Shown here one piece after another: positions 1 to 64,000 of a stretch of DNA of 64,000 nucleotides. The position numbers and the translations under genes were made by a program. Origin of the DNA: a virus. A model generated the notes under the pieces. The model searched no databases. It was not told where the DNA came from and saw only the letters and a list, made by a program, of their open reading frames with translations. The stretch spans positions 2,903-66,902 of IMG/VR virus record IMGVR_UViG_3300030104_003441, one strand, 5' to 3'. How positions within the stretch are numbered: position 1 is the first letter of the stretch; each line of letters starts with the position of its first letter.

Positions 1-1
1 A

Positions 2-133
2 GACGTTACTACAACATTTGAAGACGAAAGTCGCCTTCAAAATACTTTTGATGCTTTCGACAATGTTATATTTACTGGAGAAGACTGGGGCAGTGTTACA
101 ATTAATGTGTCTAAAGCTAGACGCAGAAAATGA
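2..133 (+). CDS. 3' end of a hypothetical protein (truncated by window edge)
   Basis: Open frame from base 2 (DVTTTFEDES...KARRRK*) whose TGA overlaps the ATG at 130. Confidence 0.6.
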   Translation, partial: DVTTTFEDESRLQNTFDAFDNVIFTGEDWGSVTINVSKARRRK

Positions 134-939
134 CGTATTGCATATACCACATACCAGGTAAAAAAATTGGTGTAACAAATAACCTGGAAGAACGAGTTAC
201 ACGACAACAAGGTTATACAGAAGATGAATACGAAATACTAGATATGTCAGATGATATTTGCTACATATCTCATAGAGAGATAGAGCTACAAAAAGAATAT
301 GGTTACAGAGTAGATCATAAACTGTATAAAGATTTAAACCCTATAAAACAAGAATTAAATTCAATGAATATAAACATAACAGAACAAACAACAACATTCC
401 CATGTCCAGTGAACAAGCTTAAAGGTAGGCTTATGGATGAGATCGGTATGAGCTGGGAAACAGAGCATGGTAGGTGCTGTATTGACGTAGATTCAGTCAA
501 ATGGATTATGGACAACGTTAAACCATCTATGTATAATAAAGATAGATGCTATGTATATAACAAAGCGTTCGCTAGGTACTTTGACAACAACGCATGCTGT
601 AAGACGAACATAGGTGCGTTAAATATGAGTGGTCGTAGAACACCAGATCGTTTTGATTTAATTAGACTATGGGCTAGTGAACGAGGTTTATACGACAAAG
701 GCGATACTAAAACTCAATACTTAAAACTCATGGAAGAGGCCGGTGAGCTTGGTAGAGCTATACTTAAAAACGACCGTGATGAGTTTATAGATGCTATAGG
801 TGACATGGTTGTAGTTCTTACAAACTTAGCTGAGCTAGGAGATGTATCAATAGAAAAATGTATTGATGAGGCTTACGAAGTCATAAGCCGCCGTACGGGT
901 AAGATGGTTAATGGTACATTTGTAAAAGATACGCTATGA
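130..939 (+). CDS. GIY-YIG-like N-terminal domain fused to MazG-like NTP pyrophosphohydrolase
   Basis: N-term YCIYHIPGKKIGVT..LEERV; C-term QYLKLMEEAGEL...EFIDAIGD (MazG ExxE..ExxD pattern). Confidence 0.75.
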   Translation: MTYCIYHIPGKKIGVTNNLEERVTRQQGYTEDEYEILDMSDDICYISHREIELQKEYGYRVDHKLYKDLNPIKQELNSMNINITEQTTTFPCPVNKLKGRLMDEIGMSWETEHGRCCIDVDSVKWIMDNVKPSMYNKDRCYVYNKAFARYFDNNACCKTNIGALNMSGRRTPDRFDLIRLWASERGLYDKGDTKTQYLKLMEEAGELGRAILKNDRDEFIDAIGDMVVVLTNLAELGDVSIEKCIDEAYEVISRRTGKMVNGTFVKDTL

Positions 940-1217
940 GTGATAGAGAAATAATGAACTCTAAGTCTACTGACAAAGTTGTAACTATGAGGTTCCGTGA
1001 TCCAGTAGTACGACGCGTATGCGAAAAGTTTACACAGCGATCTGATGAAGGCTTTGCCAAGTACGGTCGTACGTTAGACGCTGAAATGCGTGGCGGACAT
1101 AAAGATCTTGATGGTTATCTTAACGATGTGCAAGAAGAACTTATGGATGCGATACTATATATACAAACAGCTCGTGAACTAATAGACACAATCGTTGGGC
1201 CGGAAGACCACGCATAA
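936..1217 (+). CDS. hypothetical phage protein, possibly all-alpha nucleotide pyrophosphatase fold
   Basis: KYGRTL...QEELMDAILY pattern; ATGA overlap with the upstream gene. Confidence 0.5.
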   Translation: MSDREIMNSKSTDKVVTMRFRDPVVRRVCEKFTQRSDEGFAKYGRTLDAEMRGGHKDLDGYLNDVQEELMDAILYIQTARELIDTIVGPEDHA

Positions 1218-1653
1218 AAGCAAGAGCAGGAAACGAGGTCCAGTAAGGTCAAAGAAGGTTACCTATGACGGCATAACCTTCGCCTCGGGTCTTGAGCGCT
1301 ATATGTATCAAGCACTAAAGAAATCTAAGATCAAAGCCGAGTACGAGCCGGAGACATTTGTTCTTCAAGACGGATTTATGTGTGACATACAGTGCTACGA
1401 GCGTCAAGCTAATGGTAAAGGCGATATGGTAAATCGTGGAGAGAAGAAAATACTACCTATTAAGTACACTCCTGATTTTATCGGTAAAGGTTTTATAATA
1501 GAAACTAAAGGTAGGGCAAACGAAAGTTTTCCTATGAGATGGAAAATGTTTAAGAAATACATTAACAAACATAATATGCCTGTAACTTTATATAAACCCC
1601 AGAATCAAAAGGAGTGCGATAAAGTTGTAGAACTAATAAAAAGCAAACAATGA
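1195..1653 (+). CDS. PD-(D/E)xK endonuclease, T7 endonuclease I-like resolvase
   Basis: FASGLE, YTPDF...IIETKG catalytic motif. Confidence 0.75.
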   Translation: MGRKTTHKSKSRKRGPVRSKKVTYDGITFASGLERYMYQALKKSKIKAEYEPETFVLQDGFMCDIQCYERQANGKGDMVNRGEKKILPIKYTPDFIGKGFIIETKGRANESFPMRWKMFKKYINKHNMPVTLYKPQNQKECDKVVELIKSKQ

Positions 1654-1802
1654 GAGAATGGGAATTAAGTGTTGGGTTTTACCCAGGAATAATCGTAGGG
1701 TTTAGATCTTACGAACAAAATGACAGGAACAATCACGTGTTGTACTTACCATTTGTAGATATATGTTTAACAGTTTTAAAAAATATAGATGAGTCAGATT
1801 AG
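1650..1802 (+). CDS. small hypothetical protein (50 aa, not in ORF track)
   Basis: MREWELSVGFYPGIIVGFRSYE...; ATGA overlap upstream, fills the gap before the RNR gene. Confidence 0.6.
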   Translation: MREWELSVGFYPGIIVGFRSYEQNDRNNHVLYLPFVDICLTVLKNIDESD

Positions 1803-3654
1803 TAGAGATATTTTATCAGATATCACGGTGCACATGAAGTATGCCAAGTATATACCTGAGCTTAACAGAAGAGAAACATGGGAAGAGCTTGTTACACGTA
1901 ACAAAGATATGCACGTTAAGAAATATCCTGAACTAACAGATCAAATAAACGAAGCTTATAAATATGTATATAATAAAAAAGTTTTACCGTCAATGCGTTC
2001 GCTACAGTTTAGTGGTAAACCTATTGAAATATCCCCGAACAGGCTGTATAATTGTAGTTACCTACCTATTGACCACGTTGATAGCTTTAGCGAAACTATG
2101 TTCTTACTTCTTTCAGGCTGTGGGGTGGGTTATTCAGTGCAGCAGCACCACGTTGGAGGATTACCACACGTCATTAGACCGTTTGAAAAACGACACAGGC
2201 GTTTTGTAATAGGTGATAGTATTGAAGGTTGGGCTGACGCAGTTAAGGTTCTTATAGAGTCTTATCTTGGCGGTCGTAGATGTTCTAAAGTAAAATTTGA
2301 TTACTCAGACATCAGACCTAAAGGTGCAAGGCTAGTGACGTCAGGGGGTAAAGCCCCTGGCCCACAGCCACTCAAAGAGTGTTTAGTTAAAGTTAAAGGT
2401 ATATTGGATGCTAAAGAAGATGGTACACAACTTACAAGTCTTGAGGTACATGATATTGTATGTCACATTGCTGATGCTGTCTTGGCTGGCGGGATTCGAC
2501 GTGCAGCACTCATATCGTTATTTAGTGCTACGGATGAAGAAATGATATCCTGTAAAGCTGGTAACTGGTGGGAGCTAAACCCACAACGCGGTAGAGCTAA
2601 TAACTCTGCTGTGTTAATGAGACACAAGGTTACTAAGCAGTTCTTTATGGAGCTATGGAAACGTGTTGAAGCATCAGGTGCTGGTGAGCCAGGTATATAT
2701 CTAAACAACGATAAGGACTGGGGAACAAACCCGTGTTGCGAGATTGCTCTTCGTCCTTATCAGTTCTGTAACCTATGTGAGGTTAACGTATCAGATATAG
2801 CTGATCAAGATGATCTTAACGCTAGAGTTAAAGTTGCAGCCTTCATAGGCACGTTACAAGCAGGTTATACAGACTTTCATTATCTAAGAGAAATATGGAA
2901 AGATACAACAGAGAAAGACGCTTTGATAGGTGTGTCAATGACAGGGATCGGCAGTGCATCTGTTCTGCAAATGGATATGAAGGACTCTGCAAGTATCGTA
3001 AAGAAGGAAAACATAAGGGTAGCAAAGCTAATAGGTATAAACAAAGCCGCGCGTACAACTTGTGTTAAGCCTGCAGGTACTACATCACTAGTGCTAGGTA
3101 CATCATCTGGTATACATGCTTGGCATAACAAGCATTACGTACGTAGACTACGAGTTGGTAAGAACGAAGCAATTTATTCTTATCTAGTTAAAAACCACCC
3201 TGAGTTAATCGAAGATGAATACTTCAGACCTCATGATACAGCCGTGATCAGTGTGCCGCAAGCGGCGCCACAAGGTTGCATTGTAAGAACTGAGTCTGCG
3301 TTTGACTTACTTGAAAGAGTTAAAAAGGTTTCAACCGAGTGGGTTGCACCTGGTCATAGGTCTGGTTCAAACACTCACAATGTTTCTGCTACTATTAGTT
3401 TGAAAGAAAACGAATGGGATGAAGCTGGTGAGTGGATGTGGAAGAACAGAAAATACTATAACGGTTTATCTGTTTTACCATATAACGGTGGTACATATAC
3501 TCAAGCTCCGTTTGAGGACATTACTAAAACTAAATTTAATGAAATGGTTAAGTCTCTAAATGATGTTGACTTATCAAACGTAATGGAGTTAGAGGATAAT
3601 ACAGATCTCTCTGGCGAGCTAGCTTGCTCAGGCGGATCGTGTGAGGTTACATAA
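1789..3654 (+). CDS. nrdJ: class II (adenosylcobalamin-dependent) ribonucleotide reductase
   Basis: VLPSMRSL, NC, GGIRRAALI, TNPCCEI, CNLCEV, CVKPAGT motifs; C-terminal CSGGSCE redox tail; no beta subunit nearby. Confidence 0.9.
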   Translation: MSQISRDILSDITVHMKYAKYIPELNRRETWEELVTRNKDMHVKKYPELTDQINEAYKYVYNKKVLPSMRSLQFSGKPIEISPNRLYNCSYLPIDHVDSFSETMFLLLSGCGVGYSVQQHHVGGLPHVIRPFEKRHRRFVIGDSIEGWADAVKVLIESYLGGRRCSKVKFDYSDIRPKGARLVTSGGKAPGPQPLKECLVKVKGILDAKEDGTQLTSLEVHDIVCHIADAVLAGGIRRAALISLFSATDEEMISCKAGNWWELNPQRGRANNSAVLMRHKVTKQFFMELWKRVEASGAGEPGIYLNNDKDWGTNPCCEIALRPYQFCNLCEVNVSDIADQDDLNARVKVAAFIGTLQAGYTDFHYLREIWKDTTEKDALIGVSMTGIGSASVLQMDMKDSASIVKKENIRVAKLIGINKAARTTCVKPAGTTSLVLGTSSGIHAWHNKHYVRRLRVGKNEAIYSYLVKNHPELIEDEYFRPHDTAVISVPQAAPQGCIVRTESAFDLLERVKKVSTEWVAPGHRSGSNTHNVSATISLKENEWDEAGEWMWKNRKYYNGLSVLPYNGGTYTQAPFEDITKTKFNEMVKSLNDVDLSNVMELEDNTDLSGELACSGGSCEVT

Positions 3655-3674
3655 TCTAAAACCACCGGAAACAG

Positions 3675-3706
3675 AAAAGGGGAACTTAACGGTTCCCCTT
3701 TTTTTT
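3675..3706. terminator. bidirectional intrinsic terminator
   Basis: AAAAGGGGAAC-TTAACG-GTTCCCCTTTTTTTT between convergent gene blocks. Confidence 0.85.
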
Positions 3707-3752
3707 ACTTACACCAGCCGCAGCCGATGCATATTGGACATATGTGTTTCAT
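3705..3752 (-). CDS. 15-aa four-cysteine micropeptide MKHICPICIGCGWCK
   Basis: ATG preceded by an A-rich leader (AAACTAAATAAAACC); TAA at the terminator; last ORF of the late operon. Confidence 0.5.
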   Translation of the reverse strand: MKHICPICIGCGWCK

Positions 3753-3770
3753 GGTTTTATTTAGTTTTAA

Positions 3771-4256
3771 TTATGCTACAACTGATGCTATAAATACCTC
3801 TATTTTACAAGCGGCAGCTAATGGATCTACTATAATAGATTCTAGATTAACTAAACTAGAAAGAGCGGTTATAGGTGTTGCAGCATCTGAGTTAACAACT
3901 ATGCCATCACTTGGAGAGCCCATGATAAAGCTTTTTCCAGCTTCAAGTAATATTGCGCCTTGATCAGCTGCCGCAGAGTCGTTTTCAGCTGTGTCTATTT
4001 GTAAATCTAATATAACAGAGTTAGAAGCCTCTAGATTTGTTACTCTAATATACTTAACGTTTTCAACGTCCATAGACGCGTCTGAAGTGCCAGTCGTAGC
4101 GTGGAACGTAGCCACTGTAACAGGTACACCAGAAGGCACAGTTATTATTCTGTGATATACGTCATCAACGCCTGATACCGTTAATGTGTTTGTAGAGCCT
4201 CGTGCCGAACCGTTAAGCGTCACCGCCTCTGTTAATGTTACTACTAAATCAGCCAT
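3771..4256 (-). CDS. putative virion structural/decoration protein
   Basis: Beta-rich Ala/Thr/Val composition; VKYIRVTNL motif resembles 4725-5027 and 52931-53356. Confidence 0.5.
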   Translation of the reverse strand: MADLVVTLTEAVTLNGSARGSTNTLTVSGVDDVYHRIITVPSGVPVTVATFHATTGTSDASMDVENVKYIRVTNLEASNSVILDLQIDTAENDSAAADQGAILLEAGKSFIMGSPSDGIVVNSDAATPITALSSLVNLESIIVDPLAAACKIEVFIASVVA

Positions 4257-4263
4257 AATTTCT

Positions 4264-4725
4264 TTATATTACTTTATATTTTGTTTTACCGTTTTCTTTA
4301 TATGCTTTTAAACAACGATGCCTATTTTCGTCCTCAGATACATAACTAACATGTACCCAAGCTGGGTTTTTGTCATCTCCAAACTCCCATATCATCTGAT
4401 CGTAATCTAAGTGATAACGCATCCACTGAAACATAGCCGCATTACTTCTATGTCCATATGTATCATCAAGATCAATAGCCTGACCTTTGCAGTGTTGTGA
4501 TTTTTTGCTACCACCAATAGCTACGTTAAGCTCAGGTGATCTATAAAAACTATTAATCTTGATAGGTCCACCAACATGCTCTCGCAGTGGTTCAAATACC
4601 TTTTCAGCTATAAGCTTCATGTTCTCTAACTCTTCTACGTCTGGTATATTTTCAATACCTCTACGCAAAGCTGTATTGCTACGTGTTGCTTCTTTATAGC
4701 TTATGTGTTTACTTATATTATCCAT
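4264..4725 (-). CDS. peptidase M15A family endolysin
   Basis: INSFYRSPELNVAIGGSKKSQHCKGQAID...WVHVSY zinc-binding motifs. Confidence 0.85.
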   Translation of the reverse strand: MDNISKHISYKEATRSNTALRRGIENIPDVEELENMKLIAEKVFEPLREHVGGPIKINSFYRSPELNVAIGGSKKSQHCKGQAIDLDDTYGHRSNAAMFQWMRYHLDYDQMIWEFGDDKNPAWVHVSYVSEDENRHRCLKAYKENGKTKYKVI

Positions 4726-5027
4726 TATTGTATAATTACAGACAAAGGTGCAGATGTACTTAAACCTCCAGCTGATGTTGTTATTTTTAACGTAAAAGAA
4801 TTTCTTGAATATGACAAACCCTCTGTTAAAAGTAAGCTAGTACTACCAGGTATATCAGTTTTAGCTATATAGAACTTGTTAGAAGACGAGTCTTCAACAA
4901 ACAGATCTATTGTTACTAAAGTGCTAGCGTGAGTATTAGTTAAACGTATAGATTTAACAGACCCAGCGTTACTGTGTATATTTCTTAACGTAGTTGTTGT
5001 CGCACTTGTTATATTAAATGTCTGCAT
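4725..5027 (-). CDS. small putative virion protein
   Basis: Beta-rich, VKSIRLTN motif, lies in the tail-fibre cluster. Confidence 0.45.
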   Translation of the reverse strand: MQTFNITSATTTTLRNIHSNAGSVKSIRLTNTHASTLVTIDLFVEDSSSNKFYIAKTDIPGSTSLLLTEGLSYSRNSFTLKITTSAGGLSTSAPLSVIIQ

Positions 5028-5653
5028 TATAGTAGTGGTATCATTCCTGTTTTAGTTAAAGTAGTATTACCACCTTTACTTATGGTAGTTTCTACTACTG
5101 TTACAGGTATTTTATAAGTTGTACCTTTGTTAGTTGTTGTGGCGGTAAGCTCACCAAAAGTTATAGCAGTTGATTTACTTAGGTTAGCTTGATTTGCAAC
5201 ATTAAGTTTAGCGTTGTGAGCTGTGCTTCTTGTTATTTCTCTAGCCTGCAAAGAAGATATAGTTGTAGTATCACCTGCTAAAGCCGTAGATCTAGTAGTA
5301 CCTAAAGTCATACTTGTCTTAGCTGTATTAGCCGTGATCGCGTTTGCTTGAGCTGTTGATATAGTTGTCGTGTCACCAGCTAACGCTGTGCTACCAGATG
5401 TACCAAGAGTCATACTAACTTTATCTTTGTTAGTAGTTATTATACCTCTAAGATAATCAAGCTCATCTTGCATCTGTTGTAGTTGAAATATCAATGGACC
5501 AAATTCTGGGTGCGTCAAGTACCACTCACAGCCTTCGGCTCTATCTAAATCCCAAATTGCCTCAGCTGTTGTTAAGTTACCTGATTTAGCTTTGTTATCA
5601 CCACTGCCAGTAGTAGCATAAAATTCCTCGTATCTTTTGTTGTTTAATGCCAT
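5027..5653 (-). CDS. putative fibre-associated protein with internal repeat
   Basis: Coiled coil plus duplicated SMTLGTxxSTALAGDTTTIS unit. Confidence 0.5.
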   Translation of the reverse strand: MALNNKRYEEFYATTGSGDNKAKSGNLTTAEAIWDLDRAEGCEWYLTHPEFGPLIFQLQQMQDELDYLRGIITTNKDKVSMTLGTSGSTALAGDTTTISTAQANAITANTAKTSMTLGTTRSTALAGDTTTISSLQAREITRSTAHNAKLNVANQANLSKSTAITFGELTATTTNKGTTYKIPVTVVETTISKGGNTTLTKTGMIPLL

Positions 5654-5662
5654 GTTGTTTGG

Positions 5663-7495
5663 TTAAGATAAATCTAAAATATAGTAGCTAAGGACTACGT
5701 CTATCGATGTAAAACAGTTGTTAGTGCAACCGCCCGCAAAAAACGTAGCTTCCACTTTCTTGTTAACAGCGTCAGTAAGTACCGTAGATGTTACGAGTCG
5801 ATAGCTATTAAGGTTATGTAACTGGTCGGTTGTTATATTATACATGAACCTACGGTAGTATAGCGCAGAGTAGGGTTCTGTAAAACCATCATAACCAAAA
5901 CCAAGAGTGGATACCGCGGTGTTAGTCGCCGCTCTGTCTGCAAAAACGTAATTACCCATAGCGCCTAGTATTATGACTTTATCAGCTCCTGGCGCAGGTA
6001 TTATTTCAATAGGTGTGGTGTGTAGTGAGTTAGCTTCAGCTTGAGTTATAGTTCGCCTAGCCACTTTCCAAGCAATATCAGTTTGAGCTCCACTAGCAAC
6101 GGAAACAGTGCTGCTAGCTCCACCACCCGAGGCCGCCCAAGTTAAGGTGCCTGATCCGTTTGTTTGTAAAAAATCGCTGGCGTTACCATCAGCGGCAGGT
6201 AGCTGCCAAGCTATATTAGAACCTATAGCAGCAGGTGCTATGAAGCCTACATAACTAACCCCGTTGTCAGTACCTTCCTGTAGAAGTAGTCTACCGCCTG
6301 TAGTAGTACTTGTTGCAGCTGCCGTGATTGTACCTCCTGAAGCCGTAAAAGTACCAGACGAAACAACGGCTGCATTAGATCCGGCTCCAATAGTCACATC
6401 GACTTCTCCACTTGCGTTTCCATCTTTAAGAGTAAGACCAGTTGTTGAAGCACCGTTGTGAGATGCTACGTCAAACAATAACTTACCGCCTTCATTACCA
6501 GCGCTTGCATCACTTATTTTACTTTGTATTAAACCGTATTGAGTAGCCGTACCACCATCGTTGTTACCACGAAACATTACAGACCCAATTACGTGGTCGT
6601 CAGCCCCAGTATCACTGTTTGTAAAAGTGAACAACGGGCCAGTAGCGTCGCTAGTAGTGTTGTTAAGGGTGAATCTTGGCGAAGCTGATACAGAAGAAGT
6701 AAAAGTATAATTTTTAGCATCACCTGTAACATCACCACCAGCAGCTTCTAAAGCTATGTCACCAGCAGCATCTAAAACTATATGGCCACTACCACCTGTT
6801 TCTATTTCTATATTACCAGCAGTAGTTATTTTATCACCATCAATATCTAAATCACCGGCTATAGTAGTTGTTGAAGCAGTGCCATACGCAAGATTTACAT
6901 TTACAAAATCGTTAGTACCTTCACCTCTAGCGTAAAAAGCGTCTCGTAAATTATATGTGGTACCGTTGCTTGCGGCAACTCTTATCGTGAAATTACCTGC
7001 TTCATCAGTAGCTGTAGCAGATCCTATTTCAGCAAGTATGTCCGCAAAAGTTATCCTACTCGGAAAGGGTGAAGCAGCGTTGTTTCCCTCAAATCTTATG
7101 CGACCTAGATCGTCGCTAACCTGACCAGGCTGGTTCAAGAATGTGGACGTTCTTGATTTAATAAACTGAAGTTCCGCAGGATTAGCAGAATCTACTAGAT
7201 TACTTATCTTTAAACCAGAGTTTAAAAAAGAGGTGCCTGGATCTGAATAAATATTAAGATCCAACTCTCCCACATCACCCCTATAGTTTAAAAACGACAT
7301 TTGATCACCAGCGTTACCTAATCTAAATCTAGTAACACCACCGCCTTCATCGTCGTCCATGCTAACAAAAACATTGCCATCTGATTTCAAATTTAAGCTA
7401 CCACCTTCCTTTGATCTTATAGACTCGTGGAACCTAGCATCTTGCCTAAACCTAGCTATGAAGTCAAATATATGTTGGCCTATCCACTTAATCAT
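5663..7495 (-). CDS. tail fibre / receptor-binding protein (start likely 7495, not 7564)
   Basis: Gly/Ala/Thr/Ser-rich; LPAADG..LQTNGSGTLTW fibre motif; ATG at 7495 overlaps the upstream TGA. Confidence 0.7.
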   Translation of the reverse strand: MIKWIGQHIFDFIARFRQDARFHESIRSKEGGSLNLKSDGNVFVSMDDDEGGGVTRFRLGNAGDQMSFLNYRGDVGELDLNIYSDPGTSFLNSGLKISNLVDSANPAELQFIKSRTSTFLNQPGQVSDDLGRIRFEGNNAASPFPSRITFADILAEIGSATATDEAGNFTIRVAASNGTTYNLRDAFYARGEGTNDFVNVNLAYGTASTTTIAGDLDIDGDKITTAGNIEIETGGSGHIVLDAAGDIALEAAGGDVTGDAKNYTFTSSVSASPRFTLNNTTSDATGPLFTFTNSDTGADDHVIGSVMFRGNNDGGTATQYGLIQSKISDASAGNEGGKLLFDVASHNGASTTGLTLKDGNASGEVDVTIGAGSNAAVVSSGTFTASGGTITAAATSTTTGGRLLLQEGTDNGVSYVGFIAPAAIGSNIAWQLPAADGNASDFLQTNGSGTLTWAASGGGASSTVSVASGAQTDIAWKVARRTITQAEANSLHTTPIEIIPAPGADKVIILGAMGNYVFADRAATNTAVSTLGFGYDGFTEPYSALYYRRFMYNITTDQLHNLNSYRLVTSTVLTDAVNKKVEATFFAGGCTNNCFTSIDVVLSYYILDLS

Positions 7496-9789
7496 TTGAT
7501 AATCTTCTTGACAACAACGCGACCGTTCCAAACAATGCGTACCATATACATTCCTGGAGGCCATAAGGACGCATCTATCGCGTTCGTATTTGTTTTAGAT
7601 AATATGGTACGTCCATTCGAATCGATCACGTCTATGTCAACTTTTTGATTTATGTTTAACACATTACCAACTGGGTTTGGATAGACAGCTAAGTCGTCAC
7701 CAGCAAGTATAGATTCTATACCTGTAGCTTCACAGTAGTTATAAGTCTCTTGACAAGTGTTATCCCAACCTTCATCACAGCAATATGGATCAGCTTGTAT
7801 TACCCAAGCATAACACATATCGTTGAGCCAGTAAGGATTACCAGGACCTGTAACACAGTCAGCCGCATATAAGCAGTTGCTAGCAGCTTCATTTGCTAGT
7901 TCGTTATAGTTGTATGCAGCTGGGTCCATACAGTCAATGATTACTTCTTCACACGAACCGTTGTCAGTATTAGCCAGCGGATCATAATTAAAGGCGTTGC
8001 TATCAGTACAGCCATAAATGTAAGCGATACAACTACCGTCTTCAGCATTAGCTTCCGGATCATAGTTAAACATTGTTGCGTCTGTGCAACCGTAGATGAA
8101 AGGTATACAGCTATCATCATCGGTGTTAGCAGCCGAGTTATAGTTAAAAGCAAGTGGGTTCGTACAGCCTAATACCACAGGTATACAACCTTCGTTATCT
8201 ACATTTGCTTCTGGATTATAATTGTAAGCTGTATTATCCATGCAGCCGAATACTGCAAGAGTATCACAGCTACCATTATCAAAATCAGCTTCGTATCCTT
8301 GAGTGTAATATTCTAAGTAACCTGCTTGAGTACAACCAGCTTGATAGTAGCAGCTACCATCTTCTGTGTTTACGTCAGCGTTATAGTTCTGCGCCATCAT
8401 GTCTGTACATCCATAAGTAAACGGCTCACAGCTATCACCGCAGTAAGGCTCAAAGCTATATGTTGGCCAGCTAGGTGCTTTAAAAGGTTGTAATGCACCT
8501 TGTCCGTTGTTAAAGAAAGGATTTGTACCTTCAGATAATAACGTATCACCTGCTGCATTAGTAATAAGTACAGAGTTATGTAATGTTTGAAAAGCTAGTT
8601 CTTGAGCTGACTGTTGAGCGTTACCTTGTTGAAAGTAATATAACTTAACCTCTTCGTCAGAGTCTAAGTTAATAACCCATGACTCTGAGAATGAACCAGG
8701 TCCCATAGTGAATAACCATTGCTGATCACCTTGAACCATACCTAGCTTTGAGTTACCCCAGCCATCACCTCCGTCGTCTTCTATAACAATGTTTATAGCG
8801 CAAGGGCTATTATTGTCTGATATAGTAGCTAAGCTATCGTAGTTAAAAGACTCTGGGTCTAAACAACCCCATGTGTGTAGCGTTTGACATGTGTCTTGAA
8901 CTGTAGCCAATGGATCGTAGTCTACGTAGTCGTCATCCATACAGCCAACTACATCAGGCGCTGGTGGACAAGGCTCAGTAAATATAGGTCCAGAGTATTC
9001 CGTGTTACCTTCAAACTCGCTAAACGCTAGATCTTCTAACTCCCATATAACACTGTCGCAAGCTGTGATAACACACGCTCCATCTTGACCTCCTGATTCA
9101 GAGCCGTTAATACCATCACCGAACTCGTCTATTAGTACTAGCTCAAAACCTAACGCTACACAGAAGTCATATGTGTAAGTAACTAACTGATCGCCAAAGT
9201 CAAACTCACCAGGTATAACCTGTTCGTATAACTGACCATTAGATAAGTTAACTATATTAAAACCAGTTTCGCCAGGCCACGTGTCAAGAGTCAACTGCAT
9301 AGACACTAGCGTTTCAAGAGAGTCGCACTCAAGCAACTCGCAGCTACCGTTATCTAACGTAGCCCAAGGGTTGTAGTTCTGCGCTGTTTCATTTGTGCAT
9401 CCAAGTAATACAGGTAAGCACGGGTTAAGAGTAAAAGCAACCGTGTCTGTTGCGCTAGCAAACTCATAGTTAGCTGTATCTAATCCACAAGCATTGTGTA
9501 GCCTGTAAAAACCTTCGCCAAACTGACAACATATACCATCTCCAAAGGCGTCCATCATTACAAACTGGTAATCACCAGCAGGTAAAAATTTTGTTACAGT
9601 TAATAAGCTATTGTCCTGATATGGAGGATTAACAGCGACAACTTCTTCGTCTTCGTTTAATATATTCCACGAAGTTTCAGCAGCGTACTCGTCTGTCTGC
9701 ACAGTAATATCTAACCAACTACCTTGCCCTAATACTGCGCTAGCTAATAACCAAAATAGTATTACAAATATGTATCCTAACTTCTTCAT
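7492..9789 (-). CDS. secreted Cys/Asp-rich repeat protein with type IX secretion C-terminal sorting domain
   Basis: Signal peptide MKKLGYIFVILFWLLASAVLG; many GCTDxxAxNYxxxAxxDxGSC repeats; C-term VYPNPV...GMYMVRI...KKIIK typical of T9SS type A CTD. Confidence 0.85.
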   Translation of the reverse strand: MKKLGYIFVILFWLLASAVLGQGSWLDITVQTDEYAAETSWNILNEDEEVVAVNPPYQDNSLLTVTKFLPAGDYQFVMMDAFGDGICCQFGEGFYRLHNACGLDTANYEFASATDTVAFTLNPCLPVLLGCTNETAQNYNPWATLDNGSCELLECDSLETLVSMQLTLDTWPGETGFNIVNLSNGQLYEQVIPGEFDFGDQLVTYTYDFCVALGFELVLIDEFGDGINGSESGGQDGACVITACDSVIWELEDLAFSEFEGNTEYSGPIFTEPCPPAPDVVGCMDDDYVDYDPLATVQDTCQTLHTWGCLDPESFNYDSLATISDNNSPCAINIVIEDDGGDGWGNSKLGMVQGDQQWLFTMGPGSFSESWVINLDSDEEVKLYYFQQGNAQQSAQELAFQTLHNSVLITNAAGDTLLSEGTNPFFNNGQGALQPFKAPSWPTYSFEPYCGDSCEPFTYGCTDMMAQNYNADVNTEDGSCYYQAGCTQAGYLEYYTQGYEADFDNGSCDTLAVFGCMDNTAYNYNPEANVDNEGCIPVVLGCTNPLAFNYNSAANTDDDSCIPFIYGCTDATMFNYDPEANAEDGSCIAYIYGCTDSNAFNYDPLANTDNGSCEEVIIDCMDPAAYNYNELANEAASNCLYAADCVTGPGNPYWLNDMCYAWVIQADPYCCDEGWDNTCQETYNYCEATGIESILAGDDLAVYPNPVGNVLNINQKVDIDVIDSNGRTILSKTNTNAIDASLWPPGMYMVRIVWNGRVVVKKIIK

Positions 9790-10164
9790 TTAAAAATCAC
9801 TATATATTATTTCATCAATCACCCCTTGCACGTCTTTCTTTGTAGCCTCCATCTCCATCATTATGTTAGCCTGAAACCTCTCAACTTCTTTGCCGTTAAA
9901 CACTATGATCGTAGGTACTACAACTATTTTGTAATCAGTTTGATAGCTACCTTCGTCAATGTTAATGTTCATAACATCACAGTCTGTAAGCTTCTCTAAG
10001 TAGTCAACGTTATTACTAGCGTTCCAACTAGCATTAAATTGCACAACGCAGATATCACTACCGCATAAGTTTTGTGCGTTAGCGGCTATTCCACCAACAA
10101 GCATGATAACTAATAACAACGCGTACACTAACGTGGTTCTCCAGTTCATTGTATCTGTTTCCAT
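9790..10164 (-). CDS. exported thioredoxin-fold protein lacking CxxC
   Basis: Signal peptide; VVQFNASWN in place of FxAxWCxxC; cis-Pro motif VVPTIIVF.GKEV.R. Confidence 0.7.
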   Translation of the reverse strand: METDTMNWRTTLVYALLLVIMLVGGIAANAQNLCGSDICVVQFNASWNASNNVDYLEKLTDCDVMNINIDEGSYQTDYKIVVVPTIIVFNGKEVERFQANIMMEMEATKKDVQGVIDEIIYSDF

Positions 10165-10166
10165 GG

Positions 10167-10451
10167 TTAATTTAGTTTATCAATTTTTTCTTCGATACGA
10201 TCGAGATCTTCTTTGAGCTCAGACACGTCTTCTTGAGTAGTCATAATAGTCTGTCGCACTAGTTTATCTTTCATATCAAACTCCATGCGAGTTACATCTG
10301 GTGGTAGTGGTTCTGGTAGTTCTTTAGCTAAAGCTATATCAGCTTGTAGCGTAAAATATAAACCAATCAAGGCTGCTAGTCCAGCGCCCGCCATGCCAAT
10401 TGTCTTGAGGTCTAATGTTACTTTAGTATCCTCACCTATTTGTTTTGCCAT
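10167..10451 (-). CDS. single-TM coiled-coil membrane protein
   Basis: Hydrophobic segment followed by heptad tail VSELKEDLDRIEEKIDKL. Confidence 0.55.
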   Translation of the reverse strand: MAKQIGEDTKVTLDLKTIGMAGAGLAALIGLYFTLQADIALAKELPEPLPPDVTRMEFDMKDKLVRQTIMTTQEDVSELKEDLDRIEEKIDKLN

Positions 10452-10457
10452 TTTACT

Positions 10458-11594
10458 TTATTTTTCTCCGCACTTTTTACTTGGGTCATTAACTTGTCTC
10501 CAATCTTCTTTTTGAAACCAGTCTCTTAAAGTAGCGCCTGGTTTACGAGCTCCTTTAACATTTGTTTTGCTAGATCTCTTGTATTTACCTTGAGCGCCTG
10601 ATGATTTCTTTGCGCCAACTAGTTGTTTTCTTTTTTCTTTTGATAAACCTTTTATCTTAGCAGCTGGTAAACAAGTCTTTGTAGTACCACCGCCTTTTTG
10701 TTTTTTCATAGGTGAATCTTTACCCATACGTTTACGTACTATGTTTTTAGTACGCTCCATTTTATCTCTATAAGACTTATCGCTGTCTTTAGTGTTAAAG
10801 TTTATCTGCTGATTTAGACTACCTATAATAGCCTTAAGGTTTGTTTTACCTCTTGTCTTCATAAGCCAAGAAGCTAATCCATCAGCTGATAAATCTCTAA
10901 ACTTACCTTTAGCATCTGGGTATTTAGAGTCGTTCCACTCTAAACGCTTTTTCATAGGAGATGATTTTTTACAACTACCCTTAGAGCCTTTGGCTGTGCC
11001 TGGAACTCTTTCATAACCTTCCCAGCATTTAAGCGGGCTATTTTTGTTTGATGTAGCTTTGTAGTGTTTAAACATAGTCTTACCTAAGTCTTCACCAAAT
11101 TTAGAATCAGATTTGTAATGTGCTCTTGCTACGTTTCTACTTTTAGAAATATCTTTACCAGCCTTTCTAAACTTTTCAGCTGCCCTAGGATACATGTCTG
11201 CTAAAGCCTCTCCAACTAATACACCTTGAGCTGAGTGACCTGACGGATACGATGGCGTTTTCATAGAAGCCATCTCTATAGTTTTTAGGTTTATGTTATG
11301 TTTTTTAGCTAACTCTTTTGGCCTAGGTCTATTAAAATGTTTTTTAAGTTTTAATATAGGGCTAGTTGAATCATCCATTAGCTTTTTAACTAAACCACTA
11401 GGGTACTCTACACCAGCTGACTTAGCTGTTTTTTTAAACGTAGCTTCTATATCATCTTTTTCTGTAACAAACTTTTTATTCATAGGAGTCTTAGACAGCT
11501 GTTTGATCTCTTGATTTGTATCAAAAGAATCATCGCGTGGAGGTTTCTTTTTCATAAAACCTTTTATATCTAAGTTCTTAAATAAACTAGCCAT
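10458..11594 (-). CDS. PAP2-family phosphatase domain fused to several basic phage modules
   Basis: KKHFNRPRP, PSGH and SRNVARAHYKSD motifs, then CWEGY and CLPAAK...WFQKEDW modules. Confidence 0.75.
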   Translation of the reverse strand: MASLFKNLDIKGFMKKKPPRDDSFDTNQEIKQLSKTPMNKKFVTEKDDIEATFKKTAKSAGVEYPSGLVKKLMDDSTSPILKLKKHFNRPRPKELAKKHNINLKTIEMASMKTPSYPSGHSAQGVLVGEALADMYPRAAEKFRKAGKDISKSRNVARAHYKSDSKFGEDLGKTMFKHYKATSNKNSPLKCWEGYERVPGTAKGSKGSCKKSSPMKKRLEWNDSKYPDAKGKFRDLSADGLASWLMKTRGKTNLKAIIGSLNQQINFNTKDSDKSYRDKMERTKNIVRKRMGKDSPMKKQKGGGTTKTCLPAAKIKGLSKEKRKQLVGAKKSSGAQGKYKRSSKTNVKGARKPGATLRDWFQKEDWRQVNDPSKKCGEK

Positions 11595-11761
11595 TACTTT
11601 TTCTTCTTACCCATTTTACCTGGTCCACCAGCTTTAGTGCAACGCACTCCCCAACCTGACGCATAAGCGCTAGGCCATACTTTAAATTTACTTTTAGCAG
11701 CTGTTTTGCAAGCTGGACTAATGCCTTTTTTATAAGGCGCTCCTTTCATTTTAAATGCCAT
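11594..11761 (-). CDS. 55-aa basic protein with MAFKMK N-terminus (not in ORF track)
   Basis: MAFKMKGAPYKKGISPACKTAAKSKFKVWPSAYASGWGVRC...; TAA overlaps the next ATG. Confidence 0.75.
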   Translation of the reverse strand: MAFKMKGAPYKKGISPACKTAAKSKFKVWPSAYASGWGVRCTKAGGPGKMGKKKK

Positions 11762-11765
11762 GATG

Positions 11766-12128
11766 TTAACAGTTCCATCTACGTCTAGCCGCTTTACCTC
11801 TTTCGCCGGTCCAGCTTTTTGATCTAGCGCAGAACGATTTTCTACGTTTAGCAGCTTTACTACCTGGCTTTAGCTTTGAAGGCTTAGTGGTTACAGCTGT
11901 TTTTAATTTACTACCTGGGTTATTTCTTTTATACTCATCAACACCTTTCTGAGTCATACCTCCTCCAGCGGCACCACCTGTTCCAGTTGGTTTAGCTTTA
12001 TTAAAATTTTTACCAGGACCTATGGTCTTACGCGGATCTGCTTTTTTAAATCCACTACCTATGCCTCCAGCTCTACGTCTACCGCAAGAAGTTTTAGAAA
12101 AAGGATTGTTTTTTTGTACATAAGCCAT
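11766..12128 (-). CDS. basic phage protein (DUF6321-like)
   Basis: GGMTQKGV..Y...NPGSKLK...RRKSFCAR...RRWNC. Confidence 0.6.
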   Translation of the reverse strand: MAYVQKNNPFSKTSCGRRRAGGIGSGFKKADPRKTIGPGKNFNKAKPTGTGGAAGGGMTQKGVDEYKRNNPGSKLKTAVTTKPSKLKPGSKAAKRRKSFCARSKSWTGERGKAARRRWNC

Positions 12129-12131
12129 ATC

Positions 12132-13175
12132 TTAGAAGATTACATAGTTTGCTCCACACTTAAAGTTGTACCACTCTCTATTCCAGTACTTATAATATCT
12201 ACCCTCAAGAAATACACCTAAGTGTTTGTTAAATCTGTGTCCAAATATTAAACCGCCTGAGTAATCAAGCCATTGTCCGTTTACTGTATTGTGATACATA
12301 TACTCACCTCCAGTGTCGTAATGGTAGGGTAAAATATTTCCCCATGAGTGGAACCAGAAGTCGTCTGTAAAGTGATAGAAGTCGAAGCCGGCAACCACCG
12401 AGTAATTCCATTGACGAGAGAGTTCATTTCTTTTTCTAGCAGTGTATTCAGATAAGATGCTAGGGATAGTGACCGCCTCCCAGACTTCAGTGTTTGTTGC
12501 AACGACTGTTCCGTCAGGAGCGAGGTACTCGCCTGTAGTAAGGTTGTGTGAATATCCTTCTTCAATTGCGAGGTAAGTATAGTGTATATCTCCTGTTTCC
12601 AGCTTCCACTCTTCAAGTGGATCATACCCGTATGGTTCTGAGATACGCTGCGCGACACCTGCGTGCAAAGAAAACTTGTTACCGAGCTTAAGCCGAAATC
12701 GTTGCGAAGCTTCAAAGTATTCGATGTCTGCAAACCCGTCTTCAACGTATTCAACCTTACCCATAACTTTGTCTCCGATGTAACGAAAAAAGTGGTGCTG
12801 ATTAAAAAACTCTTTACCTTGCTGTCTTTCGTATGTAACTTCTCCAAGAAACTCTATGCCGTTACGTTTACCTATATTAGCGTCAGCAGACCAAGATGTC
12901 TCTGATCCATCATAAAAAGCATTAGCTCTGTTTTCATAACCAAACCTAGCGATCTTACGTACACCCATAGATAAACTGTAGTCAAACGGCGTAGCTATAG
13001 TCTCTTGAGTTAATCCACCTGTAACAGAGTATGTAGTTTGATCTGACACAGAGTTACCTCCATTTACAGCCGCGTAAAACGTGGAAAACTTAAACGCTTT
13101 CTTTAGTTCTTGAGCTTGTACTATAGTACAGCTAAATAGTAAGGTTAATAATAAACTTAATCGTGGTAGTAACAT
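12132..13175 (-). CDS. putative outer-membrane beta-barrel protein
   Basis: Signal peptide, alternating aromatic beta strands, C-terminal GANYVIF ending in Phe (BAM signal-like). Confidence 0.6.
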   Translation of the reverse strand: MLLPRLSLLLTLLFSCTIVQAQELKKAFKFSTFYAAVNGGNSVSDQTTYSVTGGLTQETIATPFDYSLSMGVRKIARFGYENRANAFYDGSETSWSADANIGKRNGIEFLGEVTYERQQGKEFFNQHHFFRYIGDKVMGKVEYVEDGFADIEYFEASQRFRLKLGNKFSLHAGVAQRISEPYGYDPLEEWKLETGDIHYTYLAIEEGYSHNLTTGEYLAPDGTVVATNTEVWEAVTIPSILSEYTARKRNELSRQWNYSVVAGFDFYHFTDDFWFHSWGNILPYHYDTGGEYMYHNTVNGQWLDYSGGLIFGHRFNKHLGVFLEGRYYKYWNREWYNFKCGANYVIF

Positions 13176-16100
13176 TTTCCTGATTTATTTTTTGTTTTCA
13201 TTTTGCATTGTTTGCCGTCCTTCTTTATATGCGAGCACTGTACCTCGTCTTCTTGTTGAGCAACTTGCTGATGTATTGTACAGAAGTTTTCGCCAGGTAA
13301 AGCCATATTTGAACATCGCTTACCGGATCTACTTACTGCGGCGCATTGAACTTCTTCTGCACCTTGTTCTCTCTCTTCGTCTTGGTCGAGCATATTATCT
13401 TCTACTTCCGCAAGCTCTTCATCTGCTTTTACTATCTCTTTTTGTTGTTTTTCTATTTCTCTTTCAGCATCTTTTATAGCTTTAATCTTATCTCTACCTC
13501 TTTGTTTAGCTTCTTCAACCTCCGTATCTTCAATACCAAGTTGCCACTTAGGATAACCCATTAATAACGCTACACGTTGCCAAGTTTCGTTATTATTGTC
13601 TAGCATACCCTGTATGTTATCTACTTTTTGTACAAGTCTAGCAACAGGTAAGTTGCTTAGAGCTTCAATTACATTTGCACCAGCGTGTATGGCTGGATTA
13701 TCAATATCAAAACCCATCTCGCTTATAGCCTCTCTATTGTAGTTCCATTCATTACCTGCTGAATACAGCTTACGTAACTTAGAGCTTATAACAGGAGAAA
13801 AACTAGTTAGTTGAAGAACAGTTCTACTGTGATCCGGAGAGCTTAAAAAACTATCATCATAAGCTTTCGCCTCTTGCTTTTCAAACTCAAGCACCGTGTT
13901 ACGTATAGCACTTAGTGCGGCACCAAGAACACCGGTACCTCTAAGCTGAGAGTCAATAACTGTATTTACTGTTCTATCAATAGATGCGCTTAAATCTTTA
14001 TTATCAGCTTCGTTGTTTTCATCTTCTTCTTCTAATCCAAATCTAAACAAAGCGTTTTGTAATGCAGAGAATATAGCTGACTGTATAACTCCGTAGTAAG
14101 CGATCTTAGACATGTTAGTTTTTAAATCACCTCTACCGTTTACTATATCTCTAGCTGCTTTTTCTTGTATACGCATGTACTGCATTGGTGTATTAGACCA
14201 TGCAAGTATAGTTCTACCTAAACCAGACGCTTGTTGTTGAGATATAAGATCTGCCCTTGATGATTGCTGATTAGTCTCTGTTAACTCTTGGAACTCTAAA
14301 AAAGCTTGCTCTTCGGCTTGTTGCTTGGTTTTACCTTGCTTAACTAGCTCTCTTATTTTGTTTCTGTAATACGTAGAACCTCCTGCGCATATAGCAAAAC
14401 TGTCGGCAATCTGTGTAGGTGTAAAACCTTTTTTAATTAACCAGGCAACAGCTGCTTTAGCTGGGTTTTTCTGACCTGCCATAGCAGCCGCAAGCTCTGC
14501 CTCTTGCACGTTGTATTCTAAACCAGCCCTTCTTTGCTTAAGCATTGGAGAGTTCCATAACATAGAAAAATCTTTCCAATATTGCTTTTGGTTACCAAAC
14601 GCTTTTGCTGCAGCAACTGGATTATTAAACGACCAGTTAATATAGTTAGTAGCAGATATGGTTTGAAGCATTGCAGATCTCATGTTTAAAAACATCGTTG
14701 CTCCAACAGAACCGTTAATCCAATTGTTAAACTGATTAGTTAATCTATTAGCACCTGTAGGTCTATTAGAACCTGTTCTCATTCTATATAGACTATCTTC
14801 AAGAGCTTCTCTAAATTTACTTCCTTGAGTAGCTTCAATTTTATTTAGATTAGTTGGCGTGAATATAGTGTCGATGTTTTGCTGCCACTCCTCTAAGTAC
14901 TCAGCTCGTCTAGCTTTGTTGTTTAAGTTAAACAAGTCTGATACAATAGTTTCACCAATCCAATTAGCCGATGGCTCAACCCACGTACCTTTACCTATCA
15001 TGTTTAGTTGCTCAGCAAAGTTACGTAAATCAACGTCTTTATTAATAACATCAGTCATAGACTTTAAATCTCTCATAGATAGCTCAGGAATATCAAATCC
15101 ATTTTTCTCCCATAAGTAAGTCCTAATAGCTTGGTCAAACGTAAAAGCAGATCCAGGTAGTCGCTTGTTTAATTTTCTTTTAACACTAGGTATATCTTTA
15201 TACAAAGCCTTAAGATCTTCAGAAGCTCTTTGTCTAGACTCATTCATTTCTCTATTGGCTCTAGCAAAAGGCTTAACTAAGTTTTCTTCAAAGAAAGCTC
15301 TGTCAGCATCACCTCGTTTACCTTTACCCATAAAGTTTTGCATAAGGCCCATAAAGTCTTGAGCGCCAGGCACTACAATTGACTGAGTGTACCTACGCTT
15401 ACCTAGCATTTTACCTTTAGCTCCGCTAAATATCTTCTCGTAGCCAATACCAGTTTTACGCTCAATCATTTTATTGAACTCCAAGTTCATGTCTTGCGAG
15501 GCTAGTCTACGCGCTTGTTGAACGTTAGACTTAATATCAAGTTGACCTAGCACTTCTTTAACAGCTTCTACGTTAGGTAAAGCGTCGTCGACAAAGTACA
15601 TATCATTATAACCTTCAGCAAACTTTTCCAACATCCACTGAGCCTTGGCTGCGCCTTCGCTCTTGCCTAGGCCAGTAATATTTTCTAAAGGTATGTCTAT
15701 GCCTTTACTTCTAAGCCAACTATGTATAGGTTCAGCCGATGCTTGTTGTCTAGCTGTTAATACAAACACATTGTTTGATCCGTACTTGCTTATTTGATTT
15801 TTCATCTTCTGTAGCAGTGGTCCATCGGCACCACCTCTTACATTTGCAAAATCAGAAAAGTCAAATTCATACCCTTGCTCGGCATACTTAGGCCCTTCAA
15901 TTGGCCACTGTTCGCTACTAATTTCTACGCGCTTACCATCTTTAGTTGCTACAACAAAGTTTTCTCCATCTACAATTAAAGTCTCGTCAAAATCAAACGT
16001 GCTCATACCCTTCTTCTTAGCACGAGGGTTTCTAGAATTAGCCACAGCCTTCTTCATGTTTTCCATTTGCTCAAGCATACGGGTAGGCTCTAAATTCTTT

Positions 16101-19100
16101 TCTGCCAAACGAGGGCTTATCATCTCTGCGTAAGATTCTCTAAGCATAGCACCTCTTTTAGACACTTCAGCAACGGACAAACCTGTTTTACTATAGACCT
16201 TGCCGTTTCTATAGTTAACCAGCGATAAATCAAAAGGAGATTTATGGTTAGCCATATAATACCTAGATTCTATAGGATCCATACCTGGCACGTGGAACGA
16301 TGGTAAATCAGTTTTTAATATTTTATTTACCATTGTGTCTAACGACTCTGGTATAAGAGTAGTATGATAATCTCGAAGAGTAAGCTCTAACGCTTTAGCT
16401 TGTGGTGCCGCGCCTTTAGACAATATATAATCATATATTCTAGCTTTCACGTTCTGAGCTGGAGTAGTGTGTTCAAGCACCCAGTTCTTTCCGTATTTAG
16501 CCTCTATATCTGCTCTACTCATTTCAGGTAGCACGGCTAGCGAGGCTGATTTTTTAATCAAACCTTCCATAGGACCTCCTTGCCCTTCAACGATCTGCCT
16601 AACTTGACGATATGTTATGTCACCATTAGTATACATATCTTTTATTGTCTCTATTACAGATGATTTTCCTTTACCATCAAACAGAGCTTTCTTGTTTTCT
16701 TCGCCGATATTATCAAACTTGTCGCGGGCTTCTAAATCCCATAATCCATCTTTTCCTGTAACTCCTTCTAATACTTTATTCTTCTTACCAACTCCATCTG
16801 AATCTGCACGTGAAGATCCTTCGTAGTCTTTTAGCTTAACACCTTCAGACTCTAGTCTAGCGTATACACCATCGGCAGCCTCTTGTGCTTTAGCAGCTGT
16901 CTCAAACAAAGCAAACCTGTTATCACTTCTAAACTCAGTATTTCCCTCGATCATATTCTGTTCTGCAGTCTTAATGAGGGTTACGCTTAGGATTTCTAAT
17001 GGGTTTTCAGGGTTTTCAATTTCTGATTTACTAGGCTTCTTGTTAGTCGTCGTTACTTTTCCAGTTCTTTTATTTCGTACTTCATACTCTCTGTGCGATC
17101 TATAAGTACCAAGACCAGCTCCTTTACTTATACCTTCTTTTATTAAAGCTTCAAACGCTCCTTTACCCTTAACTCGAGTTAGAGTTTCTATAATACCACC
17201 CTCCATAGTAAAGGCGGCTTGTCCTTCTCTAATGCCTTCTATACTGTCATATAGATTTTTTGTTTCAAGAGCTTCAAATCCATACTTAGCCTCTATTGAT
17301 TGCAAGCTTTTTGGGTATGCAATAGCTTTCATAGACGCTTCAATAGCTCTCTTAGGCGTCATAGTTGTAAACGTAAACTGCGCTTCAAGTTGCGTTGCAA
17401 TTTTCTTTATGTCTGCCTTGCTTATATTTTCAATAGGGTTGTTTGCAAAGTGAGTTATCATAGCGTGCTCAAAAGCTTTTTCTTCTCCGTCAGTAACAGC
17501 TTTTTCGTACAAATCTTTAAACTCTTTACTTTCGATTTGATCTAAAAACTCCATTTGCTCAGTAAAATCTTTCAACTCTAACCTTGAACTAGCAAGCCTA
17601 GCTTTACCCGCGCTAATCTGATTAGCTAAAATCTCTGTAGCGATACCTAGCTTTTGAGACACAGCAGGCAAGTTTTCCATAGCCGCCTGGTATGTCATAC
17701 CTCTAACTACTTCTTCCATGTAGTTCTTTCTAATACCCTCTATGTTTCGCGCAATGGCTTTCTCGTTTTTAGAACCAGGTTCACTAGCGTATTCTTTAGC
17801 TAGCGTATTGTCAATGTCATACCTAACTTCACCACCACCAAGTTCAACCTCTTTTATACCTAATCTCTTAAGTGTTTCAGCTTTGCTTAGTTTAAGTAGC
17901 TCCTTAGGGGTGTTACCTTGACCTGTAGGATCTGCTTCAGCAGTGAGTCTACCGGTTTCTTTAGAAGTAAATTCCGCAATACGCTTTGGTGTTCCATATA
18001 AAACCTCTTTGTAGTTTGCTGGTTGACCTTTCTTAGCTATATTAATTGTTTGTAGAGTGTTGGCTACACCAATAGCTTTACCTTCTAGTTCTACGTTACC
18101 AGTTCTAGTAGATAGTGTTCCTTCTGGTAATGCAGATTTTTTAGCTATATCTAGAGTTCTACCTATAGTTTCAATGCGCTCTGCAGTATTCTTACCAAAT
18201 ACTTTGTCAACTATTTCTTTTGGAGTTTTTATATTTTTTAAATCACGATATGAAGTAGGTATGTCAGACGTTGTTTCTATATAATCTTTAACAAACTTGC
18301 CATGCTCTTTAATACCCTTTTTTATTTGCGACTCTCTTCCTTCAGGGGCATTGTCAGTAAGTCTTTCTCTTATATCTATTCTAAGTCTAGCATCAGTCTT
18401 GTTATTTAGCTTCATTTCTGAAGGAGTGTATACTGGCTCTTGACCTGGCTTTAAATCTGTTGTAGTCCCTGTAAATTCAGTCTTTTCAATACCAGGTCTC
18501 TTTAACGCTGTACCTAGTTTATTTACAATGTACGAATTTAAATAAGCATCGAGATCATCATTTTCAATACCTTCTTTTCCATCTGTCTCTCTAAACTTTC
18601 TATTAAAAGCATCTAAGTGTTTTAATAGTTCTGGCCTAGTAATATCCCACGCAAAATCTTCTCTTTCAGACTTAGACATGTTCTCAAATGTAGGCGTTTC
18701 AAATCTTCCTTGACTTTTAGCCACGGCTATGGTCTTACCTCTATAAGAACTTATTATAGCATCAATAGCCTCTCCTTGTCGTTGAGCGTCTCTACCTACT
18801 AAGTCTTTGCTAAACATAATGTCCTTATGGCCAGCGTGTATTCTATTTATCCTTTCTTTTCTAGCGTTATCTGATTCGTTTTGCGCAGGTCTATCGATTA
18901 CCAAAAGATCATCTATTGATCTAATAGCTTGTATATTTTCCTGCATTTTTGCCTCATAACCTTCTGGCTTGTTTTTAAACAAATCAACGTTATCTTTAAT
19001 AAGATCACGTCGTCTTTTAGACTCTGAAGCTAATCTACTTGTTTCAGTAAAATGTATACCTTGCTCGTTGTAAAGCCTTTCCATCTCTCTAGCCTCAGGG

Positions 19101-22100
19101 CTACTTGGCTCAGCTATAACATCTTGCAAATGCTCAAGCACTTTTAAACTATTCTTACCTCTGTTAATGCTTTCAATATAGTTACCAAAGAACTCTACTA
19201 TGTCTGCCTCCTTTGTAAAATTATATTCTTGGTTTAATTCTTTTCCTACAGTTTTCTTAACTAAATCTCTAAGTTCACCAAACGCATTTGCTTTTCTTAA
19301 ATCTCTTAAGTTTTCTGGCTTAGATAAATGCTCAGCTATATGGCTAAATAGCTCCCAGTCTTTTGCTCTAGCGGCTTCCCATGGTGTTTTTTCTACATCA
19401 AACTGACGGTTCTGCTCTACTATCTGATCGTAAAGATTTTCAAAAAGCGGTACGTTTCCATCTGGATCTACACCAAGTTTAATTTTTTTAGCCACACCCA
19501 TAAGTTGTTGCACAAAATCGCTTTTAAATCTAGCATTAGTACCAAATAGTATCTCCATACCTGAGTGACCTAGCTCGTGCGGAGCATACCCTTCTGCAAA
19601 TTCTGCCACGTTATATCTTACTACTACTGTCGAGCCTTTAACTTTTTTACCCATTAAGCCGACGTCCATTACATTACCGTCTTTGTCTTTATAGTAAACC
19701 TCTGCGTTTCTTTTCTCCATGGGTTTCATCAAGATCTCGTAGTTAGCAGCGCCTGATCCACTAGGCTTTTTATTAACCTCTCTTACCTTACCAGTTCTTT
19801 TATCTCGTATTACATACGTGTCAGGGCTACCATATTCTACTTCAACGTTAGCGCCTTTTTCTTTATAGTGCTTAACTTGCTCTAAAGTTCTAGTCTTTAA
19901 TCTTGAAGCGCCTATAGTTCTATCCATTAAATCTAAACCGTCTTCGCTTCTTCTTAATTGGCTAGCTAGGCTTTGAATCAACTGCGAGTAGTCTGCAAAA
20001 TATTCCTTAGTCATAGGCTTTCCGTCCTTTGTCTTCGTACGGTATGCCCTCATTCCAGGCCTTGCGACTATTACAAAGTCTTTTGTTTGGTAGTTCTTTT
20101 TACTAGCAACTTCAAAGTCTTTACCAGTTTTTTTGTTGAAGATAACGTAGTTGTCTCGTGTTTCAAAGATAGCGTCTTCTGCTTCTTTTTTAGCTTCTCT
20201 TAAACTTTCTATTGTACCGGCTTTTTTATAAGCAGCTTTGTGCGTAAAACCAAAAGCGGTACCCATAGCCCAGTTGTTAGCCCAGCGTTGTAAGTTACTT
20301 GATCCATCGCCATAATGCTCTTCTATCATGCCGCTAAACTCTTCGTAACCCATTAAGTCGTCGGTTAACATAAGTCCAAGCTCTCCAACCTCACTACCAA
20401 CCGTGAAGCTTAGAGGTCCTTTAAATGCTAAGTTATATATTTTTTCTAGCCTTGGAGCGTTGTTAGCCATCATAGCACCAAATCTAGTTTTTTGAAAGGC
20501 TGGACTAAACGTGCTCGCGTTTATAGTGCCTAGCATCGGTGATAAAATCTGTGTTGCACCACCAAAGCCAAAACCAGTAGCAAACGACTCTAGTCTTGCG
20601 CCTGAAGAAGAAGGTAAAGAAGCAAACTTTGCACCTTCAATAGTAGACTCAGTTAGAAAAACTCCAACTTTAGAAGCTAAGCTAGCGCCTTTAGTTGCCT
20701 CATAACCACCCTGAGCTAAATACACTGATAAAGGTAATTTAGCGTTGTTTGCCGCTGCTGTTGCTTGAGCTACCGTTAAAGCTTGTTTTCCGTTCCAATA
20801 TCTCTTAGCTTTATGCGCTTTGAGTATCATGTCTAAGCTTTTAGTACCACCAGCAAAAATTTTAGCTGTTCTTAACGAAGCTGTAGCCTTGTTTGCTATG
20901 GCAAACTCAACAAGTATACCTGCGCTAGAAGCAAGTCCCTCACCAAATTGTTCTCCAAAACTTCGATCAATGTAAGCTTTTTGATCTCCTCTAATTTCAA
21001 TACCAGCGTTACTTAAAGTAGTAGTGTACTCGTCTATAACTTCTCTTTCTGTATAGTTGCCATAACCAAAAGCCGCGCCTTCAGGATTAAACGCTTGCCC
21101 TATACTATCTATAAAAGGCAAGCTCATAATAGCTAATTTTGCATAGTTTTGAGCGTTATTCTTTTCTATAGATATAACATCTTCATTTAAAAGATATATT
21201 CTTTTTAATGCCTCTTGTTGTATTTTAAGGTCTCGCATTTGCTGCCTTAATATATTTCTTTCTGCAACTCCATCTGCGTCAAAAACGTGATGAAAGTTTG
21301 ATACACCTCCGCTTGTCTCCATTCCAAGTGGGTTTGTACCGCTTTTCATAAAGGATTCCTCACTATCCATCTTGTTGGACAAAATCAACGCCTCGCGCAG
21401 AGTCATATCTTTATTAGTTGTACCAACTTGTGTAGACTCACCAGTCGCAAAGTTTGACTCAAAATAAATATCTGGTCGATAAAACTCAAAACTTTGAACT
21501 TCGTTTAACTTTGCGTTTAAAACAGCTAGAGCCTTAGCATTTTTTTCATAAGCCTCTCTAGCCATATCTCTTGGCGTTAAGTTTGTATTACTTGCAAACT
21601 CTGCTCTTAATTCATTTTCTTGCTGCTGTATTTCCCCACTAACGTCTTCAGTATTTTCAGTAACAAACGGGTTGTCTTTACCAACTGGTCTAATTAATTG
21701 CCCTGTAGTTAAATCAAATAGCATCTCATATTCCCCACCTTCTTCTCTAACTTTCTGTATGATCTGGTCTCTTCTGCTTATATAAGATTGAATCTCAGCA
21801 TAACGCAGGTTTTCTTGATTATCTAATTGGTAGTTAATACTAGCTAACTCTCTCATCAAAGGATCTTCAATAGTATTAATCTGAGAAGCCGTGTATGTTT
21901 TAAAGAATTGTTCTGCGTCTTTTATGCTTACGGTTTTTCCTTCTTTAGCTTGATAACCACGCACAATTCCACCTGGCCTATTCCCCACTCCTCTGTCTAA
22001 AGTTGGATCATACTCACCAACAGCCATGCCAGGAACAAGCGTAGTAAGCGTTATGTCTCCCTGTAGTAATCTTTCATCAAAGCCAGCCGCTAAATTGTCT

Positions 22101-23719
22101 AAACCTTTGTTCTTGTAACCCTCAATTTCGGCGTGATACCTTTCTTTAATAATGTGATCTATATCTGAATCAGTTAAAGCAGGGTAAGCTTTTCTAACTT
22201 TTTGACCAAACAACGTCCAAGCATCTTCAGTACCTAAACGACCCTTTACTTCTTTAAGAGCATCGTCTATTGTAATAATTCCGGCTCTTATATCTTCAAC
22301 GCGTTTTGGATCGTCCATAAAAGCATGGAAACCGCTTCCGCCTTCTCCAAAATAATTGTCTAGCCAAGTTCTTGAAAAAGATTCTTTTTGCTCTACCCAC
22401 TCCTCTCCTTTTTCATCGGTTAAAGTAGGGTCTTCCTCTAAAAACGTAAGTAACTCTTTAGTAAATTCTGTGCTACTTCTAAGATTAAAATTCTTCGATA
22501 CACCATGAGAATTAGTTATAGTTATGTTATTAACACTAAGATACCTACCACTGCCATCAGAGTCTTCTCCAATACCTTCTTCTACTATGTAATCATTAGG
22601 AAGATACGTTGTAAGCTCCTTTGCAATCTTCTCTTCAGACCACCAACCACCAATATTTGTGTTAATAATTTCAGTTACAACTTCTCTAGCTTTTGTCTTT
22701 TCTTTTGTAGCTACAGCTTTTTGATATACTTTAAGAGCTTCGTTATACGGCTCTACAACCTCTTGATTATACAACTCCTCTACCTTATTAGACCACTGCT
22801 CTTGCATGTCCTCTTGCGCCTTTTGAATCTCTTCGGCTGTTGCGTTGGGTGATATTACAGATGTATCAAGTTCGATTTTATTTAATCGATCACGGTTTTC
22901 AGTATACCAATTGTTGATACCCTGCATTTCAGGTTTTTCAGCGTTGTTAGCTCTAACAAGATTTTCTTCAGAACTATAACCTTGCTCTTGGCCTTGTCTC
23001 ATTTGAGCCAAAAGAGCCTCTTTTTCTTTATCTTCTTCTGACAGCTCTTCTTCTACCGGCTCCTCTCCATACATCATTAAATCCGTAATCCTCTGCTCTT
23101 CTTCAGATATTGCGTCCGGCGTAGGGCCACTTAAACGTTTATCTTCTGCTTCGCGCAAAAGCTTCCCCAGCTCCTCCATTCTTTGATGTTCAGGACTAGA
23201 TGTGTCTATACCAAACGAAGCGAATAAACCATACGGGTCGTTTTCATTTGTATACTCAGGAGTTTGCGGGGTTGTTGGCTCTGGTACATCTAGGCTTAAG
23301 TTAAGTAATGATTGATCAAAATCAATAACCCCAGTAGTGTCTGGCATATCGTAGGAAACCTCAGGCATCTGTATGTTTTGTGAAACATCAAAAGTACTCT
23401 TTACCTGCGTTCCAAAAAGCCCTGTCGTTGCGCCGTCTTCTTCAGTTGCACTAGAGCGAGTAACACCTACGTTAAGCACAGTGCTACCTATATTACGCTG
23501 TCCTGCGTTACGTTGTGAAGTAGGTTGTGATTCAGGTAAACCAATAGAATAATCTCTTTGGAAATCACTAAAACTATTAGTATACAAATTGCTTTGTACA
23601 GCAAGTTTATTGTATAGTTCTCTAGCACCTTCTGGTGAACCATAGTCTATTTTAAACTGCTCAAACGAGTTGGTGTAAAGCTCTTGTTGAAATAACTTTG
23701 TATATAATTCTTGCATCAA
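13157..23719 (-). CDS. 3520-aa polyvalent virion/ejection protein (HExxH metallopeptidase, sigma-like segment, HAD phosphatase, C-terminal Cys/His knuckles)
   Basis: APHELGH (aa ~1381); DFDETL/LTAR/FVDD HAD motifs (aa ~2576 onward); two CxxxxxxGxxC...CxxH repeats; follows the ejection-protein genes. Confidence 0.75.
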   Translation of the reverse strand: MMQELYTKLFQQELYTNSFEQFKIDYGSPEGARELYNKLAVQSNLYTNSFSDFQRDYSIGLPESQPTSQRNAGQRNIGSTVLNVGVTRSSATEEDGATTGLFGTQVKSTFDVSQNIQMPEVSYDMPDTTGVIDFDQSLLNLSLDVPEPTTPQTPEYTNENDPYGLFASFGIDTSSPEHQRMEELGKLLREAEDKRLSGPTPDAISEEEQRITDLMMYGEEPVEEELSEEDKEKEALLAQMRQGQEQGYSSEENLVRANNAEKPEMQGINNWYTENRDRLNKIELDTSVISPNATAEEIQKAQEDMQEQWSNKVEELYNQEVVEPYNEALKVYQKAVATKEKTKAREVVTEIINTNIGGWWSEEKIAKELTTYLPNDYIVEEGIGEDSDGSGRYLSVNNITITNSHGVSKNFNLRSSTEFTKELLTFLEEDPTLTDEKGEEWVEQKESFSRTWLDNYFGEGGSGFHAFMDDPKRVEDIRAGIITIDDALKEVKGRLGTEDAWTLFGQKVRKAYPALTDSDIDHIIKERYHAEIEGYKNKGLDNLAAGFDERLLQGDITLTTLVPGMAVGEYDPTLDRGVGNRPGGIVRGYQAKEGKTVSIKDAEQFFKTYTASQINTIEDPLMRELASINYQLDNQENLRYAEIQSYISRRDQIIQKVREEGGEYEMLFDLTTGQLIRPVGKDNPFVTENTEDVSGEIQQQENELRAEFASNTNLTPRDMAREAYEKNAKALAVLNAKLNEVQSFEFYRPDIYFESNFATGESTQVGTTNKDMTLREALILSNKMDSEESFMKSGTNPLGMETSGGVSNFHHVFDADGVAERNILRQQMRDLKIQQEALKRIYLLNEDVISIEKNNAQNYAKLAIMSLPFIDSIGQAFNPEGAAFGYGNYTEREVIDEYTTTLSNAGIEIRGDQKAYIDRSFGEQFGEGLASSAGILVEFAIANKATASLRTAKIFAGGTKSLDMILKAHKAKRYWNGKQALTVAQATAAANNAKLPLSVYLAQGGYEATKGASLASKVGVFLTESTIEGAKFASLPSSSGARLESFATGFGFGGATQILSPMLGTINASTFSPAFQKTRFGAMMANNAPRLEKIYNLAFKGPLSFTVGSEVGELGLMLTDDLMGYEEFSGMIEEHYGDGSSNLQRWANNWAMGTAFGFTHKAAYKKAGTIESLREAKKEAEDAIFETRDNYVIFNKKTGKDFEVASKKNYQTKDFVIVARPGMRAYRTKTKDGKPMTKEYFADYSQLIQSLASQLRRSEDGLDLMDRTIGASRLKTRTLEQVKHYKEKGANVEVEYGSPDTYVIRDKRTGKVREVNKKPSGSGAANYEILMKPMEKRNAEVYYKDKDGNVMDVGLMGKKVKGSTVVVRYNVAEFAEGYAPHELGHSGMEILFGTNARFKSDFVQQLMGVAKKIKLGVDPDGNVPLFENLYDQIVEQNRQFDVEKTPWEAARAKDWELFSHIAEHLSKPENLRDLRKANAFGELRDLVKKTVGKELNQEYNFTKEADIVEFFGNYIESINRGKNSLKVLEHLQDVIAEPSSPEAREMERLYNEQGIHFTETSRLASESKRRRDLIKDNVDLFKNKPEGYEAKMQENIQAIRSIDDLLVIDRPAQNESDNARKERINRIHAGHKDIMFSKDLVGRDAQRQGEAIDAIISSYRGKTIAVAKSQGRFETPTFENMSKSEREDFAWDITRPELLKHLDAFNRKFRETDGKEGIENDDLDAYLNSYIVNKLGTALKRPGIEKTEFTGTTTDLKPGQEPVYTPSEMKLNNKTDARLRIDIRERLTDNAPEGRESQIKKGIKEHGKFVKDYIETTSDIPTSYRDLKNIKTPKEIVDKVFGKNTAERIETIGRTLDIAKKSALPEGTLSTRTGNVELEGKAIGVANTLQTINIAKKGQPANYKEVLYGTPKRIAEFTSKETGRLTAEADPTGQGNTPKELLKLSKAETLKRLGIKEVELGGGEVRYDIDNTLAKEYASEPGSKNEKAIARNIEGIRKNYMEEVVRGMTYQAAMENLPAVSQKLGIATEILANQISAGKARLASSRLELKDFTEQMEFLDQIESKEFKDLYEKAVTDGEEKAFEHAMITHFANNPIENISKADIKKIATQLEAQFTFTTMTPKRAIEASMKAIAYPKSLQSIEAKYGFEALETKNLYDSIEGIREGQAAFTMEGGIIETLTRVKGKGAFEALIKEGISKGAGLGTYRSHREYEVRNKRTGKVTTTNKKPSKSEIENPENPLEILSVTLIKTAEQNMIEGNTEFRSDNRFALFETAAKAQEAADGVYARLESEGVKLKDYEGSSRADSDGVGKKNKVLEGVTGKDGLWDLEARDKFDNIGEENKKALFDGKGKSSVIETIKDMYTNGDITYRQVRQIVEGQGGPMEGLIKKSASLAVLPEMSRADIEAKYGKNWVLEHTTPAQNVKARIYDYILSKGAAPQAKALELTLRDYHTTLIPESLDTMVNKILKTDLPSFHVPGMDPIESRYYMANHKSPFDLSLVNYRNGKVYSKTGLSVAEVSKRGAMLRESYAEMISPRLAEKNLEPTRMLEQMENMKKAVANSRNPRAKKKGMSTFDFDETLIVDGENFVVATKDGKRVEISSEQWPIEGPKYAEQGYEFDFSDFANVRGGADGPLLQKMKNQISKYGSNNVFVLTARQQASAEPIHSWLRSKGIDIPLENITGLGKSEGAAKAQWMLEKFAEGYNDMYFVDDALPNVEAVKEVLGQLDIKSNVQQARRLASQDMNLEFNKMIERKTGIGYEKIFSGAKGKMLGKRRYTQSIVVPGAQDFMGLMQNFMGKGKRGDADRAFFEENLVKPFARANREMNESRQRASEDLKALYKDIPSVKRKLNKRLPGSAFTFDQAIRTYLWEKNGFDIPELSMRDLKSMTDVINKDVDLRNFAEQLNMIGKGTWVEPSANWIGETIVSDLFNLNNKARRAEYLEEWQQNIDTIFTPTNLNKIEATQGSKFREALEDSLYRMRTGSNRPTGANRLTNQFNNWINGSVGATMFLNMRSAMLQTISATNYINWSFNNPVAAAKAFGNQKQYWKDFSMLWNSPMLKQRRAGLEYNVQEAELAAAMAGQKNPAKAAVAWLIKKGFTPTQIADSFAICAGGSTYYRNKIRELVKQGKTKQQAEEQAFLEFQELTETNQQSSRADLISQQQASGLGRTILAWSNTPMQYMRIQEKAARDIVNGRGDLKTNMSKIAYYGVIQSAIFSALQNALFRFGLEEEDENNEADNKDLSASIDRTVNTVIDSQLRGTGVLGAALSAIRNTVLEFEKQEAKAYDDSFLSSPDHSRTVLQLTSFSPVISSKLRKLYSAGNEWNYNREAISEMGFDIDNPAIHAGANVIEALSNLPVARLVQKVDNIQGMLDNNNETWQRVALLMGYPKWQLGIEDTEVEEAKQRGRDKIKAIKDAEREIEKQQKEIVKADEELAEVEDNMLDQDEEREQGAEEVQCAAVSRSGKRCSNMALPGENFCTIHQQVAQQEDEVQCSHIKKDGKQCKMKTKNKSGKCYYHD

Positions 23720-24915
23720 TCTTGCTTGTTAAGTGATCCAGGTCCTAATCTGTCTTTCGCAGCCGATGTTGATCTATTGTCATCAAAAGTACTATTAACG
23801 TTAGTTGTTACATAGCCCATAACAATCTTTCTGAAAAGCTCAACGTCTTTTTGAATCATATTAATAACCTTATTCCTATCCTCACCTTTAAGGGACACAA
23901 TTAAGGCTTTATCTTCAGCATCGATATTGCCATCGTTATTAACATCAAACGGAGGTAATTGATCTTTAGCTGTACCAATTAAAATATCTGTAAACAAAGC
24001 GTCTGACTCCTGCAATATCTGTCTAAAGCTTTTGCCGTTGTTCATAAACACAGCTCCGCTATTCATCATTCTATCAGCGTTATTATCATTAATGTTTGTG
24101 TTGACCCAGTCGCTAGCTTCGTTAATTAACTCTTTACGCTTGTATGTAACAACAGGGTAATCCTCGCCGGCCGCGTTTTCTGGTGCCTCAGGCATGATCG
24201 AAGCTGTTGCGGAAGTACGCTTCATAAGGTCTCCAAATGCTTTAGCTTCATTAGCTGGTTTAGTAGCCATTTTAATAAACTCAGTTACATCTTTTTTATA
24301 TATCTGCTGTGGTGGATCGCCATACTCAAAGTACGCTTCATTATCGTCATCGTACATTAACGTAGTGTTTTTTTGGCTTATTAACTCCCTCATATTGTTG
24401 AGCATCTCAGTGCCTCCCGGTATATTTTCTAGCATTTCTAAATCAAGACCAGTAGGCATAGCGTTTCCGTCAGCGCCTACAGGGTTCATTACGTCTTCTA
24501 GTATAGCAACTTGCTCTTTCATACCTTGTATGGACGCGTTACGCTCACCCATTTCCTTAAGCATAGTCTCTTGCGTTTTTTTATCTGCGGCTAAAAACGC
24601 TTCGCGTTGATCTGTTTCAAAAGCTTTAGCTTGGTCAAACGTGCTAGTTGAATAAGCACTTTGCCTAGAACCAAGGTTGTCTATGGCATCGTTAAAGCTT
24701 TCTACAGCTAACTCATGCCTTTCTTCTTCTGCTTGTCTAGCTTCTTCTGCCGCTGCCAACCCGGCTCCTACTTGCTGACCTGCTGCTGTAAGAGCGTCGC
24801 CGGCCATAAAGTCTCCTTCTTTACGCTGCCCAGCCTCGGCCGCGCCTTTTATACGATCTAACGTGTCTGCACGTAGTCTATAATCTAGTGATCTGCTTGC
24901 TGCTTCTTTTGACAT
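23716..24915 (-). CDS. putative internal virion (ejection) protein
   Basis: Helical Ala/Glu-rich N-terminus; EF-hand-like DVNNDGNIDAED; position before the giant protein. Confidence 0.55.
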   Translation of the reverse strand: MSKEAASRSLDYRLRADTLDRIKGAAEAGQRKEGDFMAGDALTAAGQQVGAGLAAAEEARQAEEERHELAVESFNDAIDNLGSRQSAYSTSTFDQAKAFETDQREAFLAADKKTQETMLKEMGERNASIQGMKEQVAILEDVMNPVGADGNAMPTGLDLEMLENIPGGTEMLNNMRELISQKNTTLMYDDDNEAYFEYGDPPQQIYKKDVTEFIKMATKPANEAKAFGDLMKRTSATASIMPEAPENAAGEDYPVVTYKRKELINEASDWVNTNINDNNADRMMNSGAVFMNNGKSFRQILQESDALFTDILIGTAKDQLPPFDVNNDGNIDAEDKALIVSLKGEDRNKVINMIQKDVELFRKIVMGYVTTNVNSTFDDNRSTSAAKDRLGPGSLNKQD

Positions 24916-25622
24916 TAGTTTTCTTCTTCTTCTTTGTTTTCAATACCTGCCATGGCTTCACCTGCTGCTTGGAAAGCTTTTTTCGCCGCGTCGTCTTTAG
25001 CTAACTTAGATATACCACCCATAGCCGCGGTGCCTAAACCTGTTACACCTGCCTGTATACCTTGCATCTTCTGTTGCTCAGCTAATCTTTGATTTTCTCT
25101 TTGCACAGCGAGTTCGTCAGCTGACATACCCATCAGAGATTCTATCTTACCCATCTCAGCTTGTCTAGATATAAGTTCACCTTCACGCTCAAGGCTAGCA
25201 AGTTTAGATGTTTCATCAGCTGCTCTCTGCTGGTTAGATGCTTCTTGTGCGCCAATTGATGCTGATGCTTTCTGTGCGTCTAATGAACCTTGATTAGCTA
25301 ACGTTTGAGCTAACGCAGCAATACCAGATCCACCAGCAGCGCCTCTCATGCCTTGCATTAGATTAGCTTGTTGCTGCATCTGTTGTTGCTTCATAAACTC
25401 AGCCTCTTGCTGATTTACTGTAAGATCCTCGTATGCGTTTTCTATATTAAGATAAGGATTACTTGTGTCTAATCCTTTAAACATTTCCTTCTGCGCGTCT
25501 AAATCTGCTGCCGCTTTTTTAGCCGCCTCTGCTGCTGCTTTAGATCTTTTAGCACCATCAATAGCCTTAATAGTACCGCCAATAGCTGATACAGCGCCTG
25601 TTACTACTAATGCAAAACTCAT
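24915..25622 (-). CDS. putative DNA ejection/pilot protein
   Basis: Gly/Ala-rich hydrophobic ends and Gln-rich coiled coil, typical of podovirus internal proteins. Confidence 0.6.
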   Translation of the reverse strand: MSFALVVTGAVSAIGGTIKAIDGAKRSKAAAEAAKKAAADLDAQKEMFKGLDTSNPYLNIENAYEDLTVNQQEAEFMKQQQMQQQANLMQGMRGAAGGSGIAALAQTLANQGSLDAQKASASIGAQEASNQQRAADETSKLASLEREGELISRQAEMGKIESLMGMSADELAVQRENQRLAEQQKMQGIQAGVTGLGTAAMGGISKLAKDDAAKKAFQAAGEAMAGIENKEEEEN

Positions 25623-25625
25623 GAT

Positions 25626-26099
25626 CTATTTATTTTTAATGTATTCATCGTATTGTTTATAATCTACAGACACCGTCTCTCGTTCAATCTCGTCTATGTT
25701 AGTTGTGTTTGTAGGATTTTTATGGGTATTATACCACACTGAATTTTCGTGCGCATAGAGAACGCGTTTAATACCTGGCGTAGCTATTATATGACAAGGA
25801 GCTACGTAATCTTTTCTACCTTTTTCATCTGCAACTGATACGTGGCCTTCAGTTAGAAAACACATGTGTAAATGTTTATGTATTGCGCCTACCACTGCCG
25901 AGTCTTTACGCATTGTCATCTTACGTATATACACACCTTCCATAAAAAAGTGTTCTATCGGTAGTACTTGACTATCAGTAACTATAGGCTTATCCTTAGT
26001 ACCTTTTATAATATTTTCTCCGTCTGCTAATTCAAACAGATCTTGTTCGAGTTGTGTTACTGCTTTTCTAAAGCTTTTTTGTAACTTGTTATCAGTCAT
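25626..26099 (-). CDS. cupin-fold protein
   Basis: HFFMEGVYIR...GAIHKHLHMCFLTEG...PGIKR pattern. Confidence 0.6.
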   Translation of the reverse strand: MTDNKLQKSFRKAVTQLEQDLFELADGENIIKGTKDKPIVTDSQVLPIEHFFMEGVYIRKMTMRKDSAVVGAIHKHLHMCFLTEGHVSVADEKGRKDYVAPCHIIATPGIKRVLYAHENSVWYNTHKNPTNTTNIDEIERETVSVDYKQYDEYIKNK

Positions 26100-26124
26100 T
26101 AAATTTAATTAAAGTATACTGATA

Positions 26125-26153
26125 TATAGTTACACTTATTAGTGTTTATTTAC
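26125..26153 (-). promoter_or_regulatory. class B (middle/late) promoter motif
   Basis: Minus strand GTAA-N14-GTGTAACTATA upstream of the cupin and ejection genes. Confidence 0.65.
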
Positions 26154-26511
26154 TACTTTCAAAAGCATCCATGCCTATAGAGAACAGCTCTGCTTCAGTT
26201 GTAGAGTTGTTTACAAACTTAACGCTAGCATAGTATCCTAATATAGAGCTTAAATTAGCCTTGTTATCTTTGCTAAACAATACGAACTTAGTAGTGCTGT
26301 TTAAAGCGCCTGGTAATATTGTATCGCATATAACTGCTGGAGTAGATGACTGAGCATCATTTATCTGTCTTATCTGTCCTATTTCTACAACAGATCCACT
26401 GTTTTTTGTAAAACCACCGTCAGCTGAAGTATCTACGTAGTACGCAGTATCTCCAACTTGACACGAAGAGTTTAATGGCGCAGAAAACGTTAGAGTTAAA
26501 GAGTAAGGCAT
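26146..26511 (-). CDS. small tail-associated protein
   Basis: In tail cluster; FSKDNKANLSSILGYYA..F...AELFSI. Confidence 0.5.
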   Translation of the reverse strand: MPYSLTLTFSAPLNSSCQVGDTAYYVDTSADGGFTKNSGSVVEIGQIRQINDAQSSTPAVICDTILPGALNSTTKFVLFSKDNKANLSSILGYYASVKFVNNSTTEAELFSIGMDAFESSK

Positions 26512-26512
26512 G

Positions 26513-28657
26513 TTAGTTGTGTGTTGTAATTAATGAATCTATGTATATTGGAAACGTAGCGCTTTTGCTTAACTCTCTAACTTTCAAATTACCAGATATA
26601 ACAATATCGTTACCCACCTTGTTTGACTGCAAGTTTATTAAAGAAACATGTGGATTTGTAGGTTCAAACGTAAGATTGCCTATAGCAGTAGAACCAGCAG
26701 TTTCTAATTCAAAAGTATTACGGTCAGTTATAGAATCTACAGTTCCTACCGTTGCTCCACTAGAGTCTTTTACAATCATGCCAGGTATTATACCTCTTGT
26801 TCCGTGAAATTCTGGAGTTGCATACACCGATGTTAGCACAACTTGATGAGTAAAGGCAGGAAAATTGTTGAGATTTACAGTAGTAGAGTTTGTCGTGAAG
26901 CCTGATTGAAGCCTTTCTATGTTATCTGAATTAAGCCCACCAACCTTTAAATGACCACTGTCTTGTACGCTTAGAACTTTACCTTGGGCTGGTGATACAG
27001 TAAAAGAAAAAGGAACTATATCAACAGCGTCGCGCTCAAATCTAAGTCTAGTGTTGTCTTCTACAGTAGAAGCTGAGCTTAGTATTATAGAATTATTTGT
27101 TACGCTTGATACCGTAGTTCCGTGAGGTATGCCGCTACCTGTAATAAGCATGCCTGGCAATATATTTTCATTAGCCGTGTTTAACGTTAGTCTAGTAGAA
27201 GAAACCCCGCCAGTGCCACCTCTATATATACTATACGGGTTTGTTTGTTGACCGCGAACATCACCAACTATTTTTTCTGGTCTAGCAAAAGTTATGTCAG
27301 AAGGAAGAGTAGCATAGAGGGAAGAGTTGAGTGTTGACAGAGTTATTGTGCCAGTAAGAAAACCTTTTTGTATAATACTTTTAGGCTTAGCTTTTATTTT
27401 AGTAATTTTACCTTTTTTCTGTGTACCTCTATCTTCTACAATTACATCATACCTCTGCGCTGTAAGATCTGCATTTTCATAATAAATTGGATCTAGCGCA
27501 AATTCTTTAGTTGCTTTACCGTTTTCATCTAGTGTAAATTGATTACCAGATCTATCTGGAAATTTAAGCCCCTCTACTCCCAATGGCACACTACCCTCAA
27601 ATACCGTGAAGTCTTGATTTTCAAAATCATAATCACTAAATCTTATTACACCAACAAGGTGACCACTTAAAGAATCAGTTTTACGCGTGCCGTCTGTTAG
27701 ACTTGTTGTTTTAAAAAGATTAATAGTGCCAACAGAACCTGGTTGCCCAGTTATTATTATTTCAAAATTACCGCCGTCAGAAGGTACTTCACTTGGAACT
27801 TCCACCTCTGTTACAACATCAGTTTCAGCAACCTGTATTTCTTTTAAAGGTACTTCAAAATTTAACTTATGACCGTCGTTAATAGTAAAATCATCAATAA
27901 AACCCATAAGAAAAGGTTGCACGTTAGCAAATACCCTTACCGTAAAAGACGTTATTTGATTAGAACTATTAACAGACTGTTCTACCACGCTTGCCGCGTA
28001 TAAGCTATCATTAATATTACCCATTAAAGGATTTCCAAACGTGAACACGAAGCTATTTGGAACGTATTCGTAGAAATAACCTGTATTAGCTGCGAAAGTT
28101 ATTTCTTGTATAACGTTTGTTGCTGAACCGTATAAAAAAGATGCAGAGTTTCTAAACACAGATCCAGCGGTTACAGTTGTTTCTGTAACATCAGTTAAAT
28201 TAACATTAGTAACGGTGTGCTTGCTAGACAAAGAACTATCTGTTAACTCTGCAGTGGTCTCTAAAACAAAATCGTGAGTTGTGTTAAACGTGGGCGCTAG
28301 ATCTTGCTCGTCTATGTCTACATAGATAGGTGCCGCAGATGAAGGTGTGTACGCGTTCAAGTGTACGGTTGCTTTAACTTTATTAAAAGGTGTTCCAACT
28401 AAAGATCCATCAACAGGATTATCTGTAAAAACTACTTTAGATACTGGAGCGTCTACATTACCGCCGGTCCACGTATTAGTAGGACTTTCAGTAGCTCCAC
28501 CGATTTTAAAGTTTTCTTTTTTAATATATGCCCCGCTCCAATCATTTGTGAATGAATCTGGATTCATCGCTGTGATTTCAAGCTCCACCGTTTGCCCGGC
28601 TTCAGCGGTTCCACCAACCGCATCAAATGTATTTGATATTACGTACCAGTCTGCCAT
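26513..28657 (-). CDS. tail structural protein (start likely MADWY)
   Basis: Beta-rich; PGMLITGSGIP and PGMIVKD fibre-type repeats. Confidence 0.55.
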   Translation of the reverse strand: MADWYVISNTFDAVGGTAEAGQTVELEITAMNPDSFTNDWSGAYIKKENFKIGGATESPTNTWTGGNVDAPVSKVVFTDNPVDGSLVGTPFNKVKATVHLNAYTPSSAAPIYVDIDEQDLAPTFNTTHDFVLETTAELTDSSLSSKHTVTNVNLTDVTETTVTAGSVFRNSASFLYGSATNVIQEITFAANTGYFYEYVPNSFVFTFGNPLMGNINDSLYAASVVEQSVNSSNQITSFTVRVFANVQPFLMGFIDDFTINDGHKLNFEVPLKEIQVAETDVVTEVEVPSEVPSDGGNFEIIITGQPGSVGTINLFKTTSLTDGTRKTDSLSGHLVGVIRFSDYDFENQDFTVFEGSVPLGVEGLKFPDRSGNQFTLDENGKATKEFALDPIYYENADLTAQRYDVIVEDRGTQKKGKITKIKAKPKSIIQKGFLTGTITLSTLNSSLYATLPSDITFARPEKIVGDVRGQQTNPYSIYRGGTGGVSSTRLTLNTANENILPGMLITGSGIPHGTTVSSVTNNSIILSSASTVEDNTRLRFERDAVDIVPFSFTVSPAQGKVLSVQDSGHLKVGGLNSDNIERLQSGFTTNSTTVNLNNFPAFTHQVVLTSVYATPEFHGTRGIIPGMIVKDSSGATVGTVDSITDRNTFELETAGSTAIGNLTFEPTNPHVSLINLQSNKVGNDIVISGNLKVRELSKSATFPIYIDSLITTHN

Positions 28658-28658
28658 A

Positions 28659-31600
28659 TTAATCCGCTGTTGCGTCCCAAATATCACCGCTACCATCAGC
28701 TCCAACGTAGCTTGTAGAAGTATTATTTGCGACTGTTATTGTTAAACTTTCTCCAAGACTAGGGCTACTATGAGCTAATGAAGCAGTACCTAAACCTTGA
28801 ACTGTAAACTCTCTTTCATCTAAATTAGTTAATGCTGTAGTCACCCCGCTAGGATACCCGTAGTATTTACCTTCTTTATTTTTAAACTCAATTTCACCAC
28901 ACTCTTGTAGGTTAGTATATATGTTGTCAATATACCAACCAGCTGTTGTTGCTTCAATATTATAGTACTCACCATCTGTTATAGAGCTGTTTGTTTCAAG
29001 CCCATATCCAGAGCTATAATCACCAGTTAACCAAGAGCTGCTGCTTTCTGTATCGAAATTAGTTATTCTACCAGCAGTACCTTCATATGCTATAGCGCCC
29101 CAGCTCTTAACACTTTCTGGGCCATCGTTAAATATTACAGTTACGTCTGAAGTGTATTGAGTACCATAGAAATTATTTCTTGTTTCGTTTACATGATGCT
29201 CCCATATATGGCCATTTAAAAAAGTGTAGTATTTATTATTTAAGCTAATACCATCTTCCATCGTTCTAAAGAAAGTAGCTCCACCTACAGTAGAACTTAC
29301 ATAAAACGTTTTAAAGCTAGTCCACCCATCTGACATCTCGTTAAAAGAAACTACAGCTTGTTCAGAAGGTAATATTTGTGAAGGACTTACTTTTTTAGAT
29401 ACAGCTATATTATACTCGCCTTTTTTAACATCATAACTACCAACAACTTTATTTACGTCTTTAGCAAACAAATCAGCAAAATAATCTCGCATACCTTTAT
29501 CAGATATAGATCTTACACCTTCTCCACCTAGAACTAATACGTGACCTCTAAATACATCAGTAAAATATATATTGTAAGGTGTTGCTGCAAATGACTCAGG
29601 GTTTTTTCCAATACCGTAGTTTCCTTGGTACGCTGTTGCAGATCCAATAACTTTGTTGCTAGCTACAACTTGAGAATTACCATCAGCATTAAACAGCATG
29701 TCCTTATTGGTTTCCGCTCTAAGGATTTTATCTTCACACATTATAATTAACCTTGTGTTTCTGTTATAAAGCCTTTGTATGCTACCGTAAACGGGATTAA
29801 TATCTTTTGTTATAGGTTCAGCCTGTATAAACTGGTTTGTGTCATTAACTCCAGAATTAGAGTTATAAATACCAGACCAAATCATACCGTGTTTTCTTCT
29901 CTCTTCTTTTAAACTTCCTGGTAATACAGTAGAGGCTTTTACCCCGCTATCCATTTGAACTGCGTTAAAATCATCTCTAACTCTATCAGACTCTACACCG
30001 TTACCAAATGACCAACAGTTACTCCATGGTAATTTATACTCTGAAGAAATTAACAACTTTGATTGTATAGTTCCTTTTTTACCATGTAATCTAGCGCTTG
30101 TGCTATTTGGGCCAATGTTGCTTATAAGATTTACATCTACGCTAGATCCATCAGGCCTTTCTATTTTAATTTTACTAATATACTGATTAGTTGGAGTTGA
30201 AGTCGCTGGTGTTAATAAACCTAGCGCAGGAGAAAAGCTTATAGTCTCTTCATTTGTCCATTGCGTTACAGTGTGCGTTACTGACGATCTTGTAAATGTG
30301 GAAGAGCTAGCGCTTCCTCCCTCAAGTCCAAGTTCAGCAGGAACTTCTGTCCATGTGTTTATCTTAAACGTAGAACCTATAGGCACTAAATTTTCTTTAG
30401 TTTTATTAGATAAGTAAATAGGGTTTAAATTACTAGCTTGATAATATATATCTAGATCAGGAACCTCTTTTGGCTCAGTCTCCCATACAGCAGCGTCAGA
30501 AGCAAAGTGGTCGCTATTAACATCGTCGAAAGGTCTAACGATTTGTATTGCATCTTTTCTATTATCGCTAGGATACGAAGAACTCGCAGGTTGTGTACCT
30601 ACGCCAGCATCATGTCTTAATGCTCTTCTAAACTTCGGGTTGTCAGCACTAGTAACTATATCTGGATCAGTACCGTGTATAGGACTATACTTAGAGCCTT
30701 GAGATCCTATAGGTGGATCTACTACTATTGTCCAGCGCTGTCTTAAGTTGTGGCCGTAATATTGATCATTCTCGTTGCTTGTCCAGTGGTTTCTAATACC
30801 AAAAACACCCGTGTATTTATTAGTTCCAGAAAAATATATTGATCCATCAAAACCAGTCCCGCCGTTGTTCTGAAAATTATTACCTTCTTTATATTGATGA
30901 CCTGGGTTATTTGATTGATTGCTCCAGCCTATTTCATTAGATCCAGCTGAAAAGTTATGAAAAGATTTTGTTGTATAAACTTGACCGTCAGGATCTCGTT
31001 GAAACCTAAACCTAGTTCCTGGAGTGCATAGTTTTCTCATAAATTTCCAAGCTGCTGAGTAGATATTAGCGTCTTGAACATCTTTAAGTTGATGAGCTAT
31101 AGGAAAATCATTATTGGTTAAAAATCCACTTTGATGGCCAGCGCCCATGCCAGTCCAAGATATATCCATACACTTACCATTAGCCCATATACCTCTACTT
31201 GGTTGACCTCTTCTATAACCTGTGTTACCTGCTAAATGCTGGTGGGTACCAAAGTGTGGAGCTACAGAGCCTTCTTCTTGAGCAGCAGTGTCTGGTTTAT
31301 CAAACGATTGACCGTCTTTATGATATTGATTTGTGTAGTTATTACCAGGGGTATCGTCATCAGGAGCATAATCAGATTGGTTACCCTTGCCAGTCCAAGA
31401 GTATGCGGTGCACGCGTCGATAAAGAAATCTTTAAGACCAGCCATACCTAACCAAAATTCTTGAGCTTCGGTTTGATTAGAGCCAGTTCCAATACCTACT
31501 AAAGGACTTAACGGACCTATTGAATCGTCACTACCTATATCATAATACAAATCTCCTGATTTAACGCCAAACGCGTCAAAACTATCGCTTATGTCATCAG

Positions 31601-34600
31601 AATTAGTACCGGCTCCACCTCCCCAATAATAAGCAGATTGACTACTAAAACCATCGCCGGTATAATTTGTCCAAACGTGTTCTGTAGGATGTTGTCCAGG
31701 ATGGGCTATAGATCCTGAAGTTACGCTACCACCGGCAAATCCATGTTGCACTTCAAAGTTAGTTCCAGTAGCTGCTCCCCACTCTTTTGCGTTATAAGGT
31801 ACAACCCCTAAAGCTGATGAACTGTATACACCCGCGTTCCAATAACCATTGTTGTTTAAATACCTAAGACCCCATGTAGCAAGAATCTCGTACTGCTGGT
31901 CAAGGCTATCTGTTTGATCTATTATATACTGCTCTAGTAAATCGTCTTTAAACACTTTTACAAAAAATCTACCAGTATACTCTGCTTTCATTTTTGTATC
32001 ATCAGCAAATAAAGTAAGCACAAGATCAGCGCGCATGTCTGCTGGCTGTTGACTTTCACCTAAAATAAACTCTACATCAGGACCAAAAACATTTTCTATC
32101 TTTAGTCTATAATCTCCATCAACTGCAGCATCACCTATTTGACTTAAGTTTGATATAACATATAACTCAGAAGCCATGTTATCATTAGGACCGTAAAAGC
32201 GTAGTTGAAGATTCTCAGGAGTTTTTATTTGAAAGTTATCTCCAAACGCGTCTTCGAAAGCTGTTTTAGTTACAGTTATAAAAGTTCCACCTACAGAAGG
32301 ATATCCACTTTCAAGATTATCACCAATAGCAGATGTTGCCGCGTTATCAGCTCCCTCAAAAACTCCAATGCTACCAAGATTCTGTCTTTTTGTTTTAACC
32401 TCGTCTGGCACTTCGTTAGATATATCTATAACTTTGTATCTAGCTTTTTTATCAGCATAAGCATTTGATCCGTGGTTTTTCTTTAATGTTATATAAGAAT
32501 CTTCAGTTATTTTATTTCTTTCAGACGAAGGAAACGAAAGCCATATGTTTTCATCAGACGTATAATACCACCTGTCCATCGTCATGTTGTAATACTCATC
32601 AGAAGAATCTTTTACATAAAACGAAAAGTACTCTGCCCAAGTAGGAATAGTTAAACTTTCTGAATCAAATTTTACAGTTAATCTATTTCTTTGATCAGCT
32701 ACAGCATGTGGCAATTTTATAGTAGAATCTTTAGGCGATATAACAGGCGTTTCTCTTCCGTATTTGTCACTAAAAACTACTCCAACCTCATATAGTCTAT
32801 CAGACTTTACTGACGGAGGTGCATAATCACCACCTACTAAGCTGGTGTTAGTAGATTCAAATCCTATGATTAAGTTAGGATCTTTTTCTACTGTATAGTT
32901 CTGTAAATAGTTACCGTATATAAGTCTGTTAGCACTTATTTCTTGTGCTTGCGCAAGGCGTGGTACGTTGTCGTAAGGGCGAAGCAGTTGATTAGAAGGC
33001 ACTGTTCTGTAAATAGTGTCGGTATCTAAAACTATTTCTCCTCTTGATGTTGTTGAAAAAGAGTTTCCTTGATCTGGCCACATAGGATGTCCATCGCTTG
33101 GCTTTATTGTTTTTACAATATACACCGTAGGATTATTAGTTTCCTTGTATAGTATATCAATCTCTACAACATCCTGAGGTATGTCAAATTCTTGAGGATG
33201 ATAGCCTTTTATTCTAAGACTTTTCGTTTGATTGATCATACCAAGGTTGTAACCTTGCTCTGGAATAAAGTCGTACGGACCGGTCAAAAAAGCAACTGCT
33301 GAAAACGGAGCAAACGTAGAATATTCTCCATCTTCAAATTTATATCTATACGAAAATCTTGGAAACTTAAAATCAAATAAAGTATCGCCTGGATCAATTC
33401 TAACATACCAAGTTAAATCACTTGCTGATATTTCATTGCTTATAGATATTATTTCTATTACGTAATTCTGGTTTATTGAATCAGGATCTGTAACACCAGA
33501 GCTTATTACTCTCGCTAAAATATCGTAATCTTCAAACTCTACTGGTCCTTGAGTCGCTGTTGATTGTCTTATAAGCTTTAGTATATCTCCATTTTCAAAA
33601 TGAGCACCTTGATCAAGATTAATGGAAATAGTGTCTCCGTTGTTTAATGATTCATCATCATCAAAAAACGATTTATTTGACAGCGTGCCGTGCAATGGGT
33701 TTTCTACACCAGAAGAATTAACTCTAGGTACTGAAGTTCTAAAAGCATCTATTATCGGAGCTTGTGTAGGCGATGGCTTTATTACTGTTACGTGGCTTTC
33801 GTCTACAAAAACAGGGCGTTTATTATCACTCCTAGTAATAATAGCTGGTGTTCCTAAGATATCAACAGAGTAAATACCAAGAGTCAGTGAACCAGATTTA
33901 GTTACTAATCTAGTATTAAAAAACGGTAGTGACCCATTGAAAGTTTTATAAGTAAGAGATGTATTAGCATTAGCAAAACCTGTTAACGGGGTTGCGTCAC
34001 CGTCAGTTGATTTCAATCCACCTGTTCCTGCTATAGATCTAGATATGCTTATTTTCTTTGGCTCAGATACATTGTCAGTCCAAAATAAAAAATCATCTAA
34101 TATATTTATAGCAGTAATATAAATATTTTTATTAAAGTTTAAAACTCTTGGCGATATAAACTCTATAGCGTCACTAGCATCTACACCTGTAGGTGGAGTA
34201 AAAGCAGTGCCGTTTTGTTCTAACATTATTTTATAGCTAGAGTTTGAAGCGTTGTATATAATATCTGATACTTTAATATTATCAGCAGCGTTATATGTAT
34301 TGTCACCTAACGTGCCTGTAACACGCATACCTATCCTAACGCCAGTAAAGTTAAAGTCTGCAGCAGAGTGAGTACCACCAGCTTGATTTGTTACATCACT
34401 TCCTTTAGGTATGTATAAAAAATCTTGGCTACTAGTGCTAGCTTGCGCAATAGTAACTTTTACTTTAAATATATCTACAAAAACGTATTTGAGACTTCTT
34501 GCTACAGTGTCAAACTGTATAATATAATCTTTAGATATAGCTGGAGATCCTTCGGCATTATTTAAATCACCAGAAGAAACAAAGTAGTATATATTATCTG

Positions 34601-34853
34601 TTGCTGGATCACTAATACAACCAACTACTGTAGATGTGTCTGCAACATCATAAACGTAACTATCACTTGAATCTTGCTTTATAGAGTTTCGTTTGATATT
34701 ACCTAATAAAGTCTGAGCGGTGCCTACGTTAGAACCATCTGAAGTAGCTATCTGTATATTAGTTGCTTCTCTATATTGACCATTGGGAACAAGGCGCTCG
34801 TCCATGTCCTTGTTCATCTTGCCTTGAGAAAAGTTATGTGTTACTACTGGCAT
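28659..34853 (-). CDS. tail stabilisation/muzzle protein (P22 gp10-like, crAss-type)
   Basis: N-term FSQGKMNKDMDERLVPNGQYREATNI; SFGNGVESDRVRDDFN; GWTSF; follows the ring proteins. Confidence 0.7.
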   Translation of the reverse strand: MPVVTHNFSQGKMNKDMDERLVPNGQYREATNIQIATSDGSNVGTAQTLLGNIKRNSIKQDSSDSYVYDVADTSTVVGCISDPATDNIYYFVSSGDLNNAEGSPAISKDYIIQFDTVARSLKYVFVDIFKVKVTIAQASTSSQDFLYIPKGSDVTNQAGGTHSAADFNFTGVRIGMRVTGTLGDNTYNAADNIKVSDIIYNASNSSYKIMLEQNGTAFTPPTGVDASDAIEFISPRVLNFNKNIYITAINILDDFLFWTDNVSEPKKISISRSIAGTGGLKSTDGDATPLTGFANANTSLTYKTFNGSLPFFNTRLVTKSGSLTLGIYSVDILGTPAIITRSDNKRPVFVDESHVTVIKPSPTQAPIIDAFRTSVPRVNSSGVENPLHGTLSNKSFFDDDESLNNGDTISINLDQGAHFENGDILKLIRQSTATQGPVEFEDYDILARVISSGVTDPDSINQNYVIEIISISNEISASDLTWYVRIDPGDTLFDFKFPRFSYRYKFEDGEYSTFAPFSAVAFLTGPYDFIPEQGYNLGMINQTKSLRIKGYHPQEFDIPQDVVEIDILYKETNNPTVYIVKTIKPSDGHPMWPDQGNSFSTTSRGEIVLDTDTIYRTVPSNQLLRPYDNVPRLAQAQEISANRLIYGNYLQNYTVEKDPNLIIGFESTNTSLVGGDYAPPSVKSDRLYEVGVVFSDKYGRETPVISPKDSTIKLPHAVADQRNRLTVKFDSESLTIPTWAEYFSFYVKDSSDEYYNMTMDRWYYTSDENIWLSFPSSERNKITEDSYITLKKNHGSNAYADKKARYKVIDISNEVPDEVKTKRQNLGSIGVFEGADNAATSAIGDNLESGYPSVGGTFITVTKTAFEDAFGDNFQIKTPENLQLRFYGPNDNMASELYVISNLSQIGDAAVDGDYRLKIENVFGPDVEFILGESQQPADMRADLVLTLFADDTKMKAEYTGRFFVKVFKDDLLEQYIIDQTDSLDQQYEILATWGLRYLNNNGYWNAGVYSSSALGVVPYNAKEWGAATGTNFEVQHGFAGGSVTSGSIAHPGQHPTEHVWTNYTGDGFSSQSAYYWGGGAGTNSDDISDSFDAFGVKSGDLYYDIGSDDSIGPLSPLVGIGTGSNQTEAQEFWLGMAGLKDFFIDACTAYSWTGKGNQSDYAPDDDTPGNNYTNQYHKDGQSFDKPDTAAQEEGSVAPHFGTHQHLAGNTGYRRGQPSRGIWANGKCMDISWTGMGAGHQSGFLTNNDFPIAHQLKDVQDANIYSAAWKFMRKLCTPGTRFRFQRDPDGQVYTTKSFHNFSAGSNEIGWSNQSNNPGHQYKEGNNFQNNGGTGFDGSIYFSGTNKYTGVFGIRNHWTSNENDQYYGHNLRQRWTIVVDPPIGSQGSKYSPIHGTDPDIVTSADNPKFRRALRHDAGVGTQPASSSYPSDNRKDAIQIVRPFDDVNSDHFASDAAVWETEPKEVPDLDIYYQASNLNPIYLSNKTKENLVPIGSTFKINTWTEVPAELGLEGGSASSSTFTRSSVTHTVTQWTNEETISFSPALGLLTPATSTPTNQYISKIKIERPDGSSVDVNLISNIGPNSTSARLHGKKGTIQSKLLISSEYKLPWSNCWSFGNGVESDRVRDDFNAVQMDSGVKASTVLPGSLKEERRKHGMIWSGIYNSNSGVNDTNQFIQAEPITKDINPVYGSIQRLYNRNTRLIIMCEDKILRAETNKDMLFNADGNSQVVASNKVIGSATAYQGNYGIGKNPESFAATPYNIYFTDVFRGHVLVLGGEGVRSISDKGMRDYFADLFAKDVNKVVGSYDVKKGEYNIAVSKKVSPSQILPSEQAVVSFNEMSDGWTSFKTFYVSSTVGGATFFRTMEDGISLNNKYYTFLNGHIWEHHVNETRNNFYGTQYTSDVTVIFNDGPESVKSWGAIAYEGTAGRITNFDTESSSSWLTGDYSSGYGLETNSSITDGEYYNIEATTAGWYIDNIYTNLQECGEIEFKNKEGKYYGYPSGVTTALTNLDEREFTVQGLGTASLAHSSPSLGESLTITVANNTSTSYVGADGSGDIWDATAD

Positions 34854-34856
34854 GTG

Positions 34857-35780
34857 TTAGTGCTTAATTGTTTTAGACTTACCTCTTAATACTTGTGTAA
34901 GTTCTTCTAATTTGTAATTAGATAATCTAAGTTTAGCTTTTCTAGTTTCAGCAAATCTTTCTTTTTTAATTTGAGTCAACAAAGCTTGCTGTGAGTCTTT
35001 TCTTGCTGAAAGCACTCCGTAAAGAATATGTTTGTATATTGCTTCTTCAGCGAACTTAGGTACTAGTGAAGAGCTTAGGTCTATAGAGGTATTATCAGCT
35101 GACGTAGATATACCATCACTAATGTATTTTAACACCAATGTTTTACCTGCTAGGTTAGAGCTAAAATGAAACTTACCAGCTGAGTCATCAATATAAAACG
35201 AGCCGTTTGCTTGAGCGTACTGCGGATCAATGCCATATCTACCACCTATTAAATCACCGTATGTATCATCAAATTCGTCAGAGTCAACATCACCTATATC
35301 AGTCGCGTTAGTTTGAGACTTATAATTACCCCACGTAGTAGAGTCTTCATCCGTGGTAAGATCATCGTTAGCACCTAAAGCGCTAGTATCAAAACCACCA
35401 AAGTCTTGAACATCGTGGCCTATGTCTAAAGGATTAGATGTTTTAGATGTTTTGTATATAGTTCTTTGTATACCGTTCGCGTCACTCCAAGCTAAGTTTA
35501 CATAATTAACGTAATCAACAGGCATGACTAACATAAGCGAGGTTGGTACTACTACTTCCCAGTCTTTTGTACACTTAAGTGTATCATAGCTTAATTCTTG
35601 TAGAGATCGTATTGCATGGAACGTTATGTCAGCCATTACAACGTTTTCACACAGTTTTCCTGCGCCTACATATGTCGCCGCAAAAGAGTCTATAATTTCT
35701 GTTAGGCTTATAAATCTATAATTACCGTGGTCACCACCTGTTAAGTAATATGTTTTTTCTGCTGAAGTTAATATACCCAT
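34857..35780 (-). CDS. tail ring/tubular protein
   Basis: MPVDYVNYV, LKYISDG, AEEAIY motifs; position downstream of the capsid genes. Confidence 0.6.
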   Translation of the reverse strand: MGILTSAEKTYYLTGGDHGNYRFISLTEIIDSFAATYVGAGKLCENVVMADITFHAIRSLQELSYDTLKCTKDWEVVVPTSLMLVMPVDYVNYVNLAWSDANGIQRTIYKTSKTSNPLDIGHDVQDFGGFDTSALGANDDLTTDEDSTTWGNYKSQTNATDIGDVDSDEFDDTYGDLIGGRYGIDPQYAQANGSFYIDDSAGKFHFSSNLAGKTLVLKYISDGISTSADNTSIDLSSSLVPKFAEEAIYKHILYGVLSARKDSQQALLTQIKKERFAETRKAKLRLSNYKLEELTQVLRGKSKTIKH

Positions 35781-36517
35781 TATGAGATTTTTTGAATAGC
35801 TAATTCAGAAGCTTCTTTACCAGCAGCTATCTGTACTAGGCCAGGTTTGTTAAGAACTATACCTGCTAGTTCTAATATCTTGTAAACTACGGTGTCTGTT
35901 TCTGCTTTATGTAGCTCGAAATCTACAGCTAAAGTAGAGTTATACATTGCTTTACCGTTAATAACAACATAAGCCCAGTTAACTGTTTTTGGTACTCTAA
36001 AGCATTCAACAGTCACGCTGCTAGTTACTGGATCTACACCGCCATCATATACTTGTATATCTTGCCCGCTTGTTCTACTGTCGCAGTATATTGGTGCTTG
36101 GCCTGATGTTGTCGCCATGTGCCTTGTTGAGCTTTTTAATCGCTGAGCTTCAAATACGCTAACCTTTTGACATGGCTCGTTTCCAGAAAGCACCATACCT
36201 GTTTGAAAAACATCATACGCCGTGCCGCTCACAGTTACTGTAGCTGGAAACGTATGTCCACTTGTTACAGATTCAAATGATTGAAACGGCGCTAATTTTC
36301 TATCTATTAATTCCTGTATATCGGTTTCGTCAACTTCGTTTGTTCTGTTAGGCTCTTGAAGCTGTTTTAAATTTTTAGAGTAAAAATATGTTTCAAATAT
36401 TTGTATTTGAGCTTGGTTTGCCAATAAGTTAAACTCCTGAGGAGTTATATAACCACGTTGCTCTTTGTTTGCAAGGGCTAATACTCTTTGATATACTGTG
36501 TCTACACTTATTGCCAT
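35780..36517 (-). CDS. head-tail adaptor/ring protein (start likely MAISVD)
   Basis: ANKEQRGYITPQEFNLLANQAQ, P..W.Y, DFELH motifs. Confidence 0.6.
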   Translation of the reverse strand: MAISVDTVYQRVLALANKEQRGYITPQEFNLLANQAQIQIFETYFYSKNLKQLQEPNRTNEVDETDIQELIDRKLAPFQSFESVTSGHTFPATVTVSGTAYDVFQTGMVLSGNEPCQKVSVFEAQRLKSSTRHMATTSGQAPIYCDSRTSGQDIQVYDGGVDPVTSSVTVECFRVPKTVNWAYVVINGKAMYNSTLAVDFELHKAETDTVVYKILELAGIVLNKPGLVQIAAGKEASELAIQKIS

Positions 36518-36536
36518 AATTCTTTTTTTGTAGTTT

Positions 36537-36562
36537 TGCAACCACCCCGAAGGGTAGTTGCA
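36537..36562 (-). terminator. stem-loop/terminator with UUCG loop
   Basis: + strand TGCAACCACCC-CGAA-GGGTAGTTGCA in the intergenic space. Confidence 0.55.
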
Positions 36563-36575
36563 TCACCGTTGATTA

Positions 36576-37436
36576 TTATTTTAATCGTTTTTCTATATTT
36601 GTATAAACTTCCATACCTTCATCTGTCTTAAACCAAGACGCTAATGCCGAATACGGGTGTTCATCAAAAGGAACTGTCATTAATTTCCTACCATTTGATC
36701 CCCATGTAAAGGTTCTTTGATCAGTAGACAGTTTAATAATATTAAGTTCAGTTGCTTTAATACCAAAGTTTCTTAGCGCTACATTTTCATCAGTAACTAA
36801 TTCTAAGAATAACTTAGGGTTTCTCTTAGCAAATAGTATCAAATCTCTTTTAAGCTCCTTAGAACTCATCGTAGATACCTTAGAACCAATCTCAGCTCTT
36901 AACACTGCTTCTGCCATATCAACTTCTAGTTCCATGGCGCTATTTAACGCCATAACTTCCATTTCAAGCCAAGCAATTTCATTTTCTGCTTTTCTTACTG
37001 GTTTTTCTTCGTAGAACACTGTGTCTCTGTCTGGGTGATATAAAGATAAAAACTTTTGCAATATAGTTTTTTCTTTTTCTACTATAAGCATACCGTTTCT
37101 AAATATAATATGCTCAAGCCTTTGATCACCCTTCATCTCGTCAACGAAGCAAGTTCGTTGATTAGAACAATATTTAAGTTCTCTTTCGTAGCCTTTTTCT
37201 TCATCAAACCAGTGAACGTTTGCGCTTCTAATAGATCTTGACAAAGGCTTTTTCCTGCCTTTAAGTCTATATATTCTATTTTTAAACTCCCAGCCGTCAC
37301 CTAGCTTTTTAGTAGTATCACCAGCTCGCTTCTTCTTAGGTTCAACATGAACCTCTTTCGTAACAGGTACTTCTTCAACAACAGTTACATTTTCTACAGG
37401 TTGATCTACAACCTCTTCTTTTTTATTTTTTGCCAT
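36576..37436 (-). CDS. conserved hypothetical protein downstream of the major capsid gene
   Basis: Long ORF in the capsid operon; no motif recognised. Confidence 0.6.
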   Translation of the reverse strand: MAKNKKEEVVDQPVENVTVVEEVPVTKEVHVEPKKKRAGDTTKKLGDGWEFKNRIYRLKGRKKPLSRSIRSANVHWFDEEKGYERELKYCSNQRTCFVDEMKGDQRLEHIIFRNGMLIVEKEKTILQKFLSLYHPDRDTVFYEEKPVRKAENEIAWLEMEVMALNSAMELEVDMAEAVLRAEIGSKVSTMSSKELKRDLILFAKRNPKLFLELVTDENVALRNFGIKATELNIIKLSTDQRTFTWGSNGRKLMTVPFDEHPYSALASWFKTDEGMEVYTNIEKRLK

Positions 37437-37463
37437 AATATATAATATAATAAAAGTTAATAT

Positions 37464-37494
37464 AAAACTACCCTACCCGAAGGCAGGGTAGTTT
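37464..37494 (-). terminator. intrinsic terminator after the major capsid gene
   Basis: Minus strand AAACTACCCTGCC-TTCG-GGTAGGGTAGTTTT. Confidence 0.75.
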
Positions 37495-37508
37495 CATCAA
37501 ATATAATC

Positions 37509-39014
37509 TTACTTCATCAACATGAAGTTGTTTGCTCCTTGCGTTACTAAGCAACGCTCAGATAAATAGTGAATCTGCATCGCGTCAAGCGCTGAAGTTG
37601 CAGCACCAACCGAACCAGTTACCCACGTCTTCATCTTACGGTTATCCGTATTAGAAGCTCTGTAACGAACGTGTAGGAAAGGACGCTTAAGGTTCTTACC
37701 TAGTGATTGATCGTATACAGTTGAAGTACCAGCTGGAATAATAACACCGCGAATAGCAGCAGATCCAGCAATACGGTTGATCTCTCCACGAGTTGCTTTG
37801 TCGTTTAAGTAACGGAAGTCAGACTTGTAGAAGTCGTAAGATCCGCGACGGAAACCAGAGAAGCCAAGGTTTAGAGCCATGTCTTCATCGTTTTCAAACA
37901 CTCCATAAGAAGTTCCACCAGCACCGTAAGAGTTCATAGATGCAAGCATGTCGTCGATAGCTAAGCTAGTCGCACGGTTCACAAACATCATGTTCTCTTC
38001 AATAGCACCTTGCTTATCAAACTCTGCTAGAATAGCATCAAACTCAGCTAAGTCAGTAGCAGCGTTAACACCAGTAATACCTGAAGTTACGTTTCCGCGA
38101 GACTCAATAGCCGCGAATAAACCTTCAGTACCAGCGCCGTTTGCACCTGCGTCTGTACCATCACGAACAACACTTCCGTTGAAACCGATAAGAGAAGCAG
38201 CTTCTGTCTTTTCAGACTCAAGCATAGCCATCTCTAAGTAATCAGTGAAACGAGCACGAGTGTCTCCTGAAGCCTTTAGGTACCATAAGTAACCTGACTG
38301 ACCTTCTTCACCTGTAACTTCAACCCAACCAACTTGAGAAGTATCAGATCCAGAGATCTCGTAGTAATCCTTCATGATGATTGGCTTGTTGCTGAACGAC
38401 TTGAAAGTCGGTGTTAGAGCAGTACGCTTGTCAGCTTCAGCAGCACCAGTAATACCAGCATACTTTGCTCCTTTACCGTACTCAGAACCTATAACTAATA
38501 ATACAGAACCACTACCAGTAGTAGCGTGTCCAGCAAGATCAGCCTTATCATAAGCCTCAACCGTGATAGCAGCTGTCGCTGGCGTCGCTACAACTAACGC
38601 TTTAGTTACGATACCTGCAGTAGCAATAAGTACGATATCGTTTACACGAACACCGTGGTTAGCTACAGCAAAACCGTTTTCACCGTCACCAGAACCGTCG
38701 ATATCAGTTACAACTGTGAATGTACCGCTAGTATCACCAGCAGTAGCTACTGTACCAACGTATGATAAATGTAAGCGAGATTGCTCAGACCAAACAACTT
38801 GGTCAGACGTCATCGCCTCTTCAGCACCTACTTGAGAAAGGAAACCTGAGATAGTTCTTTGTCCGAACACTTCAGCCTCTTTCTCCATTAGGTCTGGTAA
38901 ATATTGTTGCTCCCAGCCAGTTGAACCGCCTGCGAAGTCAATGTAGTTACTTGCTAAAGTCTGCTGCTGTGCAGTTGGGACTTTGTTAAGTAACGGTCCA
39001 TTTGTAATTGCCAT
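37509..39014 (-). CDS. major capsid protein
   Basis: 501 aa after portal and scaffold; strong codon bias; followed by a terminator; LGFSGFRRGSYDFYK motif. Confidence 0.8.
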   Translation of the reverse strand: MAITNGPLLNKVPTAQQQTLASNYIDFAGGSTGWEQQYLPDLMEKEAEVFGQRTISGFLSQVGAEEAMTSDQVVWSEQSRLHLSYVGTVATAGDTSGTFTVVTDIDGSGDGENGFAVANHGVRVNDIVLIATAGIVTKALVVATPATAAITVEAYDKADLAGHATTGSGSVLLVIGSEYGKGAKYAGITGAAEADKRTALTPTFKSFSNKPIIMKDYYEISGSDTSQVGWVEVTGEEGQSGYLWYLKASGDTRARFTDYLEMAMLESEKTEAASLIGFNGSVVRDGTDAGANGAGTEGLFAAIESRGNVTSGITGVNAATDLAEFDAILAEFDKQGAIEENMMFVNRATSLAIDDMLASMNSYGAGGTSYGVFENDEDMALNLGFSGFRRGSYDFYKSDFRYLNDKATRGEINRIAGSAAIRGVIIPAGTSTVYDQSLGKNLKRPFLHVRYRASNTDNRKMKTWVTGSVGAATSALDAMQIHYLSERCLVTQGANNFMLMK

Positions 39015-39025
39015 TTTTTCTTAAT

Positions 39026-40174
39026 TTACTTTTTGTTTTTACTTTTAATTTTAAATTTAAAAGAATCAGAATCATCGCCTAATACTTTGAACTTCATGCC
39101 TCCAGATTGAGGCGCGCTGTACGCTCCTCTAGCATCTGTGTTGATGTTCTTAGATTTAGCAACTGTTTCTTGTATTGCATCTGCTTTACCTTGCTCATAA
39201 AAATGTTGAGCTATAGCATCAGCATGCATTGCTGTGTATAGACCTTTATGGTAACCTCTAGCGTCTTCCATCGTGTTCTCTTCGTTTAGAAACTTTCCAA
39301 CAAAGTTATTAATATCACTTTGGCTTTGCTTTACCTGATCTGTATTCTTAACATTGAATCTGTATTTTTTATCTCCAACACTATATTCAAAACCTTTGAA
39401 TTTGTCATTAAAAACCTGCTCGGTCTTTTTGTTAAATACGGACTTTTGTTTTTCAACAACTTTTTGAGTTTGCTCTGACTCTTTATTGTATCTGTTGAAA
39501 AAATCTACAGCTTTCTGTTGCTCGGGCGTGAGCTTTATTCCAGCTTTAATTTCTTCATAGTACTTAGACTTTTGCCCGTCTAAATAGGCTTTAGCCTCAG
39601 CAACTTGCTCTTTTCGGGCTAATTTTCTTCTCTTTATATCACGCTCATCATCTATTGATTCATCATAGGCAAATTGATCTTCCATCAAAAAGTCTACTTC
39701 TTCAGAAGATAAATGAGGTTTTTTTGTTTTGTAATATTCACGTAAAGCATCTTGATCATCTAATTCGTTTATGTCTCTATTTAGCTTTACGTAGTCATTA
39801 ATATCACCACCAGTGTCATTCATAAACTCTACTAGTTTTTGTATGTTGTCAGGCAATGCCTCACCTGTTTGCTCAGACTCCTCAACAGCTTGTATAATCT
39901 CTTCTTCAAGCGCTTCTACTTCGTCTGTTATCTCTTCTAACGCTGGTGCTTCAACTTCGTTTTCATCAACAGGTTCTGCAACTACTTCTTCAGGTGTAGT
40001 TTCTTCTGCTGCCGGTTGAGATAAATCTACTTTAATAACGTCAGGATTATCTGCGCTATCAAACTTGCTTAAATCAAGCTCGGGTTTTTCTTCAACAACC
40101 TCTTCTTGAGGCGTTTCGTTTTCGACCTCTTGGATTACATCCTCAAGATCTGTTTGATTTTCTTGTTCCATCAT
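39026..40174 (-). CDS. capsid scaffolding protein
   Basis: Highly acidic N-terminus, helical, between portal and capsid genes. Confidence 0.65.
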   Translation of the reverse strand: MMEQENQTDLEDVIQEVENETPQEEVVEEKPELDLSKFDSADNPDVIKVDLSQPAAEETTPEEVVAEPVDENEVEAPALEEITDEVEALEEEIIQAVEESEQTGEALPDNIQKLVEFMNDTGGDINDYVKLNRDINELDDQDALREYYKTKKPHLSSEEVDFLMEDQFAYDESIDDERDIKRRKLARKEQVAEAKAYLDGQKSKYYEEIKAGIKLTPEQQKAVDFFNRYNKESEQTQKVVEKQKSVFNKKTEQVFNDKFKGFEYSVGDKKYRFNVKNTDQVKQSQSDINNFVGKFLNEENTMEDARGYHKGLYTAMHADAIAQHFYEQGKADAIQETVAKSKNINTDARGAYSAPQSGGMKFKVLGDDSDSFKFKIKSKNKK

Positions 40175-40188
40175 AAAATATTATATAA

Positions 40189-42570
40189 TTAATTACCAAT
40201 TTGTGGGTTAAACTTATCTAAACCCATTCCGCCTCCTAGTATATCATTACCTGAAGACTCAAACTTTTTACTCGTTTGTTTCATATTTTCTCGCCTATCT
40301 TTACCGTCTTCTTTCATCCTCTCTACTCCCATAGCTTGCGAGCGTTCTTCGCCACGTAGTTTTTGATTTAATTCAAACTCGTAAGCCATAAGTTCTTTCT
40401 TTAATCTAACTTCTTCTTGTAGATGTTTTAATTTACCTTCGTTTCTTGTTGCCTCTAGTTGCAAGTCCGCTTGAGCTTTTGCCTGATTTTTTTGCATCTC
40501 AGTTTGAGCAATGGCTTGTTGAGCTTGCGCATTTGCTTGTGCTTGCGCTTGTGCGTTCTCTTGTTGGATTTTTTGATCTCGTTCTTGTTTTTTCTTACGT
40601 TTAATCTTTAACAGTTGATTAGCTAACTTTATATTTCTAACTTCTCTAATATCAATAGCATCATCTAAATCTATTAACTGTTGAGCTAGTGCTGTTTGTA
40701 TGTTGTTTTCTAACAATTGTTTTTCTTCAGCGTCAGGTTCTAACTCAAGAAATATACCGAAATCATACAAGTGCAGTTCAGACATTTCTTTTAACGTAGC
40801 TACGTTATGTGATCCTATAGCCTGAACAAACGCATCGGCTGTTGGTGAATATTCAAGTATGTCTGATATTCTAAGAGATAAAGCTTCAGCCATAGACACT
40901 GTTAGAAAAGAGCTTGCGTTAAGTATGTGACGTGTAGCAACGTTTGAATTTGCGGCTGCTAGCTTTTGAACTCCTACTAATGACTTTGGATCTGGCACAC
41001 TAGCATCTCTAGCTTCATTAAGGCCTGTTACATCACGTATCATCTGTAGATAATAGTTGTAATTGCCTATAAGAGCTTGTAACTTATTACCAGCACCTGC
41101 TCCGTTAGATATTTCTTGAATAGGTATTTTACCAGGATTTTGATCTCCATCTGAAGTGAAGCTTCTACCTATAACACTACCAGTTTGGAAGAACATATTA
41201 AGCGCTTCTTGTGGATTATAGTTTGTGCCGTTGCCTAAATCTACTTCAGCAAGTCCATCAGCATCAAGGTATACGCCATCAGGCACCATGCGCGACATTA
41301 CTTGCTGTAACTTTAAATGTGTTAACTGAATCATATCAGCAAACCCAGTAATTCTACTAACTAAAGACTCGATTTTACCCTCATACATACGAGGCGCAAC
41401 AAGAGAGTAATTCATCTTAACTTTGTTAAAGTCAGATTTATTACGCATCATGTTATCGGCTTTATTCCACTTGATCAACTTGTCTGTGCCTAAGACTATA
41501 GCACCTTCAAATAAACATTCTACAGATCGCTGTATCCTAGAGTAACCTCCTTCTTTGTTATTTGGCGGATTAAACGTGTCTGGTTTTTCTATTGCTTTGT
41601 ATCCACCTGTTCCAGTTTCTTTAATCTTATAAACGTTATTCATATACGTTTTAAAATTAAAGTATAATACTTTTATTTTATTATCATCCGCCTCTTGTAT
41701 ATGCCTACCGTATGTTCCGTAGTATCTCTTTGAAGACGATTTTTTTATTTCTTCTAAATCACTAGCCGTAAGATTAGGAAACTCTTTTGCTAACTCGTTA
41801 ATAGGTATTGTTTTTACTTCACCTATATAGTATATGTCATCAAAATAAGGAGACTCAGTGTAAGAATAAACTAAATCAGCAGGATCAACATATTCAACCT
41901 TTGCACCTTCACTAAAATTAAAATTAGTTTTTACACACCCTATGCCTAACACGGTAAGATCATATAAAACTCTTCTTCTAGTTAAATCATAATTACTACC
42001 CTCTAAAAGAACATTGATAGCTTGCTCTTCTGCTATTTCTACAGCCTGCTTATAAGTAAGTTGCATGTGCAAATCAAGCTCTTCTTTAGTATCAGGTAGT
42101 TGATCTTTATCTGTTTCATAAAGATCCATGTTAAACATCTCTTGTGCTTGATCATTAAACTGTCTTGATCTCATATCACGCTGTATCGACTCCATGTACT
42201 CGGTTCGCTTACTAACGCCGTATTGATCTTGAGAATACGCTTTTATATTAAACATACGCTCAGACATACCATTAACAACTATATCTACAAATTTAGGTAT
42301 AATAGGTACTGGCTTCCAATCTAAATTAAGATAAGATAAATCGCCATTAATAGACAATTCGTCTTTATATTTTTGTATAGACTGCTCACCTCTTGCATAC
42401 AGTCTTAATCTATGAAATGAATTTTGGGTATCAAGGTATCTGTTAGAATGATTACCTTTAAACCACTCATGCTCGATAGCTTGAGCTACTTTCAAACCAT
42501 ACTCTGCGCTCATCTTTTCAAGATCAGAAACAGTTTGAGATGGAAAATTAACATATACTGACTCAGCCAT
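40189..42570 (-). CDS. portal protein
   Basis: 793 aa immediately after terminase; PIIPKFVDIVVNG, TGLNEARD, Gln-rich C-terminal barrel. Confidence 0.8.
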   Translation of the reverse strand: MAESVYVNFPSQTVSDLEKMSAEYGLKVAQAIEHEWFKGNHSNRYLDTQNSFHRLRLYARGEQSIQKYKDELSINGDLSYLNLDWKPVPIIPKFVDIVVNGMSERMFNIKAYSQDQYGVSKRTEYMESIQRDMRSRQFNDQAQEMFNMDLYETDKDQLPDTKEELDLHMQLTYKQAVEIAEEQAINVLLEGSNYDLTRRRVLYDLTVLGIGCVKTNFNFSEGAKVEYVDPADLVYSYTESPYFDDIYYIGEVKTIPINELAKEFPNLTASDLEEIKKSSSKRYYGTYGRHIQEADDNKIKVLYFNFKTYMNNVYKIKETGTGGYKAIEKPDTFNPPNNKEGGYSRIQRSVECLFEGAIVLGTDKLIKWNKADNMMRNKSDFNKVKMNYSLVAPRMYEGKIESLVSRITGFADMIQLTHLKLQQVMSRMVPDGVYLDADGLAEVDLGNGTNYNPQEALNMFFQTGSVIGRSFTSDGDQNPGKIPIQEISNGAGAGNKLQALIGNYNYYLQMIRDVTGLNEARDASVPDPKSLVGVQKLAAANSNVATRHILNASSFLTVSMAEALSLRISDILEYSPTADAFVQAIGSHNVATLKEMSELHLYDFGIFLELEPDAEEKQLLENNIQTALAQQLIDLDDAIDIREVRNIKLANQLLKIKRKKKQERDQKIQQENAQAQAQANAQAQQAIAQTEMQKNQAKAQADLQLEATRNEGKLKHLQEEVRLKKELMAYEFELNQKLRGEERSQAMGVERMKEDGKDRRENMKQTSKKFESSGNDILGGGMGLDKFNPQIGN

Positions 42571-44788
42571 GCTTGTTTATTATTTGGGAGTTATACCCTT
42601 TATTATCATATTTAGATATATTCAAATTCAAAGGTGTTTTTTCTATTTTAGCGTTTGGTGCGTATAGGTGTCTGTTGCAAGCCATGATAGCTAAACCAGA
42701 ACTTATTGAAGCATCGTGCTTAGTTCTTTTGTTTATATTAAACTTAGCCCAATCATTTAGTAGCTCATTAAAATACACAGTTCCATATTGACCGTCACCA
42801 AGATGACCAACGTGGTTTTGAATGTACATCTCTATTGCAGCCGCGTGAGCTTGCTTAATATCTTCACTAGAGTTTGGTATGCCACCAACTTCTTTTTCTG
42901 AGGTAGACATTTTTTTCCAAGTTCTATCTGGTCTGTTCATACTATATCCTCTATAGCCTCTACGTCTTAAATAGTATAGTAATCTTGGTTTGTTATTCTC
43001 TGCGAGTAACGGCATTCCGTAAAACACTAATGCCATTAATACATCTTCAAAAAATATCTCTGCGGTTTGTGGTCTTGCTATATACTCTAGGAAGAACGTG
43101 CTCGATGGCGCTTCTTCCATAGAAAATTTTGTTAATCCGTGTAATGCTCCGTTAGAACCCCTACCGTCAACAGTACCACTAATGTCATAACTATCACACC
43201 CAAACGCTCCAACATGCTCATTGCCTGGGAACTTAATCCCATTTTTTGTAAACTGTCTGTTTTGCAAATGAGATGGAGGCACCCAACTTACTTTAAACCT
43301 ACCAGTAGGATCAGGGTGAAATATAACTCTAGTGTCTTTAATTCCATTTTCCCAAGAAAAACTACCAACGGTAAAAGGAGCGTTGTGAATGCTGCCTTCG
43401 TTATAATCTATTTGCTCGTATATTTTAATTAAATTAAATATACTATTTTTAGTTTCATCTCTAAACGCGTGTTCTTCTGTTCTAGGAAACTGTCGATAAA
43501 ACTCGTTTAACGCATCTTGATCATCTCTTAAACCATCAGCTTCATTTTCCCAACTTGTTATTACGCCTACATCTATCAGTTCACCGTCTGGTCCCAGTCG
43601 TTCATCATCACCTGGATTATCAAAGACTGGAAGTCCGTATTCATCAATAAATCCTTCATAGTTCCATTCCATAGGGATAAAGAGAGAATAAAGCCCAGAC
43701 TTCGTTTGTCCATTAGCATTTCGTCTTGATACGTCAGAATCATTGAATAGCTTTTTAAAATTGTTTCCACCCTTATCTAATGCGTTACTGGTACTGCCCA
43801 TCATGCATTTACCAACGATTCTACTACCTAGCCTTAAACAGGTTTTAGTAACTCGCCAGTTGTTTAATATGTTATCAGGCCTCTCCCACTTACCACTCTC
43901 ATCGTGAACTAGCAAGTTTAGCTTTTCACCATCATAGCTATTATCACCAGTGTTCTTCCAGTCTATCGTAGTATCTAGACCAGCTATCTCTTCAAGCTGT
44001 TCGTTTACCTGTATTTTCTTACGAGTAAACTTACTAGCTGGAACTCTATACGCAAGCTCGGACTTTGGTCGGTCCATACCATCTTGTATAGGTTTAAAGA
44101 AGAAAGGGTAATTTATTGATATAGGTACAACCTTATCAGTAAACATTTTCTTCGCATCGGCACCAGACTTAGAGAGTATCCCATATCTACTATCACTTGA
44201 TATAGTGGCTAAGTTAACTGTTTCAGCTGATGACATAAACGAGAAACCTGAACGACGGTTTTTAAGGTAGCACATCCCATAGCATCTCTTATCAGCTTTG
44301 CAGGCTTCCCAGAATATAAAGAATAGTCTGTTCGCCTCTCTAAAGTCTGGAGCTCCAACGTCAATTTTGCTCCATTGTAGGTACATATAATGCGTACCTG
44401 TTATATATGTTGGTACGCCATTGTTAGTAAACCAAAATCCTTCTTCTCTGCGTTTAAATTCTTCGTCAATATAATCGTACCACTTTTCTTTTTGCTCTTC
44501 TGGATAATTCCTCCAGTCGAATATATTCTTAATACGAGCTAGTTCTTTAGGATACTCTGCTTTAACCCATTTGTTTTTCTCGTGCTTAAATACGTTTTTA
44601 TTGGGTTTAGGTAAAGCTATCTTAAAGCCTTGTATATCATAAATATCGCCTATAACTCCGTTATGCGAAAGAACTACTAGATCGTGTTCTTTGTTATAAC
44701 CGTACTTCCACTTCTTACCTCTGTTAAGTCTAGTAAGAGTAGTTTTCTTTATAGGTTCAACTATCTTATATAAAGTCTGTTCGTACAT
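42563..44788 (-). CDS. terL: terminase large subunit
   Basis: Walker A-like LKNRRSGFS, Walker B LLVHDESGK, GSTSN, nuclease GCDSYD...HDA. Confidence 0.85.
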   Translation of the reverse strand: MYEQTLYKIVEPIKKTTLTRLNRGKKWKYGYNKEHDLVVLSHNGVIGDIYDIQGFKIALPKPNKNVFKHEKNKWVKAEYPKELARIKNIFDWRNYPEEQKEKWYDYIDEEFKRREEGFWFTNNGVPTYITGTHYMYLQWSKIDVGAPDFREANRLFFIFWEACKADKRCYGMCYLKNRRSGFSFMSSAETVNLATISSDSRYGILSKSGADAKKMFTDKVVPISINYPFFFKPIQDGMDRPKSELAYRVPASKFTRKKIQVNEQLEEIAGLDTTIDWKNTGDNSYDGEKLNLLVHDESGKWERPDNILNNWRVTKTCLRLGSRIVGKCMMGSTSNALDKGGNNFKKLFNDSDVSRRNANGQTKSGLYSLFIPMEWNYEGFIDEYGLPVFDNPGDDERLGPDGELIDVGVITSWENEADGLRDDQDALNEFYRQFPRTEEHAFRDETKNSIFNLIKIYEQIDYNEGSIHNAPFTVGSFSWENGIKDTRVIFHPDPTGRFKVSWVPPSHLQNRQFTKNGIKFPGNEHVGAFGCDSYDISGTVDGRGSNGALHGLTKFSMEEAPSSTFFLEYIARPQTAEIFFEDVLMALVFYGMPLLAENNKPRLLYYLRRRGYRGYSMNRPDRTWKKMSTSEKEVGGIPNSSEDIKQAHAAAIEMYIQNHVGHLGDGQYGTVYFNELLNDWAKFNINKRTKHDASISSGLAIMACNRHLYAPNAKIEKTPLNLNISKYDNKGYNSQIINKHG

Positions 44789-45063
44789 TATTTAGATCTA
44801 CCCTCAGCAAAACCCTTAAATACTCTCTCTTTCTTTTCTTCAGGTGCTTTACCTTCTAAAAGATTTTCTTCTTCTTGGATTCTGTTTAATATCTCAAAGG
44901 CGTCGAAGATCGCAAGCTTTTTTGTAGCAGCGGCATTCTTGAGTCTATCAGCTGATATATCATCATCTGAATCAACAATAGCTTCTTTAGCTACTTTGAT
45001 TAATTCCTCAACCGCTCTGTGCCCAGCTTGGATTATATTCTTCTTCGTCTCCTTGATATTCAT
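44788..45063 (-). CDS. probable terminase small subunit (start likely MNIKET)
   Basis: Small helical protein directly upstream of terL. Confidence 0.45.
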   Translation of the reverse strand: MNIKETKKNIIQAGHRAVEELIKVAKEAIVDSDDDISADRLKNAAATKKLAIFDAFEILNRIQEEENLLEGKAPEEKKERVFKGFAEGRSK

Positions 45064-45598
45064 ATTTAATTGTAATAAATTGAGATGGTATGCGATATAA
45101 ACGTTTACCATCAACTACGAACTCACACTCTGTATTAGGTCTAAAACCTACAAGAGAGTTTAGCTCTGCTCTGCCATCAGTATGCTTAACAATGCCAACC
45201 AAAGGTTTTTCAGTGTCAACACTTAGTTTGCTATTGTCCTTAATAGGTTGCACAAAACAATAACCACGTGGGCATACCCACTCTTCGTTACGCTTGTACA
45301 AAAATATCTGATCATTATTTACAAAGTATTTATTTTCCTCGTAGTATGACCTGCTATTACGCTCTTTACCTCTTACATCGTGCCAGCGCCTGAATACGTT
45401 AAAGTGAACTAAAACTGTGTCACCAACTTGTATTTCTGTATCGCTTAACTTTGGTTTAGATATAACTTTAGCAAATCTATTAACGTGATGATGATTAAAC
45501 ACATCTGTATTCAGTATTAATTGTTTATCACCTACTTTTGTAGTATTGTTATATCTCTCACCTACGGGCTCTACAATAAAGTTGTAAAGCGCTTGCAT
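45008..45598 (-). CDS. tandem GroES-like protein
   Basis: Two GroES-fold-like halves (FIVEP...AKVISKP..IQVGDTVLV; CFVQP...GIVKH...LVGF). Confidence 0.5.
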   Translation of the reverse strand: MQALYNFIVEPVGERYNNTTKVGDKQLILNTDVFNHHHVNRFAKVISKPKLSDTEIQVGDTVLVHFNVFRRWHDVRGKERNSRSYYEENKYFVNNDQIFLYKRNEEWVCPRGYCFVQPIKDNSKLSVDTEKPLVGIVKHTDGRAELNSLVGFRPNTECEFVVDGKRLYRIPSQFITIKYEYQGDEEEYNPSWAQSG

Positions 45599-45819
45599 CA
45601 GTATTCTAAATTATATTCTACTGATATAGCCATGTTCTTATTAAAATCTTTCCAAGGTATAACAGCTTTATCTTTTCTAATATATATAGAGTACTTATCG
45701 GTTTCTTCTAATATATCACATATAGTATGACCGCCATACACTTCCTGTCCAACAGCGTAGTGCATAGCGTCATTTTTATAATCTTTACCTATAGTAATCT
45801 TACGAATCAGATGGTTCAT
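45598..45819 (-). CDS. hypothetical protein
   Basis: IRKITIGKDYKNDAMHY; overlapping operon arrangement. Confidence 0.6.
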   Translation of the reverse strand: MNHLIRKITIGKDYKNDAMHYAVGQEVYGGHTICDILEETDKYSIYIRKDKAVIPWKDFNKNMAISVEYNLEY

Positions 45820-46078
45820 CTTCTTTGTAGTTTATAGTACCGTCTTGAATAACTATATCGTTAGATCCATATTTTTCTTGAAAAGATTTTTGAATCTCGT
45901 TTAATTTATCGTTACCTTGGAATAGAGCATGCAACGCAGCGTGCTTTTGTGCTTCCATAGTGCCGATATCAAACTGTAGCTTGTTAATAGCTGCAACAGT
46001 ATTTTGTAATTCTTTTAGCTCTTCTTCAGAGATCTTCTCTGGTTTTAGGTCTATAACCTTTTCTTTTTTCTTTCCCAT
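45800..46078 (-). CDS. coiled-coil hypothetical protein
   Basis: Heptad pattern; AT-rich leader. Confidence 0.6.
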   Translation of the reverse strand: MGKKKEKVIDLKPEKISEEELKELQNTVAAINKLQFDIGTMEAQKHAALHALFQGNDKLNEIQKSFQEKYGSNDIVIQDGTINYKEDEPSDS

Positions 46079-46107
46079 AATTAAATTAAATTAAAATTGT
46101 TTATTGT

Positions 46108-46887
46108 TTATTGTTCAAATCCAAGCACAAGTGTAATAGGAGTTGTATTGAAAACTAACTTGTCGTTTGCACTTGCGTTGGCTAAATTAGCTTCTAACGT
46201 TACTTGAGTAGCACTATCTACACTTTTAACTGTACCAAGTAAATTATCATCTTCGTCTCTTAAAATATCACCAGGCGCTAAAGCTATTGTTGCGTCTAGA
46301 TCAGCAACAGTAAGTACTGGGCTGTCTGTAGACATCGTGCCATCGACTGTCATTGTTGAAGGCCCCCAGTTGTGATTACCCTTAGATATACTAGCTACAC
46401 ACAAACTAGCGTAACCTTTAGATGAACCCGAGCCAGGCACTCCCTCGAGAATAGGTGTAACTACTAGATCTTGCGATGTCGAAGCGGTAGAAGCACCACC
46501 AGAGGCTTCTATCATAATTATGTTGCCATATATTAAATCAGCGCCATTACTAGCCAAACTTGCGTCAACGTAAGTTCTACTTTGAAGTAAATGCGCAGCA
46601 CCGGTTTGAGTTAAGGTTGAATCTACAGTGCCACGTCTATCAGCCGAAAGAAATGGAGCTGTTCCTTCTTCGTCTGTCTTTGCAAAATATAGTTCAAAAT
46701 CAAGTGGAGTATAATCTGCTCCGTTTTTACCTCTATACAAACAGTGACCACCTAAAAATCTAGCAGATCCGTTAGGTACATCAAACTTGGCGAAATCAAA
46801 TAGAATTTGTGTAGCGCTTATATTACCAGCATTTAAAGCTGTAACAGTAATTGTAGGTTTAACTACTGCTTGAAAAAATTTACTCAT
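46108..46887 (-). CDS. putative virion structural protein
   Basis: Beta-rich; GDIL....LLGTVKSVDSATQVTL fibre-type repeat. Confidence 0.45.
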   Translation of the reverse strand: MSKFFQAVVKPTITVTALNAGNISATQILFDFAKFDVPNGSARFLGGHCLYRGKNGADYTPLDFELYFAKTDEEGTAPFLSADRRGTVDSTLTQTGAAHLLQSRTYVDASLASNGADLIYGNIIMIEASGGASTASTSQDLVVTPILEGVPGSGSSKGYASLCVASISKGNHNWGPSTMTVDGTMSTDSPVLTVADLDATIALAPGDILRDEDDNLLGTVKSVDSATQVTLEANLANASANDKLVFNTTPITLVLGFEQ

Positions 46888-46889
46888 AA

Positions 46890-47318
46890 TTACTTTTTTA
46901 CTTTTTCTATAGATCTACCAGCAAAGTATGCACCGAAAGCGGTAAGCATAAGTATCTGTAGTAAATCTACATATGAATCTTTAACATTAAAAGGCAGTGT
47001 ATCTACGCTATCAAAAACCATTGTTAGCATGAACATACCCATTAGACATATAAGCGTTAGTGGCCTAATCATCTTAGCTAGCTTTACATCGCTACCCATA
47101 TCAGCTTTCCACCTTTCGCTTACGTTATTTTGAAAAGCAACCTCAGCATCTACAGCGGCCATGCCCGCATCTGTATCTACTTCTGGATCTTTATCAATAA
47201 GGTTTTTAACTACGCCTAACGCACCTTGATCAGGTAGAAAATCTCCTACTACGTCAAGAACGTTTGGCGCTTTATTCTTTAGCCATTTACCTAGGCCTGT
47301 ATCTTTAATCTTTTTCAT
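46890..47318 (-). CDS. holin (3TM holin-like)
   Basis: RWKADM.SD..L...IRP, two TM helices, AYFAGRSIEK. Confidence 0.7.
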   Translation of the reverse strand: MKKIKDTGLGKWLKNKAPNVLDVVGDFLPDQGALGVVKNLIDKDPEVDTDAGMAAVDAEVAFQNNVSERWKADMGSDVKLAKMIRPLTLICLMGMFMLTMVFDSVDTLPFNVKDSYVDLLQILMLTAFGAYFAGRSIEKVKK

Positions 47319-47668
47319 TACTCTGCTTTTTTAGCTCTCTTCTCCCAAGGAAACACATTACTTCCTTCCTCGTGCCACTTACCATTGTATTTAATCTTAC
47401 CGCCTTTTCTGTGGTAAGTTTTATTACCGTCTCTAACGTAGTCATCACCATAAGCAATTTTACCCTGCTTCATTTCTTTCGCGTGAACACTTTCGTGACG
47501 TATAACCTTTTTTTCTAAAGCACTTCCCTTAGGCACATCTTTATCTACGTAGATACTACCATCCATATTAGCTTCACCGAGTATGCCTTTATCTAGATTT
47601 TTTCTAAATATAGGTGTTTCTTTTGAGTTTCTAATCTGTCTTTTTTCTCTACCTAATTTATAAGCCAT
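47318..47668 (-). CDS. small zincin-like metallopeptidase
   Basis: VIRHESVH (HExxH) preceded by LGEA..DGSIYV strands; MAYKL N-terminus. Confidence 0.6.
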   Translation of the reverse strand: MAYKLGREKRQIRNSKETPIFRKNLDKGILGEANMDGSIYVDKDVPKGSALEKKVIRHESVHAKEMKQGKIAYGDDYVRDGNKTYHRKGGKIKYNGKWHEEGSNVFPWEKRAKKAE

Positions 47669-47672
47669 GTTG

Positions 47673-47843
47673 TTATTTATTAGAAAGCGTTATTGTACCA
47701 TCATCGTTTTGTTTTATGTGGTAAGTTCGTTTGCATATATTAGAAGCTTGCAGTGGAGTTAAACCGTTTTCAACTAAGCCGTCATACAAAGCTTGCCTTG
47801 CTTCTAGCAACGTGCCGCGAGTTACTTCTACTTTATCAGACAT
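47673..47843 (-). CDS. small hypothetical protein (56 aa, not in ORF track)
   Basis: MSDKVEVTRGTLLEARQ...; ATG overlaps the upstream TAA. Confidence 0.55.
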   Translation of the reverse strand: MSDKVEVTRGTLLEARQALYDGLVENGLTPLQASNICKRTYHIKQNDDGTITLSNK

Positions 47844-48181
47844 TATTTTTCTCTACGGCGTTTAACTTGATCTTTAAAAAACTTTGAGTCTTGATCGTCT
47901 ACTTTTCTCTGTAATCTATCTCTTTTACCTTTGTTACCTTTTTGAGCTGCAACATTTCGTCTCCTTGCTAACTTTGCACCTTTTATATTACCTTCATTTA
48001 ATCGATCAGTAACGTTTTTAACTGTACCACCTTTTCTACCTCTAATCCTATCTTCCTTGCTTTTTTTCATAGGAGTTTCTGGAGCATCTAAAATCTTTTG
48101 CTTTAGATGATCAGGTAAGTTTTTTTGTTTACCTATAAGAGCTTTCATCATAGGGCTTTTGCCCTTCATTTTAAACGCCAT
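47843..48181 (-). CDS. basic MAFKMK-family protein
   Basis: MAFKMKGKSPMMK, TPMKK; Lys/Arg-rich. Confidence 0.7.
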   Translation of the reverse strand: MAFKMKGKSPMMKALIGKQKNLPDHLKQKILDAPETPMKKSKEDRIRGRKGGTVKNVTDRLNEGNIKGAKLARRRNVAAQKGNKGKRDRLQRKVDDQDSKFFKDQVKRRREK

Positions 48182-48182
48182 A

Positions 48183-48623
48183 TTATCTATCTTTATCTCG
48201 TATCATATCATCTATAGACTTGTTATAGACTTTATCTGTGTACGACTTGTTATTAAAAAATACACTACGTTCAGAAGTCGGTAGATCTTCTTCGCCAAGC
48301 AGTATGCGGTATATTCGTGTTACTAGCTGGGAGCATTTAAACGACGTCTTATAAACAGAGTACTTAATACTAGTTCTGTTTCTATGTCGCCAAACCTCTA
48401 TCCAGCCAGCTGATCGTAGTTTCTCCCACCTTTTCTTATCCCAAGAATATGTGTAAGCACCCTCGATAAATTCGTTACGGGTAAATCTACCCTTGTGATC
48501 TAAATATATAAGTAGTTCTAGATCAGCATCAGTTAATCCATAAGTCTTACAGGCCCACTTACGCGTGAGCCTGTAGTACTTAAGGATGTTCATGTCACGC
48601 AGATCTTGCGCGGTTAATCTCAT
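48183..48623 (-). CDS. winged-helix-like DNA-binding protein
   Basis: GLTDADLELLIYL...L...GWIEV (MarR-like spacing). Confidence 0.5.
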   Translation of the reverse strand: MRLTAQDLRDMNILKYYRLTRKWACKTYGLTDADLELLIYLDHKGRFTRNEFIEGAYTYSWDKKRWEKLRSAGWIEVWRHRNRTSIKYSVYKTSFKCSQLVTRIYRILLGEEDLPTSERSVFFNNKSYTDKVYNKSIDDMIRDKDR

Positions 48624-48629
48624 TTAAGA

Positions 48630-49043
48630 TTAAGCAGCAGTTATAACTCTAGTAGTAGTAGTTCTTCTAATAGCTATAGCAGTAACGTTGTTGATTGGAT
48701 ACTTACTGTTAACAGCATCGAACACAGGCACAGCAACCCCATTAACCGTGTTGTTATTAGCCAAAGCAGCGATATCTTTAATAACATCTGCTTCTTTACC
48801 TTCTTCTACAGTTAAAATAACTAAAGAGTTCTCAATACCTTCACCTCCAGCATCACCAACTCCAAAGTGCTTGTTAAACATACCTGTTTCGTTAAATGTT
48901 AATTCAACAGTGTCTTCAGTACCAGTCATCGTTTGTAAATCGTTTAGATCAAACGCTGCTAGATCTAAGTTTGTTCCATCGTCAGCAGAGCCTACAGAGT
49001 TACTATCAACACCGCTAGCATGGAATACAACAAATTTTTTCAT
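48630..49043 (-). CDS. hypothetical, probably virion protein
   Basis: Own class B promoter upstream; acidic, Ala/Val-rich. Confidence 0.55.
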   Translation of the reverse strand: MKKFVVFHASGVDSNSVGSADDGTNLDLAAFDLNDLQTMTGTEDTVELTFNETGMFNKHFGVGDAGGEGIENSLVILTVEEGKEADVIKDIAALANNNTVNGVAVPVFDAVNSKYPINNVTAIAIRRTTTTRVITAA

Positions 49044-49119
49044 TTTGTTTAAATTTTTAATTGTTAATTGTTTATTATTTACCGTTTAAGGTTTATGATT
49101 TAAGGTTTAGGTCTAATAT

Positions 49120-49148
49120 CTATATTACACGTTTAGCGAAGTAATTAC
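49120..49148 (-). promoter_or_regulatory. class B promoter motif
   Basis: Minus strand GTAA-N14-GTGTAATATAG. Confidence 0.65.
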
Positions 49149-49414
49149 TCCACTAACACTACATCTCTCGCTCTAATTACATAGTACATTGTATTTGCCC
49201 AGGTTATACCATGTCCAGCGTGCTTGTCGTAATATATAATGTCTTTATCTTTTAGGCCTTCAACTAGATTACCTGTAGAGATAATCGTAGCTTTAATATA
49301 CCTATTGTTTTCGTCTAAGTCTTCAGTAAGAAGTAGGCCACCAACTTTCTTAGGACCTTCTTTTTCAATATCGACTATAATGTAATCATTGACCGCTTTC
49401 ATCTGCTCTAGCAT
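49145..49414 (-). CDS. groES: co-chaperonin GroES
   Basis: MKAVNDYIIV...KVGGLLL mobile loop...IISTG...YDKHAG...DVV; adjacent to groEL. Confidence 0.8.
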   Translation of the reverse strand: MLEQMKAVNDYIIVDIEKEGPKKVGGLLLTEDLDENNRYIKATIISTGNLVEGLKDKDIIYYDKHAGHGITWANTMYYVIRARDVVLVE

Positions 49415-50957
49415 TTGAGATTACACAATCGGCTGATATAATAGTTGATACTACTGATACAGCGTTTTTAAGCGCAGACTTAGTCACAAGTACTGGATCT
49501 ACAATGCCTGCTTCAATCATATCTACACACTCACCAGTTATCACATCAATGCCACAATACTCTTGATCGTCACATACTATACCTGTAATACCTGCATTAT
49601 CTAGTATTGTATTGAAAGGAGCTTTAATAGCTTCTAGCAACGCTTCCTCACCCGCATTAGCGGGAGAAATTTTTTGAGCAGCCCACCATAACGCAGAACC
49701 TCCACCTGGTACAATACCTTCTTTCAATGCAGCTTTAGTAGCATATATAGCATCTTCAACTCTGTCTTTCTTTTCTTTTAACTCTACTTTAGACTGAGCG
49801 CCAACTTTTATCTTAGCTACAGACCCTGATAGCATAGCTAGTCTTTCTTCTAGCTTTTTGCGTACAAACCCGTTTTTCTCTTCATTGATTCTAGTTGTAA
49901 CGTTATCTATACGCTCTTGCACTTCATCAGACATTTCTTCTAACGTAATAACAGTGTTGCTGTCACTAGTAATAGCATACTCAACTTCACCTAGGTGCTC
50001 TATGCTTATAAGATCTAAGTCGTCGCCGAGCTCTTCGTTTATAACAGTAGCACCTGTCATTATGGCTAGATCTTCAGTAGCCTCTTGCTTAGTAGGTCCA
50101 AAGCCAGGTAAGTCAACTATGTTAACCTTAATATTACCTTTTACTTTATTCATCATAAGCGCTGCTCTAACGTTTTGAGATACAGGAGCTATAATAAGTA
50201 AAGCACGCCCTTTTTTAATGACATGCTCTAATACGTTTTGTATTTTACGTACATTAGGTATCTCGCTAGACACTATTAATACATACGGGTTGTCTAGCTC
50301 TGCTAGATGTTTATCAGTGTTAGTGACAAAGTGAGACGACGTAAGCCCACAATCGAACTGCACTCCGTCAACTAACTCCACATGCGTATCTTCGGTGCCA
50401 CCTCCCTCCATAAGTACGACACCATGCTTACCTACTTTTTCGTAAGCTTCTGCAATAATGCATCCAAGGGCTTTATCATTATTGCAACTAATCGCGCTAA
50501 CAGCGCTAAGCATGCTCCCTTCAACTTCAATAGCCCTCCCTTCCAGATGTTCAATAACTCTTTCCAGGCCTGAGCTAATACCTTTTTTGATTTCGCGAAT
50601 AGACTCATTTGCGTATTTTTCTTTGTTTACTTCTTTTAAAAGCGATTCAGCAAGAACGGTAGCCGTTGTAGTACCGTCACCTGCTTCTTTCACTGTATTA
50701 TTAGCCGCTTCCTTAATTAAGGTAGCACCTATGTTTTCGACCGGATCATATAAGACTACGCTTTGGGCAACGGTTACTCCGTCTTTTGTTATGACCGGCA
50801 TGCCGCGAGCATCTTCATAAATAACGCATTTACCCGATGCGCCTAATGTACTTTTTACGGCTTGCGCTAGCTTGGTTACACCAGCAATTACTTTATCTTT
50901 AGCAGTTTGACCAAAGTCTAGTTGTTTGATCAACTCACTAGGTAAGTTGTATTCCAT
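49386..50957 (-). CDS. groEL: chaperonin GroEL
   Basis: ITKDGVTVA, AGDGTTTATVLA, ELKEKKDRVEDA, EGIVPGGG, GIVDP motifs; lacks the GGM tail. Confidence 0.95.
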   Translation of the reverse strand: MEYNLPSELIKQLDFGQTAKDKVIAGVTKLAQAVKSTLGASGKCVIYEDARGMPVITKDGVTVAQSVVLYDPVENIGATLIKEAANNTVKEAGDGTTTATVLAESLLKEVNKEKYANESIREIKKGISSGLERVIEHLEGRAIEVEGSMLSAVSAISCNNDKALGCIIAEAYEKVGKHGVVLMEGGGTEDTHVELVDGVQFDCGLTSSHFVTNTDKHLAELDNPYVLIVSSEIPNVRKIQNVLEHVIKKGRALLIIAPVSQNVRAALMMNKVKGNIKVNIVDLPGFGPTKQEATEDLAIMTGATVINEELGDDLDLISIEHLGEVEYAITSDSNTVITLEEMSDEVQERIDNVTTRINEEKNGFVRKKLEERLAMLSGSVAKIKVGAQSKVELKEKKDRVEDAIYATKAALKEGIVPGGGSALWWAAQKISPANAGEEALLEAIKAPFNTILDNAGITGIVCDDQEYCGIDVITGECVDMIEAGIVDPVLVTKSALKNAVSVVSTIISADCVISNARADESGQ

Positions 50958-50987
50958 ATTGTATTAAATTAAATTAAAGTGGTTTGG

Positions 50988-51272
50988 TTATAAAAACCTT
51001 GGGTTTGATCTTTTTTTATCTTTCGGCTTACTTTTAAACTGATCGGTAATTTTTTCACCTCTTTTCATTTTTCTTTCAGCTCTTTTAGTTCTGCCTCTGC
51101 GTTCTAACTCTTCAGCACGTAATTCTTTTTTGCGGCCTCGGTGATATTTACGATTAGCTTTAATCTCATCTTTGTCTCCGCCAAGAGATTCACGATGTTC
51201 ACGCTGATCTTGTCTCATTTCCTTACGAGTTCTATCGCCGTAGAACTTTATGCCTTTCATTTTAAACGCCAT
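50988..51272 (-). CDS. basic MAFKMK-family protein
   Basis: MAFKMKG; Arg/Lys-rich. Confidence 0.7.
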   Translation of the reverse strand: MAFKMKGIKFYGDRTRKEMRQDQREHRESLGGDKDEIKANRKYHRGRKKELRAEELERRGRTKRAERKMKRGEKITDQFKSKPKDKKRSNPRFL

Positions 51273-51274
51273 GA

Positions 51275-51748
51275 TTACTTGCGTATGTATAGTTTTGTTC
51301 CAGCTTTAAACTTCTCAGTATCGTCTTGAACAGTCACAAATTTTCTTCCGTCACTACCTTTTTTTACAGCAGATAAGTTTCCTTCGTCAATATTTGCAGA
51401 GCTAACTGACTTTCCAGCAGCTGTCGTGTACTTGCTAGGGTTTCCGTGAGTAGTGTAGCTACCTTCTTTTACTTCACCCTTTTTTTTATCATCAAGCTTC
51501 ATAGCAGATCTAGATAGTTTTTTACCGACCTCAGCTCCAACTCTAGCCCCAACTCCAGCAGCAGCGGCTTCACCTAAACGTTTTGCGTGTTTTTTCGTCT
51601 TTCGTTCCTCTCTCTTTTCTACTCTAGCTTCTTTTCTAGCTCTACGCGTGTCTTCAGGACTTTTCATTTTCATAGGAGCACTAGACCTATTATCACCAGC
51701 CATCTTAGCCATGTTAGCTACAGCTTGGTTTTTCATTTTAAACGCCAT
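51275..51748 (-). CDS. basic MAFKMK-family protein
   Basis: MAFKMKN...MAKMAG; APMK and SAMK motifs. Confidence 0.7.
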   Translation of the reverse strand: MAFKMKNQAVANMAKMAGDNRSSAPMKMKSPEDTRRARKEARVEKREERKTKKHAKRLGEAAAAGVGARVGAEVGKKLSRSAMKLDDKKKGEVKEGSYTTHGNPSKYTTAAGKSVSSANIDEGNLSAVKKGSDGRKFVTVQDDTEKFKAGTKLYIRK

Positions 51749-51759
51749 TATTCTTTGTT

Positions 51760-52050
51760 TTAAAAAGTTTTTACAACTTTAGGCCCTTTTGTAGCCTCTA
51801 ATTTTTTAGAAAAGTAATCAACACTGCCGTTAATCGCGGATTCTGCGCCTTCTAGCGTTTCTCTACGAGTAACAGCGTGCCAATTATTATCTTCTCTAGG
51901 GTTCGACACCTCGGTTTGGTAGTATCCGTTAGGTAATTGGGTGATTCGCCAACTAGATTTTGTAGACATGTGTGTCCAGTCTGCAACTTCTTGTTTATTT
52001 GGCTTTGCTGTGTGCGTCGTTGAAGACGTCTTGTAGTATAAATAGGTCAT
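51760..52050 (-). CDS. hypothetical protein
   Basis: WRITQLPNGYYQTE...TRRETLEGAE. Confidence 0.6.
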   Translation of the reverse strand: MTYLYYKTSSTTHTAKPNKQEVADWTHMSTKSSWRITQLPNGYYQTEVSNPREDNNWHAVTRRETLEGAESAINGSVDYFSKKLEATKGPKVVKTF

Positions 52051-52092
52051 ATTTATGGTTTTTAGGTTATATATGGTGTAAAGGTCAATCCT

Positions 52093-52896
52093 TTACGAAA
52101 ATGCCTTCATTAATTTTCTAATTTCAGCTTGTCGGCGGTAATTCGCATCTGTTGGGCTTGATAAGTTTTGAAGTGACTTCAGTTCTCTGTTTGCTTTTTC
52201 CATGTCAAACGATCCACCTTTCATAAATCCGTACTTTTTTGCACCAGCCATAGACTCTTTGCTCATAGACTCTACATTAGCTGCAGGCATTGCATTGTCC
52301 ATAGCTTTTTTCTTATCTGCTTCACTAAGTTTCATAGCAGATTTTTTCTTCATAGACATAGGCGAGATTTTTTCTTCTAGCCTTGCAACCTTTTTAGCAG
52401 CTTTATCTCTAGTATCTTGCTGCTTCATGATTAAACGATCGTCTTTTCTCTTTGTTCTTCCAACTACTCTCGCAGTTTGAGCTTGATTACGCGCGGTTTT
52501 ACGCTTCGCTTTAGTTACTCCTGTGCGACGCTCAATCTTCTTAGCTCCTTTTGCTAGTATTTTCTGCTCTCTTGCTTCGCCTTTTTTAATAGCTTTATCA
52601 GCTATTTCAAGATTTCTAGCGTCTGATTTTTCAGCACGATAGGCTTTTTGCTCAGCCCTGTTAGCTGCTGTATCAGCTTTACGAGAATCTTTACGTTGCC
52701 TCTTCATCTCTTTAACAAGATCTTTAGCCTGCTTAACATTGTCTTTTGATGTGTCAGAAGGCTTGCCTTCAGCTTTCATTGCAGACTTCTTACCCATATC
52801 CATAGGAGAGTCTTTTTTCATTTTCATAGCAACTCGGTTATTACCTGCCGCTTTTGCCATCTTCATGAGAGATGGGTTTTTCATTTTGAATGCCAT
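52093..52896 (-). CDS. basic MAFKMK-family protein
   Basis: MAFKMKN...MAKAAG; SPM...KKSAMK twice; Lys/Ala-rich (histone H1-like composition). Confidence 0.7.
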   Translation of the reverse strand: MAFKMKNPSLMKMAKAAGNNRVAMKMKKDSPMDMGKKSAMKAEGKPSDTSKDNVKQAKDLVKEMKRQRKDSRKADTAANRAEQKAYRAEKSDARNLEIADKAIKKGEAREQKILAKGAKKIERRTGVTKAKRKTARNQAQTARVVGRTKRKDDRLIMKQQDTRDKAAKKVARLEEKISPMSMKKKSAMKLSEADKKKAMDNAMPAANVESMSKESMAGAKKYGFMKGGSFDMEKANRELKSLQNLSSPTDANYRRQAEIRKLMKAFS

Positions 52897-52930
52897 AATT
52901 AATTATGTTGTTGTTATGTATATATATATA

Positions 52931-53356
52931 TTATGCTCCTTTAGTAAACCATGCATACTCTAACTGAACTATATCAGAAGGATCTGCATGCTGTACGTGT
53001 AGGTTAACCCCTACGTTTTCTTCTGCGTGATGTACAGGCATGAATAAAAACTCATCCGCACTCAATCTCGCGATTGCTTCACCAGTTGTAAACTCTACGT
53101 CTACTTGTCTAGCTGTTGCTGTAGAACCATCAGTGGTACCCGTATGCTTTACGTATAAATATGCTACAACTGTACCTGCTGGTTTAATTGTTGTGTCGCC
53201 AGGAGTTGCTGTAGCTATCACCGCTGATAGACCTTGTAGAGGTGCTACTACAGTTAATACGTCAGATACAGATAAATCTATATCCATGTTGTTACTAGTA
53301 CCTGTTGCGCCTGCGGTACTAGACAATGCTAATGTTGCTGTTAATTCTTGTGCCAT
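52931..53356 (-). CDS. putative virion decoration protein
   Basis: Beta-rich, AYLYVKHT...ARL...EFLFMP. Confidence 0.5.
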   Translation of the reverse strand: MAQELTATLALSSTAGATGTSNNMDIDLSVSDVLTVVAPLQGLSAVIATATPGDTTIKPAGTVVAYLYVKHTGTTDGSTATARQVDVEFTTGEAIARLSADEFLFMPVHHAEENVGVNLHVQHADPSDIVQLEYAWFTKGA

Positions 53357-53359
53357 GTT

Positions 53360-53662
53360 TTATATTGGTGTATCCGAAGGGATAAATTGTCCTGTTGTTG
53401 CTAGATTATCAAAATCTTGAGCTTCGTACGTATCGCGAGCTCCATGCATATCACCAGCATTGTACCACTTAGCTCTACGCTTTCTTTTAAACTGTCTATC
53501 TAGCTCTAACTTATCAACAGCTTTGCTCTTCATAGGCGAATCGCTAGACAACTGCGTAAGGGTGGTAGCTACGGTCTCCATTTGAGGAGCTTCTTCAGCT
53601 TTCTTAAACGCTGAGCGCCTAAGTCTTTTACCGTGCATTACGCGTCTTTTACATCTCGCCAT
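53360..53662 (-). CDS. basic hypothetical protein, first gene of the late block
   Basis: SAFKK and SPMK motifs; directly below a class B promoter. Confidence 0.6.
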   Translation of the reverse strand: MARCKRRVMHGKRLRRSAFKKAEEAPQMETVATTLTQLSSDSPMKSKAVDKLELDRQFKRKRRAKWYNAGDMHGARDTYEAQDFDNLATTGQFIPSDTPI

Positions 53663-53684
53663 TGTTCTATTCTTTTATACTTCT

Positions 53685-53713
53685 TATAGTTACACGCTTA
53701 ATCTGCTATTTAC
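53685..53713 (-). promoter_or_regulatory. class B promoter heading the late block
   Basis: Minus strand GTAA-N14-GTGTAACTATA. Confidence 0.7.
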
Positions 53714-53717
53714 AAAG

Positions 53718-53764
53718 TGTGACATAAGCCTACTACTAGGATACTATTAACTAGCTAGTGTCAC
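53718..53764. repeat. palindromic element A (inverted homolog of 60739-60784)
   Basis: TGTGACATAAGCCT...TACTATTA...GCTAGTGTCAC. Confidence 0.7.
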
Positions 53765-53800
53765 TAAAAAAACATATTGTAAATATAGGGGCTATGCGTT

Positions 53801-53829
53801 CCCCCCTCCCCCCGCCCCCTCCCCTCCCC
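53801..53829 (-). other. G-quadruplex-type tract
   Basis: Minus strand G4-A-G4-A-G5-C-G6-A-G6 in an AT-rich genome. Confidence 0.7.
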
Positions 53830-53890
53830 AGGAAAAGTCAAACTCTCACAGGGCCCCACCTACTTGTTAAACTCATTATTGCTCGTTTTT

Positions 53891-53921
53891 ACAATGTATC
53901 TACGACAGTATTTAGATAATA
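53891..53921 (+). promoter_or_regulatory. class A early promoter copy 1
   Basis: ACAA-TGTATC-TACGA-N8-AGATAATA. Confidence 0.7.
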
Positions 53922-53991
53922 AATATAGAAAAACAAACTAAAAAACTCTACTACATTTTTAAAATCGTTTACAAAACTTCTAAAACATTTT

Positions 53992-54022
53992 ACAAAATAA
54001 ATACGAGAATACTTAGATAATA
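53992..54022 (+). promoter_or_regulatory. class A early promoter copy 2
   Basis: ACAA-AATAAA-TACGA-N8-AGATAATA. Confidence 0.75.
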
Positions 54023-54036
54023 AATATGTAAATCAA

Positions 54037-54225
54037 ATGAACATGAAAACTCTTATAATTAAAACAATAGCTAACAACTTTAGAAAAAAGCTACCAATCG
54101 CTCGCAACTTAAAAGTTCAACACATTAACTACATGTATGAATATAACTACATTAAACTATTCAAATCATTAGTTGACTCATTCAAACTAGAACCTCAACA
54201 CTTCAATAATAGATTTATCAAATGA
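54037..54225 (+). CDS. early hypothetical protein
   Basis: ORF below promoter copy 2. Confidence 0.5.
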   Translation: MNMKTLIIKTIANNFRKKLPIARNLKVQHINYMYEYNYIKLFKSLVDSFKLEPQHFNNRFIK

Positions 54226-54287
54226 AACAATTACTCGAATCAATACTCATAATTGTAATAATACTACTGTGTTGTTGTGTGTACTAA
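54222..54287 (+). CDS. 21-aa hydrophobic peptide MKQLLESILIIVIILLCCCVY
   Basis: ATGA overlap with the upstream stop; TM-like. Confidence 0.35.
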   Translation: MKQLLESILIIVIILLCCCVY

Positions 54288-54360
54288 ATAATTGTACACT
54301 TACAGAAGTGGCGGAATACTACTAACGTGAAATTGTATACTAAACAAACAATACTCTTTT

Positions 54361-54391
54361 ACAAACTAAATACGTAAGCATTTAGATAATA
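54361..54391 (+). promoter_or_regulatory. class A early promoter copy 3
   Basis: ACAA-ACTAAA-TACGT-N8-AGATAATA. Confidence 0.75.
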
Positions 54392-54428
54392 ATAATAACT
54401 AAAACAAAAACATTAAATACTTTATATC

Positions 54429-54668
54429 ATGTCAAATAATACATTAACATCAAAGCGTTTCGTTCTACGTCAATCACTTGTTGGAAAGAACACTAACATT
54501 ACAGTAACATTCAAAAATGGTAACACAGTTACTTACTCACACGACAAAGCATTCACTATAATGCAAAAAGCACTTGAAGCAATGCCATGTTGGGCAAAGT
54601 ACAAGTCGTACACTGCTAGTAACAATATACCAAAAGTGTTGCGTGAAACTGAAGCAGTAGTAGCATAA
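54429..54668 (+). CDS. early hypothetical protein
   Basis: SKRFVLRQSLVGKN...CWAKYKSYT; A-rich leader. Confidence 0.7.
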   Translation: MSNNTLTSKRFVLRQSLVGKNTNITVTFKNGNTVTYSHDKAFTIMQKALEAMPCWAKYKSYTASNNIPKVLRETEAVVA

Positions 54669-54684
54669 CTACTCTTCAACATAA

Positions 54685-54777
54685 AGTCCAGTTAGTTTAG
54701 TGTTTACTGGTAAATCAAATATGAACACTAACATAGTAGTCATGGTGCCGAGTTGTGTTCGATTCACAAGCTACTAC
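54685..54777 (+). ncRNA. candidate structured RNA: pseudoknot plus tRNA-like minihelix
   Basis: CCAGT/ACTGG with TTAGTGTT/AACACTAA crossing pairs; TAGTAGT..TTGTG-TTCGATT-CACAA-GCTACTA. Confidence 0.5.
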
Positions 54778-54806
54778 AAACTAAATACGATAACTTACAG
54801 ATAATA
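54776..54806 (+). promoter_or_regulatory. class A early promoter copy 4 (leaderless geometry)
   Basis: Consensus match; ATG 6 nt after GATAAT. Confidence 0.8.
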
Positions 54807-54811
54807 ATACT

Positions 54812-55117
54812 ATGATATTCGATAAGAAACTACGAGCTGAAGTGAAAATACAGCGTGATGCAGTGCATCAATTACTCAAGCACCACTTGCCAAAGTACGA
54901 GCTAACACTAATCGGTGACAGTGAAATACAACTCACATGGCACTCAAATCCTCACTGTCTACGTGAAACATTACTTACGTGTAGTATGTATGGCGAGTGG
55001 CAATACGAAGAGCACCAATGGGAATGCTTCGATAACTATCATCACTCAACAGACTTAAAGGTTGACTACACGTCACCTGCTAACGAAGTTGTTAATGCAC
55101 TAATGAAACTACTATGA
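54812..55117 (+). CDS. early hypothetical protein
   Basis: Starts exactly at the predicted +1 of promoter copy 4. Confidence 0.7.
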   Translation: MIFDKKLRAEVKIQRDAVHQLLKHHLPKYELTLIGDSEIQLTWHSNPHCLRETLLTCSMYGEWQYEEHQWECFDNYHHSTDLKVDYTSPANEVVNALMKLL

Positions 55118-55369
55118 GATTACTATCAACTATCGCGCTGTGCTTAGTATTTAACGCAGAGATAAATCAAGGTTGGCAAGGCTGGGTAAACTCTACTTGG
55201 GATATTGTCACTATAATTGAAACTAGAAAAACTATATAATATGAGAAAATTTAATCACCTTGTAATCGCAGAGATTACCATGAAAGCATTACTTGCTTTA
55301 AATATTGGTACGTTTGGTATCGCTATAATAATGTTACTTGTTAACGTAGTATCAGACTTCACAAACTAA
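55114..55369 (+). CDS. two small hydrophobic ORFs (55114-55239, 55241-55369)
   Basis: MRLLSTIALCLVF...; MRKFNHL...DFTN* whose stop lies inside promoter copy 5. Confidence 0.45.
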
Positions 55370-55391
55370 TTACGATAAGTAATAGATAATA
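55361..55391 (+). promoter_or_regulatory. class A early promoter copy 5 (leaderless geometry)
   Basis: ACAA-ACTAAT-TACGA-N8-AGATAATA; ATG at 55397. Confidence 0.8.
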
Positions 55392-55396
55392 ATAAT

Positions 55397-55567
55397 ATGA
55401 AGACAATAAAATTTCTAAAAGACAAAAAAATACAAATAGGCAAACGTGTGTTTCGCCCATACTGTATCAGCGACTTACCAAACAACTTCGGTTGTATTAA
55501 CTACGGCGAGTCAGATGGTGTAACCGAATGGTTCGGCTACAAAGGTTTCACTTATATACCAGAATAA
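55397..55567 (+). CDS. early hypothetical protein (56 aa, not in ORF track)
   Basis: MKTIKFLKDKKIQIG...WFGYKGFTYIPE; starts at predicted +1. Confidence 0.65.
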   Translation: MKTIKFLKDKKIQIGKRVFRPYCISDLPNNFGCINYGESDGVTEWFGYKGFTYIPE

Positions 55568-55569
55568 TC

Positions 55570-55776
55570 ATGTATCTAACTATTCTATCTTACGACATTC
55601 TAAGAGGTAACGAAGTAATCACATATGAATTACCGAGTTATGCAGCGAAATTCCAATGCGAAGACATGGAAGAGTATATCTCAGTCACACTTGGTTTCAA
55701 TACAAACAACATTGACTGGCAAACTCACGAGGAATTACCTCAACTTGTTGAACTACATAATCAAGACTACGCATGA
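55570..55776 (+). CDS. early hypothetical protein (start likely 55570)
   Basis: MYLTILSYD...GFNTNNIDWQ. Confidence 0.6.
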   Translation: MYLTILSYDILRGNEVITYELPSYAAKFQCEDMEEYISVTLGFNTNNIDWQTHEELPQLVELHNQDYA

Positions 55777-56276
55777 ATCAAGCTAAAAAATACAGAAAAT
55801 ACTACGAAGCTCTCGACTTGATCGGTTGCAAGCACGTGTCAACACCACGTCAAATCAAGAACGGTACACGCGTATTCCGCCTACCTTTCAAAGACGCTTG
55901 GAATCAAGACATAGACTTTGCTACATACGAGTCAGGTTATGTACGTAGATTAGTAAAGCTCGGTTACTGTCCTTGTTATCAAATCAACAAGAGAAAGCCA
56001 GAAACTCGCCTAATTGAAGTGAAAAGCGGTCCACACAAAGGCTATTACTACAAAAGACGCTCAAACGAACGTGTGTTAATTGAAGGTAATGGCGATCGAC
56101 TAGAGTACTTATTCAACTATATTGTACGTAATTACTTCAAAGCTAAACCAAAGTACAATAGAACTATTGACCTAGAGTGGTTAAACTTCTGTGCAAAGTG
56201 GCAATACGGCGAGTTTGGCTTCAACACTTGCACTGAGCAACAGCAAAATGAAATACTAAAATCTTTACAATCATGA
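55773..56276 (+). CDS. early hypothetical protein
   Basis: STPRQIKNGT...YESGYVRR...YQINKR. Confidence 0.65.
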   Translation: MNQAKKYRKYYEALDLIGCKHVSTPRQIKNGTRVFRLPFKDAWNQDIDFATYESGYVRRLVKLGYCPCYQINKRKPETRLIEVKSGPHKGYYYKRRSNERVLIEGNGDRLEYLFNYIVRNYFKAKPKYNRTIDLEWLNFCAKWQYGEFGFNTCTEQQQNEILKSLQS

Positions 56277-56384
56277 ATTACTGTCCATGGGATACTGCAT
56301 TTAAACTATGCAAAGGCGCTTATACGCGCGAAGAAATCGACGAAATGTCGCTATGTGAAATTAACGAAATAATATTTGACCAAC

Positions 56385-56729
56385 ATGACTAGTTACGAAC
56401 AAAGAGCATATGATGCGCTCGCAATGAAGCTAACCGAAGCAGGTTACGCGTATGAGAATACAAGTTGGAGTAATGATGCAACTGCATCTATATCAGTAAC
56501 TTGCGTGCGTGTAGTTCAATCAGAAGATGAGATTGACAAAGTAATGAAGTATGAGTTTCAAATCTATATACCTAACTGTGATTACTTCGACCCAGATAAC
56601 GAGTATTTTAATACTTACGCACTCACTGACGAGATGACTGGTCACACATTTGATTTCGATCGAGCAGACGAAGTTGTAGAGCATATTCAAGATTGTGTCG
56701 ATGGTAATTCGGTTGTTTTTACAAACTAA
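56385..56729 (+). CDS. early hypothetical protein (start likely ATG 56385)
   Basis: ENTSWSNDATASI; stop codon lies inside promoter copy 6. Confidence 0.65.
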   Translation: MTSYEQRAYDALAMKLTEAGYAYENTSWSNDATASISVTCVRVVQSEDEIDKVMKYEFQIYIPNCDYFDPDNEYFNTYALTDEMTGHTFDFDRADEVVEHIQDCVDGNSVVFTN

Positions 56730-56751
56730 ATACGATTACTTTTAGATAATA
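56721..56751 (+). promoter_or_regulatory. class A early promoter copy 6 (leaderless geometry)
   Basis: Consensus match; ATG at 56757. Confidence 0.8.
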
Positions 56752-56756
56752 ATAAT

Positions 56757-56969
56757 ATGAAATGTCCAAAATGCAATAACACAATACCAACTGGCCGCGT
56801 GCGCCTTGGTTACAAAGTATGTGTCAACTGTTCTACTGTAGAGCGTTATGGTTGTGCACCGCTTATAAACCACAAGACAGGCAACTCAATACAAATTATG
56901 TCCAGCAGTGATGCTGCTCGTATTGCCAAGCTTACAAGGCGTCGCGGTTATGGTACAATGCTAAAATAA
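56757..56969 (+). CDS. C4 zinc-finger protein (TraR/DksA-type finger spacing)
   Basis: CPKC...IPTGRV.LGYKVCVNCS matches the CxxC..IP..R......CxxC pattern. Confidence 0.55.
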   Translation: MKCPKCNNTIPTGRVRLGYKVCVNCSTVERYGCAPLINHKTGNSIQIMSSSDAARIAKLTRRRGYGTMLK

Positions 56970-56970
56970 T

Positions 56971-57327
56971 ATGAATAAAGAAAATTTACAAACAAAGTTA
57001 GAAGCGCTAGAGGCTAACGTACAAGCAAAACAAAATGAATTAGGTGTTGCTATGTCAGAAGCTCAAATGGCGCGAGAAGAACTAGCTAATGCAGGTAAGC
57101 CTGAATTATCAGCAGACAAGGCTTCAGATCTAGTGGATTTGTTACAAGGTATGTTTCACGATATACTAAATGACTGTGACACTAGCGACCTAAGCCCAGA
57201 GTTCAGTATAGGCTACGATAACACTATCGAACTCGACTGTCTTGACATGAGCAGCATCGAAGTACATAGCTGTGATATCGAGTCTGTACTAGAGCAGATA
57301 TTCAATATAATGCCTGACAATAGCTAG
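56971..57327 (+). CDS. coiled-coil acidic early protein
   Basis: N-terminal heptads, acidic C-terminus. Confidence 0.65.
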   Translation: MNKENLQTKLEALEANVQAKQNELGVAMSEAQMAREELANAGKPELSADKASDLVDLLQGMFHDILNDCDTSDLSPEFSIGYDNTIELDCLDMSSIEVHSCDIESVLEQIFNIMPDNS

Positions 57328-57329
57328 TT

Positions 57330-57680
57330 AAGCACGACGGTGCAAGGTGTAGTAGAGCATATGTTGAAAATATTTCAAACTACTACATAACGGGTCAAGG
57401 TAGTCTACGCTACCGTAATGCCACCTAAAGTAGGACACGGGTAATTACCGTATTAAAGGCAATGACTACGCGTTGATCGCAGGTAGACCTGACGAAGGTA
57501 TCGCTGGTTAGGGTAACCGCCAGGACCATTACTCAGCAGCAATTCCGCTGTAAGAGCATGGGTACAAAGCCGGGTCAACGCTTTATATAAGAGTAACGGT
57601 TGGTTAGGGTCTAGTGCAGCTGATCTTAAGGTCAAGCACAATAAGAAACAATTCCGCAGGTTCGATTCCTGCTACTCTTA
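57330..57680 (+). ncRNA. candidate ~350-nt structured ncRNA ending in a tRNA-like domain
   Basis: Free of long + strand ORFs, GC-enriched, many hairpins, terminal GCAGG-TTCGATT-CCTGC T-arm stacked on AAGAGTA/TACTCTT. Confidence 0.65.
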
Positions 57681-57710
57681 CAAACTAAACACGAATACTA
57701 ACGGATAATA
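57680..57710 (+). promoter_or_regulatory. class A early promoter copy 7 (leaderless geometry)
   Basis: ACAA-ACTAAA-CACGA-N8-GGATAATA; ATG at 57716. Confidence 0.8.
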
Positions 57711-57715
57711 TTAAC

Positions 57716-57904
57716 ATGAAAGACTATATTACACAAGAGCTGTCAATGCTCGATCGTAGCATCGTAGCTACACCACACACCAAAGAAGACCTAGAGTCTT
57801 TTGCTAAAGCAAACAATGGTTGTAGCGATATACTACTTATGCAAATGGCAATGCAATACGGCTATAAGCTAGCATTAGAAAACTTAGAAACAGAATTAAT
57901 ATGA
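57716..57904 (+). CDS. early hypothetical protein
   Basis: Starts at predicted +1. Confidence 0.65.
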   Translation: MKDYITQELSMLDRSIVATPHTKEDLESFAKANNGCSDILLMQMAMQYGYKLALENLETELI

Positions 57905-58137
57905 GACAAACCTTATACCAAAGACTAACACCAGAGTGCAAAGAAGCTCTAGATCATAACTCTAAGCGTTGGCATGGCGCAACTAACAAAATAGTTAGCG
58001 TGCTATCGTCACATAAATTCTGGTCTGATTTAAGAGTAGGCGACGTACACTTTGTTGTACAGTTCGTAGATCTACCATTTGGAAAAATAACAAGCGGAAC
58101 ATATGCGTTCGGCGAAAACATTATTAAAGATGACTGA
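57901..58137 (+). CDS. early hypothetical protein
   Basis: ATGA overlap. Confidence 0.6.
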   Translation: MRQTLYQRLTPECKEALDHNSKRWHGATNKIVSVLSSHKFWSDLRVGDVHFVVQFVDLPFGKITSGTYAFGENIIKDD

Positions 58138-58408
58138 AAAAGAAAAAGCACTAGAAATGTTACCTAATTGGTTTCAAGGTGAAGTATATGAATTAGGCGA
58201 TGAAGTTCGTAATCCATTTAGTGGTGAAACGTGCTTACTTGACGCAGCAGAGTTAAGTATGTACGACCACATTAAAGGTTTAGAACTAGCAATAATAATG
58301 AACATACCTATATTTGACTTAGGTGATAAATATATTGACATTATAGACAAAGGTAAAGATTGGTTTTTGATTAAAAACCCTAACGCATACATGATACTAA
58401 TAGACTAA
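58130..58408 (+). CDS. early hypothetical protein (start likely 58130)
   Basis: LPNWFQG...VRNPFSGE...ELSMYD.IKG...NPNAYMILID. Confidence 0.65.
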   Translation: MTEKEKALEMLPNWFQGEVYELGDEVRNPFSGETCLLDAAELSMYDHIKGLELAIIMNIPIFDLGDKYIDIIDKGKDWFLIKNPNAYMILID

Positions 58409-58511
58409 TGAAGACACTAATATGTATATTATTTTTTTACGTAGTTTTAGGCGCGTATTTTGAGTATCAAAACAGACAAGAAAACGAAGACGAAATAGAA
58501 AGAGATTCATC

Positions 58512-58862
58512 ATGAGTACAAGAGCAACAATAAGGTTCGCAACACGCGAAGAAGGTGTACCTTTTGACAAACACCCAGAGCAATGGCACGCACAGTTCTA
58601 CAACCATTGGGACGGTTATCCTGAAGGATTAGGTGTAGAGATCGCAGAGTCATTTACTAATTATCGTAAAATAGAAGGCTGGGAAGTAGAAGCCCTTGAT
58701 ATTGTACACGGCGATGTAGAATACATATACTACATATGGCAGTGTCACGGTAAATCAGAGCCTTGGATTAGTATATTTAATGTTGACTGCGAGTGTGAAT
58801 TTGTAGGTACACCAGATATGTTACTAAAGAAATACAAACTAAATACGAACGATGACGGATAA
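58512..58862 (+). CDS. conserved phage hypothetical protein
   Basis: MSTRATI...YNHWDGYPEGLG...EYIYYI motif. Confidence 0.7.
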   Translation: MSTRATIRFATREEGVPFDKHPEQWHAQFYNHWDGYPEGLGVEIAESFTNYRKIEGWEVEALDIVHGDVEYIYYIWQCHGKSEPWISIFNVDCECEFVGTPDMLLKKYKLNTNDDG

Positions 58863-58864
58863 TA
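58834..58864 (+). promoter_or_regulatory. class A early promoter copy 8 (leaderless geometry)
   Basis: ACAA-ACTAAA-TACGA-N8-GGATAATA; ATG at 58870. Confidence 0.8.
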
Positions 58865-58869
58865 ATAAT

Positions 58870-59715
58870 ATGATGAGACATAAACCAATGCTGGCGTATC
58901 CAGTCAGCGATAAACCAATTGACTACAGCGATCCTGTATTCATGCAACCAAAGCTTGACGGCGTACGCTGCCTTATACAGTGTGACAAAAGCAAGGTAAC
59001 CGCATGGTCACGCACGGGTAAACAGTGGCTTAACATCGATCACATCTTGTTTAACTTGCAACCTTTTTTCAAGTTTCACCCAAATGTAGTACTTGATGGC
59101 GAGCTATATAACCACGACTTACGTGATGATTTCGAGCAAATTATCTCTTGCGTGCGTAAGACTAAACCAACAGATCAACACCGCTTTGATTCAGCTAGAC
59201 TTGTGCAGTTTCACTGCTACGATATAGTTGGCAAAGGTATGCATCTTCCATATGCTAAACGCGCAGAGTGGATCGGCGAAAATGTCATGCCTAACCACTG
59301 CGTCAAACGCGTGCAAGCTTATGTTGTTGGCTGTGAAGATCAAGCTAAGGCTTATCACCAGAAAAACCTAGACAAAGGTTACGAAGGCTCTATACTACGT
59401 CTTAACACTGAGTACCAAGAAAAGCGTTCTCATAGCTTGCGTAAGTTCAAAGACTTCCACGACACCGAAGCAGAGATTATTGGTTGGGTTGAAGGCAAAG
59501 GCAAGCGTGTAGGCACGATCGGTAAGTTCTTGGCTCGTGATGCTGATGGCATCGAGTTCGGTATGCCTGTTATGGATAACTTCAAGTACCTACAGGCTAA
59601 CTTCAAAGCTATGCAAGGCTGGGTTGGCAAAACTGCTACGTTTACTTACTTCGAGCGTACTAAAGCTAACAGCTATCGTCATCCACTGTTCAAATGTATA
59701 CGCGACTACGAATGA
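58870..59715 (+). CDS. lig: ATP-dependent DNA ligase (start likely 58870)
   Basis: KPMLA, QPKLDGVRC (motif I), LDGELY, YEGSILR, RHP motifs. Confidence 0.9.
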   Translation: MMRHKPMLAYPVSDKPIDYSDPVFMQPKLDGVRCLIQCDKSKVTAWSRTGKQWLNIDHILFNLQPFFKFHPNVVLDGELYNHDLRDDFEQIISCVRKTKPTDQHRFDSARLVQFHCYDIVGKGMHLPYAKRAEWIGENVMPNHCVKRVQAYVVGCEDQAKAYHQKNLDKGYEGSILRLNTEYQEKRSHSLRKFKDFHDTEAEIIGWVEGKGKRVGTIGKFLARDADGIEFGMPVMDNFKYLQANFKAMQGWVGKTATFTYFERTKANSYRHPLFKCIRDYE

Positions 59716-59823
59716 GAAGACTTATATACGACTTATATTATGCTGACGAGATCAGTGTAGACATAGCTATAAAGCTATTAGATAAATTAGAACAAATTAG
59801 AAACAAAAGAAAAGGATATTAAA

Positions 59824-60033
59824 ATGGGAAACATGAGTTACTGCCGCTTCGAAAATACGCTAGCGGATATGCGCGACTGTCTATACGCAATTGAAGCTGG
59901 TTTAGACGTAGAAGAATTATCAGATTACGAGATCAGCGCTTTGCACGATTTTACACACGTGGCTAAACAAATAGCTGACTACCAAGGTAGAGTTGATAAC
60001 GTTATTGAGGAATTTAAAGAGATAAATGGATAG
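59824..60033 (+). CDS. conserved phage hypothetical protein
   Basis: MGNMSYCRFENTLADMRDC. Confidence 0.65.
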   Translation: MGNMSYCRFENTLADMRDCLYAIEAGLDVEELSDYEISALHDFTHVAKQIADYQGRVDNVIEEFKEING

Positions 60034-60189
60034 ATTAGAGAATAGATTAAAAGCTTACGAACGACTAGTTGAATCACAAGAAAAGACTATCAAGCTGCTT
60101 GAGATGCATCTACGTAACGAGAAATTAAAAAACAACAACTTGTCAGACCTATATAGATCAGGCAACGGTATAACGTCAGTAGAAGATTA

Positions 60190-60669
60190 ATGAATATATT
60201 TTATTTGCATGAAGATCCGCGTAAAGCAGCTGAGTATCAGTACAATAAGCACGTCGTCAAGATGATCTTAGAGTCTGCTCAGATGCTTTGCACGGCCCAT
60301 CACCACTACGGTAACGGTGATAATGTACCTTATAAAAAGGCTCATTATAATCACCCGTCAACTAAATGGGTTAGAGAAAACTCTCTGCATTATGATTGGC
60401 TGTATGAGCATATGATGGCTTTAGGTAGTGAGTACAAACGTAGATATGGTAGAACGCATATGTCTATAGATAAGTGCGGTCATTTACATGAAGCGCCTGC
60501 TGATATACCACATGAGCCGTTTGAACAACCACCGCAAGCTATGCCTGACGAATATAAAGACAACTGTAGTCTGCAGGCTTATTGGAACTATTACATAGAC
60601 GCGAAAAGAGCAATAGCAAACTTAAAAACCGAAGAAACATATGAACAAAGACCTAAAGAAACGTATTAA
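60190..60669 (+). CDS. pyrimidine-dimer DNA glycosylase / DenV-like protein
   Basis: MNIFYL...KHVVKMILESAQML...HYNHP..W...EY..RYG..H...PPQAMP. Confidence 0.75.
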   Translation: MNIFYLHEDPRKAAEYQYNKHVVKMILESAQMLCTAHHHYGNGDNVPYKKAHYNHPSTKWVRENSLHYDWLYEHMMALGSEYKRRYGRTHMSIDKCGHLHEAPADIPHEPFEQPPQAMPDEYKDNCSLQAYWNYYIDAKRAIANLKTEETYEQRPKETY

Positions 60670-60738
60670 GGAATTTAACCGCATTAGTTACAAAGATAAT
60701 TCTAATAGAATTATTGTAGCAACCCTTAAACCGGCTAG

Positions 60739-60784
60739 TGTGACAATAGCCCCTAATAGTACTAAGTAACAGGCTTATGTCACA
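60739..60784. repeat. palindromic element B (inverted homolog of 53718-53764)
   Basis: TGTGACAATAGCCCCTAATAGTA...AGGCTTATGTCACA; overlaps the ATG at 60777. Confidence 0.7.
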
Positions 60785-61400
60785 GTATGAACGCAACTTA
60801 GAGCTGTTAAACAAGAGACGCATCGTATATAGAAGAGATCCTATAACAGATACACCTGATATAGAAAATGATATGTATATGTTCTTTGAAAACGGCACAC
60901 ATCAATGCTATGATCTATTTAAGAGCACAGCAAAGATAACCACCTACAAGAGTCTTAAGTGGCACTTGTTAGTGCTGTGGTATCTAAATCCAGGTATGGA
61001 TCAAGATGAATTTATGGATATAGCTTTTGAAATATCTGCTAAGACAAATGGTTTTGTTAGTTTTAACATGCCGCCTAACTTATTAGAAAAAATAGTATAT
61101 GAAGTCAGCATACAAGAGATTAAAGAACCACCGAAAAACAAACTCAGAAAAGTTATTTTCAAAATGTTTTCAGGGCTTACCAAAGAGCAGAAACTACGTA
61201 TTGTAGGTAAGCTTATTGGTAGATCAAATAAAACGCATCCTGACGACATTTATCAGGCTATGATAGATATACATGACTTAGGCCAAAAGATTACGATAAA
61301 ACGTATCTCTGAGGCTCTAAGGGTATCATCTAGGACCGTGCATAGATATATGTGCGAGGATTTAAAACGTGAAAAAGAATTATTAAACAAACAACTATGA
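60777..61400 (+). CDS. HTH DNA-binding protein, possibly replication-initiator-like (PriCT-like plus HTH)
   Basis: C-term ITIKRISEALRVSSRTVHRYM helix-turn-helix. Confidence 0.6.
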   Translation: MSQYERNLELLNKRRIVYRRDPITDTPDIENDMYMFFENGTHQCYDLFKSTAKITTYKSLKWHLLVLWYLNPGMDQDEFMDIAFEISAKTNGFVSFNMPPNLLEKIVYEVSIQEIKEPPKNKLRKVIFKMFSGLTKEQKLRIVGKLIGRSNKTHPDDIYQAMIDIHDLGQKITIKRISEALRVSSRTVHRYMCEDLKREKELLNKQL

Positions 61401-62152
61401 AGTGTTATAATGTACAAAACTACATCCGTTATAAAAAAGATATAAAGCAGATAGTAAAACGCACTGACTTTTGTAGACCATGGGATGAGATGACTCGCGA
61501 TGAACTAGTTACCTTATTTCTACCTCTTGCAGAAAACCTAGCTAGAAAGTTTTCAACAACTCAGCAAGCTAGCGGTGTAATGACTATTAATGATCTTATA
61601 CAAGAAGCTAATAAAAATTTAGTTATTGCTGTAGATAAAATTAGCTGGGATACTATATATGAAGCTGAAGACCCAGAGCAAAGACTTAAATCATTTTTGT
61701 CAAAAAGAATTAAAGGCGGCGTGCGAAGAGCTGTAGATATAAACCGAGGCACTATGCGTATACCTGAGCACAAGCTAAATGAAATACGTAAAAATGATAA
61801 AGACAGAAGTCAATTAGAAATATTTTTTAACTCAGTGTTTGTTAGTTTAGATAAAATGCTGGACGACGCAAATATAGGGTTTGAAGTGCCTGATAAAATT
61901 AAAAGCTATAACCCCGAACTACTGTGTTCTTATTTGCTTAATTTACTAAATCAGCATTTAACAGATCGAGAGTCCGATGTCATAAAGTTTAGCTTTGGTT
62001 TAGGTTGTGATAAGCTGTCAGCGAAGCAAATAGCAGATAAGCTAGACATAAGAGGCGACAGCGCTTACGTACGCATATCGCAGTTAAAAAAGCAAGCGAT
62101 TGATAAACTTGTAGAAAACGTAGACTACTCGCAAGTGGTTGACTTTCTATAG
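61397..62152 (+). CDS. sigma70-family RNA polymerase sigma factor
   Basis: Region 2 LAENLARKF...DLIQEAN..LVIAVDK...IKGGVRRAV...MRIP; region 4 LTDRESDVI...FGL...KQIADKL...RISQLKKQAIDKL. Confidence 0.9.
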   Translation: MKCYNVQNYIRYKKDIKQIVKRTDFCRPWDEMTRDELVTLFLPLAENLARKFSTTQQASGVMTINDLIQEANKNLVIAVDKISWDTIYEAEDPEQRLKSFLSKRIKGGVRRAVDINRGTMRIPEHKLNEIRKNDKDRSQLEIFFNSVFVSLDKMLDDANIGFEVPDKIKSYNPELLCSYLLNLLNQHLTDRESDVIKFSFGLGCDKLSAKQIADKLDIRGDSAYVRISQLKKQAIDKLVENVDYSQVVDFL

Positions 62153-62161
62153 TTTACTCGT

Positions 62162-62190
62162 GTAAAAACGTAGATAAATGTGTAATTATA
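62162..62190 (+). promoter_or_regulatory. class B promoter motif
   Basis: GTAA-N14-GTGTAATTATA immediately after the sigma gene, before the recombination genes. Confidence 0.7.
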
Positions 62191-62211
62191 TATATGTAAA
62201 CCATATACCAA

Positions 62212-62760
62212 ATGAAAGAATTAAACAACAAATTAGCACAAGTCCAGACTAAGCTAAAGGCTAAAAAGTCTAGCTACAACTCGTTTGGCAAATATTACTT
62301 CCGAAAGTCGGAAGATATACTAGAAGCGATAAAACCGTTTCTCCTCGAGCTCGATGTGTCTGTCGTAATTAAAGAACAGATCATAGCTACAGAACCTGTA
62401 CCGATGCTTGAGTCCTCAGCAATTTTCTCGGATGGTGAAAACCAGATAACAGCCACAGCGGTTGTAGGTGTCGACTTGACTCAAAAAGGCATGCAGACAT
62501 CTCAACAATTTGGCGCGGCAAGTACTTATGGAAAGAAGTACGCGTTAGGTAATCTATTACTAATAGACGATACTGAAGACGCAGACGCATCTAACACCCA
62601 CGGAAAAGCAGCAGCAGTAGCGGCTAAGCCTAAGCCGAAGATTACTGTAGAACAATTTAACAAGGCAAAAGATTACTTAAAAAATGGAGGAAAACTCGAA
62701 GCTATTAAAACCAAGTATACGCTTACCTCTAAGCAAGAGGAACAGCTAACGGCGCTATGA
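62212..62760 (+). CDS. ERF-family ssDNA annealing protein
   Basis: KSSYNSFGKYYFR..EDILEAIKP...Q.GAASTYGKKYAL..L.I..TEDAD. Confidence 0.85.
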   Translation: MKELNNKLAQVQTKLKAKKSSYNSFGKYYFRKSEDILEAIKPFLLELDVSVVIKEQIIATEPVPMLESSAIFSDGENQITATAVVGVDLTQKGMQTSQQFGAASTYGKKYALGNLLLIDDTEDADASNTHGKAAAVAAKPKPKITVEQFNKAKDYLKNGGKLEAIKTKYTLTSKQEEQLTAL

Positions 62761-63494
62761 AGAAAGACGAAATAATCGAACGACTAAGAAACGACGAGGA
62801 TTACTACGGTGATTACGGTAATAAGTTTCTAAGTAACTCACATATAGGTAAGCTACTTAAAAACCCTATGTCTCTGTATGATAAAACGCCTGATAATCCT
62901 AACTTCAAAGTCGGAGGATATTTCCACACTGCAATACTAGAACCTGATAAACTTAAGTCATTTAAGATCATAGACGCAACAACTCGTAACACTAAAAAGT
63001 ATAAAGAAATATCTGGTGGTGAGGTTTGTTTGCTGCAACACGAAGTTGATATGATCGAGGTAATGGTAGATAAAATGATGGCTAATGATATATGCAGAGA
63101 CCTTATCCAACCTGTGTTGGGTAACGTCCAGTATGAAGAACCAGGTATTGTTAGGCTATATGACAATATGTGGAAAGGTAAGGCTGATATTATAAACCAC
63201 GATGAAAAACTTATTATCGACCTTAAAACTACAAGCGATATAGAAAAGTTTAGGTGGTCAGCGTCTAAGTTTAATTACGACAGCCAAGCCTATATATACA
63301 GACACCTGTTTGGTTACGATATGCTATTTATAGCTATCGACAAAAACACACATCAGATTGGTCTGTTTGACTGTTCACCTAACTTTTATAAGTCAGGTAA
63401 AGAAAAAGTAGAAAAAGCTAGTGAGATCTTTGATTTATTTTACAAAGATAAAGACTTTGATCCACTACAACATTTAACAACAACAACTTTATAA
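62757..63494 (+). CDS. RecE/ExoVIII-like PD-(D/E)xK exonuclease
   Basis: LSNS, G.YFH..ILEP, WKGKAD...IIDLKTT, Y..QA..Y. Confidence 0.8.
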   Translation: MKKDEIIERLRNDEDYYGDYGNKFLSNSHIGKLLKNPMSLYDKTPDNPNFKVGGYFHTAILEPDKLKSFKIIDATTRNTKKYKEISGGEVCLLQHEVDMIEVMVDKMMANDICRDLIQPVLGNVQYEEPGIVRLYDNMWKGKADIINHDEKLIIDLKTTSDIEKFRWSASKFNYDSQAYIYRHLFGYDMLFIAIDKNTHQIGLFDCSPNFYKSGKEKVEKASEIFDLFYKDKDFDPLQHLTTTTL

Positions 63495-63504
63495 ACCATA
63501 AACC

Positions 63505-63675
63505 ATGGCAAGACAAAGAAAAAAGACCTGTGATGTAACAGGCATTACAACAAGTGAAAGGAATTTTTACGCAAAACAATCTCACTTAAAACCTGTTGAT
63601 AATTTAAGGCGCAACACTGGTGCTACTAAAGATCAGATGAGGCGTATGTTTAACCAATTAGCTACAATACAATAA
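63505..63675 (+). CDS. small hypothetical protein (56 aa, not in ORF track)
   Basis: MARQRKKTCDVTGITTSERNFY...; TAATG overlap with the next gene. Confidence 0.6.
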   Translation: MARQRKKTCDVTGITTSERNFYAKQSHLKPVDNLRRNTGATKDQMRRMFNQLATIQ

Positions 63676-63989
63676 TGGCAAGTATTTTAAAAACAAGTAT
63701 CAATTTAAACGCTATTCCTAAGGATAAAATCATTAACGGTAAAAAAGGTAAGTATTTACCTATTACAATTACTGTTAACGACGACTTAGATCAGTTTGGC
63801 AATCAAGGGCCTGTGTGCGTCGATCAGACGAAAGAGGAACGTGATGCTAAAACTGCTAAGACTTACTTAGGTAACGTTAAGGTTGTATGGACAAACGGCG
63901 ACAACGTAGAGCCTGCACCTCGCGATGCAGCACCTGCGCCACCGAAACAAGCACCAGTACCTGATGAGGTAGAAGACCTACCATTCTAG
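63675..63989 (+). CDS. single-stranded DNA-binding protein (Bacteroidota phage type)
   Basis: GKKGKYL...DQFGN...YLGN core; Pro/Ala linker; acidic DLPF tail. Confidence 0.7.
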   Translation: MASILKTSINLNAIPKDKIINGKKGKYLPITITVNDDLDQFGNQGPVCVDQTKEERDAKTAKTYLGNVKVVWTNGDNVEPAPRDAAPAPPKQAPVPDEVEDLPF

Positions 63990-64000
63990 TATGAACGTAG

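What the first reader, a model, noticed from the sequence alone, without database searches (positions are those of the whole stretch)
17588..19036. Sigma-factor-like module buried in the giant virion protein: candidate virion-delivered sigma for early transcription
Seen: aa ~1647-1742 of the 3520-aa protein (nt ~18495-18780) read EAIDAIISSYRGKTIAVAK...EDFAWDITRPELLKHLDAFN...DLDAYLNSYIVNKLGTALKR. This follows the sigma70/ECF region-2 pattern (A...L...Y...v..iA...EDl.Qe...l.....F....F..Yl...i.N.....lR). Near nt 17590-17705, GMTYQ...AVSQKLGIATEILANQISAGKARL resembles region 4.2 (Gls y.EIA..LGis..tV...l.ra...L). Both lie in one ~480-aa segment bounded by identical RLAS motifs. Established: crAss-like phages inject their own RNAP; I see no DxDxD RNAP motif in this window. 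Inference: the phage may instead inject a sigma-like factor that redirects host core RNAP to the eight non-host class A promoters, after which the free sigma at 61397 drives class B promoters. The match is by eye and divergent.
Basis: partly seen in the sequence, partly recalled or inferred. Interest (0 to 1): 0.9.

Follow-up and report, generated by a model that had tools for sequence, protein, structure and literature searches.

The report
Sigma-like domain inside giant phage protein
A 3520-residue protein in the late gene block of an uncultured marine Flavobacteriaceae-type phage contains a small helical domain that resembles the core-binding and promoter-opening part of bacterial and phage T4 sigma factors, but it is not shown that the domain is injected or steers early transcription.

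Summary
The coordinates and motifs are correct.

For a sigma relationship:
- Folded alone, the domain gives pLDDT 74.7. In an exhaustive PDB comparison, 30 of the top 50 neighbours (9 of the top 10) are sigma-factor sigma2 domains, but Z is only 4.4-7.1.
- Its profile aligns in register with sigma region 2 (P 0.002-0.007). It aligns better with the T4 gp55 late-sigma family (probability 72% for the trimmed core, 27.5% for the full alignment). Decoys and other windows were clean.
- A genuine divergent sigma (gp55) reaches only 28% against bacterial sigmas in the same test.

Against:
- Pfam, NCBIfam, HMMER and Foldseek give nothing significant.
- The "region 4.2" stretch is the giant's best match to sigma region 4.2, but it is not significant and is confined to this sub-clade.

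Context:
- The phage is not crAss-like.
- The domain recurs, very diverged, about 150-330 aa after a conserved HExxH domain in 20 of 20 related giants examined.
- Those phages share the identical early promoter motif and a well conserved free sigma, which weakens the proposed link to the class A promoters.
- Virion delivery and RNAP binding are untested.

The parts
13157..23719 (-). Giant 3520-aa ORF (P0001), last large gene of the late/structural block. It is modular: variable N-terminus, HExxH domain, sigma2-like domain, variable effector-type module, conserved C-terminal ~800-980 aa and Cys-rich tail.
   Evidence: Its start overlaps the stop of the upstream ORF 23716-24915. Genes from terminase to the 2064-aa structural protein are syntenic with Maribacter phage Panino.
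17588..19036 (-). The 483-aa segment of the finding (aa 1562-2044), bounded by RLAS motifs.
   Evidence: It is conserved at 42-96% identity in 11 giant homologues; a 12th listed hit (P0003, 100%) is the window's own protein. Only 11 relatives at E<=1e-3 were found among 1.84 billion representatives.
18485..18886 (-). Sigma region-2-like (gp55-like) helical domain, aa ~1612-1745.
   Evidence: AF2 model m112dad6ddc20 has pLDDT 74.7 and pTM 0.69. In VIA-align, 30 of 50 rows are sigma factors or sigma-containing complexes, best 8x6g_H with Z 7.1, rmsd 3.0 over 91 aa. The whole-segment model gave the same region.
18524..18655 (-). Core of the profile match (aa 1689-1732: FAWDITRPELLK...NDDLDAYLNSYIV). 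It aligns to gp55 columns 66-105 and to sigma region 2.2-2.4.
17594..17668 (-). HTH-like stretch (aa 2018-2042) resembling sigma region 4.2. It is specific to this sub-clade.
   Evidence: Best of 96 windows against the sigma profile, P 0.0033 and probability 9.7%. P 0.02. Not found in the 20 other giants. No Sigma70_r4 match in the six-frame genome scan at E<=1.
19565..19579 (-). HELGH (HExxH) motif of a zincin-like domain, ~230 aa upstream of the sigma2-like domain.
   Evidence: Each of 20 of 20 related giants has exactly one HExxH. The domain is homologous between clades: hhalign 98%, E 1.5e-13.
19025..19036 (-). RLAS site 1 (aa 1562-1565), a candidate processing site.
17588..17599 (-). RLAS site 2 (aa 2041-2044).
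15497..15508 (-). RLAS site 3 (aa 2738-2741).
13160..15508 (-). Conserved C-terminal region of the giant. It is present in 23 of 23 related phage records at 35-50% identity.
53992..58866 (+). Seven confirmed copies of the class A motif ACAAACTAAATACG-N10-GATAATAAT (an eighth, degenerate copy lies at 53891). This is the proposed target; the link to the domain is not shown.
   Evidence: 0 expected by chance. ATG lies 36 nt after the motif start in 5 of 8 copies. The exact motif occurs in at least 119 viral contigs.
61397..62152 (+). Free phage sigma factor (251 aa), a genuine sigma-70-family member, used as the positive control.
   Evidence: Pfam Sigma70_r4 E 1.7e-5. 23 NCBIfam sigma models match. 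hhalign against bacterial sigmas: 93.2%, E 2.9e-7. Present in 23 of 23 related records.

Best explanation
The giant ORF is a modular, 'polyvalent'-type protein of the late structural operon. By gene position and by analogy with other phages it is probably packaged in the virion and ejected with the DNA. Its conserved middle is an HExxH (zincin-like) domain followed ~150-330 aa later by a ~135-aa helical domain. That domain is a very divergent relative of sigma-factor region 2, closest to the T4 gp55 type of minimal sigma.

The most likely job of such a domain is the job of sigma region 2: to dock on the clamp helices of the host RNA polymerase beta-prime subunit. The phage would then bring an RNAP-directed module into the cell at the start of infection, either to help start phage transcription or to compete with the host sigma.

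Shown: the domain exists, is conserved, and has sigma2-like predicted structure and profile similarity.
Inferred: virion delivery, release by cleavage at the RL[AQ]S sites, and RNAP binding.
Not supported: that it reads the class A promoters.

The confidence given (0.38) is for the whole chain of claims. For the sub-claim that the domain is a true relative of sigma region 2, I put about 0.75.
For: Structure:
- Two AF2 models built from different alignments put the same residues into a bundle whose neighbours are sigma2 domains. In the whole-segment model, 8 of 50 rows were sigma entries and these were the only multi-helix hits.
- In the isolated domain, 30 of 50 rows, 9 of the top 10, and 23 of the 27 chains with Z>=5 were sigma entries. 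They span groups 1-4, SigI, pro-sigmaK and the T4 late complex.
- The four best Foldseek PDB rows are chain F of RNAP initiation complexes; I infer chain F to be the sigma subunit.

Profiles, all aligned in the same register as the structural match:
- Merged 36-sequence profile against 30 Flavobacteriaceae/Sphingobacteriales sigmas: P 0.0068 over 72 columns.
- Core of server alignment A4: P 0.0017, probability 15.5%. The 20 other giants alone: P 0.0021.
- Against the gp55 family: 71.8-72.6%, P 3.2-3.5e-5. Server hhalign on the full alignments: 27.5%, P 6.5e-4.

Controls:
- Reversed profiles gave P 0.019-0.62.
- 21 C-terminal windows against sigma gave P >= 0.11.
- 22 C-terminal windows and 13 flanking windows against gp55 gave P >= 0.13, while the 4 windows overlapping the domain gave P 1.6e-4 to 5.6e-3.
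- The validated minimal sigma gp55 reaches only 28.1% (P 6.3e-4) against bacterial sigmas in the same set-up.

Conservation: the domain profile matches the equivalent region of 20 other giants at 72.8-80.1%, E 1.4e-5 to 3.2e-5.

Modularity typical of polyvalent proteins:
- A DxDxT module is swapped for Zeta_toxin/AAA_33 kinases in 2 homologues.
- Passages of PMC5512222 describe zincin processing and 'jump-start' of transcription as themes of such proteins.
Against: - No sigma family was reported for the giant or any homologue. Pfam on P0001 at E<=1. Six-frame genome scans for Sigma70_r2 at E<=0.001 and Sigma70_r4 at E<=1. 18 homologues at E<=1, with 25 of 33 matched families shown. 23 domain segments at E<=10. 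NCBIfam at E<=0.1.
- phmmer and hmmsearch against PDB sequences gave nothing below E 0.15.
- Foldseek gave 0 hits at E<=0.001 in PDB and BFVD.
- VIA Z values are all below 8, which the tool warns can be a common helical arrangement. TetR C-terminal domains score similarly (6a4l_A, Z 6.5).
- The P0001-family profile alone gives only probability 0.8% against sigmas and 0.3% against gp55. The signal rests on the more diverse alignments.
- There is no similarity to the phage's own sigma (P 0.16-0.44; BLASTP E 3.2).
- The domain always follows a zincin-like domain, so it could be an accessory part of that enzyme.
- No isolate with virion proteomics carries a detectable homologue of any part of the giant, so packaging is inferred only.
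Confidence: 0.38

Rival explanations
1. First reader's full model. The giant is cut at the RLAS sites, releasing a 480-aa complete sigma (sigma2 plus a 4.2-like HTH). This binds host core RNAP and directs it to the eight class A early promoters. The free sigma then drives the later class.
For: - Sigma2-like domain.
- The 4.2-like end is the best of 96 windows and lies collinear with the region-2 match.
- RL[AQ]S flanks the segment exactly and is over-represented.
- The class A motif is real, confined to the early block, and placed so that transcripts would start at the ATG.
- No RNAP gene was detected.
Against: - In 23 records sharing the exact 23-base motif, the segment is undetectable by direct search (0 of 23, with control 4 of 4).
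- The domain there is only 8-21% identical.
- The 4.2-like stretch, the middle part and RL[AQ]S were not found in the 20 of those giants that were fetched.
- The free sigma is 53-79% identical in all 23. A reader of an invariant promoter should be conserved.
- The gap of ~270 aa between the two putative sigma parts is unusual.
- Host RNAP of a related host uses -35/-10-type and tripartite phage promoters (passages).
Confidence: 0.13
2. The domain is a helical accessory or structural part of the zincin-like module or of the ejection apparatus. It has no role on RNA polymerase, and the sigma resemblance is a shared simple helical arrangement.
For: - All VIA Z values are below 8, and TetR C-domains score about the same.
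- Foldseek and every curated HMM are negative.
- The domain is in constant tandem with HExxH in 20 of 20 giants and in the distant P0018, P0020 and P0023.
- The sequence has diverged strongly, as is usual for structural linkers.
Against: - The family-level dominance of sigma2 among neighbours.
- In-register profile matches from two independent sequence sets.
- A specific match to gp55 with clean decoys and flanking windows is hard to obtain from a generic bundle.
Confidence: 0.3
3. The domain is a sigma mimic used for host shut-off. It occupies the sigma2 docking site on host RNAP and displaces the host sigma, without conferring promoter specificity.
For: - It has the same structural and profile evidence as the best explanation.
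- The DNA-reading positions are poorly conserved between clades.
- No sigma4 is conserved.
- A 2026 preprint, seen only as a listing and abstract, reports a mycobacteriophage protein that displaces host initiation factors by mimicry.
Against: There is no direct evidence. An aromatic position of the region-2.3-like helix is kept in most sequences, which would not be needed by a mere blocker.
Confidence: 0.12
4. Early genes are transcribed by a cryptic virion RNA polymerase hidden elsewhere in the giant, as in N4 or crAss-like phages. In that case the sigma-like domain would be its specificity or accessory part, or irrelevant.
For: - The size (3520 aa) and position recall the ~3500-residue N4 vRNAP (abstract in the listing).
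- Most of the giant has no recognisable fold.
Against: - There is no match to any PDB chain, which include N4 and phi14:2 polymerases, with the whole-protein profile.
- There is no conserved DxDxD.
- PF00623 is absent. The PF00940 scan was uninformative because its control was silent.
Confidence: 0.07

Closest known systems
T4 gp55 late sigma factor family
   Same: Best profile match: 72% for the trimmed core and 27.5% for the full alignment. The T4 late-complex chain is among the structural neighbours. Both have a short region-2-only similarity to sigma-70.
   Different: gp55 is a free ~185-aa protein. Here the domain is buried at aa ~1612-1745 of a 3520-aa late-operon protein, next to a zincin-like domain. 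Identity is ~15%, and function is untested.
Sigma-70 family region 2 (Pfam Sigma70_r2; ECF and group 1-3 sigma2 domains)
   Same: Predicted helix topology, and in-register alignment to regions 2.1-2.4.
   Different: It fails every curated model. There is no conserved sigma4. It carries an 8-aa TPT(F/Y)EN loop and, in this sub-clade, a 10-aa insertion.
Polyvalent proteins of phages and conjugative elements (Iyer et al. 2017, PMC5512222)
   Same: A giant multi-module protein with a zincin-like HExxH domain and swappable enzymatic modules. The paper's themes include processing by zincins and jump-starting transcription (passages).
   Different: The word 'sigma' occurs 0 times in that paper's main text. 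None of its Pfam-named domains was detected here apart from the kinases in 2 homologues.
Virion-delivered transcription machinery: N4 vRNAP, crAss-like phi14:2 gp66, T4 Alt
   Same: A large protein of the structural module, presumed to enter with the DNA and act on early transcription.
   Different: Those are polymerases or an ADP-ribosyltransferase. No polymerase signature was found here. An injected sigma-like module has not been described in the papers found by my searches.

Membership tests
Sigma-70 family | Match to the Sigma70_r2 model above its curated cut-off | tested here: not met
   No match for P0001 at E<=1. No match in the six-frame scan of the whole genome at E<=0.001, with the control ringing in 10 of 14 genomes. 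No sigma family among the families shown for 18 homologues (25 of 33 shown). None in 23 domain segments at E<=10. No NCBIfam sigma model at E<=0.1.
Sigma-70 family | Sigma2 fold (helices of regions 1.2-2.4) | tested here: inconclusive
   30 of 50 VIA rows and 9 of the top 10 are sigma entries, but Z is 4.4-7.1, below the tool's caution line of 8. Foldseek gave 0 hits at E<=0.001.
Sigma-70 family | Profile-profile similarity to region 2 | tested here: inconclusive
   P 0.0017-0.0068, probability 5.6-15.5%, in register. The genuine phage sigma scores 93.2% and gp55 scores 28.1% in the same test.
Sigma-70 family | Region 4 HTH (Sigma70_r4) | tested here: not met
   The only Sigma70_r4 match in the genome at E<=1 is the free sigma ORF. 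The candidate at aa 2018-2042 reaches probability 9.7% and is absent from the 20 related giants.
Sigma-70 family | Binding to core RNAP (beta-prime clamp helices) and promoter-specific initiation | not testable with these tools
   This needs pull-down and in vitro transcription with Flavobacteriaceae core RNAP.
T4 gp55-type minimal sigma | Profile similarity to the gp55 family | tested here: inconclusive
   71.8-72.6% (P 3.2-3.5e-5) with the trimmed core, and 27.5% (P 6.5e-4) with the full alignments. Decoys and 35 other windows gave P >= 0.13. The gp55 profile had only 7 sequences.
Polyvalent proteins | Many unrelated modules in one polypeptide, with module swapping between relatives | tested here: met
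   The block structure differs between homologues. A DxDxT module is replaced by Zeta_toxin/AAA_33 kinases in P0010 and P0012. In the 20 fetched giants, the C-terminal region aligned by BLAST in all 20, the HExxH domain was shown homologous at family-profile level, and each had exactly one HExxH motif. The C-terminal match held in 23 of 23 records.
Polyvalent proteins | Zincin-like metallopeptidase domain | tested here: inconclusive
   HExxH is conserved and the domain is homologous between clades (98%), but no peptidase family model matched.
Polyvalent proteins | Packaged and delivered with the DNA | not testable with these tools
   Only gene position in the late structural block supports this. 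No homologue exists in isolates with virion proteomics.
Virion RNA polymerases (N4-like, crAss-like) | Polymerase catalytic motifs or fold | tested here: not met
   PF00623 is absent. The whole-protein profile hits no PDB chain below E 0.15. The single DxDxD is not conserved. The PF00940 scan was uninformative because its control was silent. The folds of most of the giant were not predicted.

The most novel reading that the evidence does not exclude
An abundant group of marine Flavobacteriia phages delivers, inside a giant virion polyprotein, a gp55-like minimal sigma. After release by the neighbouring zincin or at the RL[AQ]S sites, it loads onto host core RNA polymerase and starts transcription of the leaderless early genes. 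This would be a third route to early transcription, beside injected polymerases (N4, crAss-like, phiKZ) and injected RNAP modifiers (T4 Alt).
Probability: 0.13. Interest if true: 0.9.

Novelty: new variant of a known kind. Interest (0 to 1): 0.66.

Why it matters
Phages are known to bring either their own RNA polymerase or an RNAP-modifying enzyme into the cell. A sigma-type module carried in a virion protein has not been described in the papers my searches found.

The phage group is common in marine metagenomes:
- at least 119 viral contigs carry its early promoter motif;
- more than 8000 homologues of its free sigma were scored.

The result gives a precise, small construct (aa 1605-1765, or the 480-aa segment) and a defined promoter set for a direct biochemical test. 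Even if the domain proves unrelated to RNAP, the conserved pair of a zincin-like domain and this helical domain defines the core of a new family of giant phage proteins.

Tried and rejected
Searches that found nothing for the giant or the segment:
- PHROGs on P0001: 0 families.
- megablast and tblastn against 50,697 phage records: no match for the whole gene, the segment, the N-terminal 1214 aa or the C-terminal 783 aa.
- The search for related loci in viral contigs: only 3 close relatives.
- A profile search of the 5.8-billion-protein collection with alignment A4 at near lengths: 2 proteins, neither a sigma.

Tests that did not hold or gave no answer:
- The idea that the module is a duplicate of the phage's own sigma was rejected.
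- A co-occurrence test first seemed to refute any role: 0 of 23 records sharing the promoter had the segment, with the control at 4 of 4. HMMER with --max gave only scores <= 6.4 bits. Profile-profile comparison then showed a remote counterpart of the domain in those giants. The domain is therefore present but very diverged, and I kept only the argument from divergence.
- Complex prediction with the domain (aa 1609-1749) and residues 240-380 of Flavobacteriaceae beta-prime returned 'no answer'. The score was 0.01 against a mark of 0.32, and the controls were not folded. This is neither for nor against binding.

Things I could not see or count:
- The phi14:2 preprint's promoter logos and sequences are in figures and supplementary files, which I could not see. 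I therefore could not compare its tripartite middle promoter with the class A motif. Supplements were not requested.
- The count of sigma rows goes by entry titles. Which chain is the sigma was inferred from the titles, not shown by the tool. Three further rows (3les_A, 9n9q_C, 7s01_A) may also be sigma-related and were not counted.

Recalled, not from any call:
- that gp55 recognises a -10-only late promoter and needs gp33 and gp45;
- that DxDxT marks HAD-type phosphatases.
Full report
WHAT IS THERE.
The window is bases 2903-66902 of a 66,902-bp IMG/VR virus record rated 100% complete. ORF 13157..23719 on the minus strand encodes 3520 aa. The finding's arithmetic is right:
- nt 17588-19036 is aa 1562-2044;
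- the two quoted stretches are at aa 1647-1742 and aa 2005-2044;
- RLAS occurs at aa 1562, 2041 and 2738.

RL[AQ]S occurs three times against 0.12 expected (P 0.0006 in 5000 shuffles). It occurs only once in another long ORF of the window. The motif is kept at the three sites in most of the 11 aligned homologues, although site 1 is altered in several and P0014 lacks sites 2 and 3.

WHAT PHAGE.
The phage is not crAss-like.
- The capsid-like protein (37509-39014) matches 85 phage records at under 60% identity: 68 Flavobacterium 'elemo' podophages, 15 Cellulophaga phages, Maribacter phage Panino and one uncultured record.
- Genes from terminase to the 2064-aa structural protein are syntenic with Panino. 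In Panino a 1829-aa ORF closes the structural block.
- The giant gene lies at the far end of the same minus-strand late block, and its start overlaps the stop of the upstream gene.
- No part of the giant has a BLAST-level relative in 50,697 deposited phage genomes. Virion association is therefore inferred from position only.

STANDARD FAMILY SEARCHES ARE NEGATIVE.
- Pfam (E<=1) and PHROGs find nothing relevant in P0001.
- Six-frame scans of the whole genome find no Sigma70_r2. They find Sigma70_r4 only in the free ORF 61397-62152.
- NCBIfam gives 23 sigma models for that free ORF and none for the giant.
- Scans of 18 homologues (25 of 33 matched families shown) and of 23 domain segments list no sigma family.
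- phmmer and a whole-protein profile against PDB sequences give nothing below E 0.15.
- An exhaustive phmmer of the segment against 1.84 billion representatives finds 11 proteins, all giants or fragments of giants.

STRUCTURE.
The 483-aa segment, folded with 12 rows, gave a mediocre model with pLDDT 57.8. Foldseek found nothing at E<=0.001. The exhaustive VIA-align comparison listed 42 trivial hairpin hits to residues 1-46. The only multi-helix hits were eight sigma entries, all to residues ~51-184.

I then folded aa 1605-1765 alone with 18 rows. This gave pLDDT 74.7 and pTM 0.69, with residues 11-135 at 76-88.
- Foldseek again gave no hit at E<=0.001. Its four best rows are chain F of RNAP initiation complexes, which I infer to be the sigma subunit (E 0.25-0.52).
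- In VIA-align, 30 of 50 rows are entries named for a sigma factor or a sigma-containing initiation complex. This includes 9 of the first 10 rows and 23 of the 27 chains with Z>=5.
- The best is S. aureus SigB (Z 7.1, rmsd 3.0 over 91 residues), followed by M. tuberculosis SigA domain 2 (Z 6.8).
- The non-sigma rows are mainly TetR C-terminal domains (best Z 6.5).
- All Z values are under the tool's caution line of 8. What counts is the consistency at family level, not any single score.
- The BFVD viral library gave nothing significant.

PROFILES.
I collected 30 sigma genes from three MAG genomes.
- The P0001-family profile alone is nearly silent against them: probability 0.8%, P 0.066. The short alignment falls on region 2.1.
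- The C-terminal end aligns to the region 4.2 helix-turn-helix at P 0.02.
- In a scan of 96 windows across the whole giant, the nine best windows all lie in aa 1576-2134. The top one is aa 2018-2042 against region 4.2 (P 0.0033, probability 9.7%).
- As a positive control, the phage's free sigma scores 93.2% (E 2.9e-7) against the same profile. The giant's module shows nothing against the free sigma.

THE WIDER PHAGE GROUP.
ACAAACTAAATACG-N10-GATAATAAT occurs 7 times with up to 3 mismatches, all on the plus strand at 53992-58866, with none expected by chance. An eighth, degenerate copy lies at 53891. In 5 of 8 copies the ATG lies exactly 36 nt after the motif start, so the transcripts may be leaderless. 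The exact motif is in at least 119 viral contigs.

In 23 long records that carry the motif (22 of them at least 90% complete):
- the 483-aa segment is not detectable (0 of 23), while the control rings in 4 of 4;
- all 23 have a giant ORF with a homologous C-terminal region (35-50% identity);
- all 23 have the free sigma (53-79% identity).

I fetched 20 of these giants.
- Each has exactly one HExxH and none has RL[AQ]S.
- The HExxH domain is homologous to that of P0001 (98%, E 1.5e-13).
- The region ~150-330 aa after HExxH matches the sigma2-like domain profile at 72.8% (E 3.2e-5, 50 columns). With a lower alignment threshold it matches at 80.1% (E 1.4e-5, 138 columns).
- The domain is therefore a conserved core part of this family of giants, but only 8-21% identical between clades.
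- The 4.2-like end and the middle of the segment have no counterpart there.

SIGMA SIMILARITY WITH THE RICHER ALIGNMENTS.
- Merged 36-sequence profile against sigmas: P 0.0068 over 72 columns, running continuously through regions 2.1-2.3.
- Core of server alignment A4: P 0.0017, probability 15.5%.
- The 20 other giants alone, independent of the P0001 family: P 0.0021, in the same register.
- Nulls: 21 windows of the C-terminal region score 10.1-16.1 (P >= 0.11), and the reversed sigma profile gives P 0.019-0.62.

CALIBRATION WITH A TRUE MINIMAL SIGMA.
I fetched T4 gp55 and six homologues.
- The gp55 family against the bacterial sigma profile reaches only 28.1% (P 6.3e-4). A validated divergent sigma is thus barely visible in this test.
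- The giants' domain matches gp55 at 71.8% (P 3.5e-5). The 20 other giants alone match at 72.6%.
- Controls: reversed gp55 gives P 0.26-0.28, and 22 C-terminal windows give P >= 0.22. Of 17 windows along the HExxH region, only the 4 that overlap the domain score (P 1.6e-4 to 5.6e-3), and the other 13 give P >= 0.13.
- The server's hhalign on the untrimmed alignments gives the same alignment at 27.5% (P 6.5e-4).
- The P0001-family profile alone does not see gp55 (0.3%).

READING.
- I take the domain to be a real, very divergent relative of sigma region 2 of the gp55 kind (about 0.75).
- It lies in a modular giant that fits the polyvalent-protein pattern. The features are a zincin-like domain, swappable enzymatic modules (DxDxT versus zeta-type kinases), and themes of processing and jump-starting transcription in PMC5512222. 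That paper does not mention sigma.
- The likeliest function is docking on host RNAP.
- It is not shown that the domain is the specificity factor for the class A promoters, and this now looks unlikely. The promoter is invariant across phages in which the domain has diverged almost beyond recognition and the 4.2-like end is missing, whereas the free sigma is well conserved.
- Passages of the phi14:2 preprint show that Cellulophaga RNAP uses T7 A1 and tripartite phage promoters.
- Packaging, cleavage at RL[AQ]S and RNAP binding remain untested.

Noticed in passing
window 53891-58866 (+): In 5 of 8 early promoter copies the ATG lies exactly 36 nt after the motif start, directly after GATAATAAT(A), which suggests leaderless early mRNAs. 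The exact 23-base motif is present in at least 119 IMG/VR contigs, many of 60-72 kb.
   Followed up: partly
window 15497-19036 (-): RL[AQ]S occurs three times in the giant (P 0.0006) and is kept at most sites in the aligned homologues (site 1 altered in several). It is absent from 20 of 20 more distant giants that keep the HExxH domain. If these are processing sites, they are specific to one sub-clade.
   Followed up: partly
window ~15500-16100 (-), aa ~2570-2740: A module with a DFDET (DxDxT) motif is replaced in homologues P0010 and P0012 by a Zeta_toxin/AAA_33 P-loop kinase (E ~2e-12). This is a swap of phosphatase-like and kinase-like effector modules at one position.
   Followed up: partly
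window 61397-62152 (+): The free 251-aa sigma is a genuine sigma-70-family protein (23 NCBIfam sigma models). It has more than 8000 scored homologues in metagenomes, many from ocean surveys.
   Followed up: partly
window 7492-9789 (-): A 765-aa late protein ends in a type IX secretion C-terminal sorting domain (Por_Secre_tail, E 1.2e-11), consistent with a Bacteroidota host.
   Followed up: no
window 49386-50957 (-); loci L006-L013: The phage GroEL-like chaperonin has 60-79% identical copies on contigs binned into MAGs labelled Maricaulis, Parvibaculum, Sphingobacteriales, Flavobacteriaceae, Woesearchaeota, Pseudidiomarina and Balneolaceae. These are probably phage contigs mis-binned into MAGs.
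   Followed up: no
window 13160-13350 (-), aa ~3457-3520: The giant ends in two Cys-rich stretches (C-x9-C...C-x2-H type). They gave weak hits to DUF5763 in 8 of 18 homologues and to zf-C3Hc3H in 2.
   Followed up: no
G001:C7:57832-58059 and G001:C18:6018-6245: One Flavobacteriaceae MAG holds two identical-scoring 255-aa open frames with a weak Sigma70_r2 match (E 6.7e-4). They are about the size of the phage's free sigma and may be phage-derived.
   Followed up: no

What the first reader, a model, noticed from the sequence alone, without database searches (positions are those of the whole stretch)
53891..58864. Eight copies of a rigid tripartite early promoter unlike the Bacteroidota housekeeping promoter
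Seen: ACAA-N6-YACGW-N8-RGATAATA starts at 53891, 53992, 54361, 54776, 55361, 56721, 57680 and 58834. Spacing is invariant, the N8 spacer is free, all copies are on the + strand, and I saw them only in the early region. Established: Bacteroidota primary-sigma promoters are TTTG(-33)/TAnnTTTG(-7). The TTTACA-to-GATAAT gap here is 21 nt, not ~17. Inference: a phage-specific factor reads it, and because these promoters lie upstream of the free sigma gene the factor may have to come from the virion.
Basis: partly seen in the sequence, partly recalled or inferred. Interest (0 to 1): 0.8.

Follow-up and report, generated by a model that had tools for sequence, protein, structure and literature searches.

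The report
Conserved early promoters of marine flavophages
Eight copies of a rigid promoter-like sequence, found in hundreds of related uncultured phages of flavobacteria, head the phage's first genes, look unlike the host's normal promoters, and sit upstream of a phage sigma-factor gene that probably switches on a second promoter class.

Summary
In detail: 8 of 8 sites are exact, 0 are expected by chance, all are on the + strand, and there are none elsewhere in the 66.9-kb circular genome.

The motif is family-wide. It occurs in more than 202 IMG/VR stretches, with 7-19 single-strand clustered copies per relative. The extended consensus is T-ACAAAcTAAATACGA-N9-GATAATA. A purine lies 12 nt after the G of GATAAT in 256 of 259 sites. 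That places GATAAT at -12..-7 of a bacterial-RNAP-type promoter. In 5 of 8 copies here the predicted +1 is the A of the ATG, which would make the mRNA leaderless.

The motif is unlike the flavobacterial sigma-A promoter (TAnnTTTG). It is also unlike the phi14:2 middle promoters.

The phage is not a phi14:2-like crAssvirus. No RNAP gene was found. The 3,520-aa virion ORF shows no polymerase signature.

A second, canonical-geometry promoter class (TGTAAA-17 nt-TGT-extended AATTAT) follows the sigma-70-family gene and heads the late operons.

Across lineages GATAATA stays fixed while the upstream block changes, and sigma region 4 does not change with it.

Best reading: these are immediate-early promoters for host core RNAP, with a specificity determinant that is not sigma-A and is still unidentified. 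The phage sigma then reads class 2.

Rare intergenic copies in Flavobacteriales chromosomes keep a host-encoded reader alive.

The parts
53891..53927 (+). Class-1 promoter copy 1, the most divergent upstream block. GATAAT at 53915-53920, predicted +1 at 53927. No ORF starts within 60 nt.
53992..54028 (+). Class-1 copy 2, 'ATGTAA' start variant. Predicted +1 at 54028 (G). The ORF 54037-54225 follows.
54361..54397 (+). Class-1 copy 3. Predicted +1 at 54397. The ORF 54429-54668 follows after a leader of about 32 nt.
54776..54812 (+). Class-1 copy 4. Predicted +1 at 54812, which is the A of the ATG of ORF 54812-55117 (leaderless). A T-arm-like sequence lies directly upstream.
55361..55397 (+). Class-1 copy 5. 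Predicted +1 at 55397, the A of the ATG of ORF 55397-55567.
56721..56757 (+). Class-1 copy 6, identical to the consensus. Predicted +1 at 56757, the A of the ATG of ORF 56757-56969.
57680..57716 (+). Class-1 copy 7. Predicted +1 at 57716, the A of the ATG of ORF 57716-57904. It abuts the 3' end of a tRNA-like element.
58834..58870 (+). Class-1 copy 8. Predicted +1 at 58870, an in-frame ATG of the ATP-dependent DNA ligase ORF (listed from 58852, ends 59715).
60777..61400 (+). 207-aa ORF with a weak C-terminal HTH. Its stop overlaps the sigma start. An orthologue sits next to sigma in some relatives only.
61397..62152 (+). Sigma-70-family factor, 251 aa, with regions 2 and 4. It is the last gene before the first class-2 promoter.
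62161..62196 (+). Class-2 promoter: TGTAAA (-35), a 17-nt spacer, TGT-extended AATTAT (-10), predicted +1 at 62196. It lies in front of the ERF / exonuclease / primase-helicase / nucleotide-metabolism genes.
53685..53714 (-). Class-2 promoter heading the minus-strand gene block, divergent from class-1 copy 1.
49121..49149 (-). Class-2 variant (GTGTAA-TATA, one base shorter), downstream of GroES.
26125..26154 (-). Class-2 promoter in front of the operon that holds the 3,520-aa virion ORF.

Best explanation
The eight sites are the immediate-early promoters of a ~67-kb uncultured podophage of Flavobacteriia. The phage is distantly related to the Elemovirus and Calle-type flavophages.

Each site has two parts:
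- GATAATA, a -10-type element at -12..-6. It sits 7 nt upstream of a conserved pyrimidine-purine step, which is the predicted start.
- A contiguous 16-bp block, T-ACAAAcTAAATACGA, at -37..-22. It covers the place of a -35 element and half of the spacer.

This geometry is that of an open complex formed by a bacterial multisubunit RNAP with a sigma-70-type -10 reader. The upstream block looks like the site of a separate, lineage-specific DNA-binding determinant, in the manner of an activator box centred near -30.

Transcription from these promoters yields leaderless or short-leader mRNAs for small takeover genes, the DNA ligase and, by read-through, the phage sigma-70-family factor. That sigma then directs host core RNAP to a second promoter class, TGTAAA-17 nt-TGT-extended AATTAT. 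Class 2 lies in front of the recombination and nucleotide-metabolism genes and the minus-strand (chaperonin, structural) operons.

Shown: the motif, its rigidity, its strand and position, its family-wide conservation, the conserved start-site signature, the second class and its position, and the absence of host sigma-A-type features.

Inferred: that these sites are promoters at all, the +1 position, the temporal order, which protein reads which class, and that the class-1 determinant is not host sigma-A. Its identity (virion-delivered phage protein or host factor) is unresolved.
For: Motif and chance: 8 of 8 exact sites against 0 expected. None elsewhere in the genome.

Family-wide conservation:
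- In five complete relatives the forward/reverse counts are 7/0, 0/10, 0/19, 9/0 and 2/8, against 0-2 for the reversed control.
- 49 of 49 sites anchored only on ACG-N10-GATAAT carry the upstream block in register.
- Anchoring on the upstream block alone, 30 of 39 same-strand hits carry GATAATA at the fixed register, against 0 of 17 opposite-strand hits.

Start signature: purine at offset 12 in 256 of 259 sites and T/C at -1 in 83%. Neither column was forced by the search pattern. ATG sits at that offset in 5 of 8 copies here and in 57 of 259 overall.

Not host-like:
- Generic sigma-70 matches are at chance, 35 against 34 +/- 5.5, and there are no + strand terminators in the module.
- No positioned TTG-N17-23-TAnnTTTG.
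- F. psychrophilum promoter classes are TAnnTTTG, sigma-54, SM5 and the ECF CGT box (PMC9723704, passages).
- The related elemo phage does use TAnnTTTGCA promoters.

Cascade:
- A sigma orthologue is present in 5 of 5 motif-bearing relatives.
- 285 of 307 same-strand class-1 copies lie upstream of sigma.
- A class-2 core lies within 150 nt after the sigma stop in 60 of 77 loci. Class 2 also heads the minus-strand operons in relatives.
- The sigma region-4 helix and class 2 are constant across lineages in which the class-1 upstream block differs.
- The experimentally defined promoters of the phage 7-11 sigma, GTAAtg-(16)-aCTA, resemble class 2 (PMC8948821, passages).
Against: - No transcript 5' end has been seen. 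The one RNA run holds only contigs and is uninformative.
- The -10/+1 assignment rests on sequence statistics.
- Three of the 8 copies are not followed by an ATG at +1.
- Intergenic near-perfect copies in Flavobacteriales chromosomes, 5 independent loci with 1-2 per genome, could mean that a host factor reads the motif. In that case no phage factor is needed.
- The co-occurrence of sigma and motif is confounded by phylogeny. It would also fit sigma reading class 1.
- The sigma-to-class-2 assignment rests on gene order and on a small covariation sample (13 loci and the window).
- Similarity of this sigma to 7-11 gp47 is weak (hhalign probability 25%; no tblastn match in the phage collection).
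Confidence: 0.55

Rival explanations
1. Host holoenzyme alone reads class 1. Either flavobacterial sigma-A tolerates GATAATA when helped by the AT-rich upstream block, or a host alternative sigma or activator with a very small regulon recognises the block. No phage protein is needed, and the promoters would be active in uninfected cells.
For: - Most phages without an RNAP start on host holoenzyme, for example phiEco32 and 7-11 (PMC8948821).
- Five independent intergenic copies lie in Flavobacteriales chromosomal contigs, next to housekeeping genes (RecG, ParA/ParB, BCCT). They match even the unforced consensus positions.
- My own composition estimate gives about 0.7 such intergenic hits by chance.
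- A at -11 and T at -7, the bases universal to sigma-70-family -10 recognition, are present.
Against: - The motif shares nothing else with TAnnTTTG or TTTG, and none of six promoter classes mapped in F. psychrophilum resembles it.
- Rigidity over about 23 positions, across phages whose sigma proteins differ by 40%, is typical of dedicated phage systems rather than host sigma-A promoters.
- A related phage that does rely on sigma-A shows ordinary host-type promoters.
- Host genomes hold only 1-2 copies, some sharing spacer sequence and so duplicates, not a regulon.
- The upstream block changes between phage sub-lineages.
Confidence: 0.25
2. The phage sigma (61397-62152) reads class 1 itself, possibly both classes, with positive autoregulation. 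The first molecules come from the virion or from leaky transcription.
For: - Sigma is present in 5 of 5 motif-bearing relatives. It is absent, by tblastn at E <= 1e-3, from 2 of 2 relatives that lack the motif.
- Class 1 and class 2 share the -10 type (nATwAT) and the discriminator and start sequence ATATAT-G-TAAAC.
- Sigma region 2 gives RpoD-like matches.
Against: - The sigma gene lies downstream of every class-1 copy, and no other promoter is placed to express it first.
- A class-2 promoter follows it directly in 60 of 77 loci.
- The region-4 helix stays constant where the class-1 upstream block changes.
- No sigma-like domain was seen in the virion module.
Confidence: 0.12
3. A virion-packaged RNA polymerase reads class 1, as in crAss-like phages (phi14:2 gp66) or N4. 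The 3,520-aa virion ORF at the syntenic position after the muzzle-like protein would be that enzyme.
For: - A Pfam crAss muzzle C-terminal domain lies in the 2,064-aa ORF, at 28.9 bits against a cut-off of 27.
- The giant ORF lies downstream of it, as vRNAP genes do in crAss-like phages.
- Its size equals that of the N4 vRNAP (size recalled).
- phi14:2 early genes are transcribed by the virion RNAP (bioRxiv 10.1101/2020.03.07.982082, passages).
Against: - No Pfam, PHROG or PDB sequence match.
- No similarity to gp65, gp66 or gp67, and no DFDxD.
- The DSDID at 517 is not conserved; only 6 of 120 homologues align there and they vary.
- No T7-like motifs.
- The conserved core (residues 2550-3520) models as an HAD-like domain plus helices with no barrels (pLDDT 63.8). 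There is no polymerase among the Foldseek hits and none at E <= 0.001.
- The promoter geometry is that of a sigma-70-type -10.
- phi14:2 early transcripts have no common motif.
- The N-terminal 2,500 residues were not folded.
Confidence: 0.06
4. The sites are not promoters. They are recombination, packaging or replication signals, or a translation-initiation or RNA-processing signal.
For: - Contigs of relatives join one copy to the downstream gene of another copy, and they diverge on both sides of the motif (tables 5c and 7). So the copies do act as cassette boundaries.
- A-rich sequence before the ATG suits Bacteroidota translation (recalled).
Against: - Three of 8 copies here and 149 of 259 overall fall in neither the ATG-at-offset-12 nor the RYGTAA-at-offset-10 class. 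So the motif is not tied to translation.
- Strict single-strand orientation, placement in front of ORFs, the -10-like hexamer and the Y-R step are promoter features.
- Cassette shuffling at early promoters is known from T4-type phages (recalled). It is a consequence of promoter repeats, not an alternative to them.
Confidence: 0.02

Closest known systems
Phage sigma cascades of podophages phiEco32 and 7-11 (PMC8948821, passages read)
   Same: - The phage has no RNAP of its own.
- A cluster of promoters lies at the start of a block of small early genes.
- A phage sigma-70-family gene is present.
- A distinct, rigid promoter class lies in front of the later genes.
- Class 2 here (GTAAAn-16/17-aCTA, with the start 6-9 nt downstream) resembles the 7-11 gp47 consensus GTAAtg-(16)-aCTA.
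   Different: - In phiEco32 and 7-11 the early promoters are ordinary host sigma-70 promoters. Here the early class is as rigid as the late one and unlike the host consensus.
- This sigma is only weakly similar to gp47.
- The host phylum is different.
T4 middle promoters (MotA box plus sigma-70 -10, sigma appropriation; recalled, not read here)
   Same: It works alike in geometry. There is a -10-type hexamer plus a specific box centred near -30 that replaces a -35 element at non-canonical spacing.
   Different: - No MotA or AsiA family was found among the ORFs scanned.
- T4 middle promoters need early phage proteins, whereas these are the first promoters of the genome.
- The box here is 16 bp and contiguous.
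crAss-like phage phi14:2 transcription (bioRxiv 10.1101/2020.03.07.982082, passages read)
   Same: - Bacteroidota host.
- Divergent early (+) and middle/late (-) modules.
- GroEL in the minus block (35% identity).
- A muzzle-like tail protein.
- Structured non-coding RNA in the early region.
   Different: - phi14:2 early transcripts have no common motif and are made by the virion RNAP gp66.
- Its middle promoters are host sigma-A type, TTTG...TAnnTTTGTA.
- The class-1 motif has 0 copies in bases 1-100,000 of the 100,418-bp phi14:2 record that were scanned.
- No gp66 homologue is present here.
Bacteroidota sigma-A promoter, -33 TTTG / -7 TAnnTTTG (PMC9723704, passages read)
   Same: A at -11 and T at -7, and an AT-rich context.
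   Different: No TTTG at -8..-5, G instead of T at -12, and no -33 TTTG. The upstream block lies at -37..-22.

Membership tests
Bacteroidota sigma-A (housekeeping) promoter | TAnnTTTG box at -12 to -5 | tested here: not met
   The consensus is G-A-T-A-A-T-A at -12..-6, followed by w-a-w-a-t. The definition is taken from PMC9723704.
Bacteroidota sigma-A (housekeeping) promoter | TTTG/TTG element near -33, 19-21 nt upstream of the TA | tested here: not met
   Positions -36..-32 are ACAAA in at least 93% of 259 sites (these columns were partly forced by the search pattern). In the four whole genomes every in-cluster site carries ACA[AG] there (that anchor also fixes ACA[AG]). TTG-N17-23-TAnnTTTG hits in the genome are not placed at gene starts. 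The spacing rule is recalled.
Sigma-70-family-dependent promoter of a bacterial multisubunit RNAP | -10 hexamer with A at position 2 and T at position 6, 6-8 nt upstream of a purine start | tested here: met
   GATAAT is invariant in 30 of 30 in-cluster sites when anchored on the upstream block. Purine lies 7 nt after the hexamer in 256 of 259 sites and pyrimidine before it in 83%. The start itself was not measured.
Sigma-70-family-dependent promoter of a bacterial multisubunit RNAP | -35 hexamer 16-18 nt upstream of the -10 hexamer | tested here: not met
   Class 1: TTTACA lies 21 nt upstream, and the conserved block runs through -22. Class 2 does meet it, with TGTAAA, 17 nt, TGT-AATTAT.
crAss-like virion RNAP early transcription (phi14:2 gp66 type) | Virion protein with a conserved DFD[I/V]D catalytic motif and homology to gp66 | tested here: not met
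   No DFDxD in any large ORF, and BLASTP against gp65, gp66 and gp67 gives nothing below E 0.07. The DSDID at 517 is not conserved. No PDB sequence match.
N4-type virion RNAP early promoters | Promoter is a conserved short hairpin (inverted repeat) read by a T7-like vRNAP domain | tested here: not met
   The conserved blocks are not self-complementary and the spacer is not conserved (read from the consensus). There are no T7-like A/B/C motifs in a credible arrangement in the giant ORF. The definition of the N4 promoter is recalled.
T4 MotA/AsiA sigma appropriation | MotA-like activator and AsiA-like anti-sigma encoded by the phage | tested here: not met
   No such Pfam family was found among the ORFs scanned in four Pfam calls of 23, 5, 46 and 17 queries, with some ORFs repeated. 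Distant analogues cannot be excluded.
Phage sigma cascade (phiEco32 / 7-11 type) | Phage sigma-70-family protein | tested here: met
   PHROG 351 at E 7e-15, Pfam Sigma70_r4 at 1.7e-5 and r2 at 0.04, and NCBIfam sigma-70 family at 4.8e-10, which is below its cut-off.
Phage sigma cascade (phiEco32 / 7-11 type) | Sigma-dependent promoters in front of middle and late genes, shown by transcription assays | not testable with these tools
   Class 2 is a positional and covariation candidate only.
Phage sigma cascade (phiEco32 / 7-11 type) | Early promoters of host primary-sigma type | tested here: not met
   Class 1 is unlike TAnnTTTG.

The most novel reading that the evidence does not exclude
The phage brings into the cell, with its DNA, a specificity protein that is not an RNA polymerase: a packaged sigma-like factor or sigma-appropriating activator. 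This protein retargets host core RNAP at time zero to a rigid promoter with a box at -37..-22 plus GATAATA. That would be a third way, besides host-type promoters and virion RNAPs, for a phage to start transcription in a host whose sigma-A cannot read its promoters. The rare chromosomal copies in Flavobacteriales, in front of ORFan and TerB-domain genes, would then be infection-triggered 'tripwire' promoters, silent until that phage factor arrives.
Probability: 0.15. Interest if true: 0.85.

Novelty: new variant of a known kind. Interest (0 to 1): 0.6.

Why it matters
Flavobacteriia dominate the breakdown of algal blooms, and their phages are mostly uncultured. How those phages start transcription is known for one system only, phi14:2, which uses a virion RNAP.

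This report gives a second, apparently widespread solution:
- at least 408 sigma-encoding IMG/VR stretches;
- more than 202 stretches that carry the motif;
- two rigid promoter classes and a phage sigma, but no phage RNAP;
- an early class that no known flavobacterial sigma should read.

It gives exact, testable start sites. It gives a candidate orthogonal sigma and promoter pair for Bacteroidota, where E. coli-type parts do not work (recalled). It also gives a sequence tag that marks the early region, its orientation and its gene cassettes in metagenomic contigs of this clade.

The predicted high share of leaderless early mRNAs contrasts with the 5.5% leaderless in F. psychrophilum.

Tried and rejected
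- **Expression data.** One search found 19 DNA runs and one RNA run (X20, share 0.06), all kept as contigs. Laying X20, X1 and X2 gave fragmentary pieces of relatives. No starts or ends were listed in table 6, so nothing can be said about transcription.
- **Known RNA genes.** ARAGORN and Rfam at gathering thresholds found no RNA gene in the window.
- **DNA similarity.** blastn of the region against the phage collection gave only a 138-nt match to Flavobacterium immuto phages. A 50-nt promoter query gave chance hits only.
- **phi14:2 as a model.** Rejected. A weak likeness of block 1 to AACAAYTAAAAC upstream of four phi14:2 early genes was not pursued.
- **Giant ORF as RNAP.** Tested by Pfam, PHROGs, PDB sequences, BLASTP against gp65-67, motif scans, two ESM-Atlas halves (unnamed clusters only), a homologue search (1,518 proteins at E <= 1e-5 among the 2,551 candidates scored; the 120 listed are unnamed or 'hypothetical'), AlphaFold2 of residues 2550-3520 and Foldseek against the PDB. 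None gave a polymerase signal. The N-terminal 2,500 residues were not folded. tblastn of the first 2,854 residues against phages gave no match.
- **Hidden sigma or HTH.** Relaxed Pfam on 17 virion or minus-strand ORFs gave nothing.
- **Host genes behind chromosomal copies.** No PADLOC family except one weak PDC-S48 row (E 3.7e-4) for the TerB protein. Only one weak similarity to phage loci, 30% over 79 aa.
- **Sigma in the host bins.** No match with this query in 5 host bins. This is not evidence of absence.
- **Sigma against phage 7-11 gp47.** Weak region-4 match only.
- **Earlier scan notes.** None exist for this genome.
- **Papers.**
  - The phi38:1 infection paper (PMC5335546, term search of the text only) does not contain the words promoter or sigma.
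  - Library searches did not list any description of this motif or of sigma-encoding flavophages. These were listings only, and subscription journals are not covered.
  - Supplements of the phi14:2 preprint (promoter tables) are closed and were not seen.

Full report
**1. The observation.** The pattern ACAA-N6-YACGW-N8-RGATAATA occurs exactly at the eight stated coordinates, all on the + strand. None was found in 100 dinucleotide-preserving shuffles. The window is bases 2903-66902 of a 66,902-bp contig whose ends overlap by 70 bp, so the genome is circular or circularly assembled. The whole genome holds the same eight sites and no others. Even the loose ACG-N10-GATAAT finds only these eight. 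The consensus with up to three mismatches adds nothing.

**2. What genome this is.**
- Genes run on the minus strand from about 53.7 kb down to 3.8 kb. They encode GroES/GroEL, terminase, portal, a 2,064-aa protein with a crAss muzzle C-terminal domain, a 3,520-aa ORF, a protein with a T9SS sorting domain, and an M15 endolysin.
- Genes run on the plus strand from 53.9 kb across the contig join to window position 3.65 kb. They encode small ORFs, ATP-dependent ligase, pyrimidine-dimer glycosylase, an HTH protein, a sigma-70-family protein, ERF, a PDDEXK nuclease, primase-helicase, ThyA, MazG and a class II RNR.
- The terminase is 63% identical to that of an uncultured podovirus (MW202828.1). It is 44.6% identical to those of Flavobacterium elemo phages, and 87 records matched in all. 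All named hosts are Flavobacteriia.
- The T9SS domain, and the fact that most cellular bins holding the motif are Flavobacterium, Flavobacteriaceae or Bacteroidetes, agree with a flavobacterial host.
- The phage is not close to the crAss-like model phi14:2. Only GroEL matched (35%).
- No RNA polymerase and no DNA polymerase family was found in any ORF scanned.

**3. The motif is a family trait.**
- In five complete relatives the loose core occurs 7-19 times on one strand in one cluster. The reversed control gives 0-2.
- I aligned 49 sites from six genomes, anchored only on ACG-N10-GATAAT. Every one carries T-ACAAA-n-TAAAT directly upstream in register.
- The converse test anchored on the upstream block alone in four whole genomes. 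GATAATA sits at the fixed register in 30 of 39 same-strand hits. The nine others are degenerate hits outside the cluster. It sits there in 0 of 17 opposite-strand hits.
- The full element is T(-37)ACAAAcTAAATACGA(-22), nine poorly conserved positions with R at -13, then GATAATA(-12..-6).

**4. Where transcription would start.**
- In 259 unique sites the base 12 nt after the G of GATAAT is a purine in 256 (A 58%, G 41%). The base before it is T or C in 83%. Neither column was part of any search pattern.
- That is the signature of a start site 7 nt downstream of a -10 hexamer. It puts A at -11 and T at -7, the two bases every sigma-70-family region 2 needs.
- In this genome the predicted +1 is the A of the start codon in 5 of 8 copies (54812, 55397, 56757, 57716, 58870). 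Across the family this holds in 57 of 259 sites. Another 53 carry RYGTAA two bases earlier, so that the G is +1, and 149 have other sequences.
- Because three local copies and most family copies are not tied to an ATG, the element is a transcription signal and not a translation signal.
- If the prediction holds, many early mRNAs are leaderless. In F. psychrophilum only 5.5% are (PMC9723704, passages).

**5. Not a host-type promoter, and not the phi14:2 tripartite promoter.**
That map reports TAnnTTTG at -12..-5 for sigma-A, plus sigma-54, an SM5 variant and an ECF-type CGT box. None resembles GATAATA.
- The 'extended tripartite motif' of phi14:2 middle promoters (bioRxiv 10.1101/2020.03.07.982082, passages) turned out to be TTTG...TAnnTTTGTA when I read the sequences upstream of g070, g075, g108 and g110. 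That is the host type.
- The present motif has no copy in phi14:2.
- The elemo relative shows plain TAnnTTTGCA promoters.
- In this genome generic sigma-70 matches are at chance (35 against 34 +/- 5.5), and no TTG-N17-23-TAnnTTTG is placed at a gene start.

**6. A second promoter class and the sigma gene.**
- Upstream of the first minus-strand gene, of the operon with the giant ORF, of the genes after GroES, and on the plus strand 28 nt after the sigma stop codon, I found (T/a)GTAAA-N13-(G/A)TGTAA(C/T)TATA.
- Read as a promoter it is canonical: TGTAAA at -35..-30, a 17-nt spacer, T(-15)G(-14) and AAyTAT at -12..-7. It has the same ATATAT-G-TAAAC start region as one variant of class 1.
- It is conserved at the same places in relatives.
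- Among the 80 sigma-encoding loci kept out of 408 confirmed:
  - 58 of the 66 with at least 3 kb upstream have a full class-1 copy upstream of sigma;
  - 285 of 307 same-strand copies lie upstream of sigma, 22 downstream and 3 on the other strand;
  - 60 of 77 loci have a class-2 core within 150 nt after the sigma stop.
- There is no + strand terminator in the early module, so sigma is reached by read-through from class 1.
- The order class 1, small genes, sigma, class 2, then DNA-metabolism and late genes is that of a temporal cascade.

**7. Who reads which class.**
- The sigma is a divergent sigma-70-family protein with regions 2 and 4.
- The eight sigma loci without an exact class-1 copy were informative. 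Six show variants in which GATAATA and the register are kept but the upstream block is different and again uniform within the genome. Examples are ATAAGTTTAATACGA, ACAAACAAAATA, CYYAACTAAWTAC, and ACAAAYTAAAT without the ACG. Two of the eight show none.
- The recognition helix of sigma region 4, AYVR[I/V]S[Q/E]LKKQA, is almost unchanged across canonical and variant lineages. So are the class-2 elements.
- So the part of class 1 that evolves does not evolve with sigma region 4. The class that stays constant goes with the constant helix. This favours sigma reading class 2. The sample is small, 13 loci and the window.
- The experimentally defined promoters of the sigma of Salmonella phage 7-11, GTAAtg-(16)-aCTA with starts 6-9 nt downstream (PMC8948821), look much like class 2. 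The two sigmas share only a weak region-4 match, so this is a resemblance and not membership.
- The adjacent 207-aa HTH ORF is present next to sigma in only some relatives. Its helix does not obviously track the block.

**8. Is there a virion polymerase?**
- The 3,520-aa ORF lies where crAss-like phages keep their virion RNAP, and it has the size of the N4 vRNAP (size recalled). I found no support for a polymerase.
- It has no Pfam, PHROG or PDB sequence match.
- It has no similarity to phi14:2 gp65-67 and no DFDxD.
- Its DSDID at 517 is not conserved.
- It has no T7-like motif set. It does have an HExxH and an HAD-type DxDxT.
- Only the last ~1,000 residues are conserved. They define a large unnamed family, 1,518 proteins at E <= 1e-5 among 2,551 scored.
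- Their AlphaFold2 model (24-row alignment, pLDDT 63.8, pTM 0.36) is an HAD-like alpha/beta domain followed by helices, without beta-barrels.
- Foldseek finds nothing at E <= 0.001 and only weak local HAD phosphatase rows.
- The model is of modest quality and the N-terminal 2,500 residues were not folded. A polymerase is therefore unlikely but not excluded.

**9. A result against a purely phage-specific reading.**
- A scan of 185,579 species genomes found 55 stretches.
- Most are short or multi-copy contigs of metagenome bins, that is, binned phage DNA.
- Four single hits lie inside long ORFs of unrelated bacteria and are what chance predicts.
- Five independent loci in large Flavobacteriales or Bacteroidetes chromosomal contigs are different. 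They are intergenic and match the consensus also at positions the pattern left free. They sit 25-100 nt upstream of ORFan, small secreted or TerB-domain genes, between housekeeping genes such as recG, parAB and a BCCT transporter.
- Each host genome has one or two such copies, some with the same spacer.
- From base composition I estimate about 0.7 such intergenic chance hits in Flavobacteriia. This is my own rough calculation, not a tool result.
- These copies may mean that the host has a factor that reads the motif. They may be phage-derived cassettes; only one weak similarity of a downstream gene to phage loci was seen. Or they may be host genes wired to fire on infection. I could not decide.

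**10. A related genome with a different solution.** MW202828.1 has no sigma, no giant-ORF homologue and no class-1 motif. It does have 14 copies of CGGTGTCGTTAACGACACAA, 15-35 nt upstream of small ORFs, in one 11-kb stretch. Together with the block variants of paragraph 7, this shows that the early-promoter determinant is replaced between lineages while the genome architecture is kept. That is what one expects of a co-evolving dedicated factor. A change of host could do the same.

**11. Verdict.** The eight sites are real. They are almost certainly promoters of the first-expressed genes, and they belong to a widespread, undescribed promoter family of uncultured flavophages.
- The geometry argues for host core RNAP with a sigma-70-type -10 reader plus a separate reader of the -37..-22 block.
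- The phage sigma most likely serves the second class.
- I put about 0.55 on a non-sigma-A determinant with the cascade as described. Within that, less than half goes to virion delivery.

**12. Limits.** No transcript ends were available. The family statistics rest on loci retrieved with motif-based or sigma-based queries, so absolute frequencies are biased toward canonical copies. The supplements of the phi14:2 preprint could not be read.

Noticed in passing
window 57328-57682 (+), tRNA-like part 57605-57680: A 390-nt gap without an ORF holds a GC-richer, structured sequence (MFE z = -2.6). It ends in a sub-threshold tRNA-like element (Rfam tRNA 17.4 bits against 29, with a perfect T-arm GCAGGTTCGATTCCTGC and a 7-bp acceptor stem) whose 3' end abuts class-1 copy 7. 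ARAGORN calls nothing. The same T-arm precedes a promoter copy in G001 and G004. phi14:2 also has abundant non-coding RNAs in its early region.
   Followed up: partly
window 54735-54775 (+): A T-arm-like sequence (TGTGTTCGATTCACA) with a possible acceptor mini-helix lies directly upstream of class-1 copy 4. It may be a processing signal between transcription units.
   Followed up: no
window 53795-53830: A C-rich tract (CCCCCCTCCCCCCGCCCCCTCCCCTCCCC) lies in the 228-nt divergent region between the class-2 promoter of the minus strand and class-1 copy 1. G001 has a C-rich stretch at the same place. It could be an origin, a packaging end or a boundary element.
   Followed up: no
window 13157-23719 (-): The 3,520-aa ORF has a TTG start, an HExxH at 1381, an HAD-type DxDxT at 2576 and two C-terminal Cys/His clusters. 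Only the last ~1,000 residues are conserved. They define a family of 1,518 unnamed giant proteins (searched length range 1,936-6,160 aa), some fused to zeta-toxin/AAA kinase domains (PF06414, PF13671).
   Followed up: partly
L216 (MW202828.1, 43.7-55.2 kb): There are 14 copies of CGGTGTCGTTAACGACACAA, with a palindromic core, upstream of small ORFs in a related podovirus that lacks the sigma gene. This is a different rigid early-region signal at the equivalent place.
   Followed up: partly
L267, L269/L281, L251, L268, L291/L256; neighbourhoods L374-L377: Near-perfect class-1 promoter copies lie in intergenic DNA of Flavobacteriales chromosomes, in front of ORFan, small secreted or TerB-domain genes. 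In one genome two copies 1.7 kb apart head a 29%-GC block of five unknown genes.
   Followed up: partly
window 54806/56963, 58864/55396, 56969/55392 (table 5c); loose ends at 56716-56761 and 58830-58873 (table 7): Metagenome contigs of relatives join the end of one promoter copy to the gene behind another copy, or share only the promoter and diverge on both sides. Early gene cassettes seem to be shuffled at the promoter repeats.
   Followed up: no
G003 (IMG/VR contig of 70,691 bp), 1-6.5 kb and 64.5-70.4 kb: The promoter cluster appears twice, at both contig ends, with small differences. It is either an assembly wrap-around of a circular genome with strain variation or a long terminal repeat that holds the early region.
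   Followed up: no
L203/L204 (phi14:2) 267, 1963, 2175, 98894: ACAAYTAAAAC recurs 10-20 nt upstream of four phi14:2 early genes, all on the + strand. It faintly resembles the first half of the class-1 block. The published analysis reports no common early motif.
   Followed up: no
whole genome: No DNA polymerase family was detected, although primase-helicase, ligase, ERF, exonuclease, ThyA, MazG and RNR are present.
   Followed up: no

What the first reader, a model, noticed from the sequence alone, without database searches (positions are those of the whole stretch)
54685..54777. Minimal 43-nt tRNA mimic (acceptor plus T-arm only) preceded by an H-type pseudoknot
Seen: TAGTAGT (54734-40), a 12-nt linker CATGGTGCCGAG containing a D-loop-like TGG, TTGTG-TTCGATT-CACAA, then GCTACTA (54770-76). 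This is a canonical 7/5 top half of a tRNA with no anticodon arm. Upstream, CCAGT (54688-92)/ACTGG (54706-10) and TTAGTGTT (54697-704)/AACACTAA (54724-31) cross as a pseudoknot. Like the 57.6-kb element it has the same TTCGATT loop, different but fully paired stems (natural covariation), and ends on the ACAA of a class A promoter. Inference: a reusable tRNA-like 3'-end processing or stability signal, or a decoy against tRNA-targeting defences.
Basis: partly seen in the sequence, partly recalled or inferred. Interest (0 to 1): 0.7.

Follow-up and report, generated by a model that had tools for sequence, protein, structure and literature searches.

The report
Phage pseudoknot plus tRNA-like cut signal
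Between two early genes of an uncultured marine phage lies a conserved RNA knot followed by a miniature tRNA look-alike, which most likely tells the host's tRNA-trimming enzymes where to cut the phage's long messages.

Summary
At 54688-54731 an H-type pseudoknot (PK) and at 54734-54777 a tRNA "top half" (TLS: acceptor helix, GG-containing linker, T-arm with loop TTCGATT, no anticodon arm) are present. Neither folds better than shuffled sequence. The support is comparative. In IMG/VR relatives the PK is 97.2% paired over 39 distinct sequences, with two-sided changes in 8 of 12 pairs. The TLS is 92.9% paired, 11 of 12 pairs.

Two amendments:
- The first acceptor pair (54734/54776) is not conserved. 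The conserved core is 6 bp followed by an invariant A-C tail.

The middle of the TLS is a variable slot of 9-165 nt. Abutting the promoter-like motif is local to this phage.

Best reading (about 0.5, inferred): a t-element/mascRNA-like signal. RNase P and RNase Z would cut read-through early transcripts here, leaving the upstream mRNA capped by the PK and the downstream ORF nearly leaderless. The decoy idea is untested. No RNA ends could be read.

This scan has noted tRNA top-half mimics in other phages before. Five literature searches found no published description.

The parts
54429..54668 (+). Upstream 79-aa ORF. The PK/TLS follows its homologues in relatives.
   Evidence: ORF list. 58 IMG/VR loci encode a relative. 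No Pfam or PHROG family.
54688..54691 (+). PK stem S1, 5' strand (CCAG)
   Evidence: Pairs with 54707-54710. 156 of 156 cells paired in 39 distinct sequences, and 2 of 4 pairs covary. S1 was not part of the model that made the alignment.
54692..54696 (+). PK loop L1, part of the invariant GTTAGTT
   Evidence: Invariant columns in A3/A8.
54697..54704 (+). PK stem S2, 5' strand
   Evidence: Pairs with 54724-54731. 95.8% of cells paired, and 6 of 8 pairs have two-sided changes.
54707..54710 (+). PK stem S1, 3' strand (CTGG)
54711..54723 (+). PK loop L3, A-rich and nearly invariant (ATCAAATATGAA core)
   Evidence: Conserved columns in A3, A8 and A10.
54724..54731 (+). PK stem S2, 3' strand
54734..54740 (+). 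TLS acceptor, 5' strand. The conserved helix is 54735-54740; 54734 pairs only in this sub-lineage.
54741..54752 (+). Linker standing in for the D and anticodon arms, with GG at 54744-45. In relatives this slot holds 9-165 nt.
   Evidence: GG lies within the first 12 nt in 50 of 56 distinct TLS, against 0.21 in random 12-mers. The slot is 9-13 nt in 24 of 56.
54753..54769 (+). T-arm: 5-bp stem and loop TTCGATT, closed by G-C
   Evidence: T-stem 100% paired, with 4 of 5 pairs covarying and the closing G-C in 10 of 10. Loop TTCGATT in 42 of 56.
54770..54777 (+). TLS acceptor 3' strand (54770-75), then the family-invariant A-C tail (54776-77)
   Evidence: A-C follows the 6-bp helix in 42 of 63 distinct candidates, and also follows the phages' genuine tRNAs.
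54775..54811 (+). Promoter-like repeat, one of 7 copies, ending at the ATG of the next ORF. It overlaps the TLS tail.
54812..55117 (+). Downstream 101-aa ORF
   Evidence: No Pfam or PHROG family.
57589..57681 (+). Second TLS of the genome, with a 60-nt insert in the middle slot
   Evidence: Its homologue in L110 is minimal, with a 10-nt linker.

Best explanation
The 93-nt element is two RNA modules read on the + strand transcript.

1. A tRNA top-half mimic (TLS): acceptor helix stacked on a T-arm, with a GG linker that can close the tRNA elbow. It would be recognised by the host's tRNA end-processing enzymes. RNase P would cut at the 5' edge of the acceptor (54733/34 or 54734/35). RNase Z would cut after the discriminator (54776 or 54777).
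2. An H-type pseudoknot (PK) that ends 2-3 nt before that cut.

The early region has promoters but no + strand terminators, so transcripts read through from gene to gene. Cutting at the TLS would:
- separate the messages;
- leave the upstream mRNA ending almost flush with the PK, which would act as a block to 3' exonucleases;
- in relatives where an ORF starts 0-2 nt after the TLS, free a nearly leaderless mRNA that could not otherwise be initiated next to an 11-12-bp helix.

Shown: both folds, their conservation, their strand, their spacing and their gene context. Inferred: every enzymatic step and the protective role of the PK.
For: TLS fold:
- 92.9% of cells paired against 59.4% in shuffles. 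11 of 12 pairs have two-sided changes. Covariation 0.900 against 0.254 shuffled and <=0.156 slid (10 sequences picked by eye).
- tRNA hallmarks: T-loop TTCGATT in 42 of 56, G53-C61 in 10 of 10, GG in the linker in 50 of 56 against 0.21 background.
- The same A-C tail follows genuine phage tRNAs.

PK fold:
- 97.2% paired, 8 of 12 pairs covary, covariation 0.430 against 0.151 shuffled and <=0.091 slid.
- In a second sub-clade, 126 of 126 cells paired and 5 of 7 pairs covary.

RNA on the + strand:
- 17 G.U against 2 A.C cells in the PK.
- 53 of 55 TLS model hits are on the gene strand. The other two are in loci fetched in reverse orientation.

Coupling of the modules:
- 31 of 39 distinct PKs are followed by a T-arm within 300 nt.
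- The spacer from the PK to the acceptor is -1 to 4 nt in 24 of 30.

Punctuation-like context:
- The next ORF's ATG lies 0-2 nt after the TLS in 13 of 51 candidates, in front of at least 6 different genes.
- A genuine tRNA-Arg in L168 has the same layout: stop codon 5 nt before it, ATG 2 nt after it.
- All 6 terminator-like sites in 53500-59000 are on the - strand.

Precedent:
- t-elements are cleaved by RNase P/Z, define mRNA ends and become CCA-tailed (PMC1920247 abstract; PMC11658184 passages).
- MALAT1 is cut by RNase P at a tRNA-like structure, releasing mascRNA (PMC4919922 passages).
Against: - No RNA 5' or 3' end was seen. The only RNA data were contigs of relatives, which cannot show ends.
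- The host and its RNase P/RNase Z are unknown.
- The fold in this window is thermodynamically weak, and the MFE fold does not draw the T-arm.
- The conserved stack is 11 bp in this lineage, not the canonical 12. No CCA is encoded.
- A structured leader 2-3 nt from the cleavage site could hinder bacterial RNase P.
- 7 of 39 PKs have no TLS, and some TLS have no PK (57.6 kb, L154). The two modules therefore also work alone, and the PK's nearly invariant loops suggest a specific ligand rather than a mere roadblock.
- The counts of ATG positions include related sequences that are not independent.
Confidence: 0.5

Rival explanations
1. The excised PK-TLS (or the TLS alone) is itself the product. 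It would be a stable small RNA that binds or titrates a host or phage factor that recognises tRNA elbows or acceptor ends, for example a tRNA-modifying enzyme, the CCA-adding enzyme or a tRNA-targeting defence nuclease. The variable middle slot would carry lineage-specific cargo.
For: - The nearly invariant PK loops (GTTAGTT, ATCAAATATGAA) point to a specific partner.
- The middle slot takes structured inserts of 16-165 nt in 32 of 56 TLS.
- Two copies lie in one genome.
- t-elements are CCA-tailed and base-modified after excision (PMC11658184 passages).
Against: - No anticodon arm, so anticodon nucleases could not be decoyed.
- Acceptor sequences differ freely between lineages, so no identity set is kept.
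- Nothing shows accumulation of such an RNA.
- This reading is compatible with the processing reading rather than exclusive of it.
Confidence: 0.17
2. The PK is a cis-acting regulatory RNA that binds a phage protein, a small ligand or RNA polymerase (as put-like antiterminators do). The TLS would be an unrelated neighbour.
For: - 7 of 39 PKs stand without a TLS, in one case 15 nt before a promoter-like motif.
- Loop sequences are more conserved than stems.
- The PK nearly always follows the same 79-aa gene.
Against: - 31 of 39 PKs are followed by a T-arm, and 24 of 30 within -1 to 4 nt, which is too regular for chance neighbours.
- The distance from the upstream stop codon varies from 19 to more than 80 nt, which argues against recoding.
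- No terminator lies downstream for an antiterminator to overcome.
- No Rfam riboswitch model matches.
Confidence: 0.15
3. The TLS helps translation of the next ORF directly, as an uncleaved 5' structure that recruits ribosomes.
For: The ATG lies 0-2 nt or 13-17 nt after the TLS in 25 of 51 candidates.
Against: - An 11-12-bp helix 1-2 nt from the start codon lies inside the 30S binding site and would be expected to block initiation (established knowledge, not tested).
- In the window a promoter-like motif sits between the TLS and the ATG, so the TLS is not in that gene's own transcript.
Confidence: 0.07
4. The element acts at the DNA level or is a relic. It would be a decaying tRNA gene, or the tRNA-end half of a recombination or attachment site.
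For: - Relatives carry genuine tRNA genes 0.5-1.5 kb downstream in 14 of 60 loci scanned.
- Close relatives share flanks but have swapped TLS interiors (window against L124/L092), which suggests recombination at these sites.
Against: - Compensatory changes in 11 of 12 TLS pairs.
- 17 G.U against 2 A.C cells in the PK.
- The GG and the T-loop are retained.
- A 5' acceptor strand is present, which an att-site remnant does not need.
- None of the 9 window ORFs scanned against Pfam and PHROGs matched an integrase; most ORFs were not scanned.
Confidence: 0.05

Closest known systems
t-elements of plant mitochondria (Forner et al. 2007, PMC1920247, abstract read; Arabidopsis tRNA-seq study PMC11658184, passages read)
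   Same: tRNA-like structures inside polycistronic transcripts, at the 5' or 3' ends of mRNAs. They are thought to be cut by RNase P and/or RNase Z, carry no encoded CCA and play no part in decoding.
   Different: t-elements are homologous to whole tRNA genes and keep cloverleaf-like folds. Here only the acceptor, the T-arm and a GG linker remain. The element is in a phage, is often paired with a pseudoknot, and no cleavage has been shown.
MALAT1 / MEN-beta 3' end with mascRNA (RNase P review PMC4919922, passages read; the protective triple helix upstream is recalled, not read)
   Same: A compact, A-rich higher-order structure lies immediately upstream of a tRNA-like structure. An RNase P cut would create a 3' end protected by the upstream structure and release a small tRNA-like RNA.
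   Different: Eukaryotic nuclear lncRNA against phage mRNA. mascRNA is a full cloverleaf. The upstream structure there is a U-A.U triple helix and here an H-type pseudoknot. No Rfam match to mascRNA-type models in the region at E<=10.
tRNA-like domain of tmRNA (recalled)
   Same: Acceptor plus T-arm with a reduced D-loop analogue and no anticodon arm. The rest of the molecule is inserted where the anticodon arm would be, as in the long-insert relatives. Pseudoknots lie nearby.
   Different: ARAGORN finds no tmRNA. No tag reading frame. 3:70 is G-C, not G.U. The PK lies 5' of the acceptor, not inside the loop.
tRNA-like 3' ends of plant RNA viruses with upstream pseudoknot domains, e.g. tymo- and tobamoviruses (recalled; mentioned in PMC11658184 for brome mosaic virus)
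   Same: A viral tRNA mimic preceded by pseudoknot(s).
   Different: Those sit at the genome's 3' terminus, end in CC(A), are aminoacylated and serve replication and translation of an RNA genome. This one is internal to a DNA phage's operon, with no CCA and no conserved identity elements.
Mitochondrial tRNA punctuation of polycistronic transcripts (recalled)
   Same: tRNA-shaped units between ORFs with start codons abutting the tRNA 3' end, giving leaderless mRNAs.
   Different: There the punctuating units are functional tRNAs. Here they are non-decoding mimics. Genuine tRNAs in relatives show the same layout once.

Membership tests
tRNA (Rfam RF00005 / ARAGORN) | Cloverleaf with D-arm and anticodon arm | tested here: not met
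   ARAGORN: 0 genes in the window, and no TLS called in 60 related loci. No RF00005 hit at 54.7 kb at E<=10. Only 12 nt lie between the acceptor and the T-stem.
tRNA top-half / minihelix mimic | Acceptor helix stacked on a 5-bp T-stem with a T-loop of consensus TTCRANN closed by G-C | tested here: met
   The conserved acceptor is 6 bp, not 7, in this lineage.
tRNA top-half / minihelix mimic | D-loop-like GG able to close the elbow with the T-loop | tested here: inconclusive
   GG is conserved (50 of 56 against 0.21 background). The tertiary contact itself cannot be tested with these tools.
H-type pseudoknot | Two helices whose strands interleave (S1-5', S2-5', S1-3', S2-3'), both supported by covariation | tested here: met
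   S1 is 4 bp, not 5.
t-element-like processing signal | Cleavage by RNase P and/or RNase Z that defines mRNA ends in vivo | not testable with these tools
   Only contigs of RNA runs were available, and they cannot show ends.
t-element-like processing signal | Position at the boundary between cistrons of a co-transcribed unit | tested here: met
   Intergenic in the window. Follows the same gene in relatives. ATG 0-2 nt downstream in 13 of 51. No + strand terminator-like site. Co-transcription itself is inferred.
tmRNA | Tag-peptide reading frame and alanine identity pair G3.U70 | tested here: not met
   ARAGORN finds no tmRNA. 3:70 is G-C.
Known Rfam families (riboswitch pseudoknots, small ribozymes, mascRNA, viral TLS, Y RNA-like) | Match to the family's covariance model | tested here: not met
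   0 hits at gathering score in the window. None over 54685-54777 at E<=10.

The most novel reading that the evidence does not exclude
Uncultured marine phages punctuate their early polycistronic transcripts as mitochondria do, but with purpose-built, non-decoding tRNA top halves. Each cut would be coupled to an upstream pseudoknot that caps the new 3' end, a bacterial-virus counterpart of the MALAT1 triple-helix/mascRNA module. Each cut would also release nearly leaderless mRNAs. The variable middle slot would make the TLS a general cassette for excising other structured RNAs.
Probability: 0.35. Interest if true: 0.8.

Novelty: new variant of a known kind. Interest (0 to 1): 0.62.

Why it matters
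If the reading is right, phages of abundant marine bacteria use the host's tRNA-maturation enzymes as their mRNA-processing machinery. They would do it with a compact signal of about 45 nt and a dedicated 3'-end knot.

That would:
- add a bacterial-virus example to a strategy known from organelles and one class of mammalian lncRNA;
- explain how operons without terminators, and with start codons abutting stable helices, are expressed;
- provide two well-defined new RNA motifs with rich covariation for structural and enzymatic work;
- flag a feature that gene callers and tRNA finders currently miss.

Tried and rejected
- RNA evidence. One search for runs and one laying of four RNA runs on 53800-58200 gave only short contigs. 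Most were 90-95% like the window, so they come from relatives. No ends, strands or levels can be read from them. Nothing can be said about transcription or cleavage.
- Thermodynamics. Neither module nor the whole element folds better than shuffles.
- Known families. ARAGORN and Rfam at gathering score and at E<=10 gave nothing at this site.
- N4-like idea. A 3519-aa ORF suggested an N4-type virion RNA polymerase, but it matches no Pfam or PHROG family. I dropped the idea. The phage encodes a sigma factor instead.
- Cultured relatives. No phage record matches the 79-aa protein or the sigma factor. blastn of 7.5 kb found only a 138-nt match to Flavobacterium phages.
- Host. The genome search 'relatives' is not available for virus records. 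A genome-contig scan with the PK pattern gave 16 stretches. Only 2 fit the PK model: a 1-kb contig of a Bacteroidetes MAG, and a weak hit in a Sulfurimonas MAG. This is only a weak hint to the host.
- Alignment limits. The TLS model R1 put the window element in a register shifted by one and could not bridge long inserts. Its alignment A7 was therefore not used for pair counts. MAFFT alignments A1, A3 and A4 were structurally inconsistent between sub-clades and were not counted.
- Recoding. The PK as a stimulator of read-through or frameshifting was rejected, because its distance from the upstream stop codon varies from 19 to more than 80 nt.
- Literature. Five searches found no paper describing tRNA top-half mimics or this pseudoknot in phages. 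Supplementary files were not consulted.

Full report
**What is there**

The finding lies in a 143-nt gap between two + strand ORFs, 54429-54668 (79 aa) and 54812-55117 (101 aa).

- Acceptor-like helix: 54734-40 with 54770-76 (seven pairs, one U.G).
- Linker: 12 nt with GG at 54744-45.
- T-arm: 5-bp T-stem around the loop TTCGATT (54753-69).
- Upstream: two helices whose strands interleave. S1 is 54688-91 with 54707-10. S2 is 54697-704 with 54724-31.

The genome is a 66.9-kb virus record rated complete. It encodes a sigma factor, a DNA ligase, a ribonucleotide reductase and a MazG-like protein. Its 3519-aa ORF matches no Pfam or PHROG family, so I do not call the phage N4-like.

**Is it more than chance?**

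On its own the element looks weak.

- ARAGORN finds no tRNA or tmRNA.
- Rfam finds nothing at gathering score, and nothing here at E<=10.
- Folding energies are ordinary: z -1.19 for the TLS, -0.54 for the PK, -0.34 together. The MFE fold keeps the acceptor but not the T-arm.

Two results speak for it.

- A scan for a T-loop hairpin whose 3' neighbour has a 7/7 complement upstream finds two sites in the window (54734 and 57589, both on +). Shuffles give 0.14 on average.
- A covariance model built from seven elements of other phages finds 54735-54777 as the best hit in the window (E 0.0024).

**Relatives**

A pattern scan of IMG/VR first showed orthologues. I then fetched loci through the upstream 79-aa protein, which does not depend on the RNA. 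This gave 58 loci. Most carry the knot and a tRNA-like element downstream of that gene. ARAGORN calls none of these elements a tRNA. It does find genuine tRNA genes, mostly tRNA-Arg(TCT), further downstream in 14 of the 60 loci scanned.

**The tRNA-like element (TLS)**

I counted pairs on ten minimal elements chosen by eye and aligned without reference to structure.

| Measure | Observed | Shuffled | Partner slid |
|---|---|---|---|
| Cells paired | 92.9% | 59.4% | - |
| Pairs with changes on both sides | 11 of 12 | - | - |
| Covariation score | 0.900 | 0.254 | at most 0.156 |

The T-stem's closing G-C is invariant.

Across 56 distinct elements:

- The loop is TTCGATT in 42.
- A GG lies within 12 nt after the acceptor in 50, against 0.21 for random 12-mers.

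GG is what a tRNA elbow needs (G18/G19 with positions 55/56; textbook knowledge, not tested here).

The part between the acceptor and the T-stem is a free slot: 9-13 nt in 24 of 56, and 16-165 nt in the others. The closest relative of the window (L124/L092) has the same flanks and acceptor, but a 77-nt insert and a T-stem that differs by two compensatory pairs. The window's second element at 57.6 kb carries a 60-nt insert, while its homologue in L110 is minimal.

**Amendments to the TLS**

- When the helix is read from the T-arm outward, the conserved part is six pairs followed by an A-C tail. This holds in 42 of 63 distinct candidates.
- In the window's register, among the 29 elements with an A after the helix, the base in front of the helix is T in 11, C in 9, A in 6 and G in 3.
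- The pair 54734/54776 is therefore a feature of this sub-lineage. The A at 54776 may be the discriminator.
- In another sub-clade an A.C layer sits between the acceptor and the T-stem, in 8 of 10 sequences.
- The genuine tRNAs of these phages are also followed by A-C.

**The pseudoknot (PK)**

| Set | Distinct sequences | Cells paired | Pairs with two-sided changes | Covariation |
|---|---|---|---|---|
| Close relatives | 12 | 92.9% | 5 of 13 | - |
| Second sub-clade, different stems | 18 | 126 of 126 cells | 5 of 7 | - |
| Wider set, aligned by a model of S2 alone | 39 | 97.2% | 8 of 12 | 0.430 (0.151 shuffled, <=0.091 slid) |

- In the wider set S1, which the model did not know, is paired in 156 of 156 cells, with two covarying pairs.
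- The alignment of the wider set leans towards S2 by construction.
- G.U cells outnumber A.C cells 17 to 2, as expected for an RNA read from the + strand.
- The loops (GTTAGTT and the A-rich ATCAAATATGAA stretch) are nearly invariant.

**How the two modules relate**

- Of 39 distinct knots, 31 are followed within 300 nt by a T-arm, 30 of them with an acceptor-type pairing.
- Seven have none, and one locus is too short to tell.
- The gap from the last S2 pair to the acceptor is -1 to 4 nt in 24 of 30, 8-11 nt in 3, and more than 60 nt in 3.
- TLS without a knot also exist (57.6 kb, L154).

The modules are separable but usually joined.

**Context**

- The motif CAAACTAAAYACGA occurs seven times, only on the + strand, between 53993 and 58848. 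Each copy ends at a fixed distance before an ATG. GATAAT sits at -12 to -7 from the A of the ATG in several copies, which suggests promoters that make leaderless mRNAs.
- The TLS touches this motif only in the window and its nearest relative.
- Elsewhere the TLS is followed by an ORF. Among 51 unique candidates the next ATG that opens at least 35 codons lies 0-2 nt after the discriminator in 13, 13-17 nt in 12, and 34-35 nt (the promoter type) in 5. The 51 include a few chance hits on the other strand.
- The 0-2-nt cases precede at least six different genes. They are nonetheless related sequences, not independent trials.
- One genuine tRNA-Arg (L168) has a stop codon 5 nt before it and an ATG 2 nt after it.
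- No terminator-like site lies on the + strand in 53500-59000. All six found are on the - strand.

**Best explanation**

The TLS is a processing signal of the t-element kind. RNase P would cut at its 5' edge and RNase Z after its discriminator.

- These steps are inferred from the anatomy and from established knowledge that both enzymes recognise the acceptor/T-arm stack and elbow (recalled).
- A helix of 11-12 bp one or two bases from a start codon should block initiation unless it is removed. That makes cleavage the simplest way to express the abutting ORFs.
- After an RNase P cut the upstream mRNA would end 2-3 nt past the knot. That overhang is too short for 3' exonucleases (recalled), so the knot would act as a protective cap.

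The nearest analogues:

- Plant mitochondrial t-elements (PMC1920247 abstract; PMC11658184 passages: cleaved, CCA-tailed, base-modified, not aminoacylated).
- The MALAT1/mascRNA module (PMC4919922 passages; its triple helix is recalled).

I put this reading at about 0.5.

**Rivals**

- A functional excised small RNA or decoy: 0.17.
- A knot with its own ligand or polymerase target: 0.15.
- A direct role in translation: 0.07.
- A DNA-level site or relic: 0.05.

**What is missing**

- No RNA end was seen. The four RNA runs gave only contigs, mostly of relatives.
- The host is unknown. The only hints are a 138-nt match to Flavobacterium phages and one knot on a 1-kb contig of a Bacteroidetes MAG.

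**Novelty**

- Five literature searches found no description of such elements in phages. A review of viral RNA regulation that I checked mentions tRNA-like structures only in general terms (PMC9693318, passages).
- Earlier notes of this scan report tRNA top-half mimics in other phages and name t-elements as the closest kind. I reached the same comparison and tested the fold here independently.
- The conserved knot, its tight spacing to the TLS and the A-C tail are additions made here.

Noticed in passing
window 57328-57681: A gap of about 390 nt with no long + strand ORF folds somewhat better than shuffles (z -1.76) and ends in the second TLS (57589-57681). Its beginning is conserved in L001, L048 and L110. 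The only Rfam hit there is a weak tRNA match at 57605-57680 (E 5.1), below gathering score. It may be a larger non-coding RNA whose 3' end is set by the TLS.
   Followed up: partly
window 53993, 54362, 54777, 55362, 56722, 57681, 58835 (+): Seven copies of a promoter-like repeat of about 35 nt, each ending at an ATG, with GATAAT at -12 to -7 from the ATG in several. The phage encodes its own sigma factor at 61397-62149.
   Followed up: partly
window 54658-54664: A second, perfect 7/7 complement to the acceptor 3' strand (54770-76) lies in the last codons of the upstream ORF. It is also present in L123 and L126, but not in L125 or L128. This could be an alternative long-range pairing that would enclose the whole knot, or coincidence.
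   Followed up: no
L145, L152, L159, L160, L165, L168, L169 (30-60 nt upstream of their knots); similar in L171, L173: A hairpin with a conserved loop (GAAGTGCTGAtTA) precedes the knot in the second sub-clade. It is not present in the window.
   Followed up: partly
L188, L191, L201, L207, L213 (downstream of knots that lack a TLS); also L177: A conserved imperfect palindrome (GACAATAGCCTGTTA ... GTCACA) recurs in these loci. Function unknown.
   Followed up: no
L005, L011, L013 and many contigs of one large IMG/VR data set: A different phage group carries a perfect minimal TLS (7-bp acceptor, 11-nt linker with GG, T-loop TTCGATT). It lies directly after an intrinsic-terminator-like hairpin and about 20 nt before an ATG. 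These contigs were found only because the TLS is followed by the same CAAACTAAA words.
   Followed up: no
L168 4636-4713: A genuine tRNA-Arg(TCT) is wedged between a stop codon 5 nt upstream and an ATG 2 nt downstream that opens a 40-codon, very basic ORF.
   Followed up: partly
window 13157-23719 (-): A 3519-aa ORF with no Pfam or PHROG match.
   Followed up: no
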